A stretch of 32,000 nt of DNA from Nitrosopumilus maritimus SCM1 (GTDB lineage Archaea > Thermoproteota > Nitrososphaeria > Nitrososphaerales > Nitrosopumilaceae). The stretch is from contig NC_010085.1 of assembly GCF_000018465.1 (NCBI RefSeq), positions 1,320,001 through 1,352,000 on the forward strand, given 5' to 3'. Below, in pieces: positions 1 through 32,000 of the stretch. The position numbers and the translations under genes were made by a program. The notes beneath the pieces were generated by a model. The model saw nothing but the letters and a program-made list of their open reading frames with translations. It did no database searches and was not told where the DNA came from. The stretch's first letter is position 1. The number at the start of each line of letters is the position of its first letter.

Positions 1-116
1 CACTCAGAACACCAATAATTGAAATTGGTTACGTAACTACAGGAAAAGGTGTAATATTACAAAGAGACAACAAAGACATTCCTCTCAAAGACAAAGGTTG
101 GAAACACTTTAGATAA
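1..116 (+). CDS. C-terminal fragment of an unidentified protein (gene begins left of the window)
   Basis: Frame 3 is open from the window edge to TAA at 114-116 (...LRTPIIEIGYVTTGKGVILQRDNKDIPLKDKGWKHFR*). No family recognisable by eye. Confidence 0.3.
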   Translation, partial: LRTPIIEIGYVTTGKGVILQRDNKDIPLKDKGWKHFR

Positions 117-437
117 TTATTCGTCGTGTGATACGTCTCGCTCTACATTGTTTACTATTTCAAAAACAGATTCAGCAGGTAACACTGCAACACATTCAGT
201 CATCCACAAGTCATCAAGGTAGAGTAATCTCTTTTTATCATCTTCAGGCAAATCATCAGGTTGTGCTTCAGGGTATAGTGCATGCATCTTGTATCCTTCA
301 TTTGCAATTTGTTGGCATTTTTTTTCTTGGGGAGATAAAATCACTTCATTGATCGGTGCCATTGATTGCATTGCCATTGAACCAAACAAGGCAGCAGCTA
401 CTGCCACACCGATTGCCAGAAACCAAATGTTTCCCAT
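117..437 (-). CDS. small exported/membrane-anchored hypothetical protein
   Basis: ATG-initiated 106-aa ORF. It has an N-terminal hydrophobic segment (MGNIWFLAIGVAVAAALFGSMAM) followed by an acidic soluble part. No recognisable domain. Confidence 0.4.
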   Translation of the reverse strand: MGNIWFLAIGVAVAAALFGSMAMQSMAPINEVILSPQEKKCQQIANEGYKMHALYPEAQPDDLPEDDKKRLLYLDDLWMTECVAVLPAESVFEIVNNVERDVSHDE

Positions 438-553
438 ACGGAAATTCAGAGTTTTTCAGTATAAGAATAATAGTCGATTTTGGGCCAAGTGGCAAAATCA
501 AAGCAAAATTCCAAAATCAATGTTTTTTAAACCCCTTTAGGTGTGAGTAGTCA

Positions 554-1072
554 TTGTCAGAAACTGAAGCCAAAGTTGAGGAAGCACCAGTCGAAGAGGC
601 ACCAGCCCAAGAGACTGAGGCACCTGTCGAGGAAGCAAAATCCGAGGCAGTAGTAGAAAAAGCCCAACCAGAGGCAAAGAAAGAGGGCCCAGAAAAATGG
701 GGTATCGCTCACATTTACAGTAGTTACAATAACACAATCATTCACATGACCGATCTTACTGGTGGAGAAACTGTTTCTATCAGTTCAGGTGGAATTCATG
801 TCAATGCAGACAGATACGAATCATCACCATTTGCTGCAATGAAAGCTGCAAATCAAGTTGTAGAATCTGCAAAGACAAAAGGATTCACAGGATTTCACAT
901 CAGAGTTCGCGCAGTTGGTGGAGTTGGTTCTAGAGTTCCAGGTCCAGGTGCACAAGCTGCAATCAGAGCATTAGCAAGAGGTGGATTTAAGATTGGAAGA
1001 ATTGATGATGTTACACCTATTCCTCATGACACCACTAGAAAGAAGGGTGGAAAGAGAGGAAGAAGAGTCTAG
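554..1072 (+). CDS. rps11: 30S ribosomal protein uS11 (S11) with acidic N-terminal extension
   Basis: Core [26 protein letters not shown]...[10 protein letters not shown]...[43 protein letters not shown] matches archaeal S11 end to end. The only in-frame start after the TAG at 548-550 is TTG at 554. Confidence 0.93.
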
Positions 1073-1377
1073 GCAACTACTCTAACTTTAACTTCACAAT
1101 TTTTAGAAGCAAAATAATCTCGCATAAATTCTGCAAACTTTTCTTCAGGTTTTGATCTGTATCTTGTTAACATATCAGCAAATTTTGTTGTAATGCCGTC
1201 ATGTAAATCTGATTTGAATGCAATTTGAAAAAAAGTCCAACCAAAATTTTCTTTTGGTTCACTGAACATGTATCCGTTGTATGCACCAGTTAATGTTTCC
1301 ATGTGGGAGAGAGCTCTTTTGATGTTAAATGCATCATCAGAATAATTTTTTGTAGAAATTTCTAGAGTTATTGCCAT
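1069..1377 (-). CDS. hypothetical protein (102 aa), last gene of the rtcB operon
   Basis: ATG-initiated ORF whose start overlaps the stop of the upstream gene (TAATG at 1375-1379). No recognisable motif. Confidence 0.5.
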
Positions 1378-1781
1378 TATTCATCCTTTGATTGTTTGGT
1401 GAGTTTGTCAGTTAATGAAACAAATTTTCCATCTTGTTCAACATTGATTTTAGTTTCCATTCGGATGTGTAGTCCAACTGCTCTAAACAGTGTCATGAGT
1501 TTACCACCATCAATTGTCTCATTTAGTTCTCCAGATTTGATTAGTTCGGATAATTTTTGTACAATCATTGCAGTTTCATTTGGAAATTGAGATTCTGCAT
1601 TTTGTAACACTTCTAGTCCTCTGAATCCCAAAACTTTGACTAGGATATCTCGTGGGTTTTCAGGTGGTTTTTCTTGTGTTTGCTCTGGAGTTTTTTCTGA
1701 ATCCTGTCTAGTGTTGATGTTTTTTTGCATCTCTGCTAGTCTCTTTGCCTTTAGTCGCTCTAGTTCTGAATCGTCGCTCAA
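1377..1781 (-). CDS. PDCD5/TFAR19-like DNA-binding protein
   Basis: N-terminal ELERLKAKRLAEMQ and C-terminal ...IVQKLSELIKSGELNETIDGGKLMTLFRAV resemble archaeal PDCD5-family proteins (MTH1615-like). The TTG start at 1779-1781 overlaps the rtcB TGA stop (TTGA). Confidence 0.55.
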   Translation of the reverse strand: MSDDSELERLKAKRLAEMQKNINTRQDSEKTPEQTQEKPPENPRDILVKVLGFRGLEVLQNAESQFPNETAMIVQKLSELIKSGELNETIDGGKLMTLFRAVGLHIRMETKINVEQDGKFVSLTDKLTKQSKDE

Positions 1782-3226
1782 CCTTTAATCACACCTATAG
1801 GCACCAATTTTGCTACTTTGGTGGCAATTCCTAGATTGTGAGATACATCAACTACAGAATTAACGTCCTTGTAGGCTTGAGGTGTCTCTTCCACAACTCC
1901 ATCTCGGGTTAATGCCTTGATAAATATGCCCTTGTCATTTAGGGATTTTTTAACATCATCTTCAGTGTAATTTCGTCTTGCTTTGGAACGTGACATTGTT
2001 CTTCCTGCACCATGTGCAGTAGAACCAAAGCTCAAGTCCATAGAATTTGGTTGTCCTAAAAGTATCCAGCTTGCAGTACCCATTGAACCTGGAACCAATA
2101 CGGGTTGCCCCAAATGACGATATTTTGTTGGAACCTCATCTCTGTTTGCAGGAAATGCTCTAGTTGCACCTTTTCTGTGGACAACTAGTTTTCTTTCTTC
2201 TCCGTTTACTTTGTGTTTTTCAACTTTAGCTATATTGTGTGCAACGTCGTACACTAGTTTCATGTCAAGATCAGATTCAGATTGGTTGAATACGCGTTCA
2301 AAAGATTTTCTTGTCCAATGAGTGATCATCTGTCTGTTACTCCATGCAAAGTTTAAAGCTGCAAACATTGCTTTTCTGTAAGACTCTCCTTCTTCAGAAG
2401 TATTTGGAACACATGCAAGTTCTCTGTCTGGTAGAGTGATGTCATACTTTGACATTGCTTGTTCTGATACTCTCAAATAATCACTACAAACTTGGTGACC
2501 AAATCCTCTTGAACCACAATGAACTAGAACTGTAATTGTTCCTTCTTTGATTCCCATCTTTTCAGCTGCTTCTTCATCATGAACTTCTGCAACCTTTTGA
2601 ATTTCTAAAAAGTGATTTCCAGAGCCTAAACTTCCAAGTTGTGGAGCTCCTCTCTTTCTTGCTTTATCTGAAACTTTGTTAGGGTCTGCATTTTTTATCT
2701 GACCATTCTCTTCACAAACATCTGAATCATTTGTAGAACCATAACCATGATCAATTGCCCAGTTTACACCATTAACTAGAACCTCGTCTAGTTCTGAGTG
2801 ACTAAGTTTTACTGCACCTTTAGAGCCAACTCCTGAAGGAATTGAACTAAACAAATCAGTTACCAAGTCCTTTAGTTTTGAGCGAACTACTTCTTCAGTT
2901 AGATTAGAGCGGAGCAATCTCACTCCACAGTTAATGTCATAACCGACACCACCAGGACTGATCATTCCTTCTTCAGCATCCATAGCAGCAACTCCACCTA
3001 CTGGAAAACCATACCCTTCATGTCCATCAGGTAAAACTACACTGTGTCCTACGATTCCAGGAATAGATGAGACATTTCTTGCTTGCATGATAGTTCTATC
3101 TGTAAGCATTTTGTCAAGTAATCCTTGATTTGCGTAAATCTTTACTGGAACTTTCATTCCTAAATTAGAATCAGCATCAATTTGGTATTGATTCTCACCA
3201 ATTTTCTTTGGAGTAATGTCACCCAT
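1778..3226 (-). CDS. rtcB: RNA-splicing ligase RtcB
   Basis: Diagnostic RtcB motifs are readable: GYDINCGVRLL, GSGNHFLE, HCGSRGFGHQV, HRKGATRA, PGSMGTASW, STAHGAGR. The 482-aa length is typical. Confidence 0.96.
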   Translation of the reverse strand: MGDITPKKIGENQYQIDADSNLGMKVPVKIYANQGLLDKMLTDRTIMQARNVSSIPGIVGHSVVLPDGHEGYGFPVGGVAAMDAEEGMISPGGVGYDINCGVRLLRSNLTEEVVRSKLKDLVTDLFSSIPSGVGSKGAVKLSHSELDEVLVNGVNWAIDHGYGSTNDSDVCEENGQIKNADPNKVSDKARKRGAPQLGSLGSGNHFLEIQKVAEVHDEEAAEKMGIKEGTITVLVHCGSRGFGHQVCSDYLRVSEQAMSKYDITLPDRELACVPNTSEEGESYRKAMFAALNFAWSNRQMITHWTRKSFERVFNQSESDLDMKLVYDVAHNIAKVEKHKVNGEERKLVVHRKGATRAFPANRDEVPTKYRHLGQPVLVPGSMGTASWILLGQPNSMDLSFGSTAHGAGRTMSRSKARRNYTEDDVKKSLNDKGIFIKALTRDGVVEETPQAYKDVNSVVDVSHNLGIATKVAKLVPIGVIKG

Positions 3227-3278
3227 ACAATTTGAAAATCTACAAGTTGCAATTTTAATCTTCAGTAAAATATGATTC

Positions 3279-3539
3279 TTGAAAAATTCAAAACGGAAAA
3301 TGATGATAGGACTTAACTATGATAAATTACATTTAGAAAATATGGTAAGACGAAAACTAACTGAAGAAGAGAAAGAGAAACAAAAAGACGAACAAAAAAC
3401 TAGAGCAAAAGCATCAAGGGCAGCAAGAAGAAGTGGGAAAAGCATCAAAAAAGAAGGCAAAGTGAGCAAGTCAAAGGCCAAGACAAAGGAGCCTAGATCT
3501 CAAAGAAAGATTGCCACAATAAACAAATCACGATACTAG
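3279..3539 (+). CDS. small lysine/arginine-rich basic protein (hypothetical)
   Basis: ORF rich in K/R/E (…KEKQKDEQKTRAKASRAARRSGKSIKKEGKVSKSKAKTKEPRSQRK…). The track start at 3279 is TTG, and an in-frame ATG-ATG at 3300 is a more likely start. Divergent from rtcB. Confidence 0.4.
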   Translation: MKNSKRKMMIGLNYDKLHLENMVRRKLTEEEKEKQKDEQKTRAKASRAARRSGKSIKKEGKVSKSKAKTKEPRSQRKIATINKSRY

Positions 3540-3581
3540 ACTAGGAGTAGATTTATTTTCCAATAGATTCAATCTGAATCA

Positions 3582-4943
3582 TTGGCAATTCTACCTATTG
3601 ATAGTGGCCGTTATGGCACTAAAGAAATGATGGAAATTTTTAGTGAACAGAATAAAGTCGACTATCAATTACAAATTGAAGGAGCAGCTGCAATTTCACA
3701 AAGTGAAATTGGAATGATTCCAAAAACAGTTGGAAGAAAAATTTTCAAAACTGCAAATTCAGGTAAAATTACTGCAAAGAGAATCAAGCAACTTGAAGCT
3801 AAAAGTGATCACGATACAGCAGCACTTGTTGAATCACTAAGTGAAAAGTGTACCAAAGATGCAAGACCATGGATTCACTATGGATTGACAAGCAATGACT
3901 TGGTTGATACGAGTAACTCTATGCAGATGCGCGATGCATTATTAATCATTGAACCAAAAGTTGCAAAGATTGCATCCATTTTAGCAAAAAAAGCAGTAAA
4001 GCACTCCAAGGTTCCAGCAGTTGGTAGAACACACGGACAGCATGCCAGTATCATTTCATTTGGATTAAAATTTGCAAATTGGGCAGCCGAGATGGCAAAG
4101 CACGTTGAGAGAATTGAAGAAATCAAGAAAAGAATTTTGATTTGCAAGACACTAGGTGTTGTTGGAACAGGTTCGCTAATGGGTGCAAAATCACTTGAAG
4201 TCCAGAGACGAGCTGCAAAGAGATTGAAATTGTTCCCAGCTGAAGTTACAACTCAAGTTGTTCCAAGGGAGAGATATGCAGAATACGTCTTTGAGTTAGC
4301 TTTGATTGGTGCAACATTAGAGAAAATTGCAATAGAGATTAGAAATTTGCAGAGAACAGAGATTGGTGAGGTAGCTGAGCAATTCAAGAAAGGTCAGATG
4401 GGAAGCAGTGCAGTTCCCGTAAAGAGAAATCCAATCAAAAGTGAGCGTGTATCATCATTATCCAAGCTAGTTAGAAGCCAAGTTGCTCTATCATTTGAGA
4501 ACATTCCACTTTGGCACGAGCGTGATTTATCAAATTCAGCTAATGAGCGATTTGTAATTCCTACAGTATCAATTCTTGTAGATGAGATGCTTGAAACCAT
4601 GACTAGAATTGTTTCAAATCTATTGGTAAATGAAAAGAGAATTGTTGATAATCTCTACATCACAAAGGGACAAATCTTTGCTGAATTTGTTTTAGAAGCA
4701 CTAATCAAGAAAGGTGTTCCAAGATTTGTTGCATACAGAGACGTGCAGCGAGTTGCATTTTTGGCAAATGACAAGGGAATGCTCTACAAAGATGCAATCA
4801 AAAATGACAAGGCATTCACATCAAAGCTAACTGACAAAGAGATTGATGCAATATTCTCACCTGAAAAACACTTGGGTGCATCACCTAAAATTATCAGTAA
4901 CGTAAACCAGTCTGTTCAAAAGACAGTAAAGAAATTCATCTAG
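3582..4943 (+). CDS. purB: adenylosuccinate lyase
   Basis: Fumarate-lyase signature GSSAVPVKRNP, N-terminal IDSGRYGTKEM..IF, HYGLTSNDLVDT and GRTHGQHA are typical of PurB. Length 453 aa, TTG start. Confidence 0.92.
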   Translation: MAILPIDSGRYGTKEMMEIFSEQNKVDYQLQIEGAAAISQSEIGMIPKTVGRKIFKTANSGKITAKRIKQLEAKSDHDTAALVESLSEKCTKDARPWIHYGLTSNDLVDTSNSMQMRDALLIIEPKVAKIASILAKKAVKHSKVPAVGRTHGQHASIISFGLKFANWAAEMAKHVERIEEIKKRILICKTLGVVGTGSLMGAKSLEVQRRAAKRLKLFPAEVTTQVVPRERYAEYVFELALIGATLEKIAIEIRNLQRTEIGEVAEQFKKGQMGSSAVPVKRNPIKSERVSSLSKLVRSQVALSFENIPLWHERDLSNSANERFVIPTVSILVDEMLETMTRIVSNLLVNEKRIVDNLYITKGQIFAEFVLEALIKKGVPRFVAYRDVQRVAFLANDKGMLYKDAIKNDKAFTSKLTDKEIDAIFSPEKHLGASPKIISNVNQSVQKTVKKFI

Positions 4944-4945
4944 AC

Positions 4946-4969
4946 TTGAACCCATTATAACAGGTTCAA
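4946..4969. terminator. 7-bp stem hairpin between convergent purB and RHH gene stops
   Basis: TTGAACC (4946-4952) and GGTTCAA (4963-4969) are perfect reverse complements with a 10-nt loop. The hairpin lies in the 29-nt gap between two convergent stop codons. It shares the TTGAACC core with the dispersed intergenic motif. Confidence 0.4.
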
Positions 4970-4972
4970 AAT

Positions 4973-5116
4973 TTACTTGAGACCTTTTCGTAAAACTTCA
5001 TTTAACACATTAGAGAAGCTTACTGATTTTTCGGTTTTTATGATCTGTTTTGCTTGAATCATTCTAATTTTCTTATCGAATTCATCATTAAGCATTATTG
5101 TGATTCTTTTTGCCAT
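4973..5116 (-). CDS. ribbon-helix-helix (CopG/Arc-type) DNA-binding protein, 47 aa (absent from ORF track)
   Basis: Hand translation of the minus strand gives ATG(5116)...TAA(4973-4975): MAKRITIMLNDEFDKKIRMIQAKQIIKTEKSVSFSNVLNEVLRKGLK. The pattern is a beta-strand (RITIML) followed by two helices, typical of RHH. Confidence 0.6.
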   Translation of the reverse strand: MAKRITIMLNDEFDKKIRMIQAKQIIKTEKSVSFSNVLNEVLRKGLK

Positions 5117-5202
5117 GCGTATTTTTCAAGTTTGTTATAATTAAGGAGATCCTGCCAAAAATGGAAATGATACAATATGATTATATTCTATTATGCAAAT
5201 TT

Positions 5203-6207
5203 TCATTCCAGTTCAGCATGTCCAAATAAAGTACTAAATGCTTGACACCAAATCAAAACATTATCGTATTTTGTCAAATCTACATCAGAGGGAATGATGT
5301 ATGATTGCTCTCCACCAAATGACTGTATTTGTCCAACACTAACAAAATCATTTGCAGATTTGTCAGTTGCAAGATACACGTACAAATCAGGACCATGTGT
5401 TGTGTCAAAGGTTTCATCAAAGTGCAGAGTTCCTCCTTGATCAGGTGTGAATTCTATGCTTGCAGTACCAGAGACTCTATGTATAAAATCAGCATCATGA
5501 AATTGGCCTGAAAAAGTTTGAGGTTCTAAAACAGCAGATGGTACAGACAGTATTCCGTTTGCAATCAAAAATTGAATATTATTTAGAAATTCATCATCAG
5601 AGATTATTCCCTCAGTCCACCATTTTCCGTTATTTTTGATCCAATCAGGAATTTCATCTGATTGTTCATCAGAAATTACAGTTGGAGGCACAACTAGAAT
5701 GCCTTGATTGATGAGAAACTCTATTCCACGCACAAATTCTTGGTCACCAATAATGCCATCAGCCCACCATTCAACATTGTTTTTTATCCATTCTGGAATT
5801 TGATTTGGCACACCTTCAACACTAATTGATAGTGATTCGTATTGATGTGTGCATACTTGTCTATGAATTTCTCTGCACTGGCTGATTACTTGAAGAAAAT
5901 AGTTTCCTGTTTCTGCATCAACAGGTATTGGAATCGATATAGAAAATTCTCCATCAGCATTACTTGTTGTGTAGTCATCAAAAATTTTTATTCCGTTAGG
6001 AGTTGCTGCAGTTACTCGTAACAGTACATCTGATGTTGCTTCATCATTGTAATTTACCCATCCTGAAATTACAATGTCTTCTCCTTGTTTGTAGTTGAAT
6101 TTCTCTGATGTAATTATTGGACTAGATATGTGGGTTTGATAGGAATCTAGAATCATAACATTTGAAGAAAATAAAACAACTACAAGGAATAGTACACTTT
6201 TGATCAT
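5203..6207 (-). CDS. secreted protein with tandem 38-aa repeats and C-terminal DM13 domain
   Basis: N-terminal signal/anchor MIKSVLFLVVVLFSSNVMIL. The C-terminal ~100 aa (FHDADFIHRVSGTASI...HGPDLYVYLA...GEQSYIIPSDVDL..YDNVLIWCQAFSTLFGHAEL) matches the DM13 pattern. Confidence 0.65.
   Translation of the reverse strand: MIKSVLFLVVVLFSSNVMILDSYQTHISSPIITSEKFNYKQGEDIVISGWVNYNDEATSDVLLRVTAATPNGIKIFDDYTTSNADGEFSISIPIPVDAETGNYFLQVISQCREIHRQVCTHQYESLSISVEGVPNQIPEWIKNNVEWWADGIIGDQEFVRGIEFLINQGILVVPPTVISDEQSDEIPDWIKNNGKWWTEGIISDDEFLNNIQFLIANGILSVPSAVLEPQTFSGQFHDADFIHRVSGTASIEFTPDQGGTLHFDETFDTTHGPDLYVYLATDKSANDFVSVGQIQSFGGEQSYIIPSDVDLTKYDNVLIWCQAFSTLFGHAELE
5539..5799 (-). repeat. in-frame tandem duplication encoding two 38-aa modules
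   Basis: IPEWIKNNVEWWADGIIGDQEFVRGIEFLINQGILVVP (aa 137-174) and IPDWIKNNGKWWTEGIISDDEFLNNIQFLIANGILSVP (aa 186-223) of the 5203-6207 protein. Confidence 0.85.
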
Positions 6208-6249
6208 ATTGTTTTTTGAAAAAAACTAGTATTTCAATTAAATTACAAA

Positions 6250-7284
6250 TTATGGTTTTGCAATATAGTAATAGTTGATTGGATCATGTGGAAGTTCTTT
6301 TACATCCACACTGGAAAATCCTGCTTCATTGAGCATTTGAGTTGCTAATTCTTTGCCCCACATAGCACCAAGACCTTTTCCTTCTAATGCCAAAGATACA
6401 GTCATGCAATGCAAGCACGAAACTGTGTAAAGGTAAGGTGCCAATGAATGATTCATGTTATTTTCTAATTTTGATGAAGCACGAATATCTTGCATCATAA
6501 ATATTCCATCAGGTTTTAGTGCTTTTTTGATGTTTTCTAAAACTTTATCAGGATTTGCTTGATCATGAATTGCATCAAATGCAGTAATTACATCAAAAGA
6601 ATTTTCACTATCAAAGTTTGCTGCATCTTGTTTTTCAAAGGTCACATTAGATAATCCAAGTTTTTGTGCCTCATTTTTGGCATTTTGAATTGCTTCGGAT
6701 GAAAAATCATAACCAGTAAAGTGAGAATTTGGAAATGATTTTGCCATCAGATTGATTGCTCTACCACTTCCACAACCAACATCTAGGACTTTGAGACCAG
6801 AATGTAATTTCTCATAGGTTGGAATTAATGGTAAGATTTCTTTTACTAGTGCTGGCAAAACTGTCTGCTGACTTTCTTCAGCCATTACAGTATGAAATCG
6901 ATTAAACATTTCATAAGAAACACCACCGCCTTTCTCAAAGCAATCAACAATATGATCCTCAACATATGCCAATGCAGGAATCCATTGCATTGATGATGCG
7001 AAGTTGTATTCTCCATCTCTTGTCAGAAACTCTGCCTTTTCTTTTGATAGTGAATATTTTTGAGATTCAGGATCATAATCAATAATTTTTGAAGTAACAA
7101 GACCTCCTAGCCATTCTCGAACATATCTTTCATTGAGATTTGCGGCAGTTGCAATCTCTTGACTAGTAGAGGGTTCAAGTTTTGACATTGCATCAAAGAG
7201 TTTGGTTCTATGGCCAACAGATAGTAATAATGCTATTGCTGCTTTGTTCATAACATCAAGCATTTCATCTTCAAATGAAGGCAT
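6250..7284 (-). CDS. class I SAM-dependent methyltransferase with N-terminal winged-helix-like domain
   Basis: Motif I VLDVGCGSGRA and post-I acidic residue (GYDFS), followed by DVITAFDAIHD and LKPDGIFMM. Substrate unknown. Confidence 0.75.
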   Translation of the reverse strand: MPSFEDEMLDVMNKAAIALLLSVGHRTKLFDAMSKLEPSTSQEIATAANLNERYVREWLGGLVTSKIIDYDPESQKYSLSKEKAEFLTRDGEYNFASSMQWIPALAYVEDHIVDCFEKGGGVSYEMFNRFHTVMAEESQQTVLPALVKEILPLIPTYEKLHSGLKVLDVGCGSGRAINLMAKSFPNSHFTGYDFSSEAIQNAKNEAQKLGLSNVTFEKQDAANFDSENSFDVITAFDAIHDQANPDKVLENIKKALKPDGIFMMQDIRASSKLENNMNHSLAPYLYTVSCLHCMTVSLALEGKGLGAMWGKELATQMLNEAGFSSVDVKELPHDPINYYYIAKP

Positions 7285-7364
7285 GAATCAATTAGAAATA
7301 TTCAGGATAATTATTGTTTTGAATCCTTGGGTTTGAATCTCATAAAACTTGAACCAATTATCAG

Positions 7365-7419
7365 AAAAAAATGAGGGTTAGAGTACTTGTACAAATAAAA
7401 TATGTAAAAACAAGTACTC
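7365..7419 (-). terminator. hairpin plus T7 tract downstream of the 94-aa gene
   Basis: A perfect 10-bp inverted repeat GAGTACTTGT (7381-7390) / ACAAGTACTC (7410-7419) is followed on the minus strand by a run of seven T (A-run 7365-7371 on +). It lies 38 nt past the stop at 7457. Confidence 0.5.
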
Positions 7420-7456
7420 AAAATTTAGTTTCCACTAGGGAAAAACTACGAGTACT

Positions 7457-7741
7457 TTAGAGAATTTGTGAACGAATTACTTCGTCAAAGGCTTCAAGAT
7501 ATGCAATCTGGGACAAAATCATTTCAGTTTGCATCGTATCAGATGTGTTTATTGGAGATCCTGTATCATTTGGGATTTTTAGAATCTCTGCTTCAACACC
7601 TTCAAGAAGCTCTCCAAACTCGTGAACTAGTACATCTGCCTCATGATCACCAAACACGTCAGTGATTCCTAATGCCATCATGACAACAAGTGCCATTATA
7701 GCAGTCAGTGCGACAGATTTCTTGCTATTTGTTCTAGTCAC
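7457..7741 (-). CDS. small secreted hypothetical protein
   Basis: GTG-initiated 94-aa ORF with a signal-like N-terminus (KKSVALTAIMALVVMMALGITDVFG). No recognisable domain. Confidence 0.45.
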   Translation of the reverse strand: MTRTNSKKSVALTAIMALVVMMALGITDVFGDHEADVLVHEFGELLEGVEAEILKIPNDTGSPINTSDTMQTEMILSQIAYLEAFDEVIRSQIL

Positions 7742-7784
7742 AAGAAAAATTTCAAATTATCATATTTAACAATAAAGAAGAAAA

Positions 7785-7826
7785 GATCTGATTCCCATAA
7801 GGTTTGAACCATTTTTGGGAACAAAA
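7785..7826. repeat. 42-bp intergenic hairpin repeat, copy 1
   Basis: GATCTGATTCCCATAAGGTTTGAACCATTTTTGGGAACAAAA matches the copy at 11891-11932 at 37/42 positions by hand alignment. Internal arms are TTCCCA (7792-7797) / TGGGAA (7816-7821). Confidence 0.8.
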
Positions 7827-7839
7827 TTAGTTTTCATTT

Positions 7840-8232
7840 TCAATCATATTCCCCGCATACATTATCCTTGATTGTTTGAATAGTAGGTTCCTCAAAGTAG
7901 AATATTTCTACAGGTTCCTGAGAGGATATTATTCTCTCGCATTTGTAAGTAATTTGTTGACCATCCAAACTATCTGAGAATGTCAATGAAACATATCTTG
8001 CATTCTTGGAGTATGTAAAGCTGATTTCTTTTTCAAACAAAGTTCCAGACATGGAAGTTATTCCACTTAGAGGATAAGTCTCACGAAACTGCTGCACCAA
8101 TTCATTTGACTGATATTCATCAATCTGTTGGTGGGTAAGTGGACCCATAACAAACACGAGAAATCCAGTTATCACAAAAAATGACAAGACAACCCCAATT
8201 ACTCCAATGATTATCAAGGGTTTGGTTTTCAT
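7840..8232 (-). CDS. membrane-anchored hypothetical protein (130 aa), operon gene 4
   Basis: N-terminal anchor MKTKPLIIIGVIGVVLSFFVITGF is paralogous to the anchors of the two upstream genes. Its start overlaps the upstream stop (ATGA, 8229-8232). Confidence 0.6.
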   Translation of the reverse strand: MKTKPLIIIGVIGVVLSFFVITGFLVFVMGPLTHQQIDEYQSNELVQQFRETYPLSGITSMSGTLFEKEISFTYSKNARYVSLTFSDSLDGQQITYKCERIISSQEPVEIFYFEEPTIQTIKDNVCGEYD

Positions 8233-9227
8233 TTTCTATTCAATGTACAGTGATCAGTGTCAATCCAGTGAGTGTTGTTTCTGAATTTTATGTTTGGTTT
8301 TACATTAAGGTAATCATTGTCATTACACAATTTGTCTATCACTGGAACATACTCATCTAGATTGTCATGAATTTTAGTATTAATTTCTGCTCTATCAAAC
8401 AGGTAAAACACATCATCGTTATGATTTGTTTGATATGCCCATTCCTCAAATGAAAATGCACATCCACTCTTTATCATGTTGAGATCATATGGTACGCCTG
8501 CACCAGCAGGTGCTGGTTCACATATACCTCTTGGCGTACCATCCTCATTGTACCTTTGCATGCCACAAGGATCACGAATTGATTGGTAATATTCAAACAA
8601 AGTATCAAAGAGTTCTGCACAATAAGGATAGTTGTTTAGGAGATTTTTATCAGAAATTAATGTCAAATCAGGATACTTTAACTCCCATTTACAATACTGC
8701 ATATCATAGTTGTGAGTAGAGTTTTCTATGATTAGATCTGGCAGTTTTTCCTTGTGTATTGTTTCATCACAATTTGCAATATACTCTTTAGACTTTACAT
8801 CTACATCATCATTTGGTCTAAAGTTAAAACCATCAATACTTATTTTTCCATACTCTACAATAATTGCAACATCATCAGGATATTTTTTTGTAAATTCTTT
8901 GATTATTGGGATCAATTCTTTATTTTCAATCACAGCCTCAATTTCCTTGGTTTGGTGATTCAGATTTACTGCATACGAACTTGGTGGCAAATCCTCATGC
9001 AATTGTCTGACTTTTTTCCTAAGATCAAGTTCTATACCCTCAAGTTTTGCTTTTAATTCTGGTTCAATGTACGAACGTTCTCCGGGCTTTGGTTCATTCT
9101 CTATTCTCTGTCTTTCATACTCTAATTGTTCCAAATAATTTTCATATCTATCAAGTGCAGCAAATGTAACAAATGGAATTGTAGTCATCATAATTACTCC
9201 AATTATTATTAAAAATCTAGTTTTCAT
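8229..9227 (-). CDS. membrane-anchored/secreted Cys-rich hypothetical protein (332 aa), operon gene 3
   Basis: N-terminus MKTRFLIIIGVIMMTTIPFVTFA. It contains many Cys (…CDETIH…YCKWE…PYCAELF…CGMQ…GICEP…GCAF…LCNDN…HCTL). The upstream stop abuts its start (TAAATG at 9225-9230). Confidence 0.6.
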   Translation of the reverse strand: MKTRFLIIIGVIMMTTIPFVTFAALDRYENYLEQLEYERQRIENEPKPGERSYIEPELKAKLEGIELDLRKKVRQLHEDLPPSSYAVNLNHQTKEIEAVIENKELIPIIKEFTKKYPDDVAIIVEYGKISIDGFNFRPNDDVDVKSKEYIANCDETIHKEKLPDLIIENSTHNYDMQYCKWELKYPDLTLISDKNLLNNYPYCAELFDTLFEYYQSIRDPCGMQRYNEDGTPRGICEPAPAGAGVPYDLNMIKSGCAFSFEEWAYQTNHNDDVFYLFDRAEINTKIHDNLDEYVPVIDKLCNDNDYLNVKPNIKFRNNTHWIDTDHCTLNRK

Positions 9228-9983
9228 TTAATCCTCAAGTATTTTGAATATTTGACCGTCAGGTCCTATTATTTTATTATCCTGAATTAGTGGGACTGGA
9301 TCAGCCCATTCTTCAACGTAAACCTGATTGTAAAATCCCCCATGTTGCCAAGTGCAAGTGGTTGTTTTGAGTTTAGTAGTTCCATTACTCATACCCTTAT
9401 CACCAATTTTGTTTTCGGGATCTAGACAATCTTGAATAATTTTCTCTAGTTGATCACTCATCCACCATTGTTTTTTATTCCATTCACATTTTTCATAATC
9501 AAACATCCATAATCCTCCTTCATTCTCAGGTCTTGGTTCAGGTTTACATTCAGGCTCAGGTTCAACTTGAGTATTTTCAATTATGTCTAGAGGGAAACTG
9601 CCATAGTTATTTTGGATAACATCTACATCTGTACATCTATCTAATGCTATAGAGTATCCATATTGTTGAATTTCAGAAGTAAATGCGGGTTTTATTGTCT
9701 TCAAATCATCACAAGTAAATTCTAGAAAATCATGATAATGATCAATGTATTGAATTTCATCAGAGGATAAGAAACCTTTTTCACTGCAATATACTAATTC
9801 TGGCAGATATTTTTCTTGAAACACTTGAATATGCATTCTTTGCAGGTGTGCTGTTTCAAACAATTCTTGGCAATGAATCATTCTGTCCTGAATTATGAAG
9901 TAAGGAGTAATGTATGGAGACAATGAAATTATTAAAGCAATTGCAACAATAACAGAAATTATTATCAAAAGTCGAGTTTTCAT
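9228..9983 (-). CDS. membrane-anchored/secreted Cys-rich hypothetical protein (251 aa), operon gene 2
   Basis: N-terminus MKTRLLIIISVIVAIALIISL. It contains a P/E-rich linker EPEPECKPEPRPE. Its start overlaps the upstream stop (9980-9983). Confidence 0.6.
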   Translation of the reverse strand: MKTRLLIIISVIVAIALIISLSPYITPYFIIQDRMIHCQELFETAHLQRMHIQVFQEKYLPELVYCSEKGFLSSDEIQYIDHYHDFLEFTCDDLKTIKPAFTSEIQQYGYSIALDRCTDVDVIQNNYGSFPLDIIENTQVEPEPECKPEPRPENEGGLWMFDYEKCEWNKKQWWMSDQLEKIIQDCLDPENKIGDKGMSNGTTKLKTTTCTWQHGGFYNQVYVEEWADPVPLIQDNKIIGPDGQIFKILED

Positions 9984-11845
9984 TTTTTATCATCAACAGG
10001 TATTATTGAAAATCCATCACTAGAACCCTTAAGAATTGCGGTAATTTTTTCTTGTTTCAAATCAAAAGTTACAGTGACAAAGAGATATTTTTCTTCAACA
10101 TTGAATTTCAGTCCAACATGTTGATTTAGTGGTGGATTTTTTCTGTCAACTGAAAACGAACAACATTCAACATCATATGTATAGCCATCAAGTATTGATG
10201 AGACTTTGTTATTTTTGAGTACTTCAGATATCACAAAATCACGAGCGTCATCAGATAGATGATCCATACTATTTTCTCCAGGAACAGTTCTCAATTCTTC
10301 AATCATGTTTTGCCTTGCTTCCAAGTCATCAGGAGTAAGTTCTTCATAGTGATGTCTTGTAGGATCCTCATCTAGTACAGTAAAATCAAATTCTATTGGA
10401 GGAGACAAGGCAGTAGGATTTTCAATGCTCTGCCACACAAAGAATACAACCCTGTAGTCTCCTGCAACATTTGGAATCCACGAGGTAGCTGGGCTAAAAG
10501 AGGACAGAGGGTTTAGGGTTCCATCAATCCAAGACAATGCTTGAGTTTTTTTGTCACTGTCAATAATTTGTGCAATCCAGACAAATCGTTGTTCACGGTC
10601 TTGTTGATTTGCAATATCAGAGGTAAGTAGCACCTGCTCTCCAACTACAGGATAAACAATGGTGTTGTGTTTCAGATCAGATATTCTTGGAGCACTTACT
10701 GGTGCACGCTCCAATGGAGGGCCAGTAGAGCCCAATAGTGTAGTTGCAGTCAGAAAATTTTTCGAATCAATTGATTGTTGAGGATCATACAGTGCAGTCA
10801 TTGTATCTCCTTGATTTCCATACAGAATATTGGGTCCAGAACGTTTGTCACTAAATGCAAATGTACGCTCAAAGACTCCTGAATCTTTACTTGTTTCATA
10901 AAGATCAATTGTTATTCCTTCAAGGGAGCTATCAGAGAGGATTTTGGCTTTAACAGTGTCAATGCTGTTTGCAAACTTGTTTTGCTCATGATCAGTTACA
11001 ATAATTTTAGCAGAGCTTGTACCATTTTTTGTACTGTAATTTGCCTGACTCCACTCTATATTTTTAGCATCTAGTTGTTCAAATGGAAATGGATGCAACT
11101 CTACAGATACAGCTAAATCATCATTGACAGAATAGGGTTTTGGAAGTGTATGGTCATCATACTGTACATAGATAACATCATCAGGTAGTGCATACAAACT
11201 ACGTCCACTTGAATCATCTTGTGAAGTAGAGAAATAGGCTACAAAAGTTCCAGGACTGTCATGTAGTTCTTTTGCATCAATAACTAGTCCTGCTTTATCA
11301 GAATCAGAAAATACCTGAATAGAAAGTGTATCCAGAGTATCAGGATTAAGATTCATGTCAGGATCATTGACTGTTATGAGAAATGATTCTCCATATCCAT
11401 TAAACATTCTAGTATAATCCATAGTACCGACATTCCAGTTAATTTTTACAGATTTTTTTATCTCATCACCATCTGCAAATCTTACTAGAATTGTAAATTC
11501 ATCATCTCTGCTGCTCTCAAGAAATCCATTGTTAGGTCCAGTTCCCGTTGTGCGAGGATTTGTGTCATACTTTCCATCGCCATTTACATCATGCAAAAAT
11601 CCAGTCAAGATTATCTCTCCAGTGTACAATCCGTTTCCAGCCTTTGCTAGCTTGTAGTTTCTTATCTCATGATCTTCAGTATAGACTCTAACTGATGCAC
11701 CATCTGAATCAACTCCATGCTCTGTGATTCTAATGTTGATTTTATCAGTCCACGTGTATGGGGATTTGTCAAGAGAGATAGCAGCAAAAGCAGGAGAGAC
11801 AGTAATTATGATAATACTAAAAATTACAACCAAGAAAAATTTCAT
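9980..11845 (-). CDS. large secreted protein (621 aa) with repeated beta-rich modules, operon gene 1
   Basis: Signal peptide MKFFLVVIFSIIIITVSPAFA|A. Three divergent modules end in small-G-aromatic motifs (AGNGLYTGEI, HDSPGTFVAYF, SKDSGVFERTF) reminiscent of archaeal surface-protein repeats. No enzymatic motif seen. Confidence 0.6.
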   Translation of the reverse strand: MKFFLVVIFSIIIITVSPAFAAISLDKSPYTWTDKINIRITEHGVDSDGASVRVYTEDHEIRNYKLAKAGNGLYTGEIILTGFLHDVNGDGKYDTNPRTTGTGPNNGFLESSRDDEFTILVRFADGDEIKKSVKINWNVGTMDYTRMFNGYGESFLITVNDPDMNLNPDTLDTLSIQVFSDSDKAGLVIDAKELHDSPGTFVAYFSTSQDDSSGRSLYALPDDVIYVQYDDHTLPKPYSVNDDLAVSVELHPFPFEQLDAKNIEWSQANYSTKNGTSSAKIIVTDHEQNKFANSIDTVKAKILSDSSLEGITIDLYETSKDSGVFERTFAFSDKRSGPNILYGNQGDTMTALYDPQQSIDSKNFLTATTLLGSTGPPLERAPVSAPRISDLKHNTIVYPVVGEQVLLTSDIANQQDREQRFVWIAQIIDSDKKTQALSWIDGTLNPLSSFSPATSWIPNVAGDYRVVFFVWQSIENPTALSPPIEFDFTVLDEDPTRHHYEELTPDDLEARQNMIEELRTVPGENSMDHLSDDARDFVISEVLKNNKVSSILDGYTYDVECCSFSVDRKNPPLNQHVGLKFNVEEKYLFVTVTFDLKQEKITAILKGSSDGFSIIPVDDKK

Positions 11846-11890
11846 TTTACTTGTTTTCAGGTCAGATGTTCATAAAGTATTCTAAGCTTA

Positions 11891-11932
11891 GATTTGAATC
11901 CCATAAGGTTTGAACCGTTTATGGAAACAAAA
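11891..11932. repeat. 42-bp intergenic hairpin repeat, copy 2
   Basis: GATTTGAATCCCATAAGGTTTGAACCGTTTATGGAAACAAAA. Read on the minus strand, the arms form an 8-bp stem (including one G-U) around a 12-nt loop. It lies 46-87 nt upstream of the 621-aa gene start. Confidence 0.8.
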
Positions 11933-11941
11933 AAAGTAGGA

Positions 11942-12325
11942 TCAGCATGCTTTGAGAGTTTGCCAAATTCCTATTACGTTTCCTTCAGTATCAGCAACTC
12001 TAGCATACAAACCAAAATCTCCAACTTGTATTTTTGGCATTATTGTTTTACCTCCAGCAGACTCTACTTTTGAAATGTGTTCATCTACGGATGGAACATC
12101 AATTACAATTACAGGGTGTTCTCCCGTAGGATCTTTTTTTAGTAGACCACCATTGATGGCACCAGGTTCCTTTGGTTTCATGTTCTCATCACTTGGAGTA
12201 GTAGTGGCAAGATAGTAATCCATTTCAGGAAATTTGGTTATTTGCCAACCAAAAACATCTTGGTAGAACTTTTGTGCTCGAGATTCATCATCAAAAGGAA
12301 TCTCAAAATGTACAACTTTGTTCAT
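11942..12325 (-). CDS. VOC (glyoxalase/bleomycin-resistance) family protein
   Basis: 127 aa. The N-terminus VVHFEIPFDDESRAQKFYQDVFGWQI and C-terminus GDFGLYARVADTEGNVIGIWQ are typical of the single-domain VOC fold. Confidence 0.75.
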   Translation of the reverse strand: MNKVVHFEIPFDDESRAQKFYQDVFGWQITKFPEMDYYLATTTPSDENMKPKEPGAINGGLLKKDPTGEHPVIVIDVPSVDEHISKVESAGGKTIMPKIQVGDFGLYARVADTEGNVIGIWQTLKAC

Positions 12326-12453
12326 GACAGAACAAAATGCTGATAGTTGATAACCTTTTTTCCAAGAGATTTGAATCCCTTAAGACTCATCTACTGTTTT
12401 GTAGTCAAAATAAAACGCATTTAGGCATAACAATGGTGTAAAATAAAAAAAGG

Positions 12454-12846
12454 TCAAAGAGGCATGTTTTCTTCAACCCAATTGACAATAGTCATGATAT
12501 TTTGGATGTTGCCAAACTCTTCGCCTTCCAAACTTACAAAAAGCAAATGATTGTTTGGAAGTGGGACGGTAATTCGTTTGATTTTGTCATACGCCACAAT
12601 AGCGTATTTTCCCTTTCCAATTTTTTCAGAAAGCACATCACGTTTTTCCCAGCTTTCAATTGAACGTTTTAGAGACTCTTTTGTTTCATCTACTGTAAGG
12701 TAACTGGTTGTATTATCACGAATGCTATTCCATAGAATGTTTCCTTCATGATCACAGATTATTGCAACTCTAGAGCTAGGAATTTCTCCTAATATCATGT
12801 TCAAAAGCTTCTCTTCGTTCTCATTGACATTTTGTGTTACAGACAT
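12454..12846 (-). CDS. hypothetical 130-aa protein, paralogue of 13198-13590 (possible Roadblock/LC7-like fold)
   Basis: Shares EEKLLNMILGEIPSSRVAIICDHEGNILW and ...VPLPNNHLLFVSLE with ESELLAKEIFDADPQIVHLGLIDLEGNVLL and ...LYLPKITVYLTLE of the neighbour. The fold assignment is a guess. Confidence 0.5.
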   Translation of the reverse strand: MSVTQNVNENEEKLLNMILGEIPSSRVAIICDHEGNILWNSIRDNTTSYLTVDETKESLKRSIESWEKRDVLSEKIGKGKYAIVAYDKIKRITVPLPNNHLLFVSLEGEEFGNIQNIMTIVNWVEENMPL

Positions 12847-12982
12847 TAAATTTAGTTAGGATAATTGAAAATAACCTTAATGACTAAACATATGAAAATT
12901 TGACAGATTATTTTGAAAATTTTAAAAGGATTTTAAGTTTTTAAAAACTCATTCTTAGATAACATAAATTCCCAATCAAAAC

Positions 12983-13153
12983 ATGTCATTGTTAAAAACA
13001 ACAAGATTGACCAAACAGGGAGACCGCTTTGAAATTGAGATTCCTCATGAATGCGTTGAAAAACTAGGATGGAGAAATGGATTAGTTTTAGAGATAGACA
13101 TTCAAGATTCTGAAGCAACCATAAGGAAGTTACAGGGATTTTTAGGAAAATAA
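12983..13153 (+). CDS. AbrB/SpoVT-type (looped-hinge helix) DNA-binding protein, 56 aa (absent from ORF track)
   Basis: Hand translation from ATG 12983 to TAA 13151-13153: MSLLKTTRLTKQGDRFEIEIPHECVEKLGWRNGLVLEIDIQDSEATIRKLQGFLGK. It fits the SpoVT-AbrB pattern K-x-G-...-IP-x6-LG-x3-G-x-x-L-x-I and replaces the antisense track ORF 12933-13118. Confidence 0.6.
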   Translation: MSLLKTTRLTKQGDRFEIEIPHECVEKLGWRNGLVLEIDIQDSEATIRKLQGFLGK

Positions 13154-13197
13154 AGCTTCAGTCATACAATACTTTGTTTTTTCTTCTAGTACTAGGA

Positions 13198-13590
13198 TTA
13201 AACTCCGCTCTTCATGATATCACTATCAAGGAATTTGATTTTTTGAGTAGCTGCTTTTACTTCATCAGGAGTCATTGATTTTTCCAAAGTAAGATAAACT
13301 GTAATCTTTGGCAAGTATAGAATTACTTGTTGCATTTTTTCTCGAATAATGTGGACATAATCAGTTTGTCCATATGCTTCATCCAAATGTTCTCTTGCAT
13401 GTCTCCTCACATCAAGTTGATGATAAAATGCGATTCTATCCTCATCAGGTTCTGTAGGTTCAGATGCAGCTGATGATTGATCTAGTAAGACATTTCCTTC
13501 CAAATCTATTAGACCTAGATGAACGATTTGTGGATCAGCATCAAAGATCTCTTTTGCTAGTAGTTCAGATTCTGCAGTCATCAATTTCAT
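13198..13590 (-). CDS. hypothetical 130-aa protein, paralogue of 12454-12846
   Basis: See the paralogue entry. Same length, shared N-terminal D-x-EGN-(V/I)-L and C-terminal LP...L-x-LE blocks. Confidence 0.5.
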   Translation of the reverse strand: MKLMTAESELLAKEIFDADPQIVHLGLIDLEGNVLLDQSSAASEPTEPDEDRIAFYHQLDVRRHAREHLDEAYGQTDYVHIIREKMQQVILYLPKITVYLTLEKSMTPDEVKAATQKIKFLDSDIMKSGV

Positions 13591-13684
13591 AATGTATGAA
13601 ATTGTATAAAAACTTCGTTGACAAGCTTTGTTTAAGAATTTAGTTTGAATCCTTGAGAGCTTATCATTTTGGCATGAAAGTAAT

Positions 13685-14440
13685 TCATCTAGTTTTCAGC
13701 AAAGTCTTGTGAATCTTGGAGCCGTACTGTAACGCTTTCTTTCGTTTGTTACATGAAACTTCAGGAACGCCGACTTTACTTGCAAGTTTTCTTATCATGT
13801 GTTTGCGATAGATGTCTTCAGAATCTGTAATCTTGTCTGAAATTGGTACAGTCTTTGCATATGTGATAAAATCTGGTGAGAGTAATGGCTGTAGAATTTG
13901 TACTCCAAATTCAGATGCAATCATGTTTACTGCCTTCATCATTTTGAGTTCATTGTCAAGTTTGTCCTCCATTACCTCTTGGATTTTGGATTCGCCACCT
14001 GAAAACGCCTCCCTGTACGCATTATATCCACAGAATAGCTCATCAATTCCGTTTGCAGTAACTACTGTACAAATCCCTAGACTCTTTGCAAGCTTTGATA
14101 CGTAATGAAATGCAATACAGTTTTCATTCCAAGACAAATTGTCAGTTTTGATTTTATCGTGAATGCCTGATGATATTGATGGAAATGTTTCAGGTTCAAT
14201 TTCTAAGATATGATGAGGGTAATTCAGTTGTTCATTGACTTCTTTTGCAAACAAGATATCATGGGATTCAGCAAATCCAATTGTAAGTAGTGTAATGTCA
14301 TAATCCATGTCTTTGCAGATTTTGGAGATTAGTGTGCTATCAACACCACCTGAATATGCAATTCCAATTTTTTTATCTGTAACTGTTTGAGTAATTGCAG
14401 TTTTGATGTTATCAAATAGTTCTTGATATTTTGCATCCAT
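13685..14440 (-). CDS. PP-loop ATP pyrophosphatase, asparagine-synthase C-terminal-domain-like
   Basis: PP-loop IGIAYSGGVDSTLISK (SGGxDS) plus ANGIDELFCGYNAY, which resembles the AsnB synthetase-domain motif. No glutaminase domain is present. Confidence 0.7.
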   Translation of the reverse strand: MDAKYQELFDNIKTAITQTVTDKKIGIAYSGGVDSTLISKICKDMDYDITLLTIGFAESHDILFAKEVNEQLNYPHHILEIEPETFPSISSGIHDKIKTDNLSWNENCIAFHYVSKLAKSLGICTVVTANGIDELFCGYNAYREAFSGGESKIQEVMEDKLDNELKMMKAVNMIASEFGVQILQPLLSPDFITYAKTVPISDKITDSEDIYRKHMIRKLASKVGVPEVSCNKRKKALQYGSKIHKTLLKTR

Positions 14441-14546
14441 GGTATCTCTCTAGTTTCTATAAAGGGTAATGAATCAACCTCTAAATCAGCTTTTTAGGCA
14501 CAACAATTAGAATTTTAACTGTTAAGAATTTAGGAGATTGTGTAGA

Positions 14547-15326
14547 ATGAATACAAAGTTACTTCGCAATTTAGGAATAGCAGCTGTAGTTGTAATTGTC
14601 ACAATATTTGCAGTTGGGTCAATAGAACAGCAAGAACAAAAACTTGATTCTGTAGAAAATAAAATAGAAGTAGAAAGTGTTCCTGTAGAAAATGAAATTG
14701 AAGTAAAAAATGAACCTGTAGAAAATAAAATAGTAGAAAGTGTTCCTGTAGAAAAGCAAATAGTAGTAAAATCCACAGAATGTTCAGGAGATGCTTTGTG
14801 TTTTTCTGGTAAAATTACGCAGATAATTGATGGAGACACTGTTAAAGTCGATGGAAAGTCTATACGATTTGCACTAGTTGATGCTCCTGAATTAAAATAC
14901 GATGGCGGACAAGCAAAACAATTTCTCGAACAAGTTTGTCCAGTTGGATCTCAAGTTATAGTTGATCAGGATGACGATCAACTTTCAGACAAGTATGGCA
15001 GAATGTTAGGAGTGATTTACTGTAATGGTATGAATCTAAATCAAGAAATACTTGATTCAGGTATTGGAGATCTTTATGAAGCATTTTGTGATCAAAGTGA
15101 ATTTGCTACTCATTATTGGGCAACAAAACATGGATGTGGTGATTCAGAAGATGAAATAACAACTCAACAAATTCAAGACTGTGATTCATCTTATCCTGAC
15201 TTTTGCATTCCATCTTCACCACCTGATTTAGATTGTGGCGATATCTCTCAGAAAGATTTCACAGTATTGCAACCGGATCCACATAGATTTGATGGGGATA
15301 AGGATGGCATTGGATGTGAATCCTGA
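14547..15326 (+). CDS. membrane-anchored thermonuclease (SNase-like) with C-terminal Excalibur Ca-binding domain
   Basis: Contains a TM anchor (LGIAAVVVIVTIFAVG) and an acidic VE-repeat linker. The SNase core is GKITQIIDGDTVKVDGKSIRFALVDAPE...YGRMLGVIY..G.NLNQEILDSG, and the Excalibur motif is DPHRFDGDKDGIGCE. I prefer ATG at 14547 over the track TTG at 14538. Confidence 0.75.
   Translation: MNTKLLRNLGIAAVVVIVTIFAVGSIEQQEQKLDSVENKIEVESVPVENEIEVKNEPVENKIVESVPVEKQIVVKSTECSGDALCFSGKITQIIDGDTVKVDGKSIRFALVDAPELKYDGGQAKQFLEQVCPVGSQVIVDQDDDQLSDKYGRMLGVIYCNGMNLNQEILDSGIGDLYEAFCDQSEFATHYWATKHGCGDSEDEITTQQIQDCDSSYPDFCIPSSPPDLDCGDISQKDFTVLQPDPHRFDGDKDGIGCES
14652..14768 (+). repeat. in-frame imperfect tandem repeat encoding VENKIEVESVP / VENEIEVKNEP / VENKIVESVP / VEKQIVV
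   Basis: GTAGAAAATAAAATAG..TAGAAAGTGTTCCT recurs at 14652 and 14718, with shorter GTAGAAAA units between. It lies entirely inside the nuclease CDS. Confidence 0.8.
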
Positions 15327-15363
15327 TAGTACCTATTAATTTAGATACAATATACTAAACATC

Positions 15364-15639
15364 ATGAGATTATCACCTGAAGAGATTACAGAGGAGCTCA
15401 AGAATCTACCAGGATGGAGTGTTGTAAATGAGAAACTACACAAAGAAATTGAATTTGAGAGTTTCAATCAGGCATTTGGGTTTATGACCAGAGCTGCAAT
15501 GGAGATTGAAAAGATGAATCATCATCCAGAGTGGTTTAACGTGTATAATAGACTCGTAATAGATTTGATGACTCACGATGCTGGCGGCATTACAAAAAAT
15601 GACATCAATCTGGCTCGAATCCTAAATTCCCTACTTTGA
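15364..15639 (+). CDS. pterin-4a-carbinolamine dehydratase (PCD/DCoH)
   Basis: 91 aa with the family signature [34 protein letters not shown]. Confidence 0.88.
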
Positions 15640-15701
15640 GGGTGATTTTAGGCACAAAATTTTCAGAATTTATATAATGACTCTAGGGCAGATGATTTCA
15701 C

Positions 15702-16520
15702 ATGACAACAAATCCCGTAATGCTTGATTCAGATTTCAAGTATATCGACAAGAAAGGAAATCTAATGAAGACTAGAACAGAGTTGACAGTAGCACAAATG
15801 CTAGACTTTCTTGAAGACGAATACCAGTACAATCACAAAGTTACATTGAAAAGTGGAACTGAAGTTACAGTTGATTTCAAAACTGACAAGGGACTAATTG
15901 AAGTAATTGACAATGAAGAGGACATTGCAAAGTACAAACAGATCAAAGAAGACTTTCCTGATCAAAAAGTAATGGCAATTGGACACGGAAAGTATGCTGC
16001 ACAGCTAAAAGAGTTGCAAGATATTGTATTTTATGATAAATCACCACAAACAGGTTCTATCTTTTTGGATGATGGATCATTTGCATTTGATTATGCACAC
16101 ATCTTGCCACTAGTTGAGAAATGTTCGATTCTACATGGACATACATCATCTGTAATGGTGGAATTGGTTGGACAGATGAAAGACAATCTACTTGTAGACT
16201 TTGGAGAAGCAAAAAGAATTGTCAAAGATGTATTGACTGCATTTGATCACAAGTTTTTCATTAATAGAAAGTACATGAAATCTGAAGATGATTCTCATTA
16301 TGTAATAAAATTTGAAGGACCTAAAGGAATGTTTGAGTTACAAGTTCCAAAACATACAACATATCTTTTAGAAGGAGAAGCTACTGTAGAGAATTTATCA
16401 AGTGAGCTTATCAAATTACTAGCACCTAAGATGCCATCAAACGTTGAAGCTGTTGGCGTTTACATTTACGAGGGATACAACAAGGGTTCCCACATTATAT
16501 CAAACATCTCAAAAGATTAA
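15702..16520 (+). CDS. 6-pyruvoyl-tetrahydropterin synthase (PTPS/QueD)-like protein with extra N-terminal domain
   Basis: The C-terminal half FDYAHILPLVEKCSILHGHTSSVMVELVG...LLVDFGEAKRIVKDVLTAFDHKFFIN matches the PTPS pattern (AaH-L...C..LHGH.y.v.V..G...DF..lk..v......DH..lN). The N-terminal ~125 aa are unassigned. Confidence 0.7.
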   Translation: MTTNPVMLDSDFKYIDKKGNLMKTRTELTVAQMLDFLEDEYQYNHKVTLKSGTEVTVDFKTDKGLIEVIDNEEDIAKYKQIKEDFPDQKVMAIGHGKYAAQLKELQDIVFYDKSPQTGSIFLDDGSFAFDYAHILPLVEKCSILHGHTSSVMVELVGQMKDNLLVDFGEAKRIVKDVLTAFDHKFFINRKYMKSEDDSHYVIKFEGPKGMFELQVPKHTTYLLEGEATVENLSSELIKLLAPKMPSNVEAVGVYIYEGYNKGSHIISNISKD

Positions 16521-16644
16521 GAATTAAGCCTAAACTATGCAAAACTATGCAGTTTTTTTCTAAAATGAGTTGATTTTGTGTTGACCCCGAATCAACAATT
16601 TACCACGTAAAGATCGTAATAGCACCATATACCTTAAGGGAATT

Positions 16645-17190
16645 ATGGCACAGGTTTTAGAAAAAAAGGGAGGACCATACCCAAAAAATAAGAAAATTAA
16701 GCGACAAAATGAGGTATTTCGTTTACATTTTGATTTAGGTTATTCTGCAGTAAAAATTTCTGAAATGATGAATGTTAATCGTAACACCGTTAATGGGGAC
16801 ATCCATTATTGGTATGGAATTCTTTCAAAAGAATGGGAGAGTTATGATATTGAAGCATGGCATATGAAACAGGTTCACAGATTAGAGTCTCAGAGAACCA
16901 GATTGTTTCAAGAGTTGGAAAAGACTACAGAAACCACAGTAAAGTTATCTATTGAAAGAATGATTTTGGATATTGATATCAAAATGACAAACTTTGTTTC
17001 AAAATCAGTGTATACTCAAGATTGGTTGAGAGATAGATCAGTAGCTTGGATCAATAAATGGGCAAAAGAGAACAATTCAAAGTATAGATTACTTGATGCA
17101 AATGCAGCTTGGTATACTAGTGAAGAGATTACTGAAAAGGTTCGTAAATTAATTCATGATGGTAAGATTGAGAAACGTGGAAAGATTTGA
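16645..17190 (+). CDS. hypothetical protein with putative N-terminal helix-turn-helix
   Basis: 181 aa. RQNEVFRLHFDLGYSAVKISEMMNVNRNTVNGDIHYW looks like a three-helix HTH (resolvase/terminase-small-subunit style). The remainder is helical and unassigned. Confidence 0.45.
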   Translation: MAQVLEKKGGPYPKNKKIKRQNEVFRLHFDLGYSAVKISEMMNVNRNTVNGDIHYWYGILSKEWESYDIEAWHMKQVHRLESQRTRLFQELEKTTETTVKLSIERMILDIDIKMTNFVSKSVYTQDWLRDRSVAWINKWAKENNSKYRLLDANAAWYTSEEITEKVRKLIHDGKIEKRGKI

Positions 17191-17218
17191 TCATTTATCT
17201 TTAATGTAAAAAACAACA

Positions 17219-17626
17219 TCAGATGGGATAGTGAGGCATAAGATCCCTTGCAAGAAACTTTTTGATGTCGCCACCTTTTTCGTTCTGATAACCTACAACA
17301 CATTCTGAACCTCCAAGTTCAAAAATCCAGTCCATGCAGCTACCACAAGGTGTGAATTGTGTCCTTTGTGCCACCACAAGAATCGCCGTTAACTTTGTGC
17401 AGCCGCTTGATACCAAAGATGATATTGCTGAAACCTCTGCATGTATGTCGTGTGAACGGAATTTGTGTTCTATGTTGCATCCGGAAAAAATTTTCCCTTC
17501 TCCGGAAACCACTGCTGCACCAACCTGCGTCTTTCCAAGAACTCGTGCATTGGAATGAGAGTTCCAAGCAATTTCAGACATCTGATTCCAAATAGATTCT
17601 TCGACCAAGACACTCAACTTTTCCAT
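17219..17626 (-). CDS. cdd: cytidine/deoxycytidylate deaminase family protein (small CDA-like)
   Basis: Zinc-binding motifs HAEVSAI (H-A-E) and TPCGSCMDW (PCxxC) have the correct spacing in a 135-aa protein. Its ATG lies inside the last 13 nt of the upstream NACHT gene. Confidence 0.8.
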   Translation of the reverse strand: MEKLSVLVEESIWNQMSEIAWNSHSNARVLGKTQVGAAVVSGEGKIFSGCNIEHKFRSHDIHAEVSAISSLVSSGCTKLTAILVVAQRTQFTPCGSCMDWIFELGGSECVVGYQNEKGGDIKKFLARDLMPHYPI

Positions 17627-20079
17627 TCACCCTTTTTGTATTTTGATAATCGTTCTTCCCAATCTTCATCATGCACATGATCTGATTTTGATTCCTTTAC
17701 CTTTTCGAGCAAGGGAATCACAGACTCATCCCATTGCCCATATGCATTTCTGTAAAAGACTGTCTTTCCAATTTCATCAAGAATGTTTTTCCTTAATTTC
17801 GAAGCCATATTTCCTAATTTGTCTAGGATATCTTTACGCATATCCGCATCTTCAGTGATTGCAGCCATTTCCACCAATGCACGAGCAGCACCATATCGTA
17901 CCCAATGATAGGGGTCTGTTTCTAGAGCAATGAATAGTAGTTTTTTATTTTCCTCTGAGGGGCACTTTCCAAGTGGATGAATAATCCTCCATCTACGGGT
18001 GTTCTGATTTGGAACATCTGCATCAGAATAATCATACATGTCTCTTAGATCTTTTTGGTTTTCCTCACTTAGATTGCATTCACGTAAAACATTTGATGCA
18101 GTCCAACCAATCAAAGAATTGTCAGATTTTAACAACTTGAGAGTTTCATCATTGATTTCTGAATCACGTTTAATGGTAAACAATTGTTTCCATTCATCAA
18201 ACAAATCTGATTCAGATTTCATGACACTTATCATATCTATTAATTCTTTAAGATTATTTGCTTTAGTCAATTGTTCACCAAAGGTTTTCTCATAATCTCC
18301 CAAGTGATTTTTTGCAGATTCAGAAGTTTCATAACCATTATCAAATTGTTTTTGTGCAACCAATACTAACATTGCAGTAACTATATCTTCAGAATGATTG
18401 TTAATTCCTAACTTGGAATTTAATATGATGGATGCAATTGCAGCTTTCCAATTCCAATCATATACCTCCAACAAAAATCTGTCAGCAAGTTCTTTATTTT
18501 CGATCTGTTGCATTACCAGATGGATAGATTCTAGTGAACTGGACTCCAAAGTAGCTATGTCAAATTCATCTACATCCCAATTCTCTGGGTGTGATGCCAA
18601 ATATTCGGATACAAGAAAATCATGTAATAATTGATGACTAAATGTTGCATGGGTGTCACTTGTCGTAAATGCCGCACCTCCACCTAACAGTTTATCAAAT
18701 GTCTCTTGTCCTGTAATCTCTACAAAGTTTTTCAACTCAAATGATACCGAACCTTCTTGATATGCAAAAAATGACGCTTTTGCTAATTTCTTCATTTCCT
18801 CCTCATTCATCTTCAATCTCTCTTTGAAGAAATCATTTAGTACGGAAGATTCAGAAGTCATAGAAGCTGAACATCTCTCCATGGCAATATTGAGAAAGAA
18901 TGGTCTGGATAACAAACTCATGCTTACATCATTCAACTCATATTGTTCTTTACCAATAGTAATGTCTAGATTTTTTCTTATCTCTTCTTCACTCAAAGGA
19001 TTCAATGTAATTTTGTTCCATCCTGTAAGTGCACCACGTACATCCATCCTGTCCGTTAGCAGAACATATGTGTGAGGAGAAGTTTGTCTTACATATTCTC
19101 CTACATCTTGAATTATTTTTTCTGTTAATTCACCAAAATCGCCTGATTTGAATTCATTTATGCCATCAATCACTATTATGACATCTCCCTCAAAACTTTT
19201 GAGACGTTCCACTGTAATTTCCACACTAGACATTTTCAGCAGTTTGTCTATGCGTGACTCAGCACTTTCATCTCTCGCATCCTCCAATTCTTTAAAAAAT
19301 TCTGTTTCACTTCCATTAATGGGGATAAAAACAGGAAGAACCTTTTCTTTAACAATAGATTTGAGAAACTCTGTAACTGTGTTACTCTTTCCGCTTCCTG
19401 CAGCGCCTTTTAGGATTACTTTTCTTTTTGATTTTATGATTGAATGTAATTCAGTTATTGGAAATTTTTCTCCGTTTTCATCAGAAAATGTAATCCCAAA
19501 CTTATGTTCTGGTGGGGGTTTAGCTTCAAGTTTTGTAGTAAGTTCTTTAAGATATGATAAAAGGTTTAGATTTCCTTGCTGAAATTGTTGATCTTGGTCT
19601 CCAGAATCTTTTGTAACAGTTTGTTCATGAACTTCTTTAAGTATTCCAATTGCTTTATCCATTTTACTATCTAACTTTGTGGCAATATTCAGAATTTTTT
19701 GATTATATGCTGTCATAATTTTCTGAAAAGATGTTTCAGCTCCTTCCATCTCAATTTTTTGTTTTATTTCTGTTAACAGTTTTTCTGAATCAAATTTGTA
19801 TTCTGTATCTTGAAATGCATTTTCTAGTCCTTTAAGCAGGTTCAGGAAGTCTTGAACAGATCCTTCAGATAATTTTTTGAAATTGTCTGAAAATTCTTGT
19901 TTTGACAAAACATCAATTAGTATATCTCTACTTTCTGGATATTTGGCGCCAAATTCATCAATAATTTCTGTACGATATTCATTCCAATTCCACTTGAATG
20001 ATTTTTGAGCAAACTTGAATATCATTTCTGCAAGGGATAGTCCTAATCCTATCTCAGAAGACATGTTTTCTTCATTCAT
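17614..20079 (-). CDS. STAND NTPase: unassigned N-terminal helical domain + NACHT-type P-loop + C-terminal HEAT-like repeats
   Basis: Walker A is VILKGAAGSGKSNTV and Walker B is DVIIVIDGINEF (the NACHT-style hhhhDGhxE). The C-terminus has DPYHWVRYGAARALVEMAA (PBS-lyase/HEAT-like). The first ~215 aa are helical with no motif I recognise. Confidence 0.75.
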   Translation of the reverse strand: MNEENMSSEIGLGLSLAEMIFKFAQKSFKWNWNEYRTEIIDEFGAKYPESRDILIDVLSKQEFSDNFKKLSEGSVQDFLNLLKGLENAFQDTEYKFDSEKLLTEIKQKIEMEGAETSFQKIMTAYNQKILNIATKLDSKMDKAIGILKEVHEQTVTKDSGDQDQQFQQGNLNLLSYLKELTTKLEAKPPPEHKFGITFSDENGEKFPITELHSIIKSKRKVILKGAAGSGKSNTVTEFLKSIVKEKVLPVFIPINGSETEFFKELEDARDESAESRIDKLLKMSSVEITVERLKSFEGDVIIVIDGINEFKSGDFGELTEKIIQDVGEYVRQTSPHTYVLLTDRMDVRGALTGWNKITLNPLSEEEIRKNLDITIGKEQYELNDVSMSLLSRPFFLNIAMERCSASMTSESSVLNDFFKERLKMNEEEMKKLAKASFFAYQEGSVSFELKNFVEITGQETFDKLLGGGAAFTTSDTHATFSHQLLHDFLVSEYLASHPENWDVDEFDIATLESSSLESIHLVMQQIENKELADRFLLEVYDWNWKAAIASIILNSKLGINNHSEDIVTAMLVLVAQKQFDNGYETSESAKNHLGDYEKTFGEQLTKANNLKELIDMISVMKSESDLFDEWKQLFTIKRDSEINDETLKLLKSDNSLIGWTASNVLRECNLSEENQKDLRDMYDYSDADVPNQNTRRWRIIHPLGKCPSEENKKLLFIALETDPYHWVRYGAARALVEMAAITEDADMRKDILDKLGNMASKLRKNILDEIGKTVFYRNAYGQWDESVIPLLEKVKESKSDHVHDEDWEERLSKYKKGEWKS

Positions 20080-20091
20080 AATCCTACAATA

Positions 20092-20126
20092 AAATCATTC
20101 ATACAATAATATTTCATGAATGATTT
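20092..20126. promoter_or_regulatory. perfect 11-bp inverted repeat just upstream of the NACHT gene start
   Basis: AAATCATTCAT (20092-20102) and ATGAATGATTT (20116-20126) are separated by 13 nt, 13-47 nt upstream of the ATG at 20079. The arm sequence ATGAATGA also forms the first codons of the gene. A second small palindrome ATATCT/AGATAT lies at about 20131-20149. Confidence 0.45.
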
Positions 20127-20204
20127 CCTGATATCTGAAATATAGATATGTACTCTATTAACAACACAAAATTCTCTCAAGATCTATCAGAAACTCCAAT
20201 CGTA

Positions 20205-21287
20205 TTATTTGAGATTTTTTCTTATTTCATGTGCTAATGATTCTGCCACCAAAGGAGGAACTGCATCTGCAATTTGCTGATATTGTGAATTATTTGTGCC
20301 AAAAAATCTGAATGAGTCTGGAAAACTCTGTATTCTAGCTGCCTCTCTTACAGATATTATTCTATTTTCTTTAGGATGTAACAACATAGCTCGTCTTGCA
20401 TGAACAATTGTAGGAGTTGTATGTTGATAAGATAAACGTCTATAGATATTACCATGAAGAGAATTTTTATTTTTGAATCTAGATTTTGTTTTTTTAGATA
20501 GTGTTTTCCATGAATCAAGTAAACTTCTTCCTTCGTTAATTTCAGAAATTGTATTGATTACATCTTCTCCGTGTTTCGTACACCAATGATTGTACAAGTT
20601 ATTGATGTTTCCTCCTAATTTTTTTCCATATGGGGAATTAAATTTTTTAGGATGTTTCATAATTTCGTTTCCAGATGTACCTTGTTTTATAGAAGGTAAT
20701 CCTGAAATGACATCAAAAAGATTATCGCATGAAACAGGAATTTTGATCAAATTCAAATTACATTCATGTCCATTCAAAAAACCTGTTACAAAGAGTCGTT
20801 TTCGTTTTTGTGGAAGTCCTGCTTTTTCACAATCAATCACAGATACGCTCAGAATGTATCCTAATTTTTTAAAATCATTGAGGAATTTTTTCCAACCTGG
20901 GAGATTTCTAAAATTGGTAACATTTTCAAATAAAAATGCCTGAGGTTTTAATTCAGATATTATTCTGAAATAATGATTTATAGCATTTGCAAAGGGATGA
21001 TTTTTGCCATTATTTTGTTTATTTGCATTTGAATAAGGTTGACAAGGAGGTCCTCCTATTACACAAAATCTCTCTTTTGATGTGATTTTTTTTAGTTCGT
21101 TTGATTTTATGTTTTTTATATCATCTACAATTAATTTAGTCTCCTTGAAATTTTTTGAATATGTTTCAGCAGCACTCTTATCAAATTCCACTGCTGCAAT
21201 GACTTTGAACCCTGCATTCTTAAATCCTAAACTTAATCCACCTGAACCTGCAAATAGATCGATAACGCCAATTTCTTCTTTCCTCAT
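20205..21287 (-). CDS. DNA (cytosine-5)-methyltransferase
   Basis: All conserved m5C MTase blocks are readable. They are I DLFAGSGGLSLGF, IV GGPPCQPYS, VI FLFENV, VIII QKRKRLF, IX SVREAARIQSFPDSFRF and X QIADAVPPLVAESLA. Confidence 0.93.
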   Translation of the reverse strand: MRKEEIGVIDLFAGSGGLSLGFKNAGFKVIAAVEFDKSAAETYSKNFKETKLIVDDIKNIKSNELKKITSKERFCVIGGPPCQPYSNANKQNNGKNHPFANAINHYFRIISELKPQAFLFENVTNFRNLPGWKKFLNDFKKLGYILSVSVIDCEKAGLPQKRKRLFVTGFLNGHECNLNLIKIPVSCDNLFDVISGLPSIKQGTSGNEIMKHPKKFNSPYGKKLGGNINNLYNHWCTKHGEDVINTISEINEGRSLLDSWKTLSKKTKSRFKNKNSLHGNIYRRLSYQHTTPTIVHARRAMLLHPKENRIISVREAARIQSFPDSFRFFGTNNSQYQQIADAVPPLVAESLAHEIRKNLK

Positions 21288-21363
21288 ATTTTTAATAAAT
21301 TAAATCTGGATAAAAATCAAGTCCTGCAAGATTTATGTCATACCATGTTATTTTCATAATTAC

Positions 21364-22236
21364 ATGGCCTTATTTTTTAATGACCCAAAATTCCATACAA
21401 TCTATGAAAAAATAATGGATCTCAATGAATTGGTTTGGGAGAATAAATTAGATCCCTTTATGATTGAACAATGGCTAGAAAACTTTGATACTAAATCTGA
21501 TAAATTAGAAATGTTGGAATTGTTATCTAAATTTACTTATTACAATGAAAAAGAAATTTCTTCTCTTCTCACGTCCTCTTTTGAACTCTTGAAAAGCTAT
21601 TTGAGTTTGATTCACCTAAATCAAAAAATTGAAATTAGTGATTTGAATGAATTTGTGAAAAACAACTGTTATTTCGTTGGGACATGGGAAAATCCCAGTA
21701 AAAGTGGAGTTCATCTTTTATATGATTTTAGAGTTTTAAACAAATTACCCCCCAGAATTTTTTGTAACACTGTAAAAGATGTTCCAAAAAATGCACCGTT
21801 TGTTATTTTTCTTGACGATATTGCTGGTAGTGGAAGACAGGCCAGCGACTTCTGGAATCTACGAGTAATAAAGGAAAGAAAACATCTAACAAATACGAAA
21901 TTTCTCTATTTGGTATTGGTTGGAAATGAAAAGGGTATTGAGTATATTGAGACAAAAACTAAGATCAAAGTTCTTCCAGTGGTAAAATTAGATGATAGAT
22001 ACAAATTATTTTCAAAATCATCTATTTATTTCCCTGACAAAAAAAAGAGGCAAAAAGTACAAAAAATTTGTGAAAAATATGGGAAGAGACTATATGCCAA
22101 TAACCCTCTAGGTTTTGCAAATTCTCAAATGTTAATAGGCTTCCATCATAATATACCTGATAATACGTTACCAATAATATGGGAAAATAAAAATAACTGG
22201 GATCCAATATTCCCACGTTTTGGAGCTGTGGTGTAA
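21364..22236 (+). CDS. phosphoribosyltransferase (PRTase)-fold-like protein, first gene of three-gene operon
   Basis: 290 aa. The hydrophobic-DD-small-GSG loop PFVIFLDDIAGSGRQASDFW resembles the PRPP-binding loop of type I PRTases (hhhhDD-x-x-T/S-G-x-T). The preceding YFVGTWENPSKSGVHLLYDF resembles the PRTase core. The N-terminal ~110 aa are helical and unassigned. Confidence 0.45.
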   Translation: MALFFNDPKFHTIYEKIMDLNELVWENKLDPFMIEQWLENFDTKSDKLEMLELLSKFTYYNEKEISSLLTSSFELLKSYLSLIHLNQKIEISDLNEFVKNNCYFVGTWENPSKSGVHLLYDFRVLNKLPPRIFCNTVKDVPKNAPFVIFLDDIAGSGRQASDFWNLRVIKERKHLTNTKFLYLVLVGNEKGIEYIETKTKIKVLPVVKLDDRYKLFSKSSIYFPDKKKRQKVQKICEKYGKRLYANNPLGFANSQMLIGFHHNIPDNTLPIIWENKNNWDPIFPRFGAVV

Positions 22237-22241
22237 AGAGC

Positions 22242-24224
22242 ATGCAAATTAGAAATCCCTTTGAAGAAGTAAATGCAAATAATCTAGATGATGATGAAAT
22301 CTTAGATTTTTGGATTAAACCTGAGGGTATTTTCAACAAACAGCTTGAGGGAATCAAATTAACTGGTCTCACTCCATTGTTTTTATTTGGTGGAAGGGGT
22401 ACTGGAAAAACTACCGTTTTAAAATACATGTCATTTGATCTACAACAAAAAGAATTTCTTAAAAAAAATACTGACATGAAAAATTTCTTAACAAAAAATA
22501 ATTTCATAGGAATTTATCATAGATTTGATGGTCCACAACTGGACGCATTTAATGCAGGACCAGATGATCGAAAATGTCTTGAAGCATTTCGATTTTTTAT
22601 TGAACTTGTACTATCACAAAATTTCCTTTGGATTGTTGAAAAACTTCTAGAAAACAAATCCATCACTTCAAAATTTAATGAAAAAACCCTATGTGCTAAT
22701 ATCTCTGAATTAATTTTTGGCAAAAAAATCACATCTTTGTCTACCATCTCAAAAATTAGGAAAAAATTAGGAACTATTCAGTATTCCTTAGAGAAAGCAC
22801 GAGATAAATCTGCAATAGATGGAAAAGAAATTGATATTAAAAATATAATTCCTAGAGGTAGACTAATTTTCGATCTACAAAATGAAATCACAAAAACTAT
22901 TCAAGAACTCAAAAACATAAAAATTCTTTATTTGTTTGATGAGTATGAAAATCTCACATATGATCAACAATTACTTTTCAATACTCTGATCAAACATAGG
23001 AAATTCAATGTAAGTTTCAAAATTGGTTCTCGTTTAAAGGGTGTGAAAACTTACGATACATTAACAACTGAGGAATATCTTAGAGAACCTGCTGATTATA
23101 GAAAAATAATCTTTGAAAATATTCTAAATGTCTCGTCATTAGAATACAAAAAAATTCTTATTAAAATTGCTGAAAAACGCTTACGTCACATTCCTGAATT
23201 TAAATCAAAGAATCTAACCGATATTAAAAAAATCCTGGGCTATAGCCTTTCACCTGAACAAGAAGCCAATAGGATTGTTAACTCTAGCAAAGACAAACGA
23301 AAACATTTCTACAAAATTGAAAAACACAAAAAAACTTCAATTAGTGAAAAAACAATATCTGACTTAAAATGTGAAGGAAGGCCATTAATTGAAAAACTGA
23401 ATATGATGTTATTAAATCGAAACTATCCAATATCTAAAATCAAACTAATGATGAACCATTTTGTTTCTAGAAACTCAAAATCAAGTTATCATAAACAATA
23501 CAAAAATCTCTATGACAAAAACAAAGTTGCTTTATTGTTTCAATTGATATCTGACTACAGACCTAGGGAGAAACAATATTCTGGATTTGATACTTATGTG
23601 AGTCTTTCTTCTGGTATCATAAGGACTTTCCTAGAATTATGTTTTCATGCATTTCATTTTGCAATATTTGCCGAACAAAAGAATTTGTTATCTGGTAAAC
23701 CAATATCTCACGAATTACAAAATGATGCTGCAAAATTAATGTCACAGAAATATTATGAAGAAATTGCAGTGATTCCTAAAGGCTATGGGGTGTTTGTTGC
23801 TAGATTAGTTGATAACATTGGTTCAATTTTACGTGGATTACATAAAGATCCTCTAATTTCTGAACCTGAACCCACATACTTTACAATTGAATATGAAAAT
23901 CTTGATTTGAAAACTAGAAGTGTTATTGACACTGCAGAACAATGGTCAATTTTACAACGAACTATTTCTATGAAGCCAAAAGCAAAATTACAAGCACATC
24001 TAACTGATTTTCATATTAATAGAATGTTCTGTCCAAAATATTCAATTTCATATCGTAGACGAGGTAGAACATTAATCACTCCATCTGAAATACACATTCT
24101 AACATTTGGGAATGAACAAGAACAAAAAACTATTCGTGAATTAGTTAGTAGAGAAAAAGAAGTTAGAAAGGCTAGGAAAGTCAGAGACCAAGGACAACCC
24201 AAAATTATTGATTTTTTAGATTAA
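22242..24224 (+). CDS. P-loop ATPase (AAA/ORC-Cdc6-like N-terminal domain) with large unassigned C-terminal region
   Basis: Walker A is LFLFGGRGTGKTTVLKYM and Walker B is KILYLFDEYENL. It starts 5 nt after the upstream stop. About 400 C-terminal residues carry no motif I recognise. Confidence 0.65.
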   Translation: MQIRNPFEEVNANNLDDDEILDFWIKPEGIFNKQLEGIKLTGLTPLFLFGGRGTGKTTVLKYMSFDLQQKEFLKKNTDMKNFLTKNNFIGIYHRFDGPQLDAFNAGPDDRKCLEAFRFFIELVLSQNFLWIVEKLLENKSITSKFNEKTLCANISELIFGKKITSLSTISKIRKKLGTIQYSLEKARDKSAIDGKEIDIKNIIPRGRLIFDLQNEITKTIQELKNIKILYLFDEYENLTYDQQLLFNTLIKHRKFNVSFKIGSRLKGVKTYDTLTTEEYLREPADYRKIIFENILNVSSLEYKKILIKIAEKRLRHIPEFKSKNLTDIKKILGYSLSPEQEANRIVNSSKDKRKHFYKIEKHKKTSISEKTISDLKCEGRPLIEKLNMMLLNRNYPISKIKLMMNHFVSRNSKSSYHKQYKNLYDKNKVALLFQLISDYRPREKQYSGFDTYVSLSSGIIRTFLELCFHAFHFAIFAEQKNLLSGKPISHELQNDAAKLMSQKYYEEIAVIPKGYGVFVARLVDNIGSILRGLHKDPLISEPEPTYFTIEYENLDLKTRSVIDTAEQWSILQRTISMKPKAKLQAHLTDFHINRMFCPKYSISYRRRGRTLITPSEIHILTFGNEQEQKTIRELVSREKEVRKARKVRDQGQPKIIDFLD

Positions 24225-24225
24225 A

Positions 24226-25155
24226 ATGAAAAATATCCAAGAACTTGATTCATTAATCCAAGTAAAACCGTTAGAATATGATTATTTTATTTATACAAAA
24301 AATTCAGAAAAGAGATCATCAAACGTACTAAATATTTTTAAAAAATCAAAAATCAAAATTAAAAATTTAATTGAATTACAGTTTGAAGACACTCAAACAC
24401 CTAAAATCAGAACAATTGGATCAAGATATGTGATCACTTGTCCTTACAGACATGTTCTTATGGGCATTAAATCTATTTTTGACTTATTACACAATCTACA
24501 TTTCAAAATTAATGATAAGGTGTGTATTGATATTACTGGTACTGATGTACCATATTTTTTCCATCTTCTAAAAACACTCAAATTTAAAAAAATGTTATCA
24601 AAAATTGATTTAGTATACACAGAACCTGAAACATATAAAAAAACTTCAAATAAATTTATTTTTTCCGAGGGAATTAGAAATGTAAAACAATTTCCTGCAT
24701 ATACTGGAAGAACAAACCCAAATGGGAAAAAAATACTTTTGATTTTAATAGGTTTTGAAGGACACCGTTCATACAAAGTCTTAGACTCTATTGAGCCCGA
24801 CAAAACATTGGCGCTAAATGGATTTCCAAGTTATTCGTTAGAATTCAAAGATACTAGTATTCTTGAAAACAAAGAACTGTTAACTAGTCCATCATGTAAA
24901 AATAATACTCTTTTAGCATCAGCACACAATCCTTTTGAAACATTAAAAATTCTCAATAATCTTCCGTCTAGCCACAAGAAACATAATTTAATCATGGCTC
25001 CTATAGGAACAAAACCTATGTCTTTAGGGGCTTGTCTTTATTGTCTCAAAAATGAATCGGTTCGCGTAGTTTTTCCTTATCCCAATTCATATATTTCCAA
25101 AAATGCACCTGCAGAAAAAATTGGTAAAACTTGGATCTATCAATTAGTTCTTTGA
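24226..25155 (+). CDS. hypothetical Rossmann-like protein with DITGT and IGTKPMSLGA motifs (possible CARF/DxTGGTK-like ligand-binding fold)
   Basis: 309 aa, starting 1 nt after the upstream stop. Beta-strand-then-glycine patterns (KVCIDITGTDVPYFFHLL; KILLILIGFEGHRS; HNLIMAPIGTKPMSLGACLY) suggest Rossmann-like units. GTKxMS resembles the DxTGGTKxMS motif of some CARF-family proteins. Weak, by-eye only. Confidence 0.35.
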   Translation: MKNIQELDSLIQVKPLEYDYFIYTKNSEKRSSNVLNIFKKSKIKIKNLIELQFEDTQTPKIRTIGSRYVITCPYRHVLMGIKSIFDLLHNLHFKINDKVCIDITGTDVPYFFHLLKTLKFKKMLSKIDLVYTEPETYKKTSNKFIFSEGIRNVKQFPAYTGRTNPNGKKILLILIGFEGHRSYKVLDSIEPDKTLALNGFPSYSLEFKDTSILENKELLTSPSCKNNTLLASAHNPFETLKILNNLPSSHKKHNLIMAPIGTKPMSLGACLYCLKNESVRVVFPYPNSYISKNAPAEKIGKTWIYQLVL

Positions 25156-25205
25156 GTCCGTAACTACAAGTCTCTTTGATGTAACAATGGTTCAAGTTTC
25201 AAGAA

Positions 25206-27521
25206 TCACTCAAGATTGTGCATTGATTGCAAATCTTTCTTAAACTCTGACAAACTTTCAGGAACTTCAACTGCAATAGAGTCCTTTAATGACAATTCTT
25301 TTGCCTTTTTCTCATTCCATACTTTAGAGTTAAACTGTACAACTTCTTCAGTGGTTTTGGAATAATCTTCTACCTTTTCAGATTCAGCTTGTCTTTCAGT
25401 ATGAATACTAGTCTCAGAGTATAGTGTCTGCCACAAATGCTCTGTGATAAATGGTGTAATTGGTGCCAATAATTTCAAGACTGTGGAGAGTACTTTGTGT
25501 AGTGTGTAAATGGCTGCATCTCGTTCCTCTTCAGAAAATCCTTCTCCGTAGGCTCGTTTTTTGACCATTTCGATGTAATGAGCTGCAAACAAATTCCAAG
25601 TAAATTCCCTGATTGCAATTGCTGGAACAAAGAAGTTGTATTCATCATATCCTTTCTTGCAATCTTTAATCAAATTGTTCAATTCAGACAAAATCCACTT
25701 GTCAACGGTAGTTGGTTTTCCTTCTTTGATTACAGGAAAGCTTGACAAGAATCTTGAGACATTCCATAGTTTGCTCAAGAATTTCTTTGTAGACTCTATC
25801 TTTTGCTCATTGCATCTAAAGTCATAACCATGATTAATCTCACTTGCACTCCAGAATCGAAATGTGTCAGCTCCAAATTTCTCTATTACTGGTAATGGAT
25901 CAATTGCATTTCCTTTACTTTTACTCATCTTCATTCCTTTCTCATCTAAACCATAACCCATAATCCAAGCTTCAGTCCATGGTTTTTTACCAGTTAACAT
26001 ATCACAACGCAAAAGTGTGTAATACAACCAAGTCCTTACAATATCTTTTGCTTGAGGTCTAAGTGATGTTGGATAAGTTTTCTCAAAGAATTCTGAATCC
26101 TTATCATACTTTGTAACAAACAATGGCGATACACTAGAATCCATCCATGTATCAAATGTTCTATCCTCCCCAGTAAATTCACCATTACCGCACTTTGTAC
26201 ACTTTTCAATTGGACACTTCTCCTTCCATGGTTGATAGTACTTTCCTGGTTCAGGGACGTGCGGTTCATTACAACTAGAACAATACCAAATTGGAATCTC
26301 TGTTCCATAGTATCTTCGTCTTGAGATTGGCCAGTCAATGGATATGGAATCAAGCCAATTCATCAAAATCTGCTTGTGCATAGAGGGGTAAAACGTGATT
26401 TCTGAGCCTAATTTTCGCATTTTTTCAATGGAATCTTTCTGTTTGAGATAGTACTCCTCCATGGGTATAATCTCAATTGGAATCTTACTTCGCTCTGAAA
26501 TTGGTGTTCTATGATTAATCTCTTCGATTTTTTCTACAAATCCTTTTGATTCTAAATCTGCAATAATTTTTTCTCTAGCTTGTTTTGGTTTGAGTCCTGC
26601 ATATTCTCCTGCAGCTTCAGTCATCCTTCCATCCAAACCAATTGCAACAATCTCTTCTAGTCCCATCTCTCTAAACAATGCAACGTCATTTTGATCACCA
26701 TAACTACAAACCATTACAGCTCCTGAACCAAAGTCTTGCTGAGCTGAATGGTGAGTCTTGATTTCAACTTCCGCCCCTGTAATTGGTACAACTACTTTAC
26801 TTCCAACAAATGGAGCATATCTTTCATCTTCAGGGTTTACAATAATGGTACGACATGCACATAGTAGTTCTGGTCTTGTACTTGCAATGATGATTTCCTT
26901 ATCCATATCTTTAATCTTGAATTTCATGTGAACTAGCTTTGTCATCAAATCTTGGTATGCAATTTCAGCATCAGCAATTGTAGTGCCAGATACCCAATCA
27001 TAGTTGTTAGGTCGAGTAGCTAGAACAATCTTTCCTTCTTTCCATAGTTTGATGAATGTTGATTGTGTTAATGCACGATATTCTTCTGAATCTGTTCTGT
27101 AATGATTCTTCAAGTCACCACTCAAACCAAGGTTTGTCATAATCAACACCATCTCTTCTTCCAAGTCATCTAGTGCTTCTCGGCACAAATCCAAGAATTC
27201 TCCTCTGTCAGTTTCCCTCATTCTGATGTTGTGTTTTTTCTCAGTGTAGAACTCTACAGGCAAACCATTTCTGTCAATTCCAATTGGAAAGTAGACGTTC
27301 TTGCCATTCATGCGAGCAGTTCTTGCAATCATGTCTATCTGAGAATAGTGAGCAGCAGCTCCAATGTGCCATGGCCTGCCTGATGGGTATGGTGGAGGCG
27401 TATCTATGGTGTAATTATCATCAGTTGGAGTGAATTTGTAAAGGTCTGAATCCTGCCATTTCTTTAAGACCTGTGCCTCTAACTCTGGATTCCAAGCTTT
27501 CTCTGTAATTTTTGGGTCCAT
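25206..27521 (-). CDS. valS: valyl-tRNA synthetase (class Ia aaRS)
   Basis: Class I motifs PPPYPSGRPWHIGAAAH (HIGH region) and KMSKSKGN (KMSKS), an editing-domain insertion, a Cys-rich knuckle and TFDTWMDSS. The 771-aa size fits compact archaeal ValRS better than LeuRS or IleRS. Confidence 0.75.
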   Translation of the reverse strand: MDPKITEKAWNPELEAQVLKKWQDSDLYKFTPTDDNYTIDTPPPYPSGRPWHIGAAAHYSQIDMIARTARMNGKNVYFPIGIDRNGLPVEFYTEKKHNIRMRETDRGEFLDLCREALDDLEEEMVLIMTNLGLSGDLKNHYRTDSEEYRALTQSTFIKLWKEGKIVLATRPNNYDWVSGTTIADAEIAYQDLMTKLVHMKFKIKDMDKEIIIASTRPELLCACRTIIVNPEDERYAPFVGSKVVVPITGAEVEIKTHHSAQQDFGSGAVMVCSYGDQNDVALFREMGLEEIVAIGLDGRMTEAAGEYAGLKPKQAREKIIADLESKGFVEKIEEINHRTPISERSKIPIEIIPMEEYYLKQKDSIEKMRKLGSEITFYPSMHKQILMNWLDSISIDWPISRRRYYGTEIPIWYCSSCNEPHVPEPGKYYQPWKEKCPIEKCTKCGNGEFTGEDRTFDTWMDSSVSPLFVTKYDKDSEFFEKTYPTSLRPQAKDIVRTWLYYTLLRCDMLTGKKPWTEAWIMGYGLDEKGMKMSKSKGNAIDPLPVIEKFGADTFRFWSASEINHGYDFRCNEQKIESTKKFLSKLWNVSRFLSSFPVIKEGKPTTVDKWILSELNNLIKDCKKGYDEYNFFVPAIAIREFTWNLFAAHYIEMVKKRAYGEGFSEEERDAAIYTLHKVLSTVLKLLAPITPFITEHLWQTLYSETSIHTERQAESEKVEDYSKTTEEVVQFNSKVWNEKKAKELSLKDSIAVEVPESLSEFKKDLQSMHNLE

Positions 27522-27535
27522 TTTTAATTTTGAAA

Positions 27536-28153
27536 TTATTGTTTTGTTTCTTTAACTAGATTTACAAAATATTTGTGAACTGCTAAATCATCAGTTAGTT
27601 CTGGATGGAAAGATGTTCCAATGATGTTTCCTTTCTTGATTGCAACAATTTTCTCATTTAGTTTTGCTAAAACTTCAATGTCATCTGATGTGGATGAGAT
27701 AGCTGGAGCTCGAATGAATACTCCATTATAGTTTGAGATTCCAATTGAGTCCATAGAGACATTTGCCTCAAATGATTCACGTTGTCTACCAAAGGAATTT
27801 CTTTCAAGTTCGATATCTAGAAAATCAAATAGCGGTTGCTCTGTTTTTCCAACAACTCTATCAGTTGCATTGCTTGCAAGTAGCACCATTCCAGCACAGA
27901 TTCCTAGTACTGGCATTCCAGATTCTACCTTTTGCTTGATTACTTTTTGAGAGCCATTAACCAAAGACAATTGTCCAATGGTAGTGCTCTCACCGCCAGG
28001 AATGACCAATCCATCCATTGCAGAAATCTCCTCAGGAGTCTTTACAACATGAACAGTTGCATCCTGATTCAAATCAGCAATTGATGCTACCAATGATGAA
28101 ACATTTTCTGCAACATCACCCTGAATGGCTAAAATTCCAATCTTTGCGCTCAT
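27536..28153 (-). CDS. pdxT: pyridoxal 5'-phosphate synthase glutaminase subunit PdxT
   Basis: [13 protein letters not shown], nucleophile elbow GICAGMVLL, and [15 protein letters not shown]. Its start overlaps the pdxS stop (28150-28153). Confidence 0.92.
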
Positions 28154-29118
28154 GCGGAACCGCCTCTATCTTGCATACGTAACTCTAGAGTTTTAACATC
28201 TAATCCTAACATTGATTGTCGCTCATCAATCATCTTTTGAGCTTCTTTGACCTTGTCTGCCTCATTCCAAAATGTTGTAGCTAAAACAATTGCTCTTGCA
28301 CGCTCTGCTGCATCATCAGCTGCAAAAATTCCAGAACCAACAAAGATTCCATCACATCCTAATGACATCAGATATGCTGCATCAGCTGGTGTTGCAATTC
28401 CACCTGCTGCAAAATTAACAACAGGCAATCTTCCTAGTTTTGCAGTTTGCTCTACAATATCATAAGATACTTTGAATTCTCTTGCCATTCTAACTAGATC
28501 TTGATTGTCCCCTGAATCATACATTGACTTTATTGTTCTTAATTCATCATTTACTTTTTTGATATGAGTGATGGCTTCAGCAACATTGCCAGTTCCTGGT
28601 TCTCCTTTTGTTCTAATCATTGCAGCTCCTTCTTCAATTCTTCTCAAAGCTTCAGCCAATGATCTAGCACCATTAACAACAGGTGTTGTCATGTCCCATT
28701 TCCAAATGTGACGTAGCTCATCAGCTGGAGTCAACACTTCAGATTCATCAATCATGTCAACATCAGTCTCTTGTAACACAAGAGCTTCATTGACATGACC
28801 AATTCTACATTTTGCCATTACAGGAATTGTAACTGAATCCATAATCTCTTCAATAATTCTAATACTTGCAGTTCTTGCAACACCACCTGCCTTTCGAACG
28901 TCTGATGGAAGTTTGTCCAATACCATAACAGAGACTGCGCCTGCTTCTTCAGCAATCTTGGCTTGCTCTACATTTGTGACATCCATTACAACTCCATTTT
29001 TTAGCATGTGGGCAAATCCACGTTTCAGAGTTGAAGAGCCACGAATAACATCGCCAGAGTCTAATTTTTCAGAAATTATTCCCTTTGCGTCTTTACGTTC
29101 CCCAGATAATGGAAGCAT
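28150..29118 (-). CDS. pdxS: pyridoxal 5'-phosphate synthase lyase subunit PdxS
   Basis: [84 protein letters not shown] and [13 protein letters not shown] match PdxS/SNZ along the full length. Confidence 0.95.
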
Positions 29119-29148
29119 ACAATAATTTTCGCTACAGGCTATTTGTAC

Positions 29149-29682
29149 CTATTCACGAATGTCGGAAATTATCGCGTCTAGTTCAGTTTCAACCATGGTA
29201 ATGATTGGAGGAATAAAACCACTAGTTGCATTTTGTTCTGGCCAATGAATCTCCTGGTTGCGACCATTCAAAGTAATTTTCACGTTGGATTTTTGAAATT
29301 CTTTTACATCCTCTAAAATTGGAAAAGAGTCAACTGGAATCTCCATAAAGCCAGTTTCCTTTATCAATGCTTTAATCTTGTTTAGTTTCTTTTCATCTAA
29401 CTGCGACCGAATGTCTGGTTGAAGATATCCCAGCTCAGTTACTGAATACTTTAGCTCACCGTCATTTTTGATAAGCAAAATCTCTGTCTTTTCTGCACCA
29501 GTACGTTCAGTTACTCCATATTCAACTGTCCTTAGCTGGTGTTTTGTGTATTCAATGTCTAGTTTATCAAAAGAGTTTGCAGCTGAAATTGGAATTTCAT
29601 TTTTTGTTAGTAGTGGAACTGAAATCAACAAAGCAATTACAACAGGAATTGCTCCTAGTGCAAGCATCGCTTTTCTTACCAT
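29149..29682 (-). CDS. membrane-anchored hypothetical protein (177 aa)
   Basis: N-terminal anchor MVRKAMLALGAIPVVIALLISVPLL followed by a soluble domain without a recognisable motif. Confidence 0.5.
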   Translation of the reverse strand: MVRKAMLALGAIPVVIALLISVPLLTKNEIPISAANSFDKLDIEYTKHQLRTVEYGVTERTGAEKTEILLIKNDGELKYSVTELGYLQPDIRSQLDEKKLNKIKALIKETGFMEIPVDSFPILEDVKEFQKSNVKITLNGRNQEIHWPEQNATSGFIPPIITMVETELDAIISDIRE

Positions 29683-29773
29683 AACTTTCTCAACTGTTCA
29701 GAATTGATGATTATTGCAAATAAATCTTGGTTAAAAGTAACTTAAAATTCAAGTCCATTTCATTCTTGTTTGT

Positions 29774-29927
29774 GGGGTCGTAGCCTAGCCTGGTAGGGCG
29801 ACAGTGTCTACGAAAAAGATCACCGCTAAGGGCTCCAGAGGTAAACTAAGCTAAACTGACTCACGGATGATGTAAGTTTGGAGCTGTAGTGACCCGTAGG
29901 TCGTCGGTTCGATTCCGATCGGCCCCA
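29774..29927 (+). tRNA. intron-containing class II (long variable arm) tRNA, isotype uncertain (Ser-GGA is my best guess)
   Basis: Acceptor GGGGTCG/CGGCCCC (one G-U) plus discriminator A. D arm is GCCT-AGCCTGGTA-GGGC and T arm is GTCGG-TTCGATT-CCGAT. Variable arm is GACC-CGTA-GGTC. The total of 154 nt implies about 65-70 nt of intervening sequence. Confidence 0.8.
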
Positions 29928-29951
29928 CGTCCTAAAAATTATACTTGTAAA

Positions 29952-30800
29952 TTATTTCAAAAATGCAATTGCTTTTACAATGTCAGTCTTGCTCAAGATT
30001 CCAACAATGTTTCCATGCTGAGACAAGACACCTACGCCGTTGATATTTTTCTCTAAGAGAAGATTACCCGTATTTGCCAAATCATCATCATAGTTTACAG
30101 AAACAATGTCTTTGCTCATGATATCTTCAACATTTACACTTGCACCAAATCCAGATTCAGAGATGAAGCCCTTTCTTGGGAAGATTACAGAGATTACAGG
30201 ATCTGTATTATCAAGCACATCCTCAAAGTTTCCTTGTTTTAGTGCCAGTGCAAACAAGTCTCGAAATGTAATGATACCTACTGGAACATCTTTACGGTTA
30301 CGAATGATGATTCGAGATATTTTTTCATCTATCATCTTTAGAACGATTTTGTATAATGGAGTGTCAGAATATTGCCATGCATAGTATGGAGACATGTATT
30401 CTCCAACCAGTTTTTCGTCTGGATGCATCTTTGTAAAATATCTAACTAGATCAGTCTTTGTAATGATTCCAACAACCTCGTCATTAGATGTGATTACAAG
30501 TGAACCGATTGATTTTGTAAGCATAATTTCAGCGCATTCAATCATGCTGGTATGCTCATCAACTGAAATTATTTTTTGAACAATTGTAGATAATGGAATA
30601 TCACTTAGGTTTCTCTCAGTATCATCAGTAAGAAGAAAGATTCCCAAGTCCTTTTCAGTCACAATTCCTGTAACTTTGTCATTTTCAGTGACTAGAATTC
30701 TGCTCTTTTTCTCATCAAGGATCTTCTTTAGTGCATCAGCCAGAGTGGATTCAAGTTTCATGGTTCTTGGAGCGTGTTTATAGTCTGATGCGTGTTTCAT
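29952..30800 (-). CDS. CBS-domain protein (four CBS motifs, two Bateman modules)
   Basis: Four repeats of the CBS signature end in h-G-I-h-T/S-x-x-D-h: VTGIVTEKDL, VVGIITKTDLVRYF, PVGIITFRDLF, IVGILSKTDIVKAI. Confidence 0.88.
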   Translation of the reverse strand: MKHASDYKHAPRTMKLESTLADALKKILDEKKSRILVTENDKVTGIVTEKDLGIFLLTDDTERNLSDIPLSTIVQKIISVDEHTSMIECAEIMLTKSIGSLVITSNDEVVGIITKTDLVRYFTKMHPDEKLVGEYMSPYYAWQYSDTPLYKIVLKMIDEKISRIIIRNRKDVPVGIITFRDLFALALKQGNFEDVLDNTDPVISVIFPRKGFISESGFGASVNVEDIMSKDIVSVNYDDDLANTGNLLLEKNINGVGVLSQHGNIVGILSKTDIVKAIAFLK

Positions 30801-30891
30801 ATCACAAGCAAATCGAGTATAGTATTTTATGATATTTCATATTGTCAACATTGAAAATAACTAGTGTTTATTGAAAAATGAGATTTTGAAA

Positions 30892-32000
30892 TTATTTATT
30901 TCTCAAAACGTTTAGTGCAGAACCAGCTTTGAACCATTCGATTTGTGATTTATTGTAAGAGTGATTCAACATGATTTCTTCCTTGTTTCCATCTGCATGT
31001 GTAATGATACACTTTACCTGTTGCCCAGGTTGCAGATTATTCAAATCAACTAGACTGATCTTGTCATCTTCCAAGATTTTCTCATAATCATCAGGATTTG
31101 TAAATGTCAATGCCAACAATCCTTGTTTCTTTAGATTAGTCTCATGAATTCTTGCAAGACTCTTTGTAATTACTGCAGCACACCCTAGATATCTTGGAGT
31201 CATTGCAGCATGTTCTCTGCTGCTTCCCTCACCATAGTTGTTATCGCCGATGATTACCCAACGCATCTGTTTTTCTTTGTACTGTCTTGCAATCTGGGAA
31301 AATGATTCCAGTTCACCATTTAGAACATTCTTGCCCTTTCCAACCTCATCATTGTATGCGTTAACTGCACCAAGCAACATGTTGTCACTGAGATTATCCA
31401 AGTGACCACGCAAAGACAACCATGCACCAGCTGGTGAGATATGATCAGTTGTACACTTGCCTTTAGCTTTGACCATGATTGGAACCTCTTCAAAGTCTTT
31501 TCCATCCCATACTGGGAATGGTTCTAGTCTTTGGAGTCGTTTACTGTTAGGATCAATGATTACTTCAACATCATCAGAGTTTTCTGGTGGTGCAACAAAG
31601 ATTCCTTCAGGTCTCATGAATCCTTCTTCAGGAACTTCAGGAGCAGGTTTTGGAGGCTCTAGTTTGAACTTTGTTCCATCAGCTGCAGTCAATTCATCAA
31701 CTAGTGGATTGAATGATAATCTTCCACCTAATGATAATGCAATAATCATTTCAGGACTGCCAATGAAATTCAATGTGCTTCTGTGTCCGTCGTTTCTTCC
31801 AGGGAAGTTTCGATTAAAGGTTGTAACTATAGTGTTTTGCTCATCCTTGTCTAATTCAGGTCTGTTCCACTGACCAATGCAAGGACCACATGCATTTGCA
31901 AGAACAGTTGCACCAATGTCTTTGAGTGAATCCATCTGTCCATCGCGTTCAATTGTTCCACGAATTTGTTCTGAACCCGGAGTAACCAGTAGTGGAATCT
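30892..32000 (-). CDS. acn: aconitate hydratase (mitochondrial-type), 3' portion; 5' end lies beyond the window
   Basis: Fe-S ligand motif ANACGPCIGQW, NRNFPGRNDG and the swivel domain. The frame stays open upstream of the track Met (31935) to the window edge (...IPLLVTPGSEQIRGTIERDGQM...), so the gene is truncated by the window. Confidence 0.9.
   Translation of the reverse strand, partial: IPLLVTPGSEQIRGTIERDGQMDSLKDIGATVLANACGPCIGQWNRPELDKDEQNTIVTTFNRNFPGRNDGHRSTLNFIGSPEMIIALSLGGRLSFNPLVDELTAADGTKFKLEPPKPAPEVPEEGFMRPEGIFVAPPENSDDVEVIIDPNSKRLQRLEPFPVWDGKDFEEVPIMVKAKGKCTTDHISPAGAWLSLRGHLDNLSDNMLLGAVNAYNDEVGKGKNVLNGELESFSQIARQYKEKQMRWVIIGDNNYGEGSSREHAAMTPRYLGCAAVITKSLARIHETNLKKQGLLALTFTNPDDYEKILEDDKISLVDLNNLQPGQQVKCIITHADGNKEEIMLNHSYNKSQIEWFKAGSALNVLRNK

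Follow-up and report, generated by a model that had tools for sequence, protein, structure and literature searches.

A likely mosaic defense island of Nitrosopumilus maritimus SCM1 in a slot re-used across the genus and inverted together with valS

Seven open reading frames fill positions 16521–25205 between a PTPS/QueD-like core gene (15702–16520, forward strand; Pfam PF01242) and the core gene valS (25206–27521, reverse strand; NCBIfam NF009687) of Nitrosopumilus maritimus SCM1, and the locus raises the question of what these genes encode and how they came to lie there. Positions are those of the window, the whole 32,000-nucleotide stretch that was analyzed; the genome holding it is G000 in our comparisons, and other G and L numbers denote compared genomes and contigs. 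A first-pass annotation of the letters alone had described an AT-rich insertion between PTPS and valS, either an old decayed element or a recombination hot spot for defense genes.

The valS–pdxT slot and the inversion

Gene order in the genus places the insertion site elsewhere. In relatives the PTPS gene runs in the same direction as valS and ends 1–10 nt before it (position in 24 genus genomes; orientation in 86), and the variable slot is, genus-wide, the spacer where valS and pdxT converge with their 3′ ends; pdxT encodes an SNO glutamine amidotransferase and is core (27536–28153, reverse strand; PF01174 and synteny). By synteny, pdxT is the ancestral neighbor of the slot's end that carries a helix-turn-helix (HTH) gene. 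Of the 86 genus genomes in which a single contig carries valS and pdxT in convergent orientation, 44 have a gap below 200 bp, effectively empty, and 42 an occupied one of 0.2–44 kb (0.2–1 kb in five, 1–2.5 kb in 28, 2.5–6 kb in five and more than 6 kb in four), and the cargo varies by genome to include secreted proteins, an SNase-like gene and defense genes. Among close relatives, defined by valS at least 92% identical in amino acid sequence, the slot is empty in G477, G418 and G444, holds the HTH gene alone in G420 and G472, and has other cargo in G247, G189 and G405; an HTH gene with defense cargo is found in G163, the closest relative, and in N. maritimus. The content had been called accessory, with a core gene order conserved among relatives named as the observation that would count against this; since gene order varies, that objection falls away and the accessory assignment holds.

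In N. maritimus valS has been turned around with respect to both PTPS and pdxT; it now shares a strand with pdxT and begins 14 nt beyond that gene's end. The inverted segment runs from the HTH gene through valS (about 16521–27530, roughly 11 kb): in blastn comparison with G163 the flanks match the reverse complement, whereas valS (25201–27524) and the 5′ end of the HTH gene (16661–16816) match directly. At the left breakpoint (16517–16531; blastn and junction alignments against G163, G420 and G472) PTPS homology stops at 16516–16517 and homology to the pdxT-to-HTH spacer starts at about 16531. The right breakpoint (27522–27535) is the 14 nt that separate the valS start from the pdxT stop, and the junction alignment there reveals a derived form common to N. 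maritimus and G472. The latter has the order PTPS>HTH><valS<pdxT, shares with N. maritimus the derived pdxT C-terminus and spacer, and lacks the defense cargo. The right cargo boundary lies within 25156–25214 (blastn against G163, G472, G420 and G477), homology to relatives picking up again at 25201–25215, at the valS stop codon. PTPS adjoins the cargo only because valS and cargo were inverted once, and not through insertion of a virus-like element between PTPS and valS; the odd look of the island is mainly due to the two having been flipped together. A single inversion of about 11 kb from HTH to valS would have occurred in an ancestor common to G472 and N. maritimus, before either cargo gain in N. 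maritimus or cargo loss in G472. The close clade has a star-like phylogeny (nucleotide divergence to every member about 10–14%), so the order of inversion and cargo gain rests on one shared junction.

The composition of the stretch is less distinctive than it had appeared. Its overall GC content is 0.317 against 0.342 for the genome (z −1.1; 9% of same-size windows are lower), and the AT-rich description holds for 20080–25205, the only low-GC part (0.296, z −1.9, lowest 3.8% of windows), and not for the left 3.6 kb, which at 0.347 is typical of the genome. The stronger contrast seen at first arose because the flanking core genes, at 0.378, are GC-richer than average. The tetranucleotide distance of the stretch from the genome is not significant, and synonymous codon usage is ordinary in six of the seven genes, the one deviant being a GC-rich deaminase gene (0.435). 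Composition hints weakly at a foreign origin. The reported lack of mobility features was borne out: the seven proteins contain no integrase or transposase domain (Pfam, NCBIfam, PADLOC, PHROGs), the stretch has no tRNA and no Rfam match, and no direct or inverted repeats bracket it beyond low-identity AT-rich chance pairs. Five tyrosine-recombinase-like genes lie elsewhere in the genome, the nearest PF00589 match about 75 kb away. An inverted motif reported at the right border is present, as the reverse complement of ACTTGAACC at 25189–25197, inside the right cargo boundary, but genome-wide it is found 20 times, mostly within genes, where about 11 copies would be expected; this is no more than chance would give, and we judge the copy to be a chance or minor motif.

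Three modules of candidate defense genes

By family and fold, the cargo comprises candidate anti-virus defense genes in three modules. The first (16532–17190) consists of the HTH gene and a conserved upstream element. The gene (16645–17190, forward strand) encodes 181 residues with weak Pfam, NCBIfam and PHROG HTH matches, a sigma-70 region-4-like HTH at residues 20–50 being followed by a helical part. It has 425 representatives in the protein library, and 31 of 120 genus genomes carry it, at various loci and with some copies degraded. The element (16532–16605, forward strand) is composed of a tandem AACTATGCA/AACTATGCA, a T-run, an A/T-rich stretch and the imperfect palindrome TTGAC..(A)ATCAAC. 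It recurs at HTH loci of other genomes, about 100 nt upstream of the homologues in 12 of them, in a single copy per locus, and no insert examined has a second copy at its far end. The T7 tract (16553–16559) and the GTTGATT/AATCAAC and GTTGA/TCAAC hairpins reported at the left border are correctly placed; they belong to this element, a putative promoter and operator found at other loci, and are not insertion scars or att sites. Besides the valS locus, several others have variable inserts capped by an HTH gene; HTH loci adjoin valS, hisS and leuS/alaS. In G163, G441, G006, G405 and N. maritimus the gene sits at the insert end with the element toward the core flank, and the protein is probably an autoregulated transcription factor of the inserts it caps. 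In the HTH tree, valS-locus copies fall into three separate supported clades, each mixed with hisS- or leuS-locus copies. Capping at several loci without grouping by locus argues for exchange of cargo and HTH genes by recombination at a hot spot. Two further copies of the motif precede a core hemL-like gene of N. maritimus, so it may be an ordinary transcription-factor site with no link to mobility.

The second module (17219–20079, both genes on the reverse strand) pairs a predicted NACHT-like STAND NTPase of 821 residues (17614–20079; weak AAA, NPHP3_N and HEAT Pfam hits) with a cytidine/dCMP-deaminase-fold protein of 135 residues (17219–17626; PF00383, E 2e-15) whose gene overlaps the NTPase stop by 13 nt. 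The NTPase is predicted to have a helical N-terminal domain, a P-loop at about 196–361, a winged-helix region and C-terminal HEAT-like repeats, and its top 30 Foldseek matches, from a poor AlphaFold query model (pLDDT 61), are all NLR/NACHT proteins, animal NLRs among them, and Avs4. It is rare: the 400 other genomes of the order have none, and only four relatives were found among 5.8 billion proteins. The deaminase has weak matches alone, in three of 120 genus genomes. On all three metagenomic contigs examined, the NTPase relative is followed by a partner 82–85% identical to this deaminase. Each of these contigs also carries a different m5C methyltransferase, immediately beside the pair in two and about 6 kb off in the third. 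The NTPase would resemble the Avs/AVAST STAND NTPases (Avs4, PDB 8dgf) in its predicted NACHT-like P-loop and, in a low-confidence model, its C-terminal helical-repeat sensor; it differs in having no PADLOC hit and no fused nuclease or recognizable effector, and in being translationally coupled to a separate, highly conserved deaminase. The NTPase is likely the sensor of this module and the deaminase-fold protein its effector; most likely, an Avs-like sensor would switch on the coupled deaminase, in a presumptive defense function.

The third module is a four-gene cassette (20205–25155). Its first gene, upstream of the NTPase and on the same strand, encodes a C5-cytosine DNA methyltransferase of 360 residues (20205–21287, reverse strand; PF00145, E 3e-67; PADLOC MTase_II), the genome's only PF00145 match. 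Three forward-strand genes follow, which had been listed as unknowns and match curated families: a phosphoribosyltransferase-fold conflict effector, PRTase-CE, of 290 residues (21364–22236; PF24390, E 4e-64), an ORC-CDC6-like AAA+ ATPase of 660 residues (22242–24224; PF24389, E 7e-120) and a CARF-fold protein of 309 residues (24226–25155; PADLOC CARF6, PDLC01922, E 1e-151). The ATPase has 180 relatives in archaea and bacteria. Of 401 genomes of the order, 10 encode it, at varying positions; neither it nor the NTPase is covered by a PADLOC (2023) profile. The cassette is kept together in L082, L083, L084 and L085 (Methanosarcina mazei MAG). The L082 version, on a metagenome contig, lies near a Prim-Pol gene at a different genomic location and is 67–76% identical in amino acids (74% for the methyltransferase) and 75% in nucleotides over 20251–25145.

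The PRTase-CE matches the effector profile of retron type III-A (PADLOC PRTase_III-A, E 4e-50), but Pfam and Rfam searches found no reverse transcriptase domain or msr/msd RNA nearby, and its partners are the ATPase and the CARF protein. That protein consists of two Rossmann-like domains (AlphaFold pLDDT 89, pTM 0.90) and has no PDB relative by sequence; its predicted fold matches the CARF domains of the type III CRISPR-Cas effectors Csm6, Cam1, Can2 and Card1 in Foldseek (probability 1.0). Unlike these, it carries no fused effector, its gene always comes after those of the ATPase and PRTase-CE and next to the methyltransferase, and the genome has no match to a SMODS cyclase and no Cas10 above the curated cut-off (best hit to the Csm1 model 17 bits against 170). 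G163 holds a distant ORC-like and CARF6-like version in the same slot together with a full type II restriction-modification (R-M) system of methyltransferase, AlwI-like endonuclease and Vsr. A methyltransferase is found in both islands; in that of N. maritimus it is central and flanked by two NTPase-based modules, with no restriction endonuclease family hit among the island proteins and no Vsr in the genome. The cassette would most likely be a methylation-linked, R-M-like or abortive system whose methyltransferase would mark self DNA, again a presumptive defense function.

Routes of entry

Building on the observed slot occupancy, the inversion and its junctions, the conservation of the modules and the family and fold assignments, we consider it probable (roughly 0.78) that the stretch is a species-specific mosaic defense island in a slot re-used genus-wide, with cargo and HTH gene brought in by recombination and the HTH-to-valS segment inverted. 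The recombination hot spot offered at first pass fits the occupancy survey. Cargo with its HTH cap would enter by recombination and not by an integrase of its own, anchored by the conserved 3′ end of valS together with pdxT or the element upstream of the HTH gene. The route is argued from what is absent, since four pairs of empty and occupied sites display no target-site duplication or common target sequence.

The HTH-capped inserts could instead be true mobile elements, a trans-acting recombinase, encoded for example by a virus, a plasmid or any of the five tyrosine-recombinase-like genes, recognizing the conserved AACTATGC tandem element and placing HTH and cargo at preferred sites that often adjoin aminoacyl-tRNA synthetase genes. 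The lack of grouping of HTH alleles by locus, the HTH position in the five resolved inserts and the synthetase neighbors would all follow, comparison of G420 with the empty site of G477 places the start of the insert precisely at the motif, and solo motifs are left at the hisS and hemL sites of N. maritimus. Nevertheless we regard such elements as unlikely, given that the far end of every insert is free of a second motif, that no target duplication is seen, that IMG/VR viral contigs yielded no HTH relatives, and that the motif precedes a core gene too, as an ordinary operator would. The Prim-Pol gene near the L082 cassette speaks for mobile elements, and also for a further view in which the region is what is left of an integrated virus or plasmid after loss of the integrase and att sites; this is the old decayed element of the first-pass annotation, with which the low GC of the right part and the absence of all mobility genes also agree. 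The integrity of all seven genes and the conservation of two cargo modules as units elsewhere tell against decay, the modules recurring separately in non-viral contexts. PHROG matches amount to one weak HTH, with no structural or replication genes, the same slot in many relatives carries unrelated non-viral cargo, and one iMGE target gene of N. maritimus SCM1 is free of integration (Krupovic et al. 2019, PMC6563490); a remnant is very improbable. The rarity of the orientation, found in only two of about 90 genus genomes, might suggest an 11-kb block mis-oriented in the finished genome, which is scarcely credible when the independently assembled G472 (39-kb contig) shows an identical junction sequence, down to the derived pdxT C-terminus, no breakpoint repeats could mislead an assembler, and all genes are intact at both junctions.

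Relation to known defense hot spots

A bolder proposal, which we put forward tentatively and consider unlikely, is that the HTH gene of about 180 codons and the AACTATGC tandem are the hallmark of undescribed, integrase-less HTH-capped mobile cassettes in Nitrosopumilaceae, which would carry genes for defense and other functions among a small number of preferred slots, several beside valS, hisS and leuS/alaS, and that one m5C methyltransferase serves two uncharacterized NTPase-based immune modules. The modules meant are the NACHT-like NTPase with the deaminase and the PRTase with the ORC-like ATPase and CARF protein.

Defense islands were reportedly described in bacteria by Makarova et al. in 2011. 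Core-genome defense hot spots were the subject of later E. coli and Pseudomonas surveys. The locus resembles both in its fixed core-gene slot, filled or empty by genome, and its variable, mostly defense-type cargo, mobility genes often being absent. A slot empty or variably filled and a cargo of predicted defense-type genes, the two marks of a defense hot spot, are both found here, and those of an integrative mobile element (integrase or transposase, att repeats, target-site duplication, tRNA) are not. Unlike the bacterial hot spots, it belongs to a marine ammonia-oxidizing archaeon of the Nitrosopumilaceae, has a conserved HTH gene at one end of the insert and has its valS flank inverted with the cargo. 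Its kind is a known one, a defense island at a core-genome hot spot; what is unusual is the HTH cap and the inversion.

The variable valS-pdxT slot and its inversion

The cargo at 16521-25205, which lies between a PTPS/QueD-like gene and valS (25206-27521, minus strand, encoding an archaeal-type ValRS) and is filled by seven open reading frames, is a true defence island, specific to the species, in a slot that varies throughout the genus, the spacer between the convergent 3′ ends of valS and pdxT. Its place beside PTPS is a displacement by inversion. In the ten same-genus genomes used for detailed synteny the common order, given in the gene names of N. maritimus SCM1, is purB, an Asn-synthase-like gene, pterin dehydratase, PTPS, valS, a gap, pdxT and pdxS, with pdxT and pdxS on the opposite strand and with PTPS and valS co-directional at a spacing of 1-10 nt. 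The first-pass annotation had placed the insert between PTPS and valS; these two genes abut in relatives, and the variable gap is instead that between valS and pdxT.

In SCM1 (closed genome of 1,645,259 bp, GC 0.342, of which the window is bases 1,320,001-1,352,000) valS is reversed. In blastn comparison with the closest relative, G163 (valS 97% identical in amino acids and 91% in nucleotides), the flanks match in reverse complement, and valS (25201-27524) and the 5′ part of a gene for a helix-turn-helix (HTH) protein (16661-16816) match directly, so that one inversion of approximately 16521-27530 accounts for the arrangement. The pre-inversion order was PTPS>valS>[cargo]<HTH<pdxT, exactly that of G163. 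A second genome, G472, has the order PTPS>HTH><valS<pdxT with no further cargo, and shares a derived junction with SCM1 in which the pdxT C-terminus reads ...ETKQ* versus ...ESKN* in other genomes and is followed by the spacer TTTCAAA(A)TTAAAAA and the valS ATG. Since it is seen in two independent assemblies the inversion is real, and most likely it arose once. No inverted repeats were found at its breakpoints, and candidate microhomologies there are AT-rich 5-6-mers that are not interpretable. In its inverted position valS follows pdxS-pdxT at a distance of 14 nt and in the same direction (27522-29118), and its upstream PTPS context is gone; its transcription is therefore probably now coupled to the PLP-synthase operon. 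The PTPS-valS junction is also the site of a further rearrangement in G007, where a second PTPS copy is followed by a valS pseudogene with 8 stop codons (C1:1883100-1884960), approximately 80 kb from the intact pair and in opposite orientation.

The coordinates of valS and pdxT were surveyed in 86 genomes of the genus that carry both genes convergently on one contig. The gap is under 200 bp in 44 of them, 0.2-1 kb in 5, 1-1.5 kb in 10, 1.5-2.5 kb in 18, 2.5-6 kb in 5, and over 6 kb in 4. Apart from these 86, valS is inverted in two genomes (SCM1 and G472), and the two genes are far apart in two others (G440 and G450). Several species have genes for two secreted proteins in the slot, G405 has an SNase-like gene there, and G247 and G189 have other genes. 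The 7.7-kb slot of G163 holds genes for an HTH protein, Vsr, an m5C methyltransferase, an AlwI-like endonuclease, a CARF6-like protein and an ORC-CDC6-like ATPase with an N-terminal extension, proteins just 25-39% identical to those of SCM1. Of the close-clade genomes, G477, G418 and G444 have an empty slot, and G420 and G472 have an HTH gene alone. In five close-clade metagenome-assembled genomes (G462, G421, G475, G385 and G446) valS and pdxT lie on separate contigs; 5 of 13 close relatives thus have assemblies that break off at the slot, as expected from population-level hot-spot variation.

Related variation occurs nearby. G405 carries an ORC-CDC6-like (775 aa) and CARF6-like pair (contigs L057/L093) approximately 5 kb from the valS slot, in a gap between a 177-aa gene on the pdxS side and a 347-aa gene; in SCM1 this gap contains a CBS-domain gene (29952-30800). 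An SNase/Excalibur-domain gene (14538-15326) is present in SCM1 and G163 and missing in more distant members of the genus, and a 71% identical copy occupies the valS-pdxT slot of G405. A second SCM1-specific block (5203-13590) separates purB (3582-4943) from the Asn-synthase-like gene (13685-14440), which abut in most relatives. It contains a DM13-domain gene (5203-6207), a wHTH-methyltransferase gene (6250-7284) and an operon of four genes for secreted proteins without recognised domains; of these, G472 has the DM13-domain gene alone in this gap.

Composition, borders and the HTH cap

Comparative genomics, not composition, establishes the island. The AT-richness first ascribed to all of it holds for 20080-25205 (GC 0.296, in the lowest 3.8% of windows) and fails for the left 3.6 kb, which has a genome-typical GC of 0.347; the island stretch as a whole has GC 0.317 (z -1.1) and an unremarkable tetranucleotide distance. 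The deaminase gene, which is GC-rich, is the sole island gene with other than ordinary synonymous codon usage. These partial results mean that composition alone does not establish an island. Domain searches of the seven island proteins revealed neither integrase nor transposase, in agreement with the initial reading, no tRNA was found in the island and no Rfam family matched there, and direct and inverted repeats across 16300-27800 are low-identity AT-rich pairs, none of which brackets the island.

The T-run (16553-16559), nested hairpins (16569-16596) and reverse-complement ACTTGAACC (25189-25207) described in the first-pass annotation are at the positions it reported. As a border signal ACTTGAACC was ruled out, as the genome holds 20 copies against approximately 11 expected, mostly within coding sequence. 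The supposed border hairpins belong to an element upstream of the HTH gene that is kept at HTH homologues of other genomes. This element consists of tandem AACTATGC(C/A)A, a T-run, an A/T-rich stretch and a TTGAC...GTCAA-type palindrome, lies approximately 100 nt 5′ of HTH homologues in at least 11 other genomes, and would plausibly act as promoter plus operator.

Of 120 other genus genomes, 31 carry members of the HTH family, each with one to three copies at differing loci, some of the copies interrupted by stop codons; a large protein library contains 425 representatives. A viral origin was considered and rejected, as IMG/VR viral contigs gave no match. Neighbours of HTH genes in this family include AbiEii, a Mrr-like nuclease, DUF2130, CARF-wHTH proteins and IS4/5 transposases. 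In a maximum-likelihood tree the valS-locus copies split over three separate supported clades, that of SCM1 with a hisS-locus copy, that of G163 with other hisS-locus copies, and those of G420 and G472 with a leuS-locus copy, which indicates that the HTH gene moves with the inserts rather than belonging to the locus. SCM1 also retains solo motif copies, two before a hemL-like gene and one degenerate beside hisS, which fits either past inserts or an ordinary regulatory site. The two before the hemL-like gene are tandem AACTATGCAGAACTATGCAG and AACTATGCCAAACTATGCCA at genome positions 897995-898056, between the rRNA operon and that gene, where there is no HTH gene; in other genomes, genes for heme biosynthesis are found up to 7 kb downstream of an HTH homologue. 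The hisS-adjacent slot (genome approximately 207000-207468) is nearly empty, with the degenerate motif and a 31-codon ORF left; HTH-capped inserts of approximately 9 kb occupy it in G441 and others.

Two methyltransferase-linked modules

Next to the HTH gene, 17219-20079 encodes an 821-aa NTPase and a deaminase. Relatives of the NTPase are absent from 400 other genomes of the order and number just four among 5.8 billion proteins. On the contigs of three of these four, all that were inspected, the NTPase gene is followed by an overlapping 135-aa deaminase gene; the deaminases are 82-85% and the NTPases 48-61% identical to those of SCM1. All three contigs encode an m5C methyltransferase only approximately 30% identical to that of SCM1, adjoining the pair in two and approximately 6 kb away in the third, and two carry Vsr and HATPase_c_3 genes. 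Although the structural model of the NTPase is poor (pLDDT 61), all the proteins that it matches in Foldseek are NLR/NACHT proteins and Avs4, which supports the NACHT label originally given to it. A PD-(D/E)XK nuclease at the N-terminus, suggested by a weak DUF2161 match, was set aside, the model being all-helical there. A housekeeping cdd identity for the deaminase was ruled out, as it has weak matches in 3 of 120 genus genomes only and its gene is always coupled to that of the NTPase. The pair probably constitutes an Avs-like sensor that switches on a putative deaminase effector.

The remaining cassette (20205-25155) encodes the methyltransferase, a PRTase-CE protein (PF24390), an ORC-CDC6-like ATPase (PF24389) and a 309-aa protein. 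All four occur together on four other contigs (L082 to L085), of which L085 is a Methanosarcina mazei metagenome-assembled genome and L082, Nitrosopumilus-like, is 67-76% identical in amino acids and 75% in nucleotides over 20251-25145 but at a different genomic position, close to a Prim-Pol gene. The 309-aa protein matches PADLOC family CARF6 (E 1e-151), and its confident model (pLDDT 89) matches the CARF domains of Csm6, Cam1, Can2 and Card1. In the SCM1 genome neither a Cas10 match exceeding the curated cut-off nor a SMODS cyclase was found, and so the CARF ligand, if any, is no obvious signal of a type III CRISPR system. The island methyltransferase is the sole PF00145 gene of the genome, and no Vsr was found in it; the constant methyltransferase pairing suggests restriction-modification-like logic. 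PDB sequence searches with the NTPase, PRTase, ORC-like and CARF6-like proteins returned no relatives, and no published account of the four-gene cassette came up in literature searches.

Route of entry and implications

Relative to G472, the SCM1-specific DNA runs from approximately 16558, just past the motif and T-run, to approximately 25214 at the valS stop codon, and replaces 0.58 kb containing another HTH allele, which is shorter. No target-site duplications were seen at the valS, leuS and 1566-kb slots. Homology ends abruptly, at conserved sequences. Taken with the lack of mobility genes and att repeats and with HTH alleles that do not follow the locus, the route of entry best supported is recombination at a hot spot, by replacement or insertion, which would be anchored on the conserved flanks. 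Less probably, a trans-acting site-specific system could have moved the island by recognising the HTH element. In the four genomes in which both flanks could be mapped onto SCM1 (G163, G441, G006 and G405), the HTH gene stands at the extreme end of the insert, its upstream element toward the core flank and its 3′ end toward the cargo; there is one element per locus, and it was never found at the far end of an insert.

The island is of an already-known kind; the parts that merit experimental work are its HTH cap and the two modules linked to methyltransferases. Ammonia-oxidising archaea abound in the ocean, and to our knowledge their acquisition of virus defence is little documented; no description of a CRISPR system in N. 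maritimus SCM1 is known to us. The results provide a hot spot mapped across close relatives in its empty, HTH-only and loaded states, and two compact candidate immune modules found repeatedly beside m5C methyltransferases. They also document one rearrangement that shifted an essential gene, valS, from a PTPS operon context to a pdxS-pdxT context, and offer the HTH gene with its upstream element as a marker for locating more variable inserts in Nitrosopumilaceae.

Follow-up and report, generated by a model that had tools for sequence, protein, structure and literature searches.

A conserved NLR-like NTPase and cytidine deaminase-like gene pair that looks like the core of a defence module in Archaea and Bacteria

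Several described systems resemble parts of the gene pair analysed here. Bacterial bNACHT and Avs proteins combine a variable N-terminal effector, a NACHT-type STAND NTPase and C-terminal repeats, and the bNACHT architectures listed include PNPase N-termini and HEAT C-termini (Kibby et al., bioRxiv 10.1101/2022.07.19.500537). RADAR is a two-gene system of a large oligomeric P-loop ATPase (RdrA) and a separate nucleotide deaminase (RdrB, an adenosine deaminase), which form one complex (PMC9994260). Zinc-dependent cytosine-nucleotide deaminases also act in defence, as the anti-phage dCTP deaminase (Tal et al. 2022) and AvcD (Hsueh et al. 2022). In fold, size, Asn-x-Glu and PCxxC, the smaller protein of the pair resembles the cytidine deaminases (Cdd) of Bacillus subtilis (1JTK) and mouse (2FR5).

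The pair nevertheless differs from each of these. Unlike bNACHT and Avs, it has a conserved, coupled and separately encoded deaminase with specific C5 cytosine methyltransferase (C5-MTase) and Vsr neighbours, and its C-terminal domain has stayed conserved instead of diversifying. RdrA is an AAA+ ATPase rather than a NACHT STAND protein, and the link to cytosine methylation is absent from RADAR. RdrB, a large protein of the adenosine-deaminase family, acts on adenine nucleotides and is not related to the cytidine deaminase (CDA) fold. The anti-phage dCTP deaminase and AvcD are each reportedly one large protein whose N-terminal domain is kinase-like, whereas the deaminase here is a CDA-type protein of 135 aa with an NLR partner and no kinase domain. 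Compared with Cdd, the deaminase here has His rather than Cys as its first ligand and no Arg like that of PCxxCRQ; it carries the family-invariant motifs EHxFRSHD, FTPCGxCxDWI and LMPxYP, and occurs in a defence rather than a salvage context. A search of PADLOC-DB v2, which covers dCTP deaminase, RADAR, Avs, bNACHT and others, returned 0 families at E<=0.01 for the NTPase and the deaminase, and likewise for their homologues at loci L010 and L115. Matches came only from the N-terminal PNP and Metallophos domains of relatives and from dCMP-deaminase-like substitutes. In the literature, we found neither a description of such an NLR-deaminase module nor an anti-phage experiment on the pair.

The pair is encoded by Nmar_1472 and Nmar_1471 of the archaeon Nitrosopumilus maritimus SCM1, beside Nmar_1473. 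Positions below are those of the window, that is, the whole stretch of 32,000 nucleotides that was analysed.

20205..21287, minus strand: Nmar_1473, C5 cytosine DNA methyltransferase (PF00145, 2.7e-67)
17614..20079, minus strand: Nmar_1472, NLR-like STAND NTPase, 821 aa (ORF list; identity by database match)
19495..20079, minus strand: N-terminal all-helical domain of Nmar_1472, aa 1-195 (~195 aa), as predicted by AF2
20011-20052, minus strand: conserved hydrophobic first helix of the N-terminal domain, IGLGLSLAEMIFKF
18580..19494, minus strand: NACHT-type P-loop NTPase module, aa ~196-500 (invariant motifs, Pfam match of a homologue, structural matches)
19384-19407, minus strand: Walker A, GAAGSGKS, aa 225-232
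19153-19182, minus strand: Walker B, VIIVIDGINE, aa 300-309
19048-19059, minus strand: LTDR sensor motif
17617..18579, minus strand: C-terminal HEAT-like alpha-solenoid, aa 501-821 (invariant columns; HEAT matches of homologues and profile)
17614..17626, minus strand: 13-nt overlap ATGGAAAAGTTGA of NTPase stop and deaminase start, read from the window sequence
17219..17626, minus strand: Nmar_1471, CDA-like zinc deaminase, 135 aa (PF00383, 1.9e-15)
17435-17443, minus strand: HAE motif, aa 62-64
17336-17350, minus strand: PCGSC motif, aa 93-97

The two reading frames overlap. Nmar_1472 stops with TGA at 17614-17616 and Nmar_1471 starts with ATG at 17624-17626; these coordinates, the overlap and the motifs quoted in a preliminary description of this DNA are all present in the window. 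RefSeq starts give an NTPase of 816 aa and a deaminase of 132 aa, while the GenBank start gives a deaminase of 120 aa. The RefSeq deaminase start would be an in-frame TTG (codon 4), giving a 4-nt TTGA overlap. The ATG start (ME[KR]L) is kept in homologues, and coupling is retained with either the ATG or the 132-aa start. Across 57 independent pairs, the deaminase start overlaps or abuts the NTPase stop, most commonly as a 4-nt overlap (22/57), and the median distance from the stop to the first profile-aligned deaminase codon is 14 nt.

The pair resides in a defence island, a variable region that also holds other recognised defence genes. GC content falls to 0.28-0.30 in this island. Dcm, PRTase-CE (PADLOC PRTase_III-A), ORC-CDC6-like and CARF-like genes occupy 20.2-25.2 kb of the window, and the defence genes are flanked by housekeeping PTPS/pterin dehydratase and valS. 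Related loci hold McrBC, PIN, integrase, GmrSD and HNH genes.

Pairing of the NTPase with a deaminase is far above chance, and every archaeal homologue keeps it. The deaminase lies immediately downstream in all five NTPase homologues from sequence search and in the archaeal NACHT-HEAT pair L115, and the pair is found at 6/6 actinobacterial loci. We also retrieved 80 metagenome loci by the NTPase alone, blind to the deaminase, of which 76 were evaluable. A CDA-like deaminase directly follows the NTPase at 47 of the 80, and 15 have a dCMP-deaminase-like gene instead, sometimes upstream of or convergent with the NTPase. Thus, 62/76 evaluable loci have a deaminase of either type and 14/76 have none; this bears out the expected synteny and contradicts the possibility that NACHT homologues never co-occur with deaminases. 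Other genes in the deaminase slot encode HAD, metallophosphoesterase and HIT enzymes. Every N-terminal domain type of the NTPase is accompanied by the deaminase.

The two proteins also co-diverge. A mirror-tree comparison gave r = 0.68 (Mantel p = 0.001), with mean identities of 55% for the deaminase and 32% for the NTPase. Pairs with overlapping frames range from Nitrosopumilus to Streptomyces, and the archaeal pair was probably acquired from bacteria. The coupled gene pair of the preliminary description is therefore a dedicated, co-inherited and translationally coupled one. A search for NTPase-deaminase fusions found none, which fits an enzyme that needs to oligomerise alone.

Nmar_1472 belongs to a NACHT-clade NTPase family with HEAT-like repeats. 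An exhaustive profile search collected 687 representatives. We took as the NACHT-clade test a Walker A of the form GxxxxGK[ST] and a Walker B of the form hhhhDGxxE, followed by an hhhT/SxR sensor; Nmar_1472 has GAAGSGKS, VIIVIDGINE and LTDR, and G228, K231, D305, E309, D343 and R344 are invariant among 25 diverse members. In Pfam, NACHT (PF05729) is absent from the matches of the window protein, whose P-loop matches are borderline or sub-threshold (AAA_5 at 22.0 bits, cut-off 22; NPHP3_N at 18.5), and HEAT_2 scores only 1.3e-3. The homologues reach 28.1 bits for NACHT against a cut-off of 26.7 (L010; others ~22 bits), and 3e-15 (L010), 2e-11 and 1.5e-9 for HEAT_2. UniRef names the protein NACHT domain-containing. 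The family profile matches NLRC4, NLRP5 and synthetic alphaRep HEAT proteins among PDB sequences, the last at 1e-8 to 1e-14 over profile positions 676-727. The NBD-HD-WHD module resembles solved NLRs in structure: Foldseek, run on a weak model (pLDDT 61) and giving low TM-scores, has NLRC4, NLRP9, NLRP7, NOD2 and NLRP1 as its top 16 matches and then Avs4, SAMD9 and NLRP3 (prob 1.0). Both assignments, although sub-threshold in Pfam for the window protein alone, hold at the family level, and the original reading of a NACHT P-loop with HEAT repeats stands.

The two ends of the NTPase differ in conservation. The HEAT-like region, all-helical in AF2, shows unusual conservation, with many invariant Trp, Arg and His residues (YDWNW, RRWRIIHPLG, HWVRYGAARAL); invariant columns in the 25 members include W501, W542, W630, W659, R698, H701, W726 and W783. 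The N-terminal domain is helical at low AF2 confidence (pLDDT 30-77), with a long helix at aa 98-157, and matches nothing in Pfam, even with the threshold relaxed to E<=1. It had been described as an unassigned helical region of ~215 aa; its helical, unmatched character agrees with our results, and its extent here is ~195 aa. Among clustered representatives it is common only to P0001-5, P0126 and P0127. The same slot in bacterial relatives holds PNP_UDP_1, Trypsin_2, Metallophos or PGAP1 (alpha/beta-hydrolase) domains: a PNP/UDP-type nucleosidase in most bacteria, and a protease or phosphoesterase elsewhere.

The deaminase Nmar_1471, whose structural model has the tetrameric-CDA fold, belongs to a distinct subfamily. 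It scores 57.1 bits against PF00383 (cut-off 25). H62, E64, C94 and C97 are invariant in the family, as are the motifs GxTxVG, GCNxEHxFRSHDxHAE, FTPCGxCxDWI and LMPxYP, and the basic loop FRSHD is conserved. The AF2 model (pLDDT 88.6) has a tetrameric CDA as its best structural match (TM 0.83), and mouse and B. subtilis CDA superpose on it with TM 0.79-0.84 and rmsd 1.7-1.9 A. The invariant Asn51-x-Glu53 aligns with Asn42/Glu44 of B. subtilis CDA, a motif that in CDAs binds the ribose 3'-OH. All seven NCBIfam cdd models score under their cut-offs, the best being 63.2 vs 74 (NF004064) and 60.3 vs 113.65 (TIGR01354). In the deaminase tree, where placement relative to housekeeping Cdd was to be checked, a long branch separates the family from B. 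subtilis CDA, and the family is almost entirely NTPase-linked.

Some deaminases of this family occur without the NTPase. They lie in SRA-McrBC operons of Nitrosopumilus relatives, in actinobacterial prophage replication modules and beside C5-MTases in prophages. These copies are about 65% identical, with all motifs and catalytic residues intact. The tree places the McrBC-linked deaminase as a derived state, and recruitment to these operons and, in actinobacteria, to the prophage modules was secondary. Relatives that carry the deaminase but no NACHT gene, which might have marked it as a housekeeping enzyme, thus do exist, but beside McrBC and as a derived state. The contexts seen for the family are a NACHT-HEAT gene, an McrBC operon or prophage replication genes, and a salvage context was never seen among the NTPase-less loci examined.

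C5 cytosine methyltransferases, Vsr and HhH-GPD glycosylases are the sole recurrent neighbours of the pair. Nmar_1473 lies on the same strand, 125 nt upstream of Nmar_1472, and a C5-MTase is near the pair at all archaeal loci examined. Among the metagenome loci, Dcm occurs in 20/47 of the CDA type vs 3/29 others (p = 0.004; the strength of such associations is inflated by phylogenetic non-independence) and in 1/15 of the dCMP-deaminase type. The 93 ORFs that flank the pair most closely, sorted by Pfam family, include DNA_methylase 12 times, Vsr 6 times, HhH-GPD 3 times and all others <=2 times. Close NTPase pairs (55-73% identical) have Dcm genes that are only 26-37% identical; between close relatives the methyltransferase has repeatedly undergone non-orthologous replacement. 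Nmar_1473 is probably associated with the pair in function.

Nmar_1472 and Nmar_1471 together look like the core, two genes long, of a conflict (defence) module of the NLR type. Dozens of bacteria carry the pair too, usually next to genes for DNA cytosine methylation, which makes it look like a widespread defence module and not one of ordinary nucleotide salvage. In the reading that we tentatively favour, the constant partner in this module works on free cytosine nucleotides, probably 5-methylated ones. The NACHT-HEAT protein would be an NTP-driven switch, with the conserved C-terminal solenoid as its input side and the lineage-variable N-terminal domain, helical in the archaeon, as an output effector for killing or arrest. 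The N-terminal domains vary while the deaminase is constant, and they, not the deaminase, are therefore likely to be the killing effectors. The deaminase would be a separately folded enzyme, probably homotetrameric, made stoichiometrically through translational coupling, with free cytosine nucleosides or nucleotides rather than DNA as its substrate. From the specific, repeated linkage of the pair to whichever C5-MTase is available and to T:G-mismatch repair, and from the recruitment of its descendants to McrBC systems, which read 5mC, we infer that the most likely substrate of the deaminase is 5-methyl-deoxycytidine or 5-methyl-dCMP (and dC/dCMP), which would be released from methylated DNA and converted to thymidine or dTMP. 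By such a reaction the deaminase may condition or clear a nucleotide for the switch, through threshold setting, signal removal or pool sanitising. At this locus an archaeal NLR-like switch protein always comes with an unusual, small enzyme of the cytidine-deaminase type.

A free-nucleotide substrate is suggested by the tetrameric-CDA fold and the invariant Asn51-x-Glu53, by the swap with a mononucleotide deaminase type, and by the HAD, metallophosphoesterase and HIT enzymes in the same slot. The copies that lack the switch but keep their catalytic residues, found in McrBC operons and in the replication modules of phages, point to a benign enzyme; its unregulated occurrence there argues against a toxic one. 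Against our favoured reading stand the 14 evaluable loci without a deaminase and the CDA-type loci, more than half, at which Dcm was undetected within <=4 kb on each side, a span often shortened by contig ends. So does the near absence of Dcm from dCMP-deaminase-type loci (1/15). The dCMP-deaminase-like substitutes match the PADLOC dCTP-deaminase model (6e-24), which favours an effector role.

Such a role, a sensor with a deaminase effector, had been proposed in the preliminary description and now appears doubtful. Phage sensing by a NACHT-HEAT oligomer would release or activate a toxic deaminase, and depletion of dC, dCMP or dCTP, or a flood of dU nucleotides, would block phage DNA synthesis, with the N-terminal domain as a second effector. 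Besides the substitutes, this agrees with the nucleotide-depleting deaminases already proven as defence effectors, the nucleotide hydrolases (HAD, Metallophos) in the same slot and the commonest N-terminal domain, a PNP-type nucleosidase matching CBASS and PDC effector models; translational coupling is compatible with an inhibitory complex. We consider it rather unlikely, because the deaminase is constant where typical effector domains are variable, because a dCTP depleter would harm its own host when carried without a regulator, as the NTPase-less copies are, and because the fold and ribose 3'-OH motif point to nucleosides and monophosphates, whose deamination would be metabolically benign. 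It also leaves the specific Dcm/Vsr/HhH-GPD linkage without explanation. That linkage, of a Dcm writer, a deaminase and T:G-specific repair nucleases, is what would be expected of a DNA-level 5-methylcytosine deaminase. Once the NLR fires, it would attack sites that Dcm has marked and leave T:G mismatches that Vsr or HhH-GPD enzymes nick on both strands of palindromes, and the resulting breaks would be restriction-like or abortive. One of the structural matches, the tetrameric CDA CDD1 of yeast, has been described as an orphan C-to-U editase, and Dcm occurs at CDA-type rather than dCMP-deaminase-type loci, so the two deaminase types may differ in their working. We nevertheless regard DNA deamination as improbable: the active site of tetrameric CDAs is buried between subunits, a residue inside a DNA strand cannot be reconciled with the invariant Asn-x-Glu motif, which by analogy with solved CDAs contacts a free ribose 3'-OH, the deaminase has no DNA-binding domain, and only a minority of loci have Vsr or HhH-GPD, which is what ordinary Dcm partners would show.

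The deaminase might instead be a bait for phage proteins, monitored by the HEAT domain much as the NLRs of plants and animals watch over proteins of the host. The HEAT domain is indeed highly conserved, not hypervariable, the deaminase is the more conserved partner, and stoichiometric coupling and co-divergence are compatible with a stable complex. Strict conservation of the catalytic residues and replacement by an unrelated dCMP-deaminase-like protein suggest that chemistry counts rather than a particular surface, and the Dcm linkage is again left without explanation; a guard or decoy is thus very improbable. An ordinary pyrimidine-salvage cdd beside a chance NACHT insertion, the alternative originally raised, is scarcely credible. 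It would account for the cytidine deaminase fold and zinc motifs, and some sources do label Nmar_1471 a cytidine deaminase. The sub-cut-off cdd scores, the long branch, the NTPase-linked family and the conserved, co-diverging pairing effectively rule out a housekeeping cdd; the gene also sits in a variable low-GC island between housekeeping genes, and its NTPase-less copies keep company with McrBC or prophages.

Nucleotide-based immune systems offer conceptual precedents for the favoured reading. The PUA-Calcineurin-HAD system is triggered by methylome-derived m6-dAMP, so that a methylation mark of host DNA serves as danger signal once set free as a mononucleotide; the mark is Dam m6A, and the system is Dcm-independent (bioRxiv 10.64898/2026.01.15.699771). 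Clover pairs a nucleotide-pool immune effector with a partner enzyme that tunes it (PMC12265719). The proteins of both are unrelated to the pair and include neither deaminase nor NLR, so the analogy is offered as a hypothesis, although HAD and calcineurin-like genes, as in PUA-Calcineurin-HAD, also occupy the deaminase slot of the NTPase family.

The gene types that flank the pair are also known elsewhere. Dcm-Vsr and archaeal M.MthTI-Mig type pairs, known as stand-alone or R-M-associated modules, and linked MORC-like HATPase_c_3 genes are of the same types; our literature search found no report tying Dcm-Vsr type pairs to an NLR-deaminase pair. The cytosine-5 methyltransferase directly upstream (20205..21287) was missing from the preliminary description. 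HATPase_c_3 genes flank the pair in both archaeal and bacterial loci.

The deaminase and the NTPase of the window are encoded by overlapping genes on one strand, with a gene for a C5 cytosine DNA methyltransferase (C5-MTase) upstream:

17614..20079 (-), Nmar_1472, the NTPase; hypothetical, "HEAT repeat domain-containing" in RefSeq, "NACHT domain-containing" in UniRef
17219..17626 (-), Nmar_1471, CMP/dCMP deaminase zinc-binding (public annotation)
20205..21287 (-), Nmar_1473, DNA cytosine methyltransferase, Dcm (public annotation)

The coordinates of the pair in the preliminary description were borne out, as were the 13-nt overlap of the two ORFs (ATGGAAAAGTTGA) and every motif quoted for them. 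Annotated lengths differ between sources: the NTPase has 816 aa in RefSeq and 821 aa in GenBank, and the deaminase has 120 aa in GenBank, 132 aa in RefSeq and 135 aa from the conserved ATG. The deaminase N-terminus ME[KR]L is kept in homologues. We infer that the 132-aa form uses an in-frame TTG start, with which the overlap would be 4 nt.

The pairing of NTPase and deaminase, proposed from this one locus, is real and conserved in other genomes. All five NTPase homologues found by word-indexed search (48-100% identity) have the deaminase directly downstream. A genome scan with the deaminase led to six actinobacterial loci (Micromonospora, Microbacterium, three Streptomyces and Phytohabitans), each with an NTPase homologue that ends at the deaminase start; the Micromonospora NTPase aligns at 28% identity over 660 aa (E 8e-77). 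The unbiased test of pairing was a metagenome scan with the NTPase alignment only, which gave 80 loci. A CDA-like gene directly follows the NTPase in 47 of them. On re-examination of the other 33, four were incomplete and 15 carried a different, dCMP-deaminase/ComEB-like gene (TEHAERNAI...PWFPCMDCA), missed by the CDA profile and placed downstream, convergent, or upstream of the operon. Thus, 62 of the 76 evaluable loci (82%, counted without kinship weighting) have a cytosine-type deaminase of either class. The two classes displace each other non-orthologously. Among the deaminase-free NACHT-HEAT loci, some have a HAD-family hydrolase (L065/L066, L092) or a caspase (L034) in the downstream slot, and the rest showed no recognisable gene there.

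The two partners are also tightly arranged and co-inherited. Across 57 pairs, the median distance from the NTPase stop to the first profile-aligned deaminase codon is 14 nt, and the commonest arrangement is a 4-nt overlap. Pairwise identities of NTPase and deaminase correlate (r = 0.68, Mantel p = 0.001), and on average the NTPase cores are 32% and the deaminases 55% identical. No NTPase-deaminase fusion was found among 149 representatives or in any locus.

The dCMP-deaminase-like substitutes (L033, L053, L062, L063, L067, L077, L079-L082, L084, L085, L093, L095 and L096) are about 150-170 aa long and match the PADLOC dCTP-deaminase model; at L085, L095 and L096 the gene is followed by one for a 467-aa calcineurin-like phosphoesterase. 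At the Micromonospora locus (L008), a tyrosine integrase (5746-6903) lies directly upstream of the pair, which suggests that an integrative element carries this pair; the 972-aa ORF of this locus may reach too far at the 5' end.

Nmar_1472 belongs with the NLR-related (bNACHT-like) proteins of bacteria. Taken alone, it has only sub-threshold Pfam matches (AAA_5, AAA_22, NPHP3_N, HEAT_2), and there is no PADLOC or NCBIfam model for it. Repeated word-indexed protein searches returned the same five proteins; the wider family was visible only by exhaustive HMMER search and DNA-pattern scans. The HMMER profile search gave 687 representatives (50% clustering), of which 448 have E<=1e-30. Among 25 diverse members, Walker A, Walker B (DGxNE) and the TDR sensor motif do not vary, a Streptomyces homologue matches Pfam NACHT above cut-off and HEAT_2 at 3e-15, and PDB matches of the family profile are synthetic HEAT proteins, NLRC4 and NLRP5. 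An AF2 model built from five sequences has NLRC4, NLRP9, NOD2, NLRP1/3, Avs4 and SAMD9 as its top structural matches; its pLDDT of 61 makes it good for fold class only, and too weak for the N-terminal domain or any interface. At the level of the family, the NACHT-HEAT assignment read from these profiles is firm.

The N-terminus of the NTPase varies between loci. Commonest is a PNP_UDP_1 nucleoside-phosphorylase-like domain (52 loci), either fused or encoded by a separate overlapping upstream ORF; others are Trypsin_2, Metallophos, a PGAP1-like alpha/beta-hydrolase, an FAD-binding-like domain and unknown domains. The archaeal helical domain of about 195 aa is limited to the closest relatives, and the N-terminal 217 aa of Nmar_1472 have no Pfam match at E<=1. 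Archaeal and actinobacterial members alike conserve the C-terminal solenoid, in which many Trp, Arg and His residues are invariant. In bacterial NLR-related proteins, the accepted place of the effector is the N-terminus, as an enzymatic domain that varies. Since these effector-type domains vary and a CDA-like deaminase is present with every N-terminal type, the deaminase is the constant, not the variable, component.

The deaminase belongs to a distinct CDA-like subfamily. Nmar_1471 matches PF00383 (1.9e-15), falls under all seven NCBIfam cdd equivalog cut-offs and has no PADLOC model. Its structural model (pLDDT 88.6) aligns with cytidine deaminases of the tetrameric type at a TM of 0.83. The motifs GxTxVG, GCNxEHxFRSHDxHAE, FTPCGxCxDWI and LMPxYP are invariant in the subfamily, which has His as zinc ligand and is without the Arg of PCxxCRQ; in a neighbour-joining (NJ) tree, a long branch separates the whole family from B. 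subtilis CDA. An ordinary salvage cdd beside an inserted NACHT gene, which the preliminary description had offered as the alternative, is thus rejected: the gene falls below the cdd cut-offs, lies far from B. subtilis CDA and is shown by its pairing to be a dedicated partner of the NTPase. The subfamily offers a compact (135 aa) deaminase, possibly of new specificity.

The pair is linked to cytosine methylation. In the window, housekeeping genes enclose a defence island that contains the pair together with Dcm, PRTase-CE, ORC-CDC6-like and CARF-like genes; GC falls to 0.28-0.30 within the island, and no tRNA gene is found at its border. Every archaeal locus examined has a C5-MTase near the pair, often with Vsr and a MORC-like HATPase_c_3 protein, and in Microbacterium the C5-MTase is divergently upstream. 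Among the 80 metagenome loci, whose flanks are at most 4 kb and often shortened, a C5-MTase is present in 23 and Vsr in 15. When the nearest flanking ORFs (93 at 43 non-redundant loci of the CDA type) were assigned to Pfam families, only four families recurred: DNA_methylase (12), Vsr (6), HhH-GPD (3) and HNH (2). Dcm accompanies 20 of 47 CDA-type loci versus 3 of 29 others (p = 0.004, from counts that ignore kinship). Close pairs have unrelated methyltransferases: identities are 73% (NTPase), 85% (deaminase) and 29% (Dcm) between the related loci L039 and L056, and 62%, 85% and 30% between the window and the related locus L004. This indicates that the linkage is to "a C5 methyltransferase", whatever its sequence specificity.

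The deaminase also occurs outside the pair. It has at least 892 relatives, most of them sequences 60-67% identical from Nitrosopumilus-like metagenomes. In all six of these that were looked up, the deaminase is the last gene after a McrB(AAA_5, often SRA or HARE-HTH)-McrC operon, and the NACHT gene is absent from all six loci. Some McrBC-linked deaminases are followed by a HIT hydrolase or stand beside a separate SRA gene. McrBC systems that end in a deaminase gene appear to be undescribed. Nine IMG/VR loci carry the deaminase, eight of them without the NTPase and four with an adjacent C5-MTase; neighbours scanned in four loci are replication genes (RecT, DnaN, DnaB, D5 primase). A tblastn search of GenBank phage records with a prophage-type deaminase found none at E<=1e-10, and one of PLSDB plasmids with a Streptomyces NTPase found no match. 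In the NJ tree, archaeal deaminases linked to McrBC form the sister clade of the archaeal ones linked to NACHT, nested in the NACHT-linked radiation, and five prophage copies (L100-L104) are nested within mainly actinobacterial NACHT-linked clades. By this nesting, the deaminase started out in the NACHT pair and came into its other contexts later.

McrBC-deaminase operons are abundant in marine metagenomes on Nitrosopumilus-like contigs. Those at L014-L019 and L109-L114 run UvrD/PD-(D/E)XK helicase, McrB (AAA_5 with SRA, DUF8426 or HARE-HTH), McrC and CDA-like deaminase. On four IMG/VR proviral contigs (L100, L102, L104 and L107; GC 0.45-0.66), the deaminase adjoins a C5-MTase within phage replication modules.

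We infer that the deaminase acts on free nucleosides or nucleotides, because of its modelled fold and its invariant Asn-x-Glu motif, which aligns with the ribose-binding residues of B. subtilis CDA, and because it is displaced by a mononucleotide deaminase, with HAD, Metallophos and HIT genes found in that slot too. Linkage to C5-MTase and T:G repair is exclusive and has been renewed repeatedly, and 5mC-reading McrBC has recruited the enzyme; the species that matters is therefore probably 5-methyl-dC(MP). The main rival, our second choice, is a toxic effector deaminase that depletes dC under NLR control; it draws on one result, the resemblance of the dCMP-deaminase-like substitutes to the deaminase domain of an anti-phage dCTP deaminase. 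A conditioning or regulatory enzyme is more likely than such a toxic output, because McrBC operons and phage replication modules tolerate the deaminase in the absence of any NLR switch, and because it stays constant while effector-type domains vary. Detoxification of 5-azacytidine for Dcm-bearing cells was set aside, as it leaves the NLR partner unexplained.

A more far-reaching reading, which we consider unlikely, is a 5-methylcytosine "methylome alarm". The linked C5-MTase, of any specificity, would mark the host chromosome, and virus-induced DNA breakdown would release free 5-methyl-dCMP or 5-methyl-dC. The Trp/Arg/His-rich conserved HEAT-NACHT module would sense these and fire the N-terminal effector. 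The coupled deaminase would steadily turn the signal into (d)TMP or thymidine, so that only a burst would pass the threshold and ordinary DNA turnover would cause no autoimmunity. Vsr or HhH-GPD would cover the mutational cost of 5mC, McrBC-operon deaminases would keep 5mC nucleotides of restricted phage DNA out of host DNA, and prophage deaminases would destroy the alarm signal as a form of counter-defence.

NLR-like STAND proteins are central to the immunity of animals, plants, fungi and bacteria; to our knowledge, how those of bacteria and archaea are triggered and restrained is largely unknown. The deaminase partner and cytosine-methylation tie of a large NTPase family give a concrete, testable handle on NLR input and regulation. 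Marine ammonia-oxidising archaea would thereby also be given a defence module of the NLR type. Solitary Dcm-Vsr modules often have an obscure function; if the deaminase handles 5-methylcytosine nucleotides, these modules, nucleotide-pool immunity and NLR signalling would connect. The alarm, if true, would make the NTPase the first known NLR that senses a modification of nucleic acids in the form of a free metabolite.

The nearest "ATPase plus deaminase" pair is RADAR (PMC9994260), whose proteins are unrelated to Nmar_1472 and Nmar_1471. The m6-dAMP system (bioRxiv 10.64898/2026.01.15.699771) is a precedent for a methylome-derived mononucleotide as trigger, of which the alarm would be the cytosine counterpart, and Clover (PMC12265719) is one for a partner enzyme that restrains a nucleotide-pool effector. 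The bNACHT study (bioRxiv 10.1101/2022.07.19.500537) makes no mention of deaminases and calls operons rare and poorly conserved. The pair is not described in the Aravind-lab surveys of NTP-dependent conflict systems and the deaminase fold, and no paper in the literature searched links NACHT, deaminase and Dcm/Vsr or mentions Nmar_1471-1473. We rate two features of this NLR-type module as new: an apparently obligatory cytosine deaminase encoded by a gene of its own, and the specific tie to cytosine methylation.

Several other genes of the window belong to the island or its left border:

21364-25155 (+), PRTase-CE, ORC-CDC6-like ATPase and CARF-like protein, three-gene module beside the pair
13685-14440 (-), PP-loop ATPase (Asn_synthase/QueC-like)
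15364-15639 (+), pterin-4a-carbinolamine dehydratase
15702-16520 (+), PTPS/QueD-like protein with an N-terminal extension of about 125 aa

The three-gene module, with gaps of 5 nt and 1 nt, is the lowest-GC stretch of the window (0.28-0.30). Its products match PF24390 (3.8e-64) and PADLOC PRTase_III-A, PF24389 (7.4e-120), and PADLOC CARF6 (1.3e-151), respectively. These families are known as accessories of type III CRISPR systems, yet the window shows neither a CRISPR nor any cas gene. An ORF at 16645-17190 (+; 181 aa), convergent with the deaminase and 28 nt from its stop, has a weak sigma-70 region-4/HTH match and a homologue in no related locus; a regulator specific to the island or the remnant of a recombinase are possible identities. 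The ORF at 9980-11845 (-; 621 aa) has no Pfam family, contains an internal duplication and is 32-34% identical to an 837-aa protein (L015 8533-11046) encoded directly downstream of a McrBC-deaminase operon. The three remaining listed genes form a housekeeping-looking left border and could act in 7-deazaguanine or pterin metabolism. The ORF at 14538-15326 (+) appears to encode a secreted homologue of staphylococcal nuclease whose C-terminus is of the Excalibur calcium-binding type; tandem VENKIEVESVP-like repeats lie in the N-terminal region and are overlapped by a 105-aa antisense ORF.

Follow-up and report, generated by a model that had tools for sequence, protein, structure and literature searches.

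The four open reading frames Nmar_1473-1476 of Nitrosopumilus maritimus SCM1 lie within the analysed window, a stretch of 32,000 nucleotides to which all positions refer, and consist of a DNA methyltransferase (MTase) gene that diverges from three closely packed genes on the opposite strand, here designated A, B and C:

20205..21287, minus strand: C5-cytosine DNA methyltransferase, Nmar_1473, 360 aa; modification slot of the cassette
21288..21363, no strand: divergent intergenic region between the MTase gene and gene A, 76 nt, AT-rich; presumed bidirectional promoter
21364..22236, plus strand: gene A, Nmar_1474 by position, PRTase-CE protein, 290 aa; predicted effector
22242..24224, plus strand: gene B, Nmar_1475 by position, ORC-CDC6-like AAA+ ATPase, 660 aa; predicted DNA-sensing switch
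24226..25155, plus strand: gene C, Nmar_1476, CARF6 protein, 309 aa; predicted nucleotide-ligand sensor
19500..25200, no strand: low-GC segment with the cassette, GC 0.28-0.30 versus 0.35-0.39 in the flanks

Genes A and B are separated by 5 nt and genes B and C by 1 nt, while 76 nt lie between the MTase gene and gene A. For all four frames, the coordinates, lengths and spacings given by an original prediction made from the sequence were reproduced, and every motif it had named (VIFLDDIAGSGRQA, GGRGTGKTT, LYLFDEYE, DITGT and IGTKPMSLGA) is found in the translations. Its placement of the genes in an AT-rich island was likewise borne out, as the GC content amounts to 0.28-0.30 across ~19.5-25 kb and to 0.35-0.39 on both sides; the contigs compared for the island borders all belong to one N. 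maritimus strain. This drop at the cassette suggests horizontal acquisition. The closest homologous cassette, L003, with a B protein of 76% identity, is situated in an unrelated genomic context, and the divergent arrangement of MTase gene and gene A is seen in loci L003-L006 and L012 as well. A cytidine deaminase gene is located 3.5 kb from the cassette.

The identity of Nmar_1473 as an m5C methyltransferase with its catalytic motifs stands. The protein, an exact match to ABX13369, is recognised by PF00145 in Pfam (E 2.7e-67) and by TIGR00675 dcm in NCBIfam (184 bits), contains the FxGxG, PCQ and ENV motifs, and has M.HaeIII as its best relative in the PDB (E 1e-34).

The product of gene A covers positions 1-253 of the 253 positions of the Pfam profile PF24390 (PRTase-CE; E 3.8e-64, 217.4 bits, cutoff 27). 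In PADLOC, it is matched by retron models only, among them PRTase_III-A (E 4.1e-50), without matches to ShosT or PsyrT. The PRTase-like fold proposed for A is confirmed by its AF2 model (pLDDT 93), for which Foldseek returned HGXPRT, OPRT and UPRT as best matches (probability 1.0, E 6e-4). In the PRPP-loop, 39 homologues share an invariant D151 and D152, along with a nearly invariant G155 and G157. Judging by this model, A is a predicted enzyme with a type I PRTase fold and an acidic PRPP-binding loop.

In the product of gene B, about 400 residues had been described as unassigned; instead, residues 5-609 are spanned by a single curated Pfam family, PF24389 (ORC-CDC6-like; E 7.4e-120, 401.8 bits, cutoff 27). 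Both Walker motifs, A (GxxGxGKT) and B (DExE), are invariant among 22 diverse homologues, with G50, G53, G55, K56, T57, D233, E234 and E236 as their fixed residues. The C-terminal half of B is conserved to the same degree as the ATPase core, which indicates that B harbors no hypervariable, specificity-determining region. The family spans archaea and bacteria; at 50% identity, it comprises 3363 representatives (E<=1e-3) and over 1000 clusters (E<=1e-30). N-terminal fusions to TIR, Metallophos and PRTase domains occur. PADLOC v2 contained no match for B.

Gene C encodes a protein that is matched by the PADLOC profile CARF6 PDLC01922 (E 1.3e-151), by 10 further CARF6 profiles and by one other CARF profile. 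Its AF2 model (pLDDT 89.9) consists of two Rossmann-like halves in one chain, of which ~150 residues, i.e. about half of the protein, adopt the CARF fold; in Foldseek, the model matches the CARF domains of Csm6, Cam1, Card1 and Can2 (E 6e-5 to 1e-3), which upholds the original suggestion that C might be CARF-like. The CARF domain is placed in the C-terminal half because of the position of the GTKPM motif, which we take to be of the type found in CARF domains; this loop is conserved, with T262 and K263 nearly invariant. An internal duplication is suggested by a weak match between the two halves (hhalign, E 0.06). No effector domain was detected in C by means of the AF2 model and Foldseek, and a comparison with viral folds retrieved generic Rossmann folds only. 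Based on these profile and model matches, C is assigned to the CARF6 group of the CARF superfamily and is a predicted sensor of a nucleotide ligand.

Searches with sequence profiles against PDB chains produced nothing useful for A and C and no relative for B, and none of the three proteins has an NCBIfam model or a PHROGs family. The absence of recognisable nucleases from the triad, as noted before, extends to an 821-aa neighbour, since A, B, C and this protein are all devoid of matches to nuclease families in Pfam, PADLOC and NCBIfam.

A single-sequence scan of genome contigs yielded 2 loci only, and an alignment-based metagenome scan was needed to obtain more. The resulting 87 non-redundant related loci stem from archaea, bacteria and plasmids and keep the A-B-C order, so that the proposed operon is genuine and conserved. 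As to co-localisation, a check suggested by the original prediction, the three homologues occur together almost universally: a C homologue is found 3' of B in 64/65 loci, and an effector gene precedes B on its 5' side or is fused to it in 71/74. A DNA MTase gene is located within 3.5 kb of the cassette (39/43 related loci), often co-directional with it and often with overlapping stop and start codons. The description of the MTase as an orphan hence has to be given up: the cassette almost always has a DNA MTase as its fourth component. In relatives, it travels with the A-B-C triad rather than with a conventional restriction endonuclease. The N. maritimus locus fills all four slots, with the order effector-B-C and an adjacent DNA methylase.

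The enzyme class in the MTase slot varies by lineage and includes m5C, N6A and N4/N6 types. The m5C enzymes (PF00145) are found in the archaeal-type clade, PF01555 is present in other loci, and an N6 MTase (PF02384) is encoded directly 3' of C in 44 loci. The MTase of N. maritimus is 74% identical to that of L003 and 34% identical to that of L005, whose B protein still displays 52% identity. The MTase gene is thus replaced between relatives, a pattern typical of specificity swapping in restriction-modification (R-M) systems. Alongside the m5C variants of the cassette, Vsr or HhH-GPD glycosylase genes are found.

These data also bear on another explanation of the locus, an orphan methylase that happens to adjoin a housekeeping operon for pyrimidine/purine salvage. 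The fold of A is that of salvage PRTases and the cytidine deaminase gene is not far away; on the other hand, about 90 independent loci share the gene order of the cassette, which argues against chance, A belongs to a family captured by retron effector profiles without any match to an NCBIfam salvage enzyme, and the distribution of the cassette is patchy, with carriage on mobile elements. With the MTase linked in 39/43 loci across domains of life, such a juxtaposition is effectively refuted and retains a negligible probability.

The slot occupied by A in N. maritimus is filled differently in sister loci. In L078, L079, L083 and L091, B bears an N-terminal TIR domain, and in L081 a fused calcineurin-like phosphoesterase (Metallophos); L085 and L087 encode the Metallophos protein apart from B. 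PRTase-B fusions exist as well (P0115 and P0200). The presence of TIR or Metallophos domains in this position indicates that A is a swappable predicted effector, while B and C form the core of the cassette.

Several described systems share parts of this architecture. BREX type 1 comprises the methylase PglX, the ORC/Cdc6-like ATPase BrxC and PglZ, an enzyme of the phosphatase superfamily. Like BREX, the cassette is free of nucleases, linked to methylation and combines an AAA+ ATPase of the ORC/Cdc6 clade with a phosphoester- or nucleotide-handling enzyme, and the methylase, obligate in BREX, is near-obligate here. However, the cassette consists of four genes only, lacks PglZ, BrxA, BrxB and BrxL, and instead contains a CARF-fold protein as well as the PRTase/TIR/Metallophos slot. 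B is not matched by the PADLOC BrxC model, and the examined section of the window lacks a PglZ-like gene, so that the locus is not assigned to BREX. Retrons of type III-A, in turn, consist of a reverse transcriptase, an msr-msd RNA, a PRTase-like effector and, optionally, a wHTH protein. A is homologous to this effector over nearly its full length, but its partners are the AAA+ ATPase, the CARF protein and the methylase. The genes adjoining the cassette include no reverse transcriptase and the window contains no Rfam RNA, which separates the locus from type III-A retrons. As for A, no catalytic function is assigned to the retron effector (PMC7736814). Retron Ec73 was dropped as a PRTase-type relative, as it is of the NDT type (II-A1) according to Mestre et al. 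(PMC7736814).

[quoted passage not shown] Neither Cas10 nor a CD-NTase is encoded in the cassette, and the window is free of CRISPR-like arrays; a type III CRISPR or CBASS signalling system was thus rejected as an assignment. STAND/NLR-like ATPases such as Avs and TIR-NTPase proteins resemble the cassette in the order of effector and NTPase and in their interchangeable N-terminal effectors. In contrast to Avs, B has no hypervariable C-terminal repeat sensor and no PADLOC Avs match, and the methylase and CARF partners belong to the cassette, not to Avs. In the toxin-antitoxin systems ShosTA and PsyrTA, the toxin is a PRTase and the antitoxin a Rossmann protein of the DprA-like or SLOG type. This combination of a PRTase-fold enzyme with a Rossmann-like partner of a nucleotide- or DNA-binding type recalls A and C, but A is not matched by the PADLOC ShosT and PsyrT models, and the cassette includes an ATPase and a methylase in addition. 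ShosT, which is reported to disrupt purine metabolism (PMC11961720), provides a precedent for PRTase toxins. Classical type II R-M systems are approached by the full-motif m5C methylase, by the Vsr and mismatch-glycosylase companions in relatives and by methylase swapping; membership is precluded by the lack of an endonuclease family in A, B, C or the 821-aa neighbour.

Accordingly, A, B and C are claimed neither by a metabolic pathway nor by a named defence system. The suggestion of an undescribed system holds for the combination, which is not modelled in PADLOC v2, but not for the families, as PF24390, PF24389 and CARF6 are already curated. No publication naming or testing the cassette was found, and it is not described in candidate papers on CoCoNuTs, BREX diversity, modularity networks and CARF/WYL domains (2014), nor in those on archaeal dark matter, Thaumarchaeota iMGEs and conflict systems (eLife). 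An earlier computational description is likely all the same, the probable places being the CARF classification, reportedly that of Makarova et al. 2020, and the account of nucleotide-centric systems said to be by Burroughs et al. 2015. Against one CARF6 profile, C reaches 502 bits, and relatives close to C, possibly C itself, were therefore probably included in an earlier CARF census.

The reading that we consider somewhat better than even is that the locus is a copy of a conserved module with four slots for innate immunity of an R-M/BREX type that is nuclease-free, gated by methylation and equipped with a nucleotide-targeting effector. We infer a defence function in which the MTase would methylate host DNA as a mark of self and may supply site recognition. 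B could act as an ATP-dependent switch that is set off by, or assembles on, DNA without the methyl mark and then licenses the effector A. With its intact loop for PRPP or ribose-5-phosphate, A might act against the pool of nucleotides, PRPP or NAD-type compounds, or transfer phosphoribosyl to a target, and thereby block replication of the invader or arrest growth. C would bind a nucleotide-derived ligand via its C-terminal CARF domain and thereby control or adjust B and A. A defence role is suggested by context, namely by carriage on mobile elements, defence genes in the neighbourhood and the exchange of effectors. Points against this reading are the even conservation of B, for which PADLOC has no model and the PDB no relative, and the fact that the cassette encodes no synthase for a cyclic-oligonucleotide ligand of C.

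The direction of the signal could also be the reverse, with the protein in slot A making or processing a nucleotide second messenger, C serving as its receptor and B executing the response. TIR domains produce cADPR-type signals in Thoeris, PRTases have been predicted to synthesise signals in Ter systems (PMC7824862), and C, which combines a CARF fold of the ligand-binding type with the lack of an effector domain, would suit a receptor. Yet, no killing domain is recognisable in B or C (Pfam, PADLOC, NCBIfam), a TIR domain at the N-terminus of an NTPase reproduces the classic succession of effector and NTPase in STAND/NLR proteins, a metallophosphoesterase is an unlikely signal synthase, and the homologous retron PRTase is treated as an effector (PMC7736814), all of which makes this reversal of roles unlikely.

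Should the methylation-gated module prove to be a working immune system, it would connect two concepts that are commonly kept apart, methylation-based self/non-self discrimination and effectors of the TIR and PRTase types that act abortively or on metabolism under the control of a nucleotide sensor. If the epigenetic gating holds true, the "restriction" part of such an R-M system would be played by a metabolic or abortive-infection weapon. The cassette would then also offer a tractable setting for the chemistry of PRTase-CE, a family shared with type III-A retrons, and a likely antiviral locus in N. maritimus, a model ammonia-oxidising archaeon.

The cassette is carried on 157 plasmid records, of which 129 are from Klebsiella and 137 conjugative. 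The cassette is abundant on conjugative IncFII plasmids of Klebsiella, adjoining replication genes, and such cassette-bearing plasmids occur in E. coli transconjugants, too. Bacterial cassettes include KPHS_p200550-200520 on pKPHS2 and locus L011 of Pseudomonas wadenswilerensis. The Pseudomonas copy is flanked by integrases and the Acinetobacter copy by tRNA-Val, and neighbours of related cassettes include a type I R-M system, a helicase-PLD pair and a dGTPase-like HD protein. This abundance next to plasmid replication genes, the integrase-flanked island and the low-GC insertion in N. maritimus would also suit a selfish addiction or exclusion module in which the methylase is the antidote and the triad the toxin, and which stabilises plasmids and islands. 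Many copies, however, are chromosomal in free-living archaea and bacteria, and we regard a purely selfish role as quite improbable; addiction and defence are not mutually exclusive, because classical R-M systems do both. As the common B family is found on conjugative Klebsiella plasmids, the cassette could shape the host range of plasmids and phages in clinically relevant bacteria.

Genes resembling ThyX, dUTPase or dCTP-deaminase (DCD) are attached to the cassette in 24/87 loci, whatever the effector type. Together with the linkage of a DNA-modifying enzyme (39/43 loci) and the occurrence of ComFC-type PRTase domains in DNA-uptake contexts (PMC5512222), they would be compatible with a Dpd- or Dnd-like hypermodification or epigenetic module in which the methylase and the triad of PRTase, ATPase and Rossmann protein would jointly introduce or process a base modification. 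The exchange of the PRTase for TIR or a phosphoesterase fits poorly to one modification chemistry, and the MTase class is interchangeable as well; hypermodification is hence very unlikely. The attachment itself hints at a link to pyrimidine-nucleotide metabolism for which the defence model does not account. A more specific version of the preferred methylation-gated scheme, in which the ATPase reads the missing methyl mark on incoming DNA and, rather than cutting it, releases a swappable nucleotide-targeting effector (PRTase, TIR or phosphoesterase) under tandem-CARF control, with ThyX, dUTPase and DCD as the tie to the thymidylate pool, is possible and put forward only tentatively; it would constitute an uncharacterised class of epigenetically gated immunity. 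ThyX lies near the cassette in three of the four loci without an MTase; in L014 and L025, its gene directly precedes A on the 5' side, and in L085 it comes right after C.

The cassette of Nitrosopumilus maritimus SCM1 comprises a gene for a C5-cytosine DNA methyltransferase (MTase) and, divergently oriented at a distance of 76 nt, the genes A, B and C with gaps of 5 nt (A-B) and 1 nt (B-C):

20205-21287, minus strand: MTase (Nmar_1473, ABX13369), 360 aa, exact-sequence match
21364-22236, plus strand: A, 290 aa
22242-24224, plus strand: B, 660 aa
24226-25155, plus strand: C (Nmar_1476, ABX13372), 309 aa, exact-sequence match

On re-reading the sequence, the four predicted reading frames were confirmed exactly and every motif quoted in the original prediction was found in the translations. 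The GC content is 0.28-0.30 across approximately 19.5-25 kb of the window versus 0.35-0.39 in the flanks. The 821-aa protein Nmar_1472 neighbors the cassette and a valyl-tRNA synthetase gene follows C.

The MTase matches PF00145 (E 2.7e-67) as well as TIGR00675, its best relative of solved structure is M.HaeIII, and judging by sequence it is a standard Dcm-type enzyme. Protein A is a full-length member of the Pfam family PF24390 'PRTase-CE' (E 3.8e-64) that is also matched by the PADLOC profiles for the type III-A retron PRTase-like effector (E 4.1e-50). Its AlphaFold2 model, built from 39 homologues, has a pLDDT of 93 and matches type I phosphoribosyltransferases; the PRPP loop contains the invariant residues D151 and D152 as well as G155 and G157, which are nearly invariant. 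Protein B, too, is a full-length Pfam family member (PF24389 'ORC-CDC6-like', E 7.4e-120), with Walker A and Walker B residues that are invariant among homologues. As this one curated family spans residues 5-609, the roughly 400 residues originally regarded as unassigned fall within it. Protein C has no match in Pfam, but matches one PADLOC CARF6 profile with E 1.3e-151, along with 11 further CARF profiles, 10 of them CARF6. Its predicted model (pLDDT 89.9) consists of two Rossmann-like halves, and about 150 residues match the CARF domains of Csm6, Cam1, Card1 and Can2; these were assigned to the modeled C-terminal half because of the position of the GTKPM loop, in which T262 and K263 are nearly invariant. 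The two halves align weakly at DITGxxxPYFF/PLGTKPMSLGA (hhalign E 0.06), and an origin of C by tandem duplication is thus plausible from sequence. Searches of Pfam, PADLOC and NCBIfam placed none of the three proteins in a nuclease, helicase or cyclase family, in line with the predicted lack of nuclease and helicase motifs.

A word-index search returned 180 homologues of B, and an exhaustive profile search 3363 representatives (50% identity) with E<=1e-3, 1052 of them with E<=1e-30. Neighborhoods of six B homologues (23-76% identity) and 80 metagenome loci were sampled and scored, using HMMs derived from the three proteins and, for accessory genes, jackhmmer seeds; conservation counts are based on 87 non-redundant loci. 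A lies directly 5' of B in 64 of the 74 loci with enough upstream sequence, with a different effector there in seven more, and C directly 3' of B in 64/65. A DNA methylase is found within 3.5 kb in 39 of the 43 loci that are flanked on each side by 2.4 kb or more. Its class varies with lineage. The m5C type (PF00145) occurs in an archaeal and candidate-phyla clade, either divergent as in N. maritimus or co-directional as MTase-A-B-C (Methanosarcina mazei L008; L007, L015-L018). In 44 bacterial loci, an N6 methylase (PF02384) immediately follows C and often overlaps its stop codon, while L001, L078 and L091 carry a PF01555 methylase. Even among relatives the gene is replaced: the MTase is 74% identical in L003 and 34% identical in L005, whose B is 52% identical. 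The m5C variants can be accompanied by Vsr (L005, L007) or an HhH-GPD glycosylase (L008), the pattern expected for T:G mismatch repair companions. The description of the methylase as an orphan is hence incorrect; it is the fourth component of the cassette.

The effector is exchanged as well. Gene A is absent from L078, L079, L083 and L091, where a TIR domain is N-terminal on B; TIR effectors of other systems deplete NAD+. A calcineurin-like phosphoesterase is N-terminal on B in L081 and a separate gene in the A slot in L085 and L087, and the B homologues P0115 and P0200 are PRTase-B fusions. All of these variants keep C, and a methylase is retained as well except in L085 (ThyX only) and L087 (none detected). 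Hence, B and C form the core, whereas the slots for the effector (A) and the modification enzyme (MTase) are both interchangeable. An effector placed N-terminally of an NTPase, as in the B fusions, is the architecture of STAND/NLR immune ATPases. However, the C-terminal half of B is conserved as strongly as its ATPase core and B thus lacks a hypervariable sensor, so that the methylase is the more plausible source of target specificity.

On the basis of folds, motifs and gene linkage, the cassette is best read as a putative methylation-gated, nuclease-free defence module. The MTase would label self DNA, and might also contribute site recognition, while B would act as a switch that depends on ATP and reacts to DNA lacking the label. 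A would be the weapon: with its PRTase fold, it would act on PRPP, nucleotides or NAD-type substrates, or else phosphoribosylate a target. C may bind a ligand derived from a nucleotide and thereby gate the response. BREX similarly links a methylase to an ATPase of the ORC/Cdc6 clade and an enzyme of the phosphatase superfamily, and it has no dedicated nuclease. For A, the retron III-A PRTase-like effector is homologous, its chemistry not being established (PMC7736814), and the PRTase toxin ShosT is reported to disrupt purine metabolism (PMC11961720).

Thymidylate-pathway genes occupy operonic positions in 24/87 loci, whichever effector or methylase is present:

ThyX (13 loci): L014-L016, L020, L023-L025, L037, L057, L060, L079, L083, L085
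Dimeric dUTPase (6 loci): L011, L040, L045, L048, L055, L073
DCD/dUTPase (5 loci): L010, L013, L066, L067, L071

The RHRx7S signature is kept in 12 of the 13 ThyX copies. Of the four loci that lack a methylase, three have ThyX close to the cassette, directly upstream of A (L014, L025) or just 3' of C (L085). These associations may indicate that the cassette reads or perturbs the pyrimidine pool.

The cassette family is carried on mobile elements, with 157 plasmid records (129 from Klebsiella, 137 predicted conjugative). In K. pneumoniae pKPHS2 (L095, NC_016846.1 31850-36926), which together with 128 others makes up the Klebsiella records, it has the order N6 MTase-A-B-C and adjoins repA; these are conjugative plasmids of the IncFII type from clinical Klebsiella. 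The same plasmid cassette DNA is present in E. coli transconjugants (H18-H21) and thus moves into E. coli; in these and the Klebsiella copies, PGAP/RefSeq annotates A, B and C as 'hypothetical protein'. A Pseudomonas copy adjoins two integrases and one Acinetobacter copy tRNA-Val; at other loci, a type I R-M system, a helicase/PLD pair and an HD/dGTPase-like gene are found nearby. No PHROG families were found for A, B or C, and a viral fold search gave no specific match. The record 'Acinetobacter phage MD-2021a' (L096) holds chromosomal efp, cstA and tdcB and hence looks like a bacterial contig, which leaves phage carriage unsupported.

As to novelty, the component families are already curated. 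Together with the consecutive accessions PF24389 and PF24390 and the very high CARF6 scores of C, this indicates that the association has very probably been noticed computationally before. A paper describing it was not found in the full-text literature, the likeliest source papers being outside the scope of the search; PADLOC v2 neither models B nor lists the combination as a system, and NCBIfam lacks models for all three proteins. The N. maritimus locus, whose triad was originally proposed as an undescribed system, is therefore regarded as a typical new example of a catalogued kind whose function is uncharacterised, and there is a substantial chance that this kind is itself mechanistically new.

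Several minor observations were made. In L099 (SRR000223, an SCM1 assembly of one old read set), B and C appear in fragments, most likely an artefact of sequencing or assembly and not true pseudogenisation. In L008 (1-5930), a 1140-aa DEAD/Helicase_C protein, a 610-aa protein without Pfam match and a PLD-family nuclease are encoded co-directionally, directly upstream of MTase-A-B-C, and may represent a second system in the same superoperon. Within the window, four tightly packed co-directional reading frames (7840-11845, minus strand; 130, 332, 251 and 621 aa) without Pfam match form an uncharacterised operon among housekeeping genes, and an imperfect tandem repeat of 33 nt (or 63 nt) with 3.7 copies (14650-14771) lies inside a reading frame with a staphylococcal-nuclease (SNase) domain. 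In 17219-20079 (minus strand), Nmar_1472 is a STAND/NACHT-like NTPase with HEAT repeats that overlaps by 13 nt a downstream gene of cytidine-deaminase fold (PF00383, E 1.9e-15); neither has a PADLOC match, and the two could form a two-gene defence pair adjoining the cassette. A 181-aa protein (16645-17190, plus strand) encoded where the variable segment has its left edge shows a weak sigma-70 region-4/YlxM-type HTH and could be a regulator or a mobile-element remnant.

Follow-up and report, generated by a model that had tools for sequence, protein, structure and literature searches.

Phosphoribosyltransferases (PRTases) are increasingly recognised as weapons that recur in prokaryotic immunity, with examples in type III-A retrons, ShosTA/PsyrTA, Ophion and a PRTase-NADAR pair. 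In Retron-Eco11 a mutant of the PRPP motif, VVILTDTIGSGNQ, loses defence, activation of the retron lowers PRPP by about 50% (P = 0.04), and a "Gx14PNNxP" motif is distinctive of the retron-associated PRTase-like proteins (PMC12746101). ShosT, a toxin from a different PRTase family, kills by disrupting purine metabolism via coupled PRTase and pyrophosphatase activity (PMC11961720). DefensePredictor likewise names PRTase and NADAR among the domains of its validated systems, and its tables contain a retron-III-like PRTase of E. coli (343 aa, C-terminal ...PNNVP...) that has a NADAR protein as its partner (PMC13092281).

We analysed a 290-residue protein encoded in the window, the whole 32,000-nucleotide stretch under study, from the genome of an archaeon, a cultured marine ammonia oxidiser (a single contig of 1,645,259 bp, 99.6% complete, of which the window covers bases 1,320,001-1,352,000). 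The protein is homologous over nearly its whole length to the type III-A retron PRTases (Retron-Eco11, PMC12746101; classification, PMC7736814), with which it has in common the PRPP loop (a hydrophobic run, an acidic pair and x-x-GSG-x-Q) and the G-x14-P-[DN]-N signature. In contrast to the Retron-Eco11 PRTase, however, it is without the C-terminal winged-helix extension and carries DD where Eco11 has TD. The locus also differs from a type III-A retron in its partners, an AAA+ ATPase, a CARF protein and a DNA methylase, and in belonging to a genome without a reverse transcriptase and so without msDNA. We rejected the reading of the locus as a retron on these neighbours and on the lack of any RVT_1 reverse transcriptase match in the whole genome. 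Judged by its sequence, the window protein is a retron-type PRTase outside a retron, and the cassette in which it lies is the most widespread non-retron home of such a PRTase.

ShosT and PsyrT (ComF-like, PF15610) are likewise PRTase-fold toxins of defence systems. The window protein belongs to another PRTase family, with no match to PF15610 at E <= 0.01, and its locus differs from ShosTA/PsyrTA in having no DprA-like antitoxin neighbour and a different gene context. The salvage PRTases (APRT, OPRT, UPRT and HGPRT; PF00156) have the same core fold and PRPP loop, but their sequence similarity to the window protein is confined to that loop, and the window protein has an extra 100-residue helical domain, a different C-terminal 'hood' and an accessory distribution.

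The three core families of the cassette are known, and the window holds an archaeal member of a kind that is mechanistically open. Its original bioinformatic descriptions are probably those of Makarova et al. in 2020 and Burroughs et al. in 2015. We found no experimental test of the methylase-PRTase-ATPase-CARF6 cassette in the literature searched. The cassette joins three elements for which no common explanation has yet been given: a DNA methylase for self-marking, a CARF sensor that stands alone without a signal synthase, and a non-nuclease effector. With a copy in a cultured marine ammonia oxidiser, the study of archaeal virus-host biology would gain a concrete immune system.

Identification of a PRTase-CE family protein

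The PRTase and the regions of its gene discussed below are as follows.

21364..22236, + strand: PRTase-CE family phosphoribosyltransferase, 290 aa (ATG open reading frame; PF24390, PADLOC, AlphaFold2 and Foldseek)
21691..21708, + strand: NPSKSG loop, residues 110-115, candidate PPi-binding loop (lies between strand 102-106 and helix 114-125)
21802..21843, + strand: PRPP-binding loop VIFLDDIAGSGRQA, residues 147-160, with D151 and D152 (translation, conservation and hhalign)
22111..22173, + strand: family signature G250-x14-P265-D-N267-x-x-P270 (GF...HHNIPDNTLP) (conservation and retron motif)

The Pfam profile PF24390 (PRTase-CE) matched the open reading frame with 217.4 bits (cut-off 27; E = 3.8e-64) across residues 34-285 and model positions 1-253 of 253, a match we judge to lie far above chance level. 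All five PADLOC models for type III-A retron PRTase effectors matched as well, the best PRTase_III-A match reaching 4.1e-50 over residues 26-287. A homologue search with the 290-residue protein returned 68 proteins, and PF24390 was found in every one of them. The family is thus already catalogued, as PF24390 and as PADLOC PRTase_III-A, while an NCBIfam search gave no model for the PRTase, the ATPase or the CARF6 protein.

Fold and conserved motifs of the PRTase

An AlphaFold2 model of the PRTase, built on an alignment of 48 homologous sequences, had a mean pLDDT of 93.6 and a pTM of 0.89. The protein is laid out as a helical N-terminal domain (residues 1-101 approximately) followed by a type I PRTase core; in the model, helices occupy residues 3-101 and the beta-alpha core begins at residue 102, with its first strand at 102-106. 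When the model was searched against PDB structures with Foldseek, the top 50 matches were all of the PRTase fold, comprising 49 orotate, uracil, adenine and hypoxanthine-guanine PRTases and one PRPP synthetase (best match E = 1.8e-4, probability 1.0). TM-scores were 0.25-0.33 on the query and up to 0.56 on the target, the low query values arising because of the 100-residue helical domain and the different C-terminal 'hood', a pattern that fits a conserved core of about 150 residues with a family-specific N-terminal domain and C-terminal region. The 290-residue protein is accordingly modelled as a type I PRTase fold. A sequence search of PDB chains with the family profile gave nothing significant (the best was APRT, E = 1.7, at the PRPP loop only), and hhalign of the profile against APRT and OPRT of the same genome aligned the PRPP loop alone, with a probability of about 2%. 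Since these sequence comparisons reach only the PRPP loop, the fold assignment rests on structure prediction.

Translation of the open reading frame places PFVIFLDDIAGSGRQA from residue 145 and GFANSQMLIGFHHNIPDNTLPIIWE from residue 250. The former covers the PRPP loop, which hhalign aligned with the DD-x-x-x-T/S-G loop in APRT and OPRT of the same genome. In the model the DD pair ends strand 146-154 and the GSG starts helix 158-174, a predicted placement such as type I PRTases show in their PRPP loop. D151 and D152 were invariant in the alignment of 48 homologues, with G155 and G157 nearly so, and in a wider set of 94 homologues both aspartates were kept throughout (94/94), alongside G157 (92/94), S/T156 (92/94), Q159 (78/94), R123 (93/94) and R285 (92/94). 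NPSKSG, with S114 in 90 and G115 in 86 of the 94 and a conserved loop pattern N-P-S-[EK]-S-G, is by its position in the model a candidate PPi loop. The signature residues G250, P265 and P270 were present in 94/94 homologues and N263 and N267 in 92/94, although the genome loci had been retrieved with the peptide N[ITV]PDNTLP, so that conservation of residues 263-270 is partly by construction; the DD pair lay outside this bait peptide. The PRTase is predicted from these motifs to be catalytically intact.

These results bear out several claims of the earlier note, which had been made from the letters and translations of the stretch. Its PRPP-binding loop motif, DD-x-x-GSG, is kept among homologues, the catalytic acidic pair that it wished to see checked is intact, and the PRTase fold is upheld by the AlphaFold model and the PDB structure search. 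The helical N-terminal domain, which it had put at about 110 residues, corresponds to the model helices at residues 3-101. The C-terminal part, which it had found unlike that of salvage PRTases, carries the retron-type Gx14P[ND]N signature, and the protein gave no match to PF00156.

The operon and its divergent methylase

The PRTase gene leads a three-gene operon, with gaps of 5 nt between the PRTase and ATPase genes and 1 nt between the ATPase and CARF6 genes, and a methylase gene diverges from it.

20205..21287, - strand: C5 cytosine DNA methyltransferase, 360 aa, divergent from the operon (Pfam PF00145, 2.7e-67)
21288..21363, no strand: AT-rich divergent intergenic region, 76 nt, presumed from the sequence read to be the promoter region of both transcription units
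22242..24224, + strand: ORC/Cdc6-like AAA+ ATPase, 660 aa (Pfam PF24389, 7.4e-120, residues 5-609)
24226..25155, + strand: CARF6-type stand-alone sensor protein, 309 aa (PADLOC CARF6 PDLC01922, 1.3e-151, full length)

The ATPase has a Walker A motif, GGRGTGKT, at residue 50 and a Walker B-like LYLFDEYE. The AlphaFold2 model of the CARF6 protein had a pLDDT of 93.7, and its Foldseek matches included the CARF domains of Csm6, Cam1, Can2 and Card1 at E values of about 1e-3 to 1e-4, interspersed with other Rossmann-like folds. The CARF6 profile found no match among PDB sequences, and a word-based homologue search with CARF6 returned 12 close relatives only, which was uninformative on distant context. 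Pfam and PADLOC profiles revealed no nuclease or pore domain in the ATPase or in CARF6.

Conservation of the cassette

Genome loci with PRTase relatives (80 in all) were retrieved from Pseudomonadota, Bacteroidota, Chloroflexota, Actinomycetota, Acidobacteriota, Planctomycetota, Verrucomicrobiota and others, and among the archaea from Bathyarchaeota, Heimdallarchaeota and Thermoplasmatales. Wherever a locus had enough downstream sequence (about 80 loci), the order was PRTase, ATPase and CARF6 on the same strand, the genes mostly overlapping or a few nucleotides apart, and natural fusions of PRTase-CE with the ATPase occur in the database proteins P0068 and P0183. Such fusions would have the PRTase dock on the N-terminus of the ATPase. 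Of 81 non-redundant loci, at least 78 had a DNA methylase no more than 2.8 kb upstream (N6_N4_Mtase in 75 and C5 in three). The window locus conforms to this methylase, PRTase-CE, ORC-CDC6-like and CARF6 cassette, all three of its core proteins matching the models at full length. Its methylase, however, is a C5 enzyme on the opposite strand, in contrast to the N6/N4 enzyme upstream on the same strand of most cassette loci, and the copy differs further from other cassettes in its archaeal host with a 1.65-Mb genome.

Pseudomonas, Aeromonas and a Lachnospiraceae genome carry a second subtype, with the order PRTase-CE, ATPase, CARF-like protein and N6_Mtase. A dUTPase gene precedes the cassette in both gammaproteobacterial copies, and integrases adjoin the Pseudomonas and Lachnospiraceae copies.

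The divergence of the methylase parallels that of the cassette. The window C5 methylase is 74% identical to that of a metagenomic locus (L001), the core of which is 67% (PRTase), 76% (ATPase) and 70% (CARF6) identical to that of the window, while a second locus (L003) has a methylase at 36% and a core at 38-39% identity. Because its identity follows that of the core, and because neither of these loci has an annotated NACHT or deaminase gene of the kind found beside the window cassette, the C5 methylase is taken to be co-inherited with the PRTase operon and part of the cassette. It may nevertheless serve both the PRTase cassette and the NACHT module on its other side.

The earlier note had taken the PRTase for the first gene of a methyltransferase-linked operon, and the gaps of 5 and 1 nt and the C5 methylase 76 nt away agree with this. 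The survey of neighbours that it proposed returned the same operon order in about 80 loci, with a methylase upstream in at least 78 of 81. Its reading of the surroundings as a conflict-system context is strengthened by the matches to retron-effector models, by the conserved methylase-linked cassette and by the location of relatives on plasmids and islands.

Distribution and mobility

The cassette has a GC content of 29.6%, against 35.5% and 37.9% in its flanks. The stretch that holds it, bounded by pterin genes and valS, is accessory and also contains a NACHT-type NTPase gene and a gene of the cytidine-deaminase family. PF24390 was above threshold in 7 of 121 genomes of the same family and in none of six other genomes of the same genus, in which the weak matches were housekeeping PRTase-fold genes such as PRPP synthetase. 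Relatives of the PRTase were found on two IMG/VR contigs and on 21 plasmids, among them conjugative Rhizobium plasmids where a SIR2 gene and an integrase adjoin them. The distribution of the cassette is patchy, island- and plasmid-borne.

An exchangeable position, probably that of an effector

In Bacteroidia, where the PF24389 ATPase was present in 14 of 401 genomes, the gene before the ATPase-CARF6 pair was PRTase-CE in six loci, HD-CE (PF24391) in three and a calcineurin-like phosphoesterase (Metallophos) in three, two of the last with a wHTH. A DNA methylase (C5 or Dam-like) stood beside five of the six HD-CE and Metallophos loci examined, none being found next to the sixth (L121). An effector slot typically shows itself in this way, with the sensor pair constant and the enzyme exchangeable, and we read the PRTase as an effector, probably one that kills or arrests the cell, because an HD protein or a calcineurin-like phosphoesterase, which likewise act on phosphoesters, occupies its position in these sister cassettes.

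Thymidylate synthases accompany roughly 32 of the 81 cassette loci. ThyX lies upstream in 13 and ThyA upstream in seven, and 12 more have a downstream cluster of related open reading frames, of which all four members scanned were ThyX. ThyA is also present in two of the HD-CE/Metallophos cassettes, and the ThyA of the Flavobacterium faecale cassette is a second copy, another ThyA lying elsewhere in that genome. In the second subtype a dUTPase takes this part. That ThyX and ThyA, which share an activity but are not homologous, both recur points to a part for dUMP/dTMP chemistry in the system. The window's own copy of the cassette has no thymidylate synthase or dUTPase gene.

Proposed role of the PRTase

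The explanation that we favour, with moderate confidence, is that the PRTase serves as the effector enzyme in a defence cassette of four genes linked to methylation, and acts on nucleotide supply through PRPP. The methylase would mark the host's own DNA, and the DNA-binding-type ATPase and CARF6 would detect the invader, most simply as unmethylated DNA, an infection-specific nucleotide or both. Detection would release or activate the PRTase, which would consume PRPP by phosphoribosyl transfer to an acceptor; the loss of PRPP would starve nucleotide synthesis and so stop the invader, and probably the cell as well, from replicating. We prefer this reading because of the swaps in the effector slot and because homologous PRTases are toxic in type III-A retrons. 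Experimental support for the family as a defence effector comes from retrons, and the window PRTase probably makes nucleotide supply collapse in the way reported for Retron-Eco11, by using up PRPP. What the data show is the protein family, its fold and the logic of its gene neighbourhoods; the chemistry suggested for the PRTase is an inference. The earlier note had held a role as effector or as nucleotide-sensing switch to be plausible; of these, the effector is now the better supported, by the slot swaps and the retron homologues, and the switch the less so.

Several points count against the proposed role. The fall of PRPP upon activation of Retron-Eco11 is modest and could result indirectly from some other reaction. 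CARF proteins normally need a source of cyclic oligonucleotides, and neither Cas10 (Csm1, Cmr2) nor a SMODS cyclase was matched in the complete genome. An effector that drains a pool has no obvious need of a self-marking methylase, and the frequent thymidylate synthase and dUTPase partners lie outside what a PRPP-consuming effector explains. Because the source of any CARF6 ligand and the thymidylate partners are thus left unaccounted for, we keep alive two rivals in which the PRTase makes a signal or modifies a macromolecule.

According to the first of these, which we consider unlikely, the PRTase makes or destroys a small phosphoribosyl nucleotide signal that is bound by CARF6, the output being the ATPase acting on DNA. 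The CARF-like fold of CARF6 agrees with this, and the PRTase is the sole nucleotide-forming enzyme at hand in a genome without a Cas10 or SMODS synthase. However, three unrelated enzymes (PRTase, HD and calcineurin-like) would hardly make one and the same CARF6 ligand, whereas effector swapping under one sensor is the usual modular pattern. Furthermore, the homologous PRTases are the toxic effector in retrons (PMC12746101), and no nuclease or pore domain was found in the ATPase or in CARF6.

In the second, which seems to us quite improbable, the PRTase takes 5-phosphoribose from PRPP and attaches it to a base nitrogen in the unmethylated DNA of an invader, or alternatively to RNA or protein. 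The result would be a restriction-like block without cutting, from which the methylase shields host DNA, and we hold this part to be equally improbable. The tie of methylases of at least four classes to the cassette speaks for discrimination at the level of DNA, and the ATPase beside the PRTase belongs to a DNA-binding type. Enzymes of the NADAR/YbiA type hydrolyse bonds of the N-ribosyl and N-phosphoribosyl kind, among them that of ADP-ribose on guanine in DNA. The E. coli retron-III-like PRTase and the NADAR partner listed with it in DefensePredictor (PMC13092281) would then be a writer-eraser pair. The consumption of PRPP by Retron-Eco11 would fit such a transfer too. If true, it would make the cassette an analogue of restriction-modification, with PRTase-CE forming no free nucleotides. 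Against it, we know of no PRTase that acts on polymeric DNA, the chemistry is foreign to the HD and Metallophos alternatives, and an exocyclic-amine target would not be blocked by C5 methylation.

It is very improbable that the PRTase is a non-catalytic, nucleotide-binding regulatory subunit (PyrR- or ComFC-like) that tunes the ATPase. Some PRTase-fold proteins are indeed regulators, and the unique helical N-terminal domain and the natural fusions with the ATPase would suit such a role. Across phyla, however, homologues keep the acidic pair without exception and the phosphate-binding GSG loop almost so (G157 in 92/94), and mutation of the same motif abolishes defence by Retron-Eco11 (PMC12746101).

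Finally, despite its PRTase fold and intact PRPP loop, an ordinary purine or pyrimidine salvage PRTase lying by chance beside a methylase is a reading that profile, distribution and context evidence effectively refute: PF00156 (Pribosyltran) gave no match to the protein at E <= 0.01 and NCBIfam none; a PF00156 search of the genome did not pick up the 290-residue PRTase but found four other genes, namely APRT, OPRT, PRPP synthetase and a fourth open reading frame; the gene was not found in the other genomes of the genus searched; it has an AT-rich island and plasmid location; and the ATPase and CARF6 always follow it in loci with enough sequence.

Start codon and annotation

The public protein record (P0001) has 273 residues and begins at M18 of the 290-residue open reading frame. 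Because homologues align over residues 1-17 and the AlphaFold2 model has a helix at residues 8-23, the 290-residue start is the better reading. The label "hypothetical protein" can be replaced by "PRTase-CE family defence effector".

Thymidylate synthase genes beside the cassette

Comparison of the loci carrying related cassettes, which combine a DNA methyltransferase with a PRTase-CE protein, an ORC/Cdc6-like ATPase and CARF6, demonstrated that a thymidylate synthase gene adjoins the cassette in approximately 40% of cases (loci L004, L009, L014-L019, L030, L038, L045-L053, L063, L066, L120 and L122, among others). These thymidylate synthases belong to two unrelated types, ThyX and ThyA, and their genes lie either upstream or downstream of the cassette, often in translational coupling. 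ThyA was also found beside cassettes in which HD-CE or Metallophos takes the place of the PRTase, and in Flavobacterium faecale the ThyA of the cassette is a second copy. In another cassette subtype (L095/L096), a dUTPase occupies the position of the thymidylate synthase. The copy in the window carries neither a thymidylate synthase nor a dUTPase gene.

The window copy and its neighbours

In a public record of the window PRTase, P0001, the protein begins at the internal Met18 and is 273 aa long; the stretch concerned is window 21364-21417. According to both the alignment of homologues and the structure model, the more probable start is an ATG further upstream, at 21364, which would give a protein of 290 aa. 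Two further features lie in the neighbourhood:

16645-17190, (+): 181-aa protein with a sigma-70 region-4/HTH-like N-terminus
17219-20079, (-): P-loop NTPase (821 aa; AAA/NACHT-like and HEAT matches) and cytidine/dCMP-deaminase-family gene (135 aa)

The NTPase and deaminase-family genes overlap translationally. They share the strand of the C5 methylase and lie downstream of it, beyond a gap of 125 nt; the pair is a second defence-like module in the neighbourhood of this methylase. The 181-aa protein is encoded at the left end of the AT-rich island and may regulate the island genes.

Copies in other genomes

A cassette was also located on a conjugative plasmid, pRlX2 of Rhizobium beringeri:

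L087, 10316-11887: location on pRlX2

It is flanked by a site-specific integrase on one side and a SIR2-family gene on the other, a defence-island setting. The cassette ATPase is annotated there as two ORFs, possibly through a frameshift. A possible variant was found in a Bacteroidia genome:

L109, 625-3162: ORC-CDC6-like ATPase, 846 aa

This ATPase has an N-terminal extension of approximately 290 aa with a weak ABC1 kinase-like match, and L109 may represent a further cassette variant with the enzyme slot fused to the ATPase. A fragment of Druantia DruA precedes the ATPase gene.
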